IMG/VR virus record: IMGVR_UViG_3300025751_000141
Coordinates: 1-24,734 of that record
Length of the DNA stretch: 24,734 nucleotides
DNA from: a virus
Lineage: Duplodnaviria > Caudoviricetes
Direction: 5' to 3' (one strand)
Shown here: positions 1-24,734 of the stretch, piece by piece
How positions within the stretch are numbered: position 1 is the first letter of the stretch
Layout of the letters: each line of letters begins with the position of its first letter
Translations under genes and position numbers: made by a program
Notes under the pieces: model-generated
Databases searched by the model: none
Told to the model about the DNA's origin: nothing
Seen by the model: only the letters and a program-made list of their open reading frames with translations

Positions 1-1
1 C

Positions 2-478
2 GTCTTTGTACTGCCTTAATCCATGCGAGGGCACGCCTTTAGTTTCGAGGTACGGATGAATGTCACACTCCGCCGCCCGATCCCACATGGTCTGTGCCTT
101 CTTGGCAACGACACTCTGCTCGACCTCCTGCGCCAACCGGGCTTGTTCCTTCGCCCTCTCAATCTCCTCCACCTGCGCCTTAGTCAGCTTCGGAATCTCG
201 CCACCCTCTGCCTTCCAAGCCCCGAGCGGACCGATGTCATAACGCTCTGCGTGACCATACGGACGGTCTTGATCAAACCACACTTGATACCATGCGTTTT
301 GTTTGCGACGACCATCCATCACCGTGTAGGCCCGTCCTATCTCTCCTCCAGTGACCAAACCCTTCTTCGGGTCTGGCTCTACACCAAGCGCACCTAACCA
401 GTCGATGAACTCCCGATGCAAATCATTGGATAGAGGTCGACTAAAATTTTTTGTACCGCTTTTTATCTTCATTGCCAT
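2..478 (-). CDS. DNA primase, Toprim/TraC-like (N-terminal 159 aa; runs off the left edge)
   Basis: Not in the ORF track. Manual translation from ATG 478 (GGAGGGG SD upstream) gives MAMKIKSGTKNFSRPLSNDLHREFIDWL...NAWYQVWFDQDRPYG...AKKAQTMWDRAAECDIHPYLETKGVPSHGLRQYKD with no stop. The 'A..W..A...HPYL..KGV..GLR' pattern precedes the Toprim domain in TraC-like phage/plasmid primases. Confidence 0.75.
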   Translation of the reverse strand, partial: MAMKIKSGTKNFSRPLSNDLHREFIDWLGALGVEPDPKKGLVTGGEIGRAYTVMDGRRKQNAWYQVWFDQDRPYGHAERYDIGPLGAWKAEGGEIPKLTKAQVEEIERAKEQARLAQEVEQSVVAKKAQTMWDRAAECDIHPYLETKGVPSHGLRQYKD

Positions 479-543
479 ATTGAGCCCCTCCCAGAGATGT
501 GTATACTAGTGCAAGTTTGTATAAACCATCAAGGAGAACTTAC
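479..543. promoter_or_regulatory. Divergent promoter region between primase and the SSB-like operon
   Basis: 65-nt gap with an SD on each side (GGAGGGG on -, AAGGAG at 531-536 on +). Contains GTGCAAGTTTGTATA (509-523), 13/15 identical to 5527-5541. Confidence 0.6.
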
Positions 544-1281
544 ATGGGTATGAAACTTTCTGTAGGAGGGGGCGGAGACACTGAGTACGAGGTGCCGCCA
601 ATTGGAGAACATAAAGCGATCTGTTATCGCGTGATAGACGGCGGTAGCGCTGAGGAAGAGTATCAGGGCGAGGTAAACGTCAGACATAAAATCTTCCTGT
701 TCTGGGAATTAACCGAGTGCACCATGCAAGACGGTCGCCGTATGTCAGTCATGGGCAACTACACTGCGTCACTCAACGAAAAGTCAAAACTGTACCAACA
801 CGTTACGTCATGGATTAATCGATCCTTCACGGATGAAGAGAAGCAAGGCTTCGATCCGACGACACTTGTAGGCAAAGGTTGCAAGCTGTCGATTGAGCAT
901 ACCAAAACCGGGCGCGCTAAGGTGGCTAATGTCCACGCTTTCGTCAATGCGTTCGACGAGAATGAGCAGTTACGTCCATTACCGACCGAGAACGACCAAG
1001 TGATCTTCGATCTTGAAGACTACTGTAGTGAGTTTAGCGGCCACAGTAACGAAGCCAGTAAGCGCGCGTGTGATATTTTCGAGGACCTGCCTGCCTTTAT
1101 CCGCTACCGCATTGCCGGTTGTGACGAGGTTGGCAAGGAACCGCAAGCACCATGCTTTGAGATGCAAGCCGCTTTGAAGCGTGGCGCAGACTCACCGATC
1201 GCGGCAGGGACGCCTGTTGTCGACGTCGCAACTGACGACATGGACCCGTTTGCAGAAGAAAATAATCCGGTGCCATTCTAA
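544..1281 (+). CDS. Phage ssDNA-binding/replication protein (NGO0469-like), acidic C-tail
   Basis: Start moved from 499 to ATG 544 behind the AAGGAG SD. Motifs P.GEH.A.CY.VID.G, WEL...DGR, YTASL.EKS.L, SW..R.FT.EE..GFD...L.GK.C. Ends DDMDPFAEENNPVPF, like an SSB C-terminal tip. Confidence 0.65.
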   Translation: MGMKLSVGGGGDTEYEVPPIGEHKAICYRVIDGGSAEEEYQGEVNVRHKIFLFWELTECTMQDGRRMSVMGNYTASLNEKSKLYQHVTSWINRSFTDEEKQGFDPTTLVGKGCKLSIEHTKTGRAKVANVHAFVNAFDENEQLRPLPTENDQVIFDLEDYCSEFSGHSNEASKRACDIFEDLPAFIRYRIAGCDEVGKEPQAPCFEMQAALKRGADSPIAAGTPVVDVATDDMDPFAEENNPVPF

Positions 1282-1556
1282 TGAGTGACGAACCCACAGT
1301 TGAAGAAATGGAGGTGGCCAAGAAGATGCACGACTCTGTGCTCTCCCCGAAGCACTACACGCAAGGGGACATCGAGTGTATCGATGCCATGGAGTCATGC
1401 TTGGGCCCTGAAAAATTTGAGGGCTGGCTTCATGGCCAGATTTTTAAGTACGGATGGCGATGGCCAGACAAGAACGGTGTAGAGGATCTGCGCAAGATGT
1501 CCTTTTACAACGACCGTTTAATCCGACATTTAATCGAGCCAGAGGGGCGTAAATGA
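1281..1556 (+). CDS. DUF3310 family protein (T7 gp1.7-like, putative nucleotide kinase)
   Basis: Signature PKHYTQGDIECIDAM...KY.WR...KNG.EDLRK..FY..RLI; coupled to the upstream stop (TAATG). Confidence 0.85.
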   Translation: MSDEPTVEEMEVAKKMHDSVLSPKHYTQGDIECIDAMESCLGPEKFEGWLHGQIFKYGWRWPDKNGVEDLRKMSFYNDRLIRHLIEPEGRK

Positions 1557-2329
1557 AAGAGTTTAAGCTGGGTGTTTACGAAGACATGAGCTACGAGGAG
1601 TACGCTGAGATACCTGCATGGCGATCTCACGATCTCACCACGCTCATTAAGTGTCCTTATCAGTGGCGTAACAAGCGCGATATATCCGAGTCGCCTGCAT
1701 TGCTTGAGGGCCGCGTACAGCACACCGTGTTTGGTGAGCTTCATAAGTTTGACGATGAGTTTGCGATTGAGCCCATCGTCGATCGCCGCACCAAAGCCGG
1801 GAAGGAAGAATATGCCGATTGGTTGGAGGGCGTTGCCGGTAGGACGCCGATCAAGCAGGACCTTTACGACGTTTGCATTGAGCGCCGAGAGGTGTTGAAG
1901 GACTTCATTCCCAAGCCAGAGCATAAGGTCGAGCTGGTGATGTGCTGGGAGTGGCACGGTGAGCCATGTAAGGGACGAATGGACTGGTACACCGGGACAG
2001 ACGTCTGGGACCTCAAGACCTGCCGAGATGCTTCGCCTCGGGGTTTCCGTTCAGCAATCAATACCTTCCGGTATTACCAGCAGGCCGCGTACTACCTCAA
2101 CGGTGCTCGCTCTGCTGGCTTACGTGCCGACAAATTCTACTTCTTGGCTATTGAGAAGCAGTACCCCTACCCCTACGGCGTTTACACGCTCAGTGATGAA
2201 GCCATCGCGTTTGGTGATGCACGTAACGAGCAAGCCATCGACATAGCGCATAAGTGCTTTGAGTCGGAGGAGTGGATGCCCTACAACAACGCTGGGGTCA
2301 CAGAATTTAACGTGGATGAATTGTGGTGA
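1553..2329 (+). CDS. PD-(D/E)XK exonuclease, RecE/exonuclease VIII C-terminal (DUF3799)-like
   Basis: Motifs VDRRTKAGKE, CKGRMD...DLKT.DASP..F, Y..QAAYY, F.AIEK.YPY, terminal W..Y; ATGA overlap with the upstream gene. Confidence 0.85.
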   Translation: MKEFKLGVYEDMSYEEYAEIPAWRSHDLTTLIKCPYQWRNKRDISESPALLEGRVQHTVFGELHKFDDEFAIEPIVDRRTKAGKEEYADWLEGVAGRTPIKQDLYDVCIERREVLKDFIPKPEHKVELVMCWEWHGEPCKGRMDWYTGTDVWDLKTCRDASPRGFRSAINTFRYYQQAAYYLNGARSAGLRADKFYFLAIEKQYPYPYGVYTLSDEAIAFGDARNEQAIDIAHKCFESEEWMPYNNAGVTEFNVDELW

Positions 2330-2616
2330 AGGCAATGGAAGAGCCAGATTTTAACGCTCACTTTAATGGCGATGATTATCAACCCGACAGGGACAAAGAA
2401 AGGCTGAGAGGCCAAATCTTACGGGTCTGGAGCGAGATAAAGGACGGCCGTTGGCGCACTCTACGATCAATAGCTGACGCAACGGGCGACCCCGAAGCAT
2501 CGGTATCAGCGCAACTCCGTCACCTGCGGAAGCCGAGATTCGGAAGTAACGAGATAGAAAAGCGTTACGTTAGGAACGGTCTTTACGAGTACCGGCTCTG
2601 CAAGGAAGAAACGTGA
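2323..2616 (+). CDS. Winged helix-turn-helix DNA-binding protein (start may be ATG 2335)
   Basis: WRTLRSIADATGDPEASVSAQLRHLRK is an HTH pattern, followed by a wing IEKRY...YEYRL. Confidence 0.65.
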   Translation: MVKAMEEPDFNAHFNGDDYQPDRDKERLRGQILRVWSEIKDGRWRTLRSIADATGDPEASVSAQLRHLRKPRFGSNEIEKRYVRNGLYEYRLCKEET

Positions 2617-2843
2617 GCAAGTTACGCGCCATGATGACCGAGGAACAGCGGGCTCAGGAGGATGAATGGGCGGCTGAGATTAAGCTCTGCGCCGCTCGTC
2701 AGGCTTGGCGTAAGCAGAGAGAATTTGTGCCCAGCCGCAAGATGACATGGGCACGATGGTGGGAAAAGAAGTTCGGAGAGGGTGAGACCCTCAATGAATT
2801 TGCACGGAGAATGCAAAGGGAGAAAGAGGCGAGTACCGAATAA
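2613..2843 (+). CDS. Hypothetical protein (76 aa)
   Basis: GTGA coupling to the upstream gene and AAGGA SD; charged, Trp-containing helical protein; last gene of the + operon. Confidence 0.6.
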   Translation: MSKLRAMMTEEQRAQEDEWAAEIKLCAARQAWRKQREFVPSRKMTWARWWEKKFGEGETLNEFARRMQREKEASTE

Positions 2844-3003
2844 TTTCCCTCGGTGGCTCGTCACACTCGCTCAGCCGTATGACCGCAAGGTCCTCCATAA
2901 TCGCGATATCCTCTTTGAGGCGTAGTGCTGTAGCCATAGCCGCTTGATATGCCAAGACAAAATCAGACACTTCCACTTCAATTTCAATCTCGTCGTATTC
3001 CAT
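2791..3003 (-). CDS. Hypothetical acidic protein (70 aa)
   Basis: ATG 3 nt after the stop of 3007-3186 with GAAGG SD; overlaps the convergent gene by 53 nt. Confidence 0.5.
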   Translation of the reverse strand: MEYDEIEIEVEVSDFVLAYQAAMATALRLKEDIAIMEDLAVIRLSECDEPPREIIRYSPLSPFAFSVQIH

Positions 3004-3006
3004 CGA

Positions 3007-3186
3007 TTAACCTTCGGCTTTGCATTCTTGGTCGGCGATACCTTTATAGTCCGGCCATTTCCCCTCTTGAACCATAGCACAGTAGAAGTCCCTCTCCGCT
3101 AACTCATCCTCGTAGTCCATAGTAGACACTGCCAACCAGCCGCACAGTGCCACCAACCCTAACGCCATTTTACCCCAGAAGTTCAT
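3007..3186 (-). CDS. Small membrane-anchored/secreted hypothetical protein (59 aa, not in ORF track)
   Basis: Manual translation MNFWGKMALGLVALCGWLAVSTMDYEDELAERDFYCAMVQEGKWPDYKGIADQECKAEG*. GGAGGT SD, ATGA overlap with 3183-3536, and an N-terminal hydrophobic segment. Confidence 0.75.
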   Translation of the reverse strand: MNFWGKMALGLVALCGWLAVSTMDYEDELAERDFYCAMVQEGKWPDYKGIADQECKAEG

Positions 3187-3536
3187 GCGACCTCCTCTTC
3201 ATCGGCAACTATTTCGTAACCACCAAATTGCTCGCGGATACAGTGCTCGACAAAAAGTTGCGCGCAACACGCCATAAGGTTGTCAACGTCGCCGTCAGAC
3301 AATTCCTTAGCATCCTCAAAGACTTGATTGAAGTCTTCGTCGGCAGAGAATCTGCAAGCCGTAGCAATCGCCCACTGGTCCCAGTAGTAAACGTACTGAC
3401 CGTCCGCCCACTCAACGATGTAGTCATACATCTCATCCTCAGTGAGAGTGCGGCCTGAAGCCACCTCATTATCGAGGTCAACCTTAAAAGCGCTGACCAG
3501 CTTATCCTGCACTTGATACAAATTAGTGAGTTCCAT
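3183..3536 (-). CDS. Highly acidic protein, Ocr (T7 gp0.3)-like DNA mimic candidate
   Basis: 117 aa with 28 D/E versus 6 K/R (hand count). DEMYDYIVEWADGQYVYYWD resembles the Ocr segment [21 protein letters not shown] (recalled). AAGGAG SD. Confidence 0.55.
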   Translation of the reverse strand: MELTNLYQVQDKLVSAFKVDLDNEVASGRTLTEDEMYDYIVEWADGQYVYYWDQWAIATACRFSADEDFNQVFEDAKELSDGDVDNLMACCAQLFVEHCIREQFGGYEIVADEEEVA

Positions 3537-3554
3537 CTTATTCTCCTTAGCGGC

Positions 3555-4436
3555 TTATGCCGCCTCCTCGTCTAACATAACCGCCTTTGCAGGGCGCTTG
3601 AAAAAACCAAACCGTGAGTCATCACGGCTAGGCTCGACCGTCGCCATGAACGCAATGCGATCACCACGAGATGGGTCGATGTTCTTGGGGACGCTACCCC
3701 ATAGCTTGAAGCCACGGTCGTCCTGCACGAGCATCTTGTACACGGGACCGAAGTCGGTGTCCTTCCACTTGGTGGCTAGGACCTCACCGGCAAAGGCCTG
3801 TCGGCCAGAAGCAATTGCAGGCGCACTGTCGTATCGCTCTTGACGAGCAAGCTCAGCAATCTCTTGAACCTTGGCGGCCGCTTCTGCGGCATCTTCGATC
3901 TCACCCAGCAGTGCGCGGCGCACATGGTCGACCACGTCTTTGGGCGCCTTGCTTAGGTAGGCATAGCAAACCCGAGCGCCATCCCGGTCAACGAAAGGAG
4001 TACCGCTTTCGATCTTGATGAAGATAGGGCGACCGTGCTCAGTCTCCATAGGCACCCGATCCTGCACCTCACGCAGTGCGGCTTGAACCTCGTCGAACTT
4101 TTCGACAGGCACATAAGTGAAGCGAGTCTCCTCAACAGTGCCGAGAGAGTCGCACATGGATTCCTCGAACTTATCTGTAGGCAGGAACTGGCCACCCATG
4201 TACTCCTTCTGGAAGGTCTTCTCACCTTCAATCCACTCGTGGATGTAGCCATCGCAGGGGGCGTGAAAGCCAACGAACTCACCTTTGAAGTTGCGTCCCA
4301 TGGTAGGGGGGACCCCTGCGTTGCGCTCAGCAATCAGGTTCTGCTGACGGGTTAGCCAAGCCTTGCTGGCCGCCTCACGGCGCTTGAAGTGCTCGTTCAT
4401 GCGCTCCCAAACAAAGTCTTTATCGATCGTGTACAT
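3555..4436 (-). CDS. Hypothetical early protein with N-terminal HAPCDGY motif and C-terminal OB-fold-like domain
   Basis: Start moved from 4463 to ATG 4436 behind the AGGAGA SD. The C-terminal GRQ.F.GEV...K...FG...KMLV.DDRGFKLWGSVP...GDRI.F.ATV...FGFFKRP is beta-rich and OB-like. Confidence 0.7.
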   Translation of the reverse strand: MYTIDKDFVWERMNEHFKRREAASKAWLTRQQNLIAERNAGVPPTMGRNFKGEFVGFHAPCDGYIHEWIEGEKTFQKEYMGGQFLPTDKFEESMCDSLGTVEETRFTYVPVEKFDEVQAALREVQDRVPMETEHGRPIFIKIESGTPFVDRDGARVCYAYLSKAPKDVVDHVRRALLGEIEDAAEAAAKVQEIAELARQERYDSAPAIASGRQAFAGEVLATKWKDTDFGPVYKMLVQDDRGFKLWGSVPKNIDPSRGDRIAFMATVEPSRDDSRFGFFKRPAKAVMLDEEAA

Positions 4437-4454
4437 AACAGTTCTCCTAATTGA

Positions 4455-4522
4455 TGAGGCCATTTAAGCACGAGTTCCGTGTCGATGTACACATATTTGT
4501 GTAGATAATTATAAAAAAGTGC
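4455..4522 (-). promoter_or_regulatory. Putative leftward early promoter A
   Basis: Minus strand: T-tract, ATCTACACAAATATGTGTACAT dyad, CGACACGGA, TGCTTAAAT. It sits immediately after a terminator and before an SD, and shares a 14/16 block with 5516-5531. Confidence 0.6.
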
Positions 4523-4548
4523 AAAAAAAAGGGCCCCCGAAGGAGCCC
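4523..4548 (-). terminator. Rho-independent terminator
   Basis: Minus strand GGGCTCC-TTCG-GGGGCCC-TTTTTTTT: 7-bp stem (one G:U), cUUCGg loop, U8 tail, ~40 nt after the stop of 4588-4986. Confidence 0.92.
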
Positions 4549-4587
4549 AACAGAGTCTGGACGGTATGAAGCGACCCGTCCAAGGGA

Positions 4588-4986
4588 TTAGAAACTGAAA
4601 TCGTGAAACTTTTCTCGACGACCAAAGTAGACCCCACCGAAACCTAGCTTGTTCCACCGGCCAGTGTCAGGGTTGACCTTGACCTGCTCCACGTCGCCGC
4701 GCTGATCTATGCGCCAGTAGCGGACCGTGCCCTTGGGGTTGGGTAGGTAAAGGTACTTCTGATTCTCAGAGAACCCGTTGTCGTCTACCCGACGATAGTC
4801 GTCGTCCTGAGTCGTGACGTAAACGAACTTACCTTTCTCCTTGATGTCGACGACCGTAGCAGGGTGGCGATCGGTCCAGCTAAGGATAGTCGCCCCATCT
4901 CCGATGTTTGGCACCTTCACTGACTCAAGCGCGTACAGTGCGTTGACCAATGACCCCGTTGTTTTACCCAATTGAACTTCTGACAT
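4588..4986 (-). CDS. Conserved phage hypothetical protein (132 aa)
   Basis: GGAGGGAG SD. The pattern P.IGDGATI..WTDR.PATV and C-terminal GRREK.HDFSF is one I associate with phage early hypothetical proteins. Confidence 0.75.
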   Translation of the reverse strand: MSEVQLGKTTGSLVNALYALESVKVPNIGDGATILSWTDRHPATVVDIKEKGKFVYVTTQDDDYRRVDDNGFSENQKYLYLPNPKGTVRYWRIDQRGDVEQVKVNPDTGRWNKLGFGGVYFGRREKFHDFSF

Positions 4987-4995
4987 GACTCCCTC

Positions 4996-5181
4996 CTAAA
5001 CCAAATACGTTGTGTGCGAATCGCCGATGGATGCCTCGATAGACTCATCGAGCATCTGCGTACCTGCGATCATGTAGCTGTTGACGAACTCTCGGATCGT
5101 CTCGTCGGTGCCGAGGTCATCCAGATAGCGCTGTAGCACCTCCTTATCAACATCGACCGTAAACTCAACCTTAACCTTCAT
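4996..5181 (-). CDS. Small acidic hypothetical protein (61 aa)
   Basis: GGAGGGAG SD; fills the gap between neighbours. Begins with an alternating strand (MKVKVEFTVDVD) followed by predicted helices. Confidence 0.7.
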   Translation of the reverse strand: MKVKVEFTVDVDKEVLQRYLDDLGTDETIREFVNSYMIAGTQMLDESIEASIGDSHTTYLV

Positions 5182-5207
5182 CTTGCTCCCTCCAGCAGAA
5201 AGGCCGC

Positions 5208-5459
5208 TTATGCGGCCCGTTGTGCGATGACTGACTCAAGTTCTGCGGCTTCTTCTCTTGCCATCTCGACCATGCGCTCGTAGGTCTTGAGATTCTCGGA
5301 CATGATTGCCAAAGCTCTGTGGCTGTAGCCGCGAGCCTTCTTTATTCTTTTTGCCAACCTGCGGCACTCAACTTCTTTGCGCGCGATGTATGAGTTCTCT
5401 TCCTTCAGCGCGCTAACCAAAACGTCTGTAGAGTGCTGGCTGTAATCAAAATCTGACAT
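5208..5459 (-). CDS. Hypothetical coiled-coil protein (83 aa), first gene of the early cluster
   Basis: AAGGGA SD; helical, charged composition; stop codon lies in a GGCCGC-ATAA-GCGGCC hairpin. Confidence 0.7.
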   Translation of the reverse strand: MSDFDYSQHSTDVLVSALKEENSYIARKEVECRRLAKRIKKARGYSHRALAIMSENLKTYERMVEMAREEAAELESVIAQRAA

Positions 5460-5497
5460 AATTTTTTCCCTTTTAGACTCGTCGGGACGCCCCCGAC

Positions 5498-5587
5498 ACA
5501 GCTAAGGTCTCACACTCCGTGTCGTTGTGCAACTCTGTATACAGATTAATTGAGCTATGTGGCAAAAGTGACAAAAAAGTAAAAAAC
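5498..5587 (-). promoter_or_regulatory. Putative leftward early promoter B
   Basis: Minus strand: T-tracts (UP-element-like), perfect palindrome TCTGTATACAGA (5534-5545), TTGCAC (-35-like), CGACACGGA. The -10 match is weak. Confidence 0.55.
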
Positions 5588-5655
5588 AACCCTTAGCCAT
5601 TTTTTACCCGAGGGGGTACAAAGGGGTACGTCAACCCTTATACGGTTGTACCCCT
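5587..5655. repeat. Cluster of short direct and inverted repeats / bulged hairpin
   Basis: CAACCCTTA at 5587 and 5632; GGGGTAC at 5613 and 5623; inverted TTGTACCCCT at 5646-5655. Stem AGGGGTA[CGT]CAACC-CTTATAC-GGTTG-TACCCCT (5622-5655). Confidence 0.7.
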
Positions 5656-6367
5656 AAGTCAGTCGCTCGTGCATCTCTTGCAACCTACCTTGGTCATGGA
5701 GCCAAAACACTAGCAAGTAGCGGTCTCCAGACTGCACAGGCAAGCCACGATGTAGCTTCGTAAAGGATGGGAAGATAAGGGCATGGCCCGAGGGCAGAGG
5801 CTTAATGGTGCCGTGGCCGTGGAACTCCGTGCCACCGCCCGTATAGTCGCCTGTATTCAACGGTATGACGACAGACATATCTGAGGACTCATCGTGATGC
5901 CAAGCCCCCTGTTGCTTATCCTTGACGTTGTAGTTGGCTATCTGGATTGTAGATATCTCTGAGCAATCACGCTGAAACAACGACCAGAAGATCGGGTTCA
6001 GGATGTTCTGCACGACAAACCACATGGTCCGGTAAAGCTCTGGCACACGCTGTTGCAGGATGATCTCGGGTATCTGACGAAGCTCATCCTCATCCTCGTT
6101 GGGCGCAAACAAGCCCTCGGCTTTCATCTGATCGATCTCTTCGACCAACATTTTGCAATAAGCTCGACGAAATAGGGGTACACGATAGATGTCAGGAAAG
6201 ACCTGTTTGACGTGCTGTCGCACAGGCAATTCGTCCAGATCTTCGATCCCCTGCCGAGTACGATATCTTGCGATCTTCGGTACAGACTCCTGTATCGACT
6301 CGTATAACGGCTGATTGATCATCCAATGGCTCTGCATGGAGAGCATATAATTTTTGAGTTTGTACAT
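5654..6367 (-). CDS. 2OG-Fe(II) oxygenase (PLOD lysyl hydroxylase/OGFOD2-like)
   Basis: HxD (WHHD), DYTGGGTEF, distal His (LHRG) and 2OG-binding Arg (GDRYLLVFW); N-terminal YRVPLF...YC..LVEEI. Start moved from 6424 to ATG 6367 because the longer form runs into the divergent gene. Confidence 0.88.
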   Translation of the reverse strand: MYKLKNYMLSMQSHWMINQPLYESIQESVPKIARYRTRQGIEDLDELPVRQHVKQVFPDIYRVPLFRRAYCKMLVEEIDQMKAEGLFAPNEDEDELRQIPEIILQQRVPELYRTMWFVVQNILNPIFWSLFQRDCSEISTIQIANYNVKDKQQGAWHHDESSDMSVVIPLNTGDYTGGGTEFHGHGTIKPLPSGHALIFPSFTKLHRGLPVQSGDRYLLVFWLHDQGRLQEMHERLT

Positions 6368-6422
6368 AAAATAGTGTAATGTGTGCACAAGTTTATTTAT
6401 CGTAACATTTTGAGGGGCAATC

Positions 6423-6596
6423 ATGGAAGACGAAAAGCCAATAAGACGACGAAAGTCGTTGGCTGTCGATGAAGAAACCTACGACAAGCTCAATAGAATC
6501 TGTTCGCAACGTCGTAGGAGCAAAATTCAGCAACTACAAGTGCTGATCGAGAACGAGTACAACCAAATTTTCCATATCATGGAGGAAGATCAGTGA
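6423..6596 (+). CDS. Ribbon-helix-helix (Arc/CopG-like) DNA-binding protein (57 aa, not in ORF track)
   Basis: Manual translation MEDEKPIRRRKSLAVDEETYDKLNRICSQRRRSKIQQLQVLIENEYNQIFHIMEEDQ*. Strand KSLAV, helix A, turn RRS, helix B; GAGGGG SD. Confidence 0.78.
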   Translation: MEDEKPIRRRKSLAVDEETYDKLNRICSQRRRSKIQQLQVLIENEYNQIFHIMEEDQ

Positions 6597-6868
6597 AGCT
6601 ATTCGGCAAGCAGAAGCAGATTCCCCAGACTTATCGCCCGGTTATGGAGGCGCAAGAAGTCATTGATCTGTTTAGCCGTATGACCCTACATCAACAAGCC
6701 GCGCTCATGCGGCTCATGAGTCGTAATCTGATCATTGAATTGCCGGGTGACTCGGCAATGGGGTACGAGCTCGATTGGAACGTAGATGGTGCTTTGATTG
6801 CCGCCTTCCCAGCGCAACCAGAAGAATCTACGCCATCAATCCAGCTATCCCCTGCTGACGACGCATAG
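6593..6868 (+). CDS. Hypothetical protein (91 aa) coupled to the RHH gene
   Basis: GGAGG SD and GTGA overlap with the RHH stop; overlaps the convergent late gene by 41 nt. Confidence 0.65.
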   Translation: MKLFGKQKQIPQTYRPVMEAQEVIDLFSRMTLHQQAALMRLMSRNLIIELPGDSAMGYELDWNVDGALIAAFPAQPEESTPSIQLSPADDA

Positions 6869-9377
6869 CTATCTCCCGGTCTTCTTCGGAGGGGAGAAGG
6901 CTGGGGGATAGCGGCGTTGTTGGTAGCGTCGAAGGTGCCGGAACATCCGGTAAAGGCGCAAAATAAGCACCCATACTTAGGTCGATAGAATCCGATACAG
7001 ACGGCTCTGCGGCCTGCTCTTCGAGCTCACGCATACGTCGTCGCAAATCAAGATTCTCATCTCCCATCGACTCAATCTGACCTTCGGGCCCAAACTCGGT
7101 GGGCTCTAAGGCTTCAGGCATATCAACACCACGAGCCGTAGACTGAACGCCCATGTAAATATATGGGTTGATTCTGTCGATCGCCTCACGAAGCTCTAAC
7201 GCTTTCTTTGGATCGATAATCGCTTGGATCAACGCATCCTCATAAGCTTCTCGCTGAAACCCAATGGCGGCTTGAGATAGATCATCAAAACCACGGATAA
7301 GAATGCGCTGTGGCACTTCTACGATCGCTCTGACTGCACTAATGACAGGACGCGAAAGACCAGAAGATTCTGCCTCAGCCCGACGCATCAAAGCCAGAAG
7401 CGGTTGAGTCGGAGACCCGCCTTGCGTAGCGATGTAACTAATGGCCTGTGTAACCTGCAAAGCGTCTTCAAAGGCCGCAAATTCTTCAGGGCTCAGAATC
7501 TCTTTGAACGCATCGATCTTGCGTGAGCGCCTCTTAACGCCTCCACGGCCTGAGAAAGCTCGGTTAGGGTTCCGTATACCTATCCTTCTCAAAAACTTGT
7601 TTGGCACTCCAAACGGGTCTGTGGTGCCCATAATGACGTCATCAAGCTGAGTCCGTAACCAGTCAGCCTTCAAGTTTTGCCAAACGCGAGGATCTTCGGT
7701 CTGGACCAAACGACGCAAACGACGCAACTCTTCTGCCGTAGCTTTGCCCGTAAACATTTTTTGAACCAACGGCGCGGCGGTCGCGCCACCTTTATCTACC
7801 GCTTCGGTCAAGTTCTTTAGCAAACCACGCTCAAGGATCTGAAGGTGACCTTTCTCGGGGTCGTAGATACGAGCGGCACGAGCATAGATGGGGTTGTTCG
7901 CTTTTATCGCGTCACTGATTTGACCTTTATAATTGGCAACAACACTAGCGATCTTGCCGCCTTCGGACGTAGCCTTTGTTTCATACAAAGCACGAAGATC
8001 CTCGGTCACAGCGTTATGCAGTGCACGGGTCTCGCTTTTAAATCCGGTAAGTGATGTGCCTGTGGGGTCAACAATAGTTTTGTAGATCTGAGCCAGAGCG
8101 GCGCGCATTTGGTCGCCCGTGTCAGGATCATCCATTTTTTGCTTAATAGACTTACCGATATCACTGATATCAATGAGTGGCGCAAAACCCATTTGCCCAG
8201 ACCTTGCAAAGTCATCAAGCGCAAACGCTTCTTCATAAACCTTGTTGGCTCTTTGCTGACGCTTGTCTGCCAGTTTTTTGATGACTGATTGAGTAGCTTC
8301 CGCCAAGTCCATTTCTGGAGTTACCGAGCCTGTTGTCGGCATTCCCTGCATCCGTGCGCCAGTCTGCCCAGTAAGCATTTTTCCGGCCTGAATCTCATCA
8401 AAGAATTCGTTGAGCGCGTCCTCCATTCGCAGTGCTCGATCGTTGTAGAAATCGAACAGCTTTTGCGATGACGGTTGCATCTGAAGATATCGCTGAATCT
8501 GACCAGCATTAGTTTTTATTCCCTGCGCTTCGGCACGAGTAAGCGTGATGCCAAACTTATCGTCGGCCATAGCAATGATCTTGTCGACATCCTCCCCACC
8601 TTCGGTGAGCAAGGTGCGCAACATATTCCTGCCGTCCTCGCCAGCAAAGTCGGTGCTAACCTTATTCAGGATTGGCCTCCCGCCACGGAAAAAACCAGCG
8701 CCCAACGGAACGGAGCCAAACGCGCTGTTGACCAGAAGGTCATTGCCTAGCTGTCCGACGTTCAAAGGTGGTCCGTCAAACGCGGCACTGATACCCGCTC
8801 TACCTGCGGCGCCTGCGCTACCACCCAAGGCAGTGCCGCCAGCACCTCCGGCCATCGCTCCCGGTAAGCCGCCTGAGAGCGCTCCAAAACTAAGACCTGC
8901 GGCCCCTAAAGCCATCTCTGGCACAAACTGCAAGGCCGGTCCTACAAGCCCATAGGTGTCCATTACAGTGCCAAACAAGCCGTCCTTAAATTCTTTGTTG
9001 ATCTCTCCCGTGTACGGGTCCATATACGCAAGATCATTGTCCTCGTCGAGGAAGTAGTAATCCGACAGATTGACTGAGTCCGCAAGCTCCGGGAATCGCT
9101 TTTCTGCGAGCCACTGCGCTTGATACGCCTGATCATTCGACATACCTGCAAGCAATGCTCGGAGCGCGCCAGACTTATTAGCGTCCGCCATTTCACGCAT
9201 CTCAGCTTCGCTTTCTAATGCGCGCAGATCTCGGGCGCCCATCTGCATGACTCGGCGTTGATGCTCGTCGCCCATGCCGTTGTTGTTTTCGGCTATGTCA
9301 CGACGCAGACGCTCTGCTCCTTCGTCACTAGAAACCGTGTATTCGACGCCGTCAATGTTTACTTGCTTTGCCATCAA
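6828..9377 (-). CDS. Putative internal virion/DNA ejection protein (849 aa)
   Basis: Large helical protein ending the late operon after the tail nozzle. Has a Gly/Ala-rich hydrophobic segment (MALGAAGLSFGALSGGLPGAMAGGAGGTALGG) and ends GIAGLMA. Confidence 0.65.
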   Translation of the reverse strand: MMAKQVNIDGVEYTVSSDEGAERLRRDIAENNNGMGDEHQRRVMQMGARDLRALESEAEMREMADANKSGALRALLAGMSNDQAYQAQWLAEKRFPELADSVNLSDYYFLDEDNDLAYMDPYTGEINKEFKDGLFGTVMDTYGLVGPALQFVPEMALGAAGLSFGALSGGLPGAMAGGAGGTALGGSAGAAGRAGISAAFDGPPLNVGQLGNDLLVNSAFGSVPLGAGFFRGGRPILNKVSTDFAGEDGRNMLRTLLTEGGEDVDKIIAMADDKFGITLTRAEAQGIKTNAGQIQRYLQMQPSSQKLFDFYNDRALRMEDALNEFFDEIQAGKMLTGQTGARMQGMPTTGSVTPEMDLAEATQSVIKKLADKRQQRANKVYEEAFALDDFARSGQMGFAPLIDISDIGKSIKQKMDDPDTGDQMRAALAQIYKTIVDPTGTSLTGFKSETRALHNAVTEDLRALYETKATSEGGKIASVVANYKGQISDAIKANNPIYARAARIYDPEKGHLQILERGLLKNLTEAVDKGGATAAPLVQKMFTGKATAEELRRLRRLVQTEDPRVWQNLKADWLRTQLDDVIMGTTDPFGVPNKFLRRIGIRNPNRAFSGRGGVKRRSRKIDAFKEILSPEEFAAFEDALQVTQAISYIATQGGSPTQPLLALMRRAEAESSGLSRPVISAVRAIVEVPQRILIRGFDDLSQAAIGFQREAYEDALIQAIIDPKKALELREAIDRINPYIYMGVQSTARGVDMPEALEPTEFGPEGQIESMGDENLDLRRRMRELEEQAAEPSVSDSIDLSMGAYFAPLPDVPAPSTLPTTPLSPSLLPSEEDREIAMRRQQGIAGLMA

Positions 9378-10840
9378 TAGCCTCGCTCGGTCATATCTTC
9401 AGAGCCCGTGTCCCCAAACTGTCGCCGGTAACTGGCGGCAACCTCGGGCTCGTTTGCCGCAAACTGACGAAGCTCTGCGAGTTCTGTGGGATCTAAGAAA
9501 GAATTGCTTTTTTGCCAGTTGGCATACCACTGGTTATAAGCGGACGCTCGCTGTACATCGTTTAAAGACGGATCGCCAAGCTGGTTTTGCAAATTTTCAT
9601 TGGAGTAAAAATCGTTCGCCAGCTTGACGTTCAAGTCTGCAATGCGCTTTAGGTACTCTGACTGTTTAAGCAAACCACCCTTCGATGAGGCTAAGCCGGG
9701 AGATGCCGCAATAAACAGGCGCATCTCCATCTCAGTAATCGCGCCCTTGGTATCGCCAATCAACTGCATAGCAATACGAGTGCCTAGCGTGTTCAAAAGC
9801 TCTTGGTCACCAAGTTTGCCGTCATACCGAATACCCATATCGTTTAATAGTTTTCGGAACGGCAAGGTTTTCGCTTCGACTACGCCAACATTTTCACCCA
9901 ATCGAGACAGCGCAACCTGCATCATATTGATTAATCGCTGTTGTTCTACACCCGCGTTTCTTGCCTCTTCGATTCCGACAATGGAGTCGTTAAGACTTTG
10001 GCCCCGACGCTCCATAAACTTAGATGGGTCTGGCTGGGTGATGTTGACTTCTGTTCCTGCGGAAGAAGCTCGTCGTGCATTAGGCAACAACCGCACAGCG
10101 GCGACCTCAAGCTTATTGTTCTCATCGACCGGCACCGTCACTTGACGTGTTTCGCCAGTCACAGGATCAACTTCGTCGTATACATAGTTTTGCATTTTAG
10201 GGTCTTTGTTGGATAACTTAATCCGTTCCAACGAAACCTTGTTGAGGTAATCCTCAGCGGCATTCTCGTCTTCGCGAGCCATCTCAAATGCCTTTAGTGC
10301 TACTGCTTGATCGACCTTACGCTTATCCTCACGCTGTTTGCGCAATCGCTTGTGAAAGGCAATGAAGCCAGCCGCAGAACTTGCAAACGGGCCTGTATCT
10401 GCCGGAGCGGAAATCATAGCCTCGCCAAGTTCGGCCGCAAGATCATAAAGCGTAGGGCGCTCACTTTGAGCCATCAACGGACCAAGGCGCCGCTTGTACT
10501 CGTCATATCGGTCGGTGAAGGTGCGGGTTTTTTTCTGCTCTTCACTCTCTTCTTGCGGCGCTGGCTTAGCCTCAGAATTAGCCGCCTGCTCAAGCAACTC
10601 GTCAAGATCTGGCAACGCAAACGGATCGTCTTCATCCTCTTCTGCAAGAGTGAACCCAGACATATCAAGCGTTGGAGGCGTTAGCGTTGGCGCAGTTGGT
10701 AGCGGTTGCATACCCATAGGAATCGGAGGGATTGCGAAAGGGTCAACGGTAGGCTCGCTAAATATATCAAAATCATCAACACCGCCGCCAAGGGCAAGGC
10801 CTCTAATCTGCTCTTCCATTTGTGCTCGTGAAATAGCCAT
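9374..10840 (-). CDS. Putative internal virion/ejection protein (488 aa)
   Basis: Position among the ejection genes; N-terminal MAISRAQM..QI leader, LALGGGV, Pro/acidic linker, then a helical domain with KGAITEMEM.LF..ASPGL. Confidence 0.6.
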   Translation of the reverse strand: MAISRAQMEEQIRGLALGGGVDDFDIFSEPTVDPFAIPPIPMGMQPLPTAPTLTPPTLDMSGFTLAEEDEDDPFALPDLDELLEQAANSEAKPAPQEESEEQKKTRTFTDRYDEYKRRLGPLMAQSERPTLYDLAAELGEAMISAPADTGPFASSAAGFIAFHKRLRKQREDKRKVDQAVALKAFEMAREDENAAEDYLNKVSLERIKLSNKDPKMQNYVYDEVDPVTGETRQVTVPVDENNKLEVAAVRLLPNARRASSAGTEVNITQPDPSKFMERRGQSLNDSIVGIEEARNAGVEQQRLINMMQVALSRLGENVGVVEAKTLPFRKLLNDMGIRYDGKLGDQELLNTLGTRIAMQLIGDTKGAITEMEMRLFIAASPGLASSKGGLLKQSEYLKRIADLNVKLANDFYSNENLQNQLGDPSLNDVQRASAYNQWYANWQKSNSFLDPTELAELRQFAANEPEVAASYRRQFGDTGSEDMTERGY

Positions 10841-13545
10841 TAGGGTCCTCCTCTCAGGCCGGGTGGCGGTGGCGTCTCAATCGGAGTTTGATAGAATTGA
10901 TTTAATTTCGGCGTAAATTGTGGTTGCGCAGGACCACTAGAGTATTGCTGTGTTGGCACGGCTTGCTGTGGCTGGTTGAAGTACGTCCCCAAAGCTCCGA
11001 GCGCACTCAATCCAGTACCTAATCCGGCTTGTAACGGGCTAGGTGGCGGCGTGTACTGCGTTTGTACTTGGCTTGGCCCAGTCTGACCGGCCGCAAACTG
11101 CATGAACGGTAGGAGCTGTTGATACTGAGCGAGCGGCGCCTGCTGAGCCTGTAGCAATCCAGCACGTTGTGCATCAAGCATTTGCTGACGCTGTTGCTGT
11201 TGCATTCCACCGATACCCATTAAGGCCTGCACGTCCTGCTGTCCAGCCTGAGCAAACTGTCCACCAAGCCCTTGCAACTGCTGACCGTAGCCCTGCATAG
11301 CTTGACCGACCTGCTGACCATACTGACCCTGTACACCGCCAAGCTGACCATATCCCTGAGCCAATTGACCGGCAGTACCAAGCGCCTGCTGACCTGCGCC
11401 CATACGAGCCTGCATACCTTGTTGACCAAGCTGGCCCATGGTTTGCCCAAGCTGTGTGCCTGCGCCATACATCTGCTGAGCTTGTTGTCCTAACAAGCCG
11501 CCAAATTGCTGTTGCGCACCAAGACGTTGTCCTGCGGCGCCCATCTGCTGACCGGCAAGCTGTTGCTGAGAACCAAGCTGTTGCCCTGCTAGTCCCTGCT
11601 GGAACTGACCGAGTTGCTGTCCTGCGCCCAATCTCTGCTGTGCCATCTGTTGTTGCTGAGATGCTAACTGCTGTTGGCTTTGTAGTTGCTGAGCGGCAGT
11701 TTGACCAAGCTGGCCCTGTAATGCCTGCCGAGCACCAAGCTGGCCTTGAGCCGCCGCCATCTGCTGAGACGTAAGCGCCTGACCGGCGCCGAAGCGCTGA
11801 CTTCCTACTGCGGCCAGTCGGTTGGCTAAGCTTTGCTCTGCCGCCAATCTTTGCCCTGCCTCTTGGCCCATTTGCCCAGTTAGTGCCTGCTGTGCGCCTA
11901 ATCGCTGTTGTGAAACATCACCTAGACGTCCAGCCATTCGCTCACCAGACGCGGCTAACTGCTGTGCTTGTGAGCCCAACTGCCCAGCCAATGCTTGGCC
12001 TGCACCAAATCTGGTTTGCGCGCCACTACCTAGCATTTGTGCCGCGCGCTCCTGAGCGCTTAGTCTTTGACCGCTTAATCCGGCGAGGCCAGATGCGGCC
12101 GCTCTTTCTGCGTCACGTTGCCGAGCAAACTCACCCATAGCGCTCTGCTGAGCTCTCTGGAAGCCGCCTGAGCGTATTCCGGCAAGTTCTTTTGCCAATC
12201 CACGCCCTAACGCTTCTCTCCTTTCTCCGGCAGTTAAACGAGCCCTAGAGCCGAAAGCTGACTCTCCTGCTGTTTGCACATCTCGTGCTTGCTGAGCAAT
12301 ATCTGCTTGAGCTCCAGTTTTCATCATGTCGTCAATGGTTTGCTGAACGACACGATCTTCGTAGGGATCGTAAAACTGCTGTGTCATTGAAGGGTCAAAG
12401 CCGCCAGTTGTTCCACGAAGCAATTGCTCTGACTCTCCGAGCCTTCCGCCGAACTCTTGGGTTGCGCCAAGCTGTCTTTGCTCTGCGGCACTCAAGCCCC
12501 GACCCAAGCCTCGGGCCGCACCAGCAAGTGTGCCAGTGGCACGACGCAAGCCTTGTCCAAGACCAGCTTGAGCCATTCTCTGTTCACCAATACTTTGCCC
12601 AAGACCTCGATCAAACTGACCAATTCCTTGGCGAAGTTGTTGCGTGGCTTGACCAATGTCTTCACCAAACCTACCAACAGCTCCTCGCTCCTGCCCAAGA
12701 GCCTGAGACAACTGCTGGTCCAACTGTTGCTGTGCGGTCTGTAGCCCACGAGTAGCCTGTCCAACCCCCTGACCGAATTGTTGCTCACCTTCACGGGCCA
12801 AAGCATCAACACCCGACAATTGGCGCCCAAATCTGTCTGTAGCCGCCGCACCTCTGCCAAAGGCGCCGCTCAAATCACGGCCAAATTGCCCCGTTAGACC
12901 GGCTTGTTGTCGGCCCAACTGCTCGGCTTGTCCGCCAAAACGATCTGCCGCGCCGCCTAATGTTGCGAGGCCCTGATCAAGGCCGCCCTCAAACTGTCCT
13001 AATGCTCTTTGCTGAAAACCGCGTTGCTCGCCCAAGCCTCTTCCAAGCTGGCCAAACGCACCCTGTGACAGTGCGCGTTGCTGACCAATACCCCGTAAAG
13101 CATCGGATAATCCTGCACGTCTTTGAAATCCCTCTTCTGCCGCACCGCGCTGTAACTGACCCAAAGCCTGTCGTTGGGAGCCTAACTGCTGTTCCGCTCC
13201 CCTCTGGATTGCACCCAAACCCCCACGATACTGCTCTTCTGCTCTGCGCAAGAAGGGCTGTAAGCCTCCAACTTGCTCGCGAGCCAGTTGCATCGCGCCA
13301 ACTTGGTCTGGAGAGAATCCAGCAATTTGCTGAGGTATAACGATGGGACGTCCCTGTTCATCAAAAAAGGTACGCTCTGCGGCGCGCATCGCTCCGGGAA
13401 TAAAGCCGCCTTGACCGCCCAAACCAAACAGCATTTGCTGAACAATAGGGTCCATCTGGCGTTCTTGCCGGGTCACTCCGGCGACGTAAGGGCCTGTCGA
13501 CCCTCCATCTTGAAATTTCTTGATTCTCTTAGGGGGCATTATCAT
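10840..13545 (-). CDS. Gln/Gly/Ala-rich DNA pilot/ejection-type protein with 18-residue repeats (901 aa)
   Basis: IAGFSPDQ, FYDPYEDRVV and AFGSRA motifs; two long 18-periodic arms; C-terminal hydrophobic GLGTGLSALGALG. Confidence 0.68.
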   Translation of the reverse strand: MIMPPKRIKKFQDGGSTGPYVAGVTRQERQMDPIVQQMLFGLGGQGGFIPGAMRAAERTFFDEQGRPIVIPQQIAGFSPDQVGAMQLAREQVGGLQPFLRRAEEQYRGGLGAIQRGAEQQLGSQRQALGQLQRGAAEEGFQRRAGLSDALRGIGQQRALSQGAFGQLGRGLGEQRGFQQRALGQFEGGLDQGLATLGGAADRFGGQAEQLGRQQAGLTGQFGRDLSGAFGRGAAATDRFGRQLSGVDALAREGEQQFGQGVGQATRGLQTAQQQLDQQLSQALGQERGAVGRFGEDIGQATQQLRQGIGQFDRGLGQSIGEQRMAQAGLGQGLRRATGTLAGAARGLGRGLSAAEQRQLGATQEFGGRLGESEQLLRGTTGGFDPSMTQQFYDPYEDRVVQQTIDDMMKTGAQADIAQQARDVQTAGESAFGSRARLTAGERREALGRGLAKELAGIRSGGFQRAQQSAMGEFARQRDAERAAASGLAGLSGQRLSAQERAAQMLGSGAQTRFGAGQALAGQLGSQAQQLAASGERMAGRLGDVSQQRLGAQQALTGQMGQEAGQRLAAEQSLANRLAAVGSQRFGAGQALTSQQMAAAQGQLGARQALQGQLGQTAAQQLQSQQQLASQQQQMAQQRLGAGQQLGQFQQGLAGQQLGSQQQLAGQQMGAAGQRLGAQQQFGGLLGQQAQQMYGAGTQLGQTMGQLGQQGMQARMGAGQQALGTAGQLAQGYGQLGGVQGQYGQQVGQAMQGYGQQLQGLGGQFAQAGQQDVQALMGIGGMQQQQRQQMLDAQRAGLLQAQQAPLAQYQQLLPFMQFAAGQTGPSQVQTQYTPPPSPLQAGLGTGLSALGALGTYFNQPQQAVPTQQYSSGPAQPQFTPKLNQFYQTPIETPPPPGLRGGP

Positions 13546-15611
13546 GCGACGGCCTCCGGCTCTTCCGCGAATTCCTTAAACAAGCCCATCATGTCATACA
13601 TTAACTTGGTTCCTCGGTCACGATCTTCACCGTTCTTTGGAGTCAATGTAATAATGCCGTTCTTGTTTTTCATATTAAACGCGCCAGCCCCTCTAACTGC
13701 GCGTCCGGTCATTACAAACTCTCCATCGGAGAGCATCGCAGGAATGTCGTCACTGACCTCGGTGCCTTCACCGTTGATGTCACCATTCATGCGTTTAAAG
13801 TCTTGCTCGTCTACATTACCGCCCTCAGCAAAAGCCATCACAGGACCGCCATACCGCATTCCTGTGGCCTTCTGCGCTTCAAGCCCAGCTTGTGCCGTAG
13901 TAGGTGCTCGTCCGCCACTCAGGGTTGGTAAAGTGCCCTGCGGCAACAATCCGAACTCAACTGGATTTGGGGCGGCTGTTCCGCTTCGGCGAGCAATTTC
14001 GTTTTCTAAATTAAACCGGCCAGCCGCATTCATTACGACAGAAGGTGTCAGAGGCACGCCCTTACGATCCTTAGCCTCGTCGTATGCAAGTTTGCCTATC
14101 AAACCAGCAAGGCCAGCCGCGCCAAGGGCGCCCATATTTAGGCCGCTACCGCCACCGCCACCAAGCAAGCCCGCAAGGCCTCTGCTTTGTTGTCCTTGTG
14201 TTGCTGGCGCTCCGTTCATACCCAACATATCTTTTATGGAGTCTTCGATGCCTCGAATTGCGTCGGGAGTGCGCATCCCAAAAAAGCTACCGCCTTGTTG
14301 TTGAGATCCTGCTTGCGACGCCTGAAACTCAGGGAGCCCCATAAGCTGTGCGGCTAATTCGTCCTCTGTTACGCCGGAGGCCAGCATAGCGTTAATACCG
14401 CCGCGTTGATCAGGGAATTGAGCTAAGTAGTTTTCAATGATTGTAATCGAGTCCTCTGATCCCATAGGCATAGCACCGCCGCCCATGCCACCCATGGCAT
14501 CAACCACCTTCATGAATCCGCCGCCAGAGCCTCCATAACCCATCTGCTCAACTTCGCTAAGAATGTCGCCCATCGATTTACCAGAGCTGACGCCAGCCTC
14601 AACGATTTCGTTGATCTCTGGATTATTAACGCTCAACTGACCAAGAACGGCGCCCGGATCTCGCATAGATGCGTAATCAGTAACACCCAAAGTGTCGCCA
14701 ATTCCGCCAGCAAAATCGCCTAATTTTCCAAAGCTACCAACGCCGTCAGCACCGCCGCCCGTCACCAAGCCGCTGACATTGCGCCCAAGACCGCTAATTC
14801 CTTTGCCGATGTTTCCTAACAATCCAACGCCGTCAGCACCTTTAGTTACAAACTCTTTCGCGCCGCTAAATAAGCTTCCGATACCGCCACCGTTACCGCC
14901 ACCGGGGATTGGAGCGCCTAAAGAAGCCAGTGCCAATGGGCTTGCCCTTCCTTTAGCTACATCGTAGACCGTACCGGCTTTATTGATAATTGCGGCAAAG
15001 GGTTGCCATGGTCCGGGGATGAACTGGGCCACAGACGCGATAGGACGGACAACCTTTTTTACAACCTTCTTAACGCCCTTGGCTATTTTTTTAAAAAAGC
15101 CAAACTCTTCTAACCCCGTGATGGGGTTGAGGGAAGCAATGCCTAAACCCGCCACATACTCTTCAGGAGCAAGGTCCAATTGATTAAATCTATTTTCAAC
15201 GACACGCTCAAACTCTGGGTCATCCATCATGCCAAGCGGCAAAATTACTTCGCCGGGCGTGAGGTGGGCCAGCATGGTGTCACCACCTCTGCCTGCTTCA
15301 GAAAGCTCCATCGCCATTGTGCCCATGGGCGCCTCTGAGCCGATTTGTGCGGCCTCCATAAGCTGTTGTGCTTTAGCGGCTTCAAAAGGGTCGTCTGCGG
15401 TTTCCTGAGCCATCATTAGCTCTTCCATGGCGGCGCGTAGCTCAGCATTTGGGTCAGTAACAGGCTGGCCCATGGCCATAGAAGCTTCAGCCATGGTTTC
15501 CGGGTCATCAATATCAAAGACCTCACCGCCTTGGGCCATCATCATAGGGTCGTTATAGGTGGGCTCTGGACCCATCAAGTTGGCTATTCTTTGCTCTAAA
15601 AACTGGTTCAT
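13542..15611 (-). CDS. Putative ejection protein with tape-measure-like GE-x-V domains and an amphipathic helix (689 aa)
   Basis: GDTMLAHLTPGEVILP...NPITGLEEF-GFFKKIAKGVKKVVKKV near the N-terminus; Gly-rich middle; FAEGGNV...GEGTEVSDDIPAMLSDGEFVMTGRAV near the C-terminus. Confidence 0.68.
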   Translation of the reverse strand: MNQFLEQRIANLMGPEPTYNDPMMMAQGGEVFDIDDPETMAEASMAMGQPVTDPNAELRAAMEELMMAQETADDPFEAAKAQQLMEAAQIGSEAPMGTMAMELSEAGRGGDTMLAHLTPGEVILPLGMMDDPEFERVVENRFNQLDLAPEEYVAGLGIASLNPITGLEEFGFFKKIAKGVKKVVKKVVRPIASVAQFIPGPWQPFAAIINKAGTVYDVAKGRASPLALASLGAPIPGGGNGGGIGSLFSGAKEFVTKGADGVGLLGNIGKGISGLGRNVSGLVTGGGADGVGSFGKLGDFAGGIGDTLGVTDYASMRDPGAVLGQLSVNNPEINEIVEAGVSSGKSMGDILSEVEQMGYGGSGGGFMKVVDAMGGMGGGAMPMGSEDSITIIENYLAQFPDQRGGINAMLASGVTEDELAAQLMGLPEFQASQAGSQQQGGSFFGMRTPDAIRGIEDSIKDMLGMNGAPATQGQQSRGLAGLLGGGGGSGLNMGALGAAGLAGLIGKLAYDEAKDRKGVPLTPSVVMNAAGRFNLENEIARRSGTAAPNPVEFGLLPQGTLPTLSGGRAPTTAQAGLEAQKATGMRYGGPVMAFAEGGNVDEQDFKRMNGDINGEGTEVSDDIPAMLSDGEFVMTGRAVRGAGAFNMKNKNGIITLTPKNGEDRDRGTKLMYDMMGLFKEFAEEPEAVA

Positions 15612-15919
15612 GATGTCGTTACCGTTACGGCTCCCACTGTTGCCAACACGCCTATGCCTGTCGGGTAGGTCTGATGATCGTATAAGTCTCTAAATTGTAC
15701 CCCATCAAAAGCCTGATGAATTGAATTAGTAGTATTGAATATGATAGCGCCCGTGGCAAATTGTAATTCAGAGATCTCCGTCGCGTTAAAATGCGGCGAA
15801 ATACTGAAATTAACCCCACCGAGGTTAAGCTCAAGGACCCGGATAAGCCGGTTAAACGTATCCGAAGATACCGTTTCGCCCTGCGAGAACGGTAGCCGGG
15901 TGGGTAATAACACGCTCAT
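15608..15919 (-). CDS. Small tail-associated hypothetical protein (103 aa)
   Basis: ATGA-coupled on both sides. GAIIFNTT....QAFDG resembles a fibre-type repeat unit; ends VGAVTVTTS. Confidence 0.65.
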   Translation of the reverse strand: MSVLLPTRLPFSQGETVSSDTFNRLIRVLELNLGGVNFSISPHFNATEISELQFATGAIIFNTTNSIHQAFDGVQFRDLYDHQTYPTGIGVLATVGAVTVTTS

Positions 15920-17814
15920 GCACGTCTACCACTTGGCTGTAAGTCAAGGCGAGTCGCTCCAACTCGCCACTTATACCCCTTCTGATCCACTGCGGAAGCA
16001 TCGTCATCACTTTCAAATCGGAGGACTATCTGCCTGCCGCGCGTCCTAACGCTCTTAAATGTCGTTGTTTGCGTAATCTGGTTTGTACTGTCCGTTATTA
16101 AAGACTGTCCCGGAAACTCACGGCGCTTAAGGACAATGTTCATGACTGGGTTTGTGCTCACGCCTGTCTCAATAACAAAAGCCATATCCGGTATGAGCTT
16201 CTTGACGAAAGCCAAGCTGTCGCCAGAGCTTATGTCAATGTCAGCCGACTCTATGTAAACGCCAGTCATAGCATCTTCATAAGCGTCAAACCCGGTCTCG
16301 TGTTGAAAAATGCACTGCTGAGACGAGCTTTCCGCCGACGCAAAAGGAAGGTCTTCAATACCCGCATCAAGCCATGCGTAACGAATCAAAGAACCAATGG
16401 ACCAATGGTTTTCTTCGTAGTTGTAAATTACATAACGCGAGACCTCACCCGTGCCATCTTCGATGCTCGGGTAGAAGAACCACACCTCGCCAAACTCTGA
16501 GTTGACGCCCATGTGGCACTTAAATGCTTGACCTAAGTCTAGGTCGTTAAACACGTACTCCTGAACCGAGCAGGGAAGCTTCTGCACCGAGCCGTTGTAG
16601 AAGTAGAAACCAGTCTTACTCGCGAAATACACACCGTTTGGTGCGTTACAGGCCGCTTTGGGACCGACAAGACCGGAGCCTTCGTTGACCAAGTTCATCG
16701 CAAAGGTCAGGGGAGGGCCAATAAATGTCATCGAATATAGACTCGTGTCGGTCCATATCAAGACCTCTTGCCGAGACTTGATGCCGCCGACAATGAACGA
16801 GCCGCTAGACAAACGCACATCGCCAGCGCTGTTAGTCGCCGTGGGCGTAAAATCCAGATCATTTTCGGAGTCTGAGAAAGCGACCAACATAGGGTCAATA
16901 ATGCCTGTCCGTGTGCCCCCAACCAAGGGATCAACGCCCATGCAAATCAAGTGCCGGTTGGTCTCTGACGTCAGTACCTGCAAAGCAACTGTTGGTACGC
17001 CACTTGCACCGGCCTGCTGAGAAAGCTCCTGCGCTCTCACAGTAACGCCATTGTTTTCTACCCAACGGTAAATACCACCACCGCGCGGGTTAATAATTAG
17101 GTTCTCACCGTAATTGTCGTGCGTCCAAAGACGTAGCTGTCCAGCCGCAGAAATGGCGCTAGAAGAGCCCCAGCCGCCAGCTCCCCACGTACCAACGCCC
17201 CAACCCGTGGACTTAACAAAGGTGTCAAGGCCAACATTTATTTGATATGCGCCCACAACCGATGACCCACCGTTGCCACTATCACTGCTATTCGCCGTAA
17301 CAGTAGCGCCGCTCGTGTCTTTAGCGACTAGCTCATAGGTATTTAAGCTCGTTACGAGGCTGATTTGATACTCTTGGTTAAGCACTTCTGCCGTAATGTT
17401 ACCTCCAAGGGTAGAGGCGCCACTAAAAGTAACAAAATCATTGCTGACAGCCCCATGATCCGTGTCAGTCACTGTGATCGTAGAAGATCCGTCTGTGGCG
17501 CTGAAAGTAACGTCGCCAGCAGAGGTGGTAAGTCTTATCGGGGTGATGTCGTTGAACGACTCACCCTCCTCGATGTAATACTTGAAGGTCGTGCCCAGTC
17601 CCAGAAAACGAGTGCCGCCGAGAGAAATCCAACTATGAAGAGCGCGAGCAAGCCCAAGGTAATAACTGCTACCAAGCTTATTCCAGCCGCCAACCTTTTC
17701 CACGCGGCCTTTGCGAAATCTAATGAGGTTTCCGTCCACCCAGCCACCTTTGGCCGCATAGTCAGTCGACTCCTTGTCAATCCCCGGCTGAAATTCTATC
17801 GTCTGTAACGGCAT
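15916..17814 (-). CDS. Tail nozzle / packaged-DNA stabilization protein (P22 gp10 / T7 gp12-like)
   Basis: 632 aa, beta-rich. N-terminal PGIDKEST.Y...GGW.DGN.IRFR.G..EK.GGW, propeller-like segments (IWTDTSLYSM.FIGPP, EVWFFYPS, YVIYNY.E..W), C-terminal R.RGRQ...RF...G..R.D..P.GRR. Confidence 0.72.
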   Translation of the reverse strand: MPLQTIEFQPGIDKESTDYAAKGGWVDGNLIRFRKGRVEKVGGWNKLGSSYYLGLARALHSWISLGGTRFLGLGTTFKYYIEEGESFNDITPIRLTTSAGDVTFSATDGSSTITVTDTDHGAVSNDFVTFSGASTLGGNITAEVLNQEYQISLVTSLNTYELVAKDTSGATVTANSSDSGNGGSSVVGAYQINVGLDTFVKSTGWGVGTWGAGGWGSSSAISAAGQLRLWTHDNYGENLIINPRGGGIYRWVENNGVTVRAQELSQQAGASGVPTVALQVLTSETNRHLICMGVDPLVGGTRTGIIDPMLVAFSDSENDLDFTPTATNSAGDVRLSSGSFIVGGIKSRQEVLIWTDTSLYSMTFIGPPLTFAMNLVNEGSGLVGPKAACNAPNGVYFASKTGFYFYNGSVQKLPCSVQEYVFNDLDLGQAFKCHMGVNSEFGEVWFFYPSIEDGTGEVSRYVIYNYEENHWSIGSLIRYAWLDAGIEDLPFASAESSSQQCIFQHETGFDAYEDAMTGVYIESADIDISSGDSLAFVKKLIPDMAFVIETGVSTNPVMNIVLKRREFPGQSLITDSTNQITQTTTFKSVRTRGRQIVLRFESDDDASAVDQKGYKWRVGATRLDLQPSGRRA

Positions 17815-17823
17815 ACCAAGGCA

Positions 17824-18252
17824 TCACGCAAGCCGGATAATTGCACCCGTTGCCGTAGGCGACGGAAATACAATTGTGAAATTGCCTGCCGTGCTGGTTT
17901 TATCCCCTCCAAAATCAATCGCGGCTACTGATTTATCTGATTGCGTGTCGTTGTATATTAAACAACCGCGAGCCGTAACCGTAGCGGTTCCAAACGTCAG
18001 GTCTGCAAAATCAACTATCGCAGTCGTTCCAGACGTAGTGGGGGTGACATTGGTAAGCGCATTACCGCCAGCCGTGTAGTTTGTGCCAGAAACCTCGTTT
18101 GTGGTTGTGTACGCGGTTGTGGAGGCGCCGAGAGTCGCAGAGCTGGTATACAAAGCCAGCTTAAATGTGTTGCCTGAGCTGTTAGTGAAGTTGTGAGTGC
18201 CTACTAACAATTCCTGCTTAAACGATGTACAGATCGCCGATGTGATAGCCAT
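17824..18252 (-). CDS. Tail structural protein (142 aa, Thr/Ser-rich beta protein)
   Basis: FK.ELL...FKLALYT...NEVSGT.Y.AGG.L...DFAD..F...ARG.LIYN...DFGGDK...F pattern typical of phage tail proteins. Confidence 0.7.
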   Translation of the reverse strand: MAITSAICTSFKQELLVGTHNFTNSSGNTFKLALYTSSATLGASTTAYTTTNEVSGTNYTAGGNALTNVTPTTSGTTAIVDFADLTFGTATVTARGCLIYNDTQSDKSVAAIDFGGDKTSTAGNFTIVFPSPTATGAIIRLA

Positions 18253-18253
18253 T

Positions 18254-18544
18254 TTATAGCTCCTTCAGTAAGTCAGCCATTTGGTTATGACCTTGACGCC
18301 TTAGAATAACCGATAAAGTAGTACGGTCACTAGCAATGGCGCTGTTAATCCCCCTCAATACTACTTCATAAACTTGCTGTCGGAAAGCCTCGGCTTGTTG
18401 CCTAACGTGAGGATCGGCGTTTTCTGAAATGCTAACAAGCCTATCTGTGACAATTTTTGCCCAAAAATCAGGATCGTGGCCGCCATCGTTGGATGTCGCC
18501 ACCATAACGCTTCCCAGTCCAGAGTCCGCACTTTGAGAAATCAT
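18254..18544 (-). CDS. Conserved hypothetical protein (96 aa)
   Basis: Coupled into the late operon (ATGA overlap); mostly helical after an N-terminal SGLGSVMVATS strand. Confidence 0.7.
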   Translation of the reverse strand: MISQSADSGLGSVMVATSNDGGHDPDFWAKIVTDRLVSISENADPHVRQQAEAFRQQVYEVVLRGINSAIASDRTTLSVILRRQGHNQMADLLKEL

Positions 18545-19263
18545 CCTTTGTACGGCTCCGGCGCTGAAGGCATTTCTATCTGCTTAAAGTTAAACTGCCT
18601 GCGAGCCTCGTCAAATTCTGACTGAGGGCAAACCATAAACTGGCCTTCTTGATCTGTCATGACAAGCATTGGATCATCTAGCCGATGGTAGCCATAGAGG
18701 CGTTCTGCTGGTACGACGTTGCTATCCAGTAGAGCTGACTTCTGGCTTACACCCACACCCACTCCCTGCGAGATACATCGAGAGACCCAGAACTCGACGC
18801 ATCCTCGTCCTGCTTCTGCAAAATGCAGGTTGTGTTTGTAACTAAAATCCATGCCAAACAGATCGATATGAGCCACTTTATTGTAGAGCGCGTACGCCAT
18901 TGCGTACGCCACAGTGTTGTTGAGATAAGCGCACCGCTGATCATCAATCACATCCTTAATGGGGTACTCAACGATTGCCGGTACCCGCTCATCAAGCTCG
19001 CACGAATAAATAGGTTTATCAAACGTAGGCAGTAAACGACGCATGACGTCAGTCTGGCCACCCGCATCTTCCGTGTCCAAGTACCGGGACGCAGGGTCCA
19101 GCATAAACACACGGTCACAATCAAAAACAGATAAGGCGGCGTTGATACACCATACCTCATCCCACTGCTGACTGTTTTCTACTCCAATTACGTAGTCAAT
19201 TTGAGAAGCGCCAAGGCCTATCAGGGCGACTCTGGCCCCCTCCAACTCCGGTATGCGTGACAT
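18541..19263 (-). CDS. Glycosyltransferase-like protein (GT29/GT42 sialyltransferase, Maf/DUF115-type fold)
   Basis: VALIGLGAS...VWCIN...DRVFMLD...NTVAYAMAYA...IDLFGMDF matches the I.G.G.S / N / D / I.L.G.D motif order of this fold. Confidence 0.55.
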   Translation of the reverse strand: MSRIPELEGARVALIGLGASQIDYVIGVENSQQWDEVWCINAALSVFDCDRVFMLDPASRYLDTEDAGGQTDVMRRLLPTFDKPIYSCELDERVPAIVEYPIKDVIDDQRCAYLNNTVAYAMAYALYNKVAHIDLFGMDFSYKHNLHFAEAGRGCVEFWVSRCISQGVGVGVSQKSALLDSNVVPAERLYGYHRLDDPMLVMTDQEGQFMVCPQSEFDEARRQFNFKQIEMPSAPEPYKG

Positions 19264-19910
19264 TAACTAACACCTGTTCTCAACAAGTCATATCTATATT
19301 CATCGCGAGTAGCGCGGCCTTCGCTCACGTTCTTCATTCTCGCGATCCCCTCCTTGAATCGAGTCTCAAACGTCTGAATAACGTCTGGAGCCTCTTTCAG
19401 GAATATCGCCGCCTCGACCAAGGTTCCATACAGCAAAGGATCTGGATGGTCCGTAGACAAGACAGTGGTTCCTGAATCTGCACCCGCCGTCAATGAGGCT
19501 GGCTTGTAAAGATAGTGAAGCTCCACCGAATAACCAGAATCCGGTATAGGCGACACTTCAAAAGCCGTCTCATCAAACAATGAGTAATACTTTGGTTGTG
19601 CTGTGGTGGTTGTTACAGGGCTGTACTCTTTGATGAAAGATGGATGTTTGTAGTCCAAATAATAATATCTGTCACCACTAATTACAGCCAAAGAAAAAGG
19701 CGCAAAAAAGTCAGACGGGGTCGCTAAAAACCGATTTCCGGTGGTCAGTGTTCCTGTGACGTTCTTACGTTGCTCGGGCAACTGCACAAGCTTGAAAATA
19801 CGGCTTTCTGCTTCCTCAATAAATGTGTTGAGGTTGTTGTTGAAGGTTGTTTCGTCAACCTGCAAGTAGTCTTGTACCGTCGATTTTAGGGTGGCTAATG
19901 TAAAACTCAT
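19263..19910 (-). CDS. Head-tail adaptor / tail tubular protein A-like (215 aa)
   Basis: Helical N-terminus (FIEEAESRI), beta core (PSDF, PKYYS.F, PIPDSGY.VELHY) and helical C-terminus (LLYGTLVEA..FLK). Confidence 0.7.
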   Translation of the reverse strand: MSFTLATLKSTVQDYLQVDETTFNNNLNTFIEEAESRIFKLVQLPEQRKNVTGTLTTGNRFLATPSDFFAPFSLAVISGDRYYYLDYKHPSFIKEYSPVTTTTAQPKYYSLFDETAFEVSPIPDSGYSVELHYLYKPASLTAGADSGTTVLSTDHPDPLLYGTLVEAAIFLKEAPDVIQTFETRFKEGIARMKNVSEGRATRDEYRYDLLRTGVS

Positions 19911-20230
19911 GACGTGGTCACCTCAACCGTGCCTAATCCACTGTTTATTTGATAAGTCGTAAGCTGTGTGCCTAGTATACCTTGACCCACATTCGTGTAG
20001 ACAGTAAAAAAGTTTCCGTCGTTACCGTCCGCCGCCTGATCAATTCGTGGATTTTTTAAAGCTTCAGGATCAACTGGTGTAGGTTTTGGCATCAACTGAG
20101 GATGCTTTGGAGACCATTGATCAGGTCCCACGAGCAACCCATCCCAAGTCTTTTTCATGTCCTTGAGCCGATAGCGGAAGCCCGTTATGTCACAGATCCC
20201 GTAAGCTCGCTTGTTAGATGCGAAGGCCAT
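19907..20230 (-). CDS. Conserved small virion-associated protein (107 aa)
   Basis: GICDITGFRY...W.GLLV......KHPQL...DPEAL.NPR; coupled on both sides; ends GLGTVEVTTS. Confidence 0.7.
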   Translation of the reverse strand: MAFASNKRAYGICDITGFRYRLKDMKKTWDGLLVGPDQWSPKHPQLMPKPTPVDPEALKNPRIDQAADGNDGNFFTVYTNVGQGILGTQLTTYQINSGLGTVEVTTS

Positions 20231-20925
20231 TATGCTATGTCGTAACTTCTGGTGTCAGGAGCAATGCGGAAGCTTGATCGAGGCTCGTCTTGAGAGAGTG
20301 CTCGCAAAAACTCCTCTTCATAAAGCTGTTTAAGAAGTTGCACTTTTTCAGGCGCTCTTTTAAGGGCGAGATAATACGCAAGTCCTGCCGCAAGGCACGG
20401 ATAAAACCGAAATGGGACTTCCATGGTATTTACGCCAACGTCCGCATCATCCATGCGAGTAAGCACGTTCATGTACACGGTATAGGTTGAGCTCTTGTCT
20501 GGCACAGGCCAAACGGTAATTGTAGGCGTCAACTGCTTGTCAATTAGATATTGGTTTGGCTTTCCTGTCGTCGACTTCGTCGCTAAGTTTGCATACTCAG
20601 CACGAGACATACGGCTTAGCGGAATGTCAGTTGTTGTCCCCTGCGAGGTTTCTCTAATAAATACGTCTAACACGTCAATTGTCGCGGTAGGATCACTTGA
20701 GTCAATATTGTATTTACCCGTGCTTTGTACCATAGGGACGGTCTTTTCTTTGATCGTCCATTGATTCAATCCGCGATTAGCCCACTCGGCCAGCATAAGG
20801 TTCAAAGATCTCTGAGCTGACTTCAAGTCATAACCCGTTCTAAGCTCTAAGCCACAACGCTCAAAAGCCTCTTCAACGTAGTCGGCTACGTCTAACTCGA
20901 AATCTTTACTCCCGCTCGTCGCCAT
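20230..20925 (-). CDS. Second head-tail adaptor / tail tubular protein A-like (231 aa)
   Basis: Start moved to MATSGS (20925). EEAFERCG...RSLNLMLAEWANRG, GKPNQY, VWPVPD...Y, P.RF.PCL.AGLAYYLA.K; same helix-beta-helix layout as 19263-19910. Confidence 0.7.
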   Translation of the reverse strand: MATSGSKDFELDVADYVEEAFERCGLELRTGYDLKSAQRSLNLMLAEWANRGLNQWTIKEKTVPMVQSTGKYNIDSSDPTATIDVLDVFIRETSQGTTTDIPLSRMSRAEYANLATKSTTGKPNQYLIDKQLTPTITVWPVPDKSSTYTVYMNVLTRMDDADVGVNTMEVPFRFYPCLAAGLAYYLALKRAPEKVQLLKQLYEEEFLRALSQDEPRSSFRIAPDTRSYDIA

Positions 20926-21601
20926 TTTCTGCACCCGCGTATAAGTTGTCGAACACTTGGTTCACGTCCAAGGTGTAGTCTAAGTCAGATTTGCTGTAAT
21001 GGATATGCTGGGAAGGCCTAAAATCTGGGGCGCCATCACCTAGCTCGAACTGCGCAGGTCGCGTTACTCTTACTCGGTTATTAGGTAACGCAACAATATT
21101 ACCCGTCCACTCCCCCGCATCGAGCAACTCCAGCACATGGCTTTGCTTGTGTTGTGCAGGGTCGTCCGCCGTATCTGACTCGGTATAATCCACAGTAAAG
21201 TAGTATTTTGCCGGGTAAAACTTGCCATCAATTTTTGCCATCCAAGGGCATGGGTCACAGTTTTCTAACTTGTAGACGCTGTGGGTTCGAGATGCGCAGT
21301 CCCACGGCTGTGCCGCCCAAACAGGCATTGGCTCAGCCCATTTATCGAAGGGGGTGTCCCCCACGAGAGCGGTGATAGGCATACGAGCCCACATTGCGCC
21401 CCCGTGGAGGTTCGGCTCATCGGTATCGTAAGTCTCAGCCCCGGTAAATATGACCTGAAAAGACAGGCATCGCTTGGGTAGCGTCGTGACACCGATGACC
21501 ATGGCATGAAGAAATTCGCCATGGTATTTCTCGTGATTGTGCGTGTACTCTTTTCTGACCCAGCACTTAAAGTACGGGATGCTGGACTGGAGAAATGCCA
21601 T
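20906..21601 (-). CDS. Conserved phage hypothetical protein (231 aa)
   Basis: Well-formed ORF coupled by TAATG; globular, aromatic/His/Cys-rich (GAMWARMPI, QPWDC.S, HKQSH, PNNR.R). No function recognised. Confidence 0.75.
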   Translation of the reverse strand: MAFLQSSIPYFKCWVRKEYTHNHEKYHGEFLHAMVIGVTTLPKRCLSFQVIFTGAETYDTDEPNLHGGAMWARMPITALVGDTPFDKWAEPMPVWAAQPWDCASRTHSVYKLENCDPCPWMAKIDGKFYPAKYYFTVDYTESDTADDPAQHKQSHVLELLDAGEWTGNIVALPNNRVRVTRPAQFELGDGAPDFRPSQHIHYSKSDLDYTLDVNQVFDNLYAGAENGDERE

Positions 21602-22077
21602 TATCGGCCATATAGTCCGCTGTTTTTGTTTGAAGGAGCGCGCACTGAATTAGACGTGGCTTTGCTCTTCATAGCGCCGCCAGCGGCCTTTCCCTTAGCT
21701 TTCATCATGCCAGATCCGGGTCTTCCTACAGCAATCATAACTTGCGTTGCGTCTTCTTTATTGCCAGCGCCACCTTTAGCGTAACCTTTAGTCTTCATTT
21801 TCATGATTGAGCCTCCCTCGGCCGCAAACGTACTTACATTAGTGGGCTTACCACCCACACCTTGCTTTTTCGCTCGCTTGCGCCTGACGGCGGAAGCTAC
21901 TTGTTTCTTTGACATCTTTGCGGCCTTAGCCGCAGGCACACATTTCGGATAGTCACGATCTGAATCATCGGCGCTTTGGCGGCCACACTTTTCATAGCCG
22001 CCGCCCTCTTTTGGGGCGCTAATATCAACCCAGTTCTCGCTTCCGAACCAGTCTTTAAGTCCGCGTTTTTTAGCCAC
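21601..22077 (-). CDS. Basic protein (DUF5872-like N-domain) with a Lys/Gly-rich tail carrying three xAxGG motifs
   Basis: GL..WF..ENWVDI...CGR...YPKCVP..KA..M...AVRRKR; the family name is from recollection. Confidence 0.6.
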   Translation of the reverse strand: MAKKRGLKDWFGSENWVDISAPKEGGGYEKCGRQSADDSDRDYPKCVPAAKAAKMSKKQVASAVRRKRAKKQGVGGKPTNVSTFAAEGGSIMKMKTKGYAKGGAGNKEDATQVMIAVGRPGSGMMKAKGKAAGGAMKSKATSNSVRAPSNKNSGLYGR

Positions 22078-22354
22078 GAGGCACTCGCACAGTTCTACGC
22101 TTGTTTTGCATCATAGCGCCACAACCCCGAGGTTGCATCTCCACAGAGCCGCCTGTATTCATTTTTTTAGCTTTGACTTCTCCGCCAGTCGCTTTTTTGG
22201 CGCCTTTATATTCTCCTCCCATGCGCTGATACTCTTGCACCATAAATCCGTTTGCGTATGCGGAAGGATATACCTCAAATTTAGCCTTGGCCTTAGCCTT
22301 AGCTTTTTTATAAATTTCGGGGTTAGCGACGTTGTCTGGTATTTTGCTTGCCAT
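22070..22354 (-). CDS. Small basic protein (DUF5872-like) with two xxTGGxV motifs
   Basis: NP..Y.KAKA.AK.KF.VYPSAYANG..V.EY..MGG.Y, then KATGGEV, MNTGGSV and RGCGA. Confidence 0.6.
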   Translation of the reverse strand: MASKIPDNVANPEIYKKAKAKAKAKFEVYPSAYANGFMVQEYQRMGGEYKGAKKATGGEVKAKKMNTGGSVEMQPRGCGAMMQNKRRTVRVPRG

Positions 22355-24732
22355 TATCCGCGACCTCCTCTTGAGCCTCTATAGCCGGGCGGGAACGTGC
22401 CCATTTTTGGTGGTGATTTAGGCGGTGCTGGAAGAGGCTTGATTCCTGCCGTGCCAGCCGGTACGCGCTCATCAAGTCGTCCACGTAGGTTAGCAATCTG
22501 CTCTCGAATTCCACCTAAATCTACCTGCGGGATGTCAATTCCCTCTCTAACTCTTCGGGCAATAGCGTCCATATCTACCGTAGGCCTTTCGTCCATACGG
22601 CCTCGCAGATTAGCAATTTGCTCTCGGATTCCGCCTAAATCGACCTGTGGGATGTCAATACCTTCTCTGACTCTTCGGGCAATAGCATCCATGTCGACTG
22701 TAGGCCTTTCGTCTAAACGACCACGTAGTTGCGCAATTCTCTCAGTCAACGGGGTTACCTGCCCCCTGACCTCTTCCAGTCTGCCGCCAAGGCGCTCTTC
22801 AATAGCGCGACGACCAGCCGTTGCTTCGCCCTGTCTTTCTCGCAAAGCCGCCAAACGCTCTTGTAGCGGATCAATACGTCCACCAACTTCTTGTATGGCG
22901 CGCTGACTAGCTGATTGCTGTGCTTGCTGTTGCTCTCTCAATCCAGCTAGTTCAGCGTCTCGGACACTCGCTCTGGCGCTTGCTTCTGAGTCTAAGCGCT
23001 CTTGTTCAGACCGTAGTCTTTCAGATTGCTCTCTGAATGAGGCCGATGATGATTCAAGCTGACCACGAAGATCCGCGATTCTTGGGTTGATTCCACTGCG
23101 TACACGCTCTGCAATAGCCGCTTCGTCAGGACCTTCACGGCTTTCTACCGCACGTAGCCTTTCAAGCACCTCTGGTGGTAATCCACGGTTTTCTAAAGCC
23201 GCTATCTGCGTTTGTAGTTGAGATGGGTCAAATGTTTCTCCCGGCATATTGCCAAGTCGACCGCGCAATTCACCAATTTGCTCTCTAATAGTAGACAAAT
23301 CAGGCCCTTGACGCCCTTCTACTGCGCGTAGCCGCTCAAGTACGTCAGGGTCCATTCGTCCGCGTCCTTCCTCAAACCTACGGCGTAACTCTTCAATCTG
23401 ACGTTGCGCGTCAGGGTTAATGCCGATGGCTTGTCGAGCATCAATGCCCTCTTGAACTCGACGACGAATATCTTCGATATCAATGTTTGGCAATCCCTCA
23501 AGGCGACCACGTAAGTTACCAATCTGCTCGCTAATGGACGATGGATCAAACTGCTGTCTAAACTGCGCGACTGATTCGCGGACACTATTAACCCGCTCCT
23601 CTACCGGCGTAAGGCGCTGGTTAAGTTCTGCGCGTAAGCCAGCAATTTCTTGCTCAGGGGCGCCAGCATCAATACTGTCTTGAATCCGGCGCTGTAGTGA
23701 CTCAATGTCTACCCGCTCCTGTTCTGGTAGCTGGCTAATAATTTGTTGGCGTATTGCATCAACATCAATATCAGGCAGTGCGCCGACTTGACCACGTAGT
23801 TCACCTATCTGCTCGGCAACACTGCCACGAGACTCTTGTAGCCCCTGTAACTGCTCCTCAACGGGGCGAATCCGGTTCTGTAGCTCTTGACGTAAAGCGT
23901 CAATTTGCTCAGGCGGTGCACCACGGTCGATACTCTCTTGAATCTGTCGACGTAAGTTTTCTACATCCACCTGCTCCTGCTCTGGTAAAAGACGCATCAC
24001 CTCATCACGAATTTGAGTTACGTCAGGAAAATCTTGCTGAGCAAGAGCAAGAACCTCTCCTGTAATCTCTCTGCGTAACGCTTCCGTGTCTATTTGTTCT
24101 GGCATTTGACCAAGAATGTCTTGGCGCAACTGAGCGCCAAAGGCGTCTAAGTCTGGGCCTTCTTGCCCCTCTAGCGCCGCAATTCGATCCATGAGCGCCT
24201 GACGCTCTGAAGATGCCATATCTGTTTGTTGTTGTGCTTGTTGCTGTGCCGCCTCTTGAGCCGACTGAATCTGTTGTGCGAACTGATCGTACTGCGCTTG
24301 CAAGCCGGGTTGTTGCGCCTGCATAGCCGCCAAACCACCAGAACCTCCGGCATCGCTGTATCCGTAAGAAGGCATATCTGTCGATGGCATCGATGTTTCA
24401 GGGCGAGCGCCTCGGTCAAACACTGACCGATTCATCAAAAAGTCGGTGGCCCCTGCATAGGGGCTTTGCCCTGAAGAGTATTCTTGAAAGGCGCGCGACA
24501 TGAGATTGTCGTAAGAGCCAGCTCCGGGATCGCCGAACAAGTCGTCAAATCCGCCCATAGCAGGAGGAGGTACGGGTCCACCGGTCATTGGTGGTGGCAT
24601 AGGCCCCGACATTATTGGCGGCTGTTTTACGGGAGGAAGCGGCTTAATGCCAGCCGTTCCGGGAGGCACATAATTTGGGCTAGAGGGATCTACTCGAGGC
24701 CCGGCACTGCCAAGCGGGTATTCCCCCGTTCC
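22354..24732 (-). CDS. Large repeat-rich coiled-coil protein (>792 aa; N-terminus beyond the right edge)
   Basis: The frame stays open upstream of GTG 24669 to the window edge (GTGEYPLGSAGPRVDPSSPNYVPPG...). Pro-rich ends and an E/Q/R-rich helical body with internal repeats. Confidence 0.8.
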   Translation of the reverse strand, partial: GTGEYPLGSAGPRVDPSSPNYVPPGTAGIKPLPPVKQPPIMSGPMPPPMTGGPVPPPAMGGFDDLFGDPGAGSYDNLMSRAFQEYSSGQSPYAGATDFLMNRSVFDRGARPETSMPSTDMPSYGYSDAGGSGGLAAMQAQQPGLQAQYDQFAQQIQSAQEAAQQQAQQQTDMASSERQALMDRIAALEGQEGPDLDAFGAQLRQDILGQMPEQIDTEALRREITGEVLALAQQDFPDVTQIRDEVMRLLPEQEQVDVENLRRQIQESIDRGAPPEQIDALRQELQNRIRPVEEQLQGLQESRGSVAEQIGELRGQVGALPDIDVDAIRQQIISQLPEQERVDIESLQRRIQDSIDAGAPEQEIAGLRAELNQRLTPVEERVNSVRESVAQFRQQFDPSSISEQIGNLRGRLEGLPNIDIEDIRRRVQEGIDARQAIGINPDAQRQIEELRRRFEEGRGRMDPDVLERLRAVEGRQGPDLSTIREQIGELRGRLGNMPGETFDPSQLQTQIAALENRGLPPEVLERLRAVESREGPDEAAIAERVRSGINPRIADLRGQLESSSASFREQSERLRSEQERLDSEASARASVRDAELAGLREQQQAQQSASQRAIQEVGGRIDPLQERLAALRERQGEATAGRRAIEERLGGRLEEVRGQVTPLTERIAQLRGRLDERPTVDMDAIARRVREGIDIPQVDLGGIREQIANLRGRMDERPTVDMDAIARRVREGIDIPQVDLGGIREQIANLRGRLDERVPAGTAGIKPLPAPPKSPPKMGTFPPGYRGSRGGRG
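22490..22729 (-). repeat. Intragenic tandem repeat, 2 x 120 nt (40 aa)
   Basis: Lines 22501 and 22621 align at a 120-nt offset; both encode ERPTVDMDAIARRVREGIDIPQVDLGGIREQIANLRGR. Confidence 0.9.
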
Positions 24733-24734
24733 GT

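Follow-up and report, generated by a model that had tools for sequence, protein, structure and literature searches.

In phage T4, unrelated internal proteins share a transferable N-terminal capsid-targeting leader followed by a putative cut site, and cleavage by gp21 is Glu-based; in adenovirus and ASFV, maturation proceeds by cuts made after Gly-Gly by a viral cysteine protease. The tape-measure protein gpH of phage lambda is reported to yield products of ~14 and 78 kDa, the site and the enzyme being stated as unknown in the accessible part of the report (PMC12617516). For T5 pb2, a cut after R1127 is given in the accessible part of one paper (PMC10038345); according to that of another, the site is disputed, since trypsin too cuts at R1127 and V1148±1 had been given by earlier work (PMC11937520). 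In P22, a 20-residue leader of the ejection protein gp7 is removed by the host enzyme OpdA to leave a new start, Lys-Gly-Gly; the accessible text describes this leader as almost non-essential (60% burst) and loading as independent of it (PMC8402733). The portal-bound piece of the crAss001 protein gp45 that was resolved by cryo-EM comprises residues 425–552, and in the accessible text of that paper cleavage is unmentioned and gp45 is modelled intact (PMC10172136).

The DNA analysed here, referred to as the window, is a stretch of 24,734 nucleotides (IMG/VR record IMGVR_UViG_3300025751_000141), a virus record that is 47% complete. The phage is a marine short-tailed phage (podovirus) of the HTVC023P/DSL-LC04 type. 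A tail stabilisation protein is indicated for its 632-aa gene by matches in DSL-LC04 (38.9%), CRP-901/902, HTVC023P/027P and MinM2, with two SU10-type adaptors upstream; the late operon is closed by genes for 689-, 901-, 488- and 849-aa proteins, at the place where DSL-LC04 annotates a DNA-transfer protein, and by this position the four are probably ejection proteins. The 689-aa protein (13542..15611; this and all following window features lie on the minus strand) is encoded by the first gene of the cluster and is an orthologue of the DSL-LC04 759-aa protein (E 9e-82) and of HTVC027P gp82 (5e-9). The Gly/Gln-rich 901-aa protein (10840..13545) is a homologue of a 294-aa DSL-LC04 protein (E 4e-15), and the 488-aa protein (9374..10840) is the product of the third gene, its likely role following from its place after the tail stabilisation gene; neither of the two matched a Pfam or PHROG family. 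The genes for two basic proteins of 158 and 94 aa (K+R 0.21–0.22), the latter a DUF5872 protein, are located between the capsid and adaptor genes.

Ten copies of a short double-glycine peptide, here called the tag, had been noted in these five late proteins by the initial annotation, and all ten are found at the residues given there (window 10778–22195). LALGGGV occupies aa 15–21 of the 488-aa protein (10778..10798), FQDGGST aa 11–17 of the 901-aa protein (13495..13515) and MAQGGEV aa 25–31 of the 689-aa protein (15519..15539), which also has the tandem tags MRYGGPV (aa 585–591) and FAEGGNV (aa 594–600) at 13812..13859. AAEGGSI, YAKGGAG and KAAGGAM are located in the basic tail of the 158-aa protein (21670..21825), and KATGGEV and MNTGGSV in the 94-aa protein (22142..22195). 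The literal pattern xAxGGx[VI] fits only five of the ten, and it also fits AAKGGWV in the 632-aa tail protein, kept in 6 of 23 orthologues, and KAEGGEI in a primase fragment (194..214). The statement that the tag is missing from replication proteins is therefore false, although the primase site is a chance match that none of five orthologues keeps. The C-terminus of the 849-aa protein (QQGIAGLMA, 6831..6866) ends in some orthologues as GGIASLA; this site is unscored and weak, and the protein is a possible, worn sixth carrier. The C-terminal LLPSEEDREIAMRRQQGIAGL segment of the same protein (window 6831–6900, minus strand) is kept even where the bodies of the orthologues differ, and GIAGL/GLAGL-like stretches recur in the 689-aa protein. 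Just beyond the window, FMRTGGI in an 864-aa protein was discarded: it fits the strict pattern, but its matrix score (see below) is below -2. That protein is a coiled coil with internal tandem repeats (window 22354–24734, minus strand; full gene L001:2867–5461), in which a PAGTAGIKPLP segment is repeated near both ends; the slot of its gene is filled by very different proteins in relatives.

To score the sites, a matrix was trained on 111 sites that flank a module of tape measures (described below) in 16 tape-measure-like proteins of 1400 aa or more. Of the 97 GG sites in 32 window proteins, the top 12 include nine of the ten tags (all but KAAGGAM). With a threshold of 2, the five tagged proteins have 7 sites against 0.71 expected (P≤0.001, 1000 local shuffles), a test that is independent for four of them and not for the three sites of the 689-aa protein, since the training proteins were found with the module of that protein as query. 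By the same matrix and shuffles, 11 other late proteins have 1 site against 0.63 expected, and 16 early proteins 1 against 0.19. A loose pattern gives only 10 against 4.9 (P 0.03), and the Gly content of the carriers is 6–18%. The enrichment over a shuffled null on which the proposal had been made to depend is thus present.

Most of the ten sites are also kept in position among orthologues, the other point on which the proposal had been staked. The tag of the 488-aa protein is found at the aligned place in 11 of 12 non-redundant orthologues, with GG in 15 of 18 orthologue starts of the family, and that of the 901-aa protein in 11 of 18, several orthologues being without the entire leader. MAQGGEV, MRYGGPV and FAEGGNV are kept in 30, 26 and 33 of 33 orthologues, the flanks of MAQGGEV having an identity of 0.33. 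The three sites of the 158-aa protein are kept in 21, 3 and 9 of 27, respectively; two of the three are poorly placed because the tail is a variable tandem repeat, which in relatives forms a separate or a fused protein with up to nine ten-residue repeats. In the 94-aa protein the values are 13/25 (KATGGEV) and 23/25 (MNTGGSV), and QRMGG, which is not among the ten, is equally conserved (22/25 by the loose pattern). Single tags are kept in module-free proteins while their flanks diverge. Tiny basic proteins consisting almost entirely of ten-residue tag repeats, with up to nine copies, were observed at L089:2381–2602 (minus strand), L161:3637–3960 and L170:3337–3660.

The distribution of the tag was examined in five cultured phages, with protein classes assigned by position and annotation and totals that exclude CRP-902. 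Unassigned proteins of the head region contain 11 sites against 0.8 expected and proteins of the ejection cluster 9 against 3.1; folded structural proteins (12 against 6.1) and early proteins (6 against 2.3) are also above the null. CRP-902 has two tag sites in all and is not enriched, despite having the same head module, and some orthologues of tagged proteins do without the tag. These counts indicate that the tag is concentrated in, rather than confined to, candidate internal proteins, and that a lineage can lose it. Among 17 genomes scanned with our own gene caller, two of them as 50-kb parts, six are enriched at P≤0.03 (ct7L0027, GB2A, PaP4, HTVC115P, DSL-LC04 and HTVC027P), two are borderline (MinM2 and G004) and nine are not enriched. 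The excess in PaP4 (7 against 2.1) was taken as chance, the sites being in a folded adaptor, early proteins and glycine-rich ends, and the words ‘cleav’ and ‘motif’ were not found in the Pa223 paper. In ct7L0027 the tags punctuate four large head-region proteins, which are likely to be modular cargo. These four proteins, between portal and GroES (L229:4316–12978), have peptidase M15 and restriction-enzyme-like labels. The terminase C-terminal FRQGG was rejected as a source of the tag: it occurs in 23 of 32 tails, but not in DSL-LC04, HTVC023P or ct7L0027.

The module has the pattern D..A.L(S/T).GE.V and is present twice in the 689-aa protein. The first, divergent copy (aa 103–139, 15195..15305) scores 48.8 bits with the core profile, whose training set included the family of this copy. 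The second (aa 612–649, 13665..13778) is homologous to tape-measure families (PHROG matches, E 1e-5 to 1e-4) and is common to siphovirus tape-measure proteins, 50 phage records having matched, mostly tape measures. In long tape measures each copy of the module begins with a tag and is usually followed by another; the C-terminal copy of the 689-aa protein is not bracketed in this way, with two tags before it and none after. Taken at the level of sequence, the tag is the same joint as that which flanks the tape-measure module. No Pfam family covers the module. A single-chain model has a pLDDT of 68 and is confident for the core only, the tags being disordered (pLDDT 37–44, residues 1–20), and it gave no fold match. 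The module was detected in 7 of the 17 genomes, all seven of which have at least a few tags. It was not detected in ct7L0027, with its 12 tags, which together with the disorder of the tags in the model led us to reject the module as an obligatory reader of the tag. No connection could be made between the module and ‘motif 2’ of mycobacteriophages. A LysM domain is seen in the variable middle of many orthologues of the 689-aa protein (P0002, P0047 and others) and fits a role in contact with the cell wall.

The tag of the 488-aa protein closes a leader, MAISRAQMEEQI (10805..10840), whose first seven residues are those of the major capsid protein start, MAISRAQLAKEL; both proteins begin with MAISRAQ. 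The capsid gene was read from contig L001 (leader at L001:534–570), which has four proteins in common with the window at 100% identity. M1, R5, Q7, Q11 and I12 are invariant in 18 orthologue starts of the 488-aa protein. In HTVC027P the leader is carried by the orthologue of the 689-aa protein, and in HTVC023P by a basic protein of 46 aa; in DSL-LC04 and CRP-902 no copy was seen other than that of the capsid gene. When 4 of the 64 parts of IMG/VR were scanned with a pattern, 122 loci were returned, of which 87 belong to one capsid cluster and 35 are non-capsid genes in 20 clusters. The members of these 20 clusters are mostly small basic late or ejection-type proteins, and past residue eight BLAST gave no link between the clusters; 16 of the 35 proteins also carry a loose tag. 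An origin at the DNA level was dismissed, as synonymous codons varied among the 35 genes. Within the window, only one of the five tagged proteins has the capsid-like leader.

No solved structure matching this capsid by sequence was found. In P22, the accessible parts of two reports state that the contact of the scaffold hook with the coat N-arm is made at acidic residues of the latter (PMC12005531) and that the scaffold is needed to load the ejection proteins (PMC8402733). The scaffold-like protein of the present phage family has a conserved basic segment at its end, and by analogy the leader may dock at the scaffold as the P22 coat N-arm does; what follows in many leaders is basic rather than acidic, and this speaks against pairing by charge alone. 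The capsid-mimic leader, which the initial annotation had missed, appears to be a better candidate for a loading address than the GG tag.

If the tag is a processing joint, the chain boundaries described for other phages are informative about its register. The 1219 aa of T5 pb2 contain only two A-x-G-G sequences, and residue 1128 is the Ala in one of them, a site that is weak on the tag matrix (-2.0). crAss001 gp45 (L382:1988–4516) has eight A-x-G-G sites against 2.06 expected (P~0.001), and its resolved portal-bound piece begins exactly at the Ala of one of them, A425, and ends before the next (560), a density boundary that is not proof of a terminus. The tail-bound piece (214–245) falls between sites 207 and 261, and none of the four gp45 mass-spectrometry peptides named in the accessible text spans a site; this layout suggests that gp45 may be processed, which is so far unreported. 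In lambda gpH, a cut before A718 would give products of 14.1 and 78.2 kDa; there are four other candidates after residue 650, and the two with the highest scores, 734 and 779, give 12.5 and 7.7 kDa. A proposed cut at 1066 in JBD30 was set aside as a prediction only. Since the T5 pb2 and crAss001 gp45 boundaries fall there and one lambda gpH site fits the masses, a cut before Ala is the best reading; compared across the three phages, the boundaries favour it, with proof in none and none from this phage. They lend support to the processing half of the initial annotation. Its proposed loading or maturation signal holds up as a shared signal on likely internal proteins, given the enrichment and conservation, but not as a cut after Gly-Gly, the boundaries being before Ala. 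Its remark that no such system was characterised in podoviruses needs a caveat in P22 gp7, with its leader cut by OpdA, but the gp7 site fails the tag motif (score -14, register one residue before GG). In the literature searched, outside the scope of which most subscription papers lie, neither the tag nor the leader was found to be described.

In a scan for a cutter in the complete relative G004 (~78 ORFs, the small early ORFs being outside the scan), no protease family was found among the 31 proteins compared with PHROG and the 32 compared with Pfam; a 71-aa basic protein weakly matched the first 51 positions of a PHROG protease family and is too short for an enzyme. Of 23 genes compared across 15 genomes, none occurs in every genome with tags while being missing from those without. 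The 231-aa protein encoded next to the basic genes (window 20906–21601, minus strand) was rejected as a reader because it is absent from the tag-bearing DSL-LC04, ct7L0027, GB2A and MinM2. It is ~80% identical in relatives and absent from several family members; the Atlas returned only ‘PurM’-named clusters (0.81), and the library labels PurM and ferredoxin are without clear basis. Since phages whose head genes are unrelated have this joint in common, cleavage by a host peptidase or by the protein itself would be likelier than cleavage by a lineage-specific head protease.

The peptide is present, enriched, conserved and placed at the ends of leaders and the borders of modules. Our preferred explanation, which we hold to be evenly poised between right and wrong, is that the tag is a conserved joint on head-packed cargo and likely marks a cut just before Ala. 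The carriers would then be internal virion proteins that are cut in this register, and the cut would release leaders, modules and small basic peptides after loading. The 488-aa protein would be laid out as leader, joint and body, its leader docking at the site used by the capsid arm, on the scaffold or on an adjacent capsid subunit, and then being removed. Some tags are so near the C-terminus, within a few residues of it, that a cut there would serve no obvious purpose. The main rival, which we regard as doubtful, has the tag as an uncut docking handle for a head component (portal, scaffold or capsid wall) or for the module, with the repeat proteins acting as multivalent linkers. This would suit the tiny basic proteins with up to nine tandem copies and the copies at both termini, the fact that the gp45 piece starting with a tag is the portal-bound one, and, in the accessible text on P22, the recruitment of ejection proteins via the scaffold by their N-terminal parts (PMC8402733). 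However, tags occur in phages without detectable head-gene homology (HTVC115P; siphovirus tails), so that no single partner is evident; ct7L0027 is rich in tags with no detected module, the predicted model leaves the tags disordered on the module, and the T5 register is unexplained.

It is distinctly unlikely that the tag is a structural β-turn of the module, spread by duplication into linkers and repeats and lacking a common reader: proteins free of the module retain single copies between diverging flanks, and ct7L0027 is enriched without the module, even though in tape measures the module opens with the peptide, tandem duplication enlarges the basic tails and all seven module-bearing genomes have tags. 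Mimicry of the GroES mobile loop, by which the tag would hold cargo on the host chaperonin, is very improbable. The matrix scores the phage GroES loop, KSKGGIV, as a tag, GroES genes are present in 7 of the 15 phages compared, including most tag carriers, and a 1973 title speaks of a host role in T5 tail protein cleavage; yet the GroES mobile loop has a hydrophobic residue after GG, where tags usually have a polar one, CRP-902 has GroES without tags and HTVC115P has tags without a GroES match. Chance in glycine-rich, low-complexity proteins would account for the glycine content of the carriers, the modest excess by the loose pattern and the two matches in unrelated proteins, but is largely refuted by the count with the externally trained matrix and local shuffles and by the conservation, and its probability is close to negligible.

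An extension of the processing-joint reading, which we put forward tentatively, is that x-A-x-G-G, cut between x and Ala, is one cutting code of short-tailed, long-tailed and crAss-like phages that needs no dedicated head protease, and that this abundant marine family loads cargo by means of a copy of the capsid N-terminus grafted onto unrelated proteins. If this is true, sequence would suffice to recognise internal cargo and the fragments into which it matures, and direct tests become possible for the lambda gpH site (A718 or A734) and for a hidden processing of crAss001 gp45. The tag touches on how podovirus ejection proteins are selected and matured and on what cuts the lambda and T5 tape measures, and a shared register would give exact termini to expect in the cultured phages HTVC027P, DSL-LC04, crAss001 and lambda. 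With its 12 residues, the capsid-mimic leader is a well-defined candidate for a loading signal, and the marine phage group in which it occurs is very common, an estimated ~10,000 stored stretches matching the patterns of this capsid.

Compared with T4, the leader described here copies the start of the capsid protein itself, the site is Gly-based, and no head protease gene was seen among the G004 proteins scanned; compared with adenovirus and ASFV, no such protease is annotated in the same scan, and the boundaries in other phages are before Ala, two residues ahead of GG. P22 gp7 is similar in being a podovirus ejection protein with a leader near Gly-Gly, for which the accessible text names a host enzyme as the cutter, and differs in that the cut is one residue before GG, with no bulky-Ala pair and in one protein only; profiles of the 901-, 689- and 488-aa families gave no match to gp7. 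crAss001 cargo protein C1 (gp45; Pfam crAss_CARG1), whose portal-bound piece holds a GE.V stretch and starts at the joint, is the nearest named Atlas cluster, at a score of 0.83 that is a lead only; homology of the module to it was not detected (no match to PF25725, profile comparison probability 0.1), and in the accessible text it is described as uncut, unlike in the joint reading proposed here. The closest parallel is tape-measure processing in T5 (pb2* and pb2C) and lambda (gpH* and gpHC), where the same A-x-G-G joint is found beside the GE..V module, lambda gpH having FATGG and YATGG around it; unlike in these phages, the joint here is spread over several distinct proteins, in a short-tailed phage, and also occurs far from any module. 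The locus presents the tag joint on probable podovirus cargo and a capsid-mimic leader on the 488-aa protein, the leader being new here.
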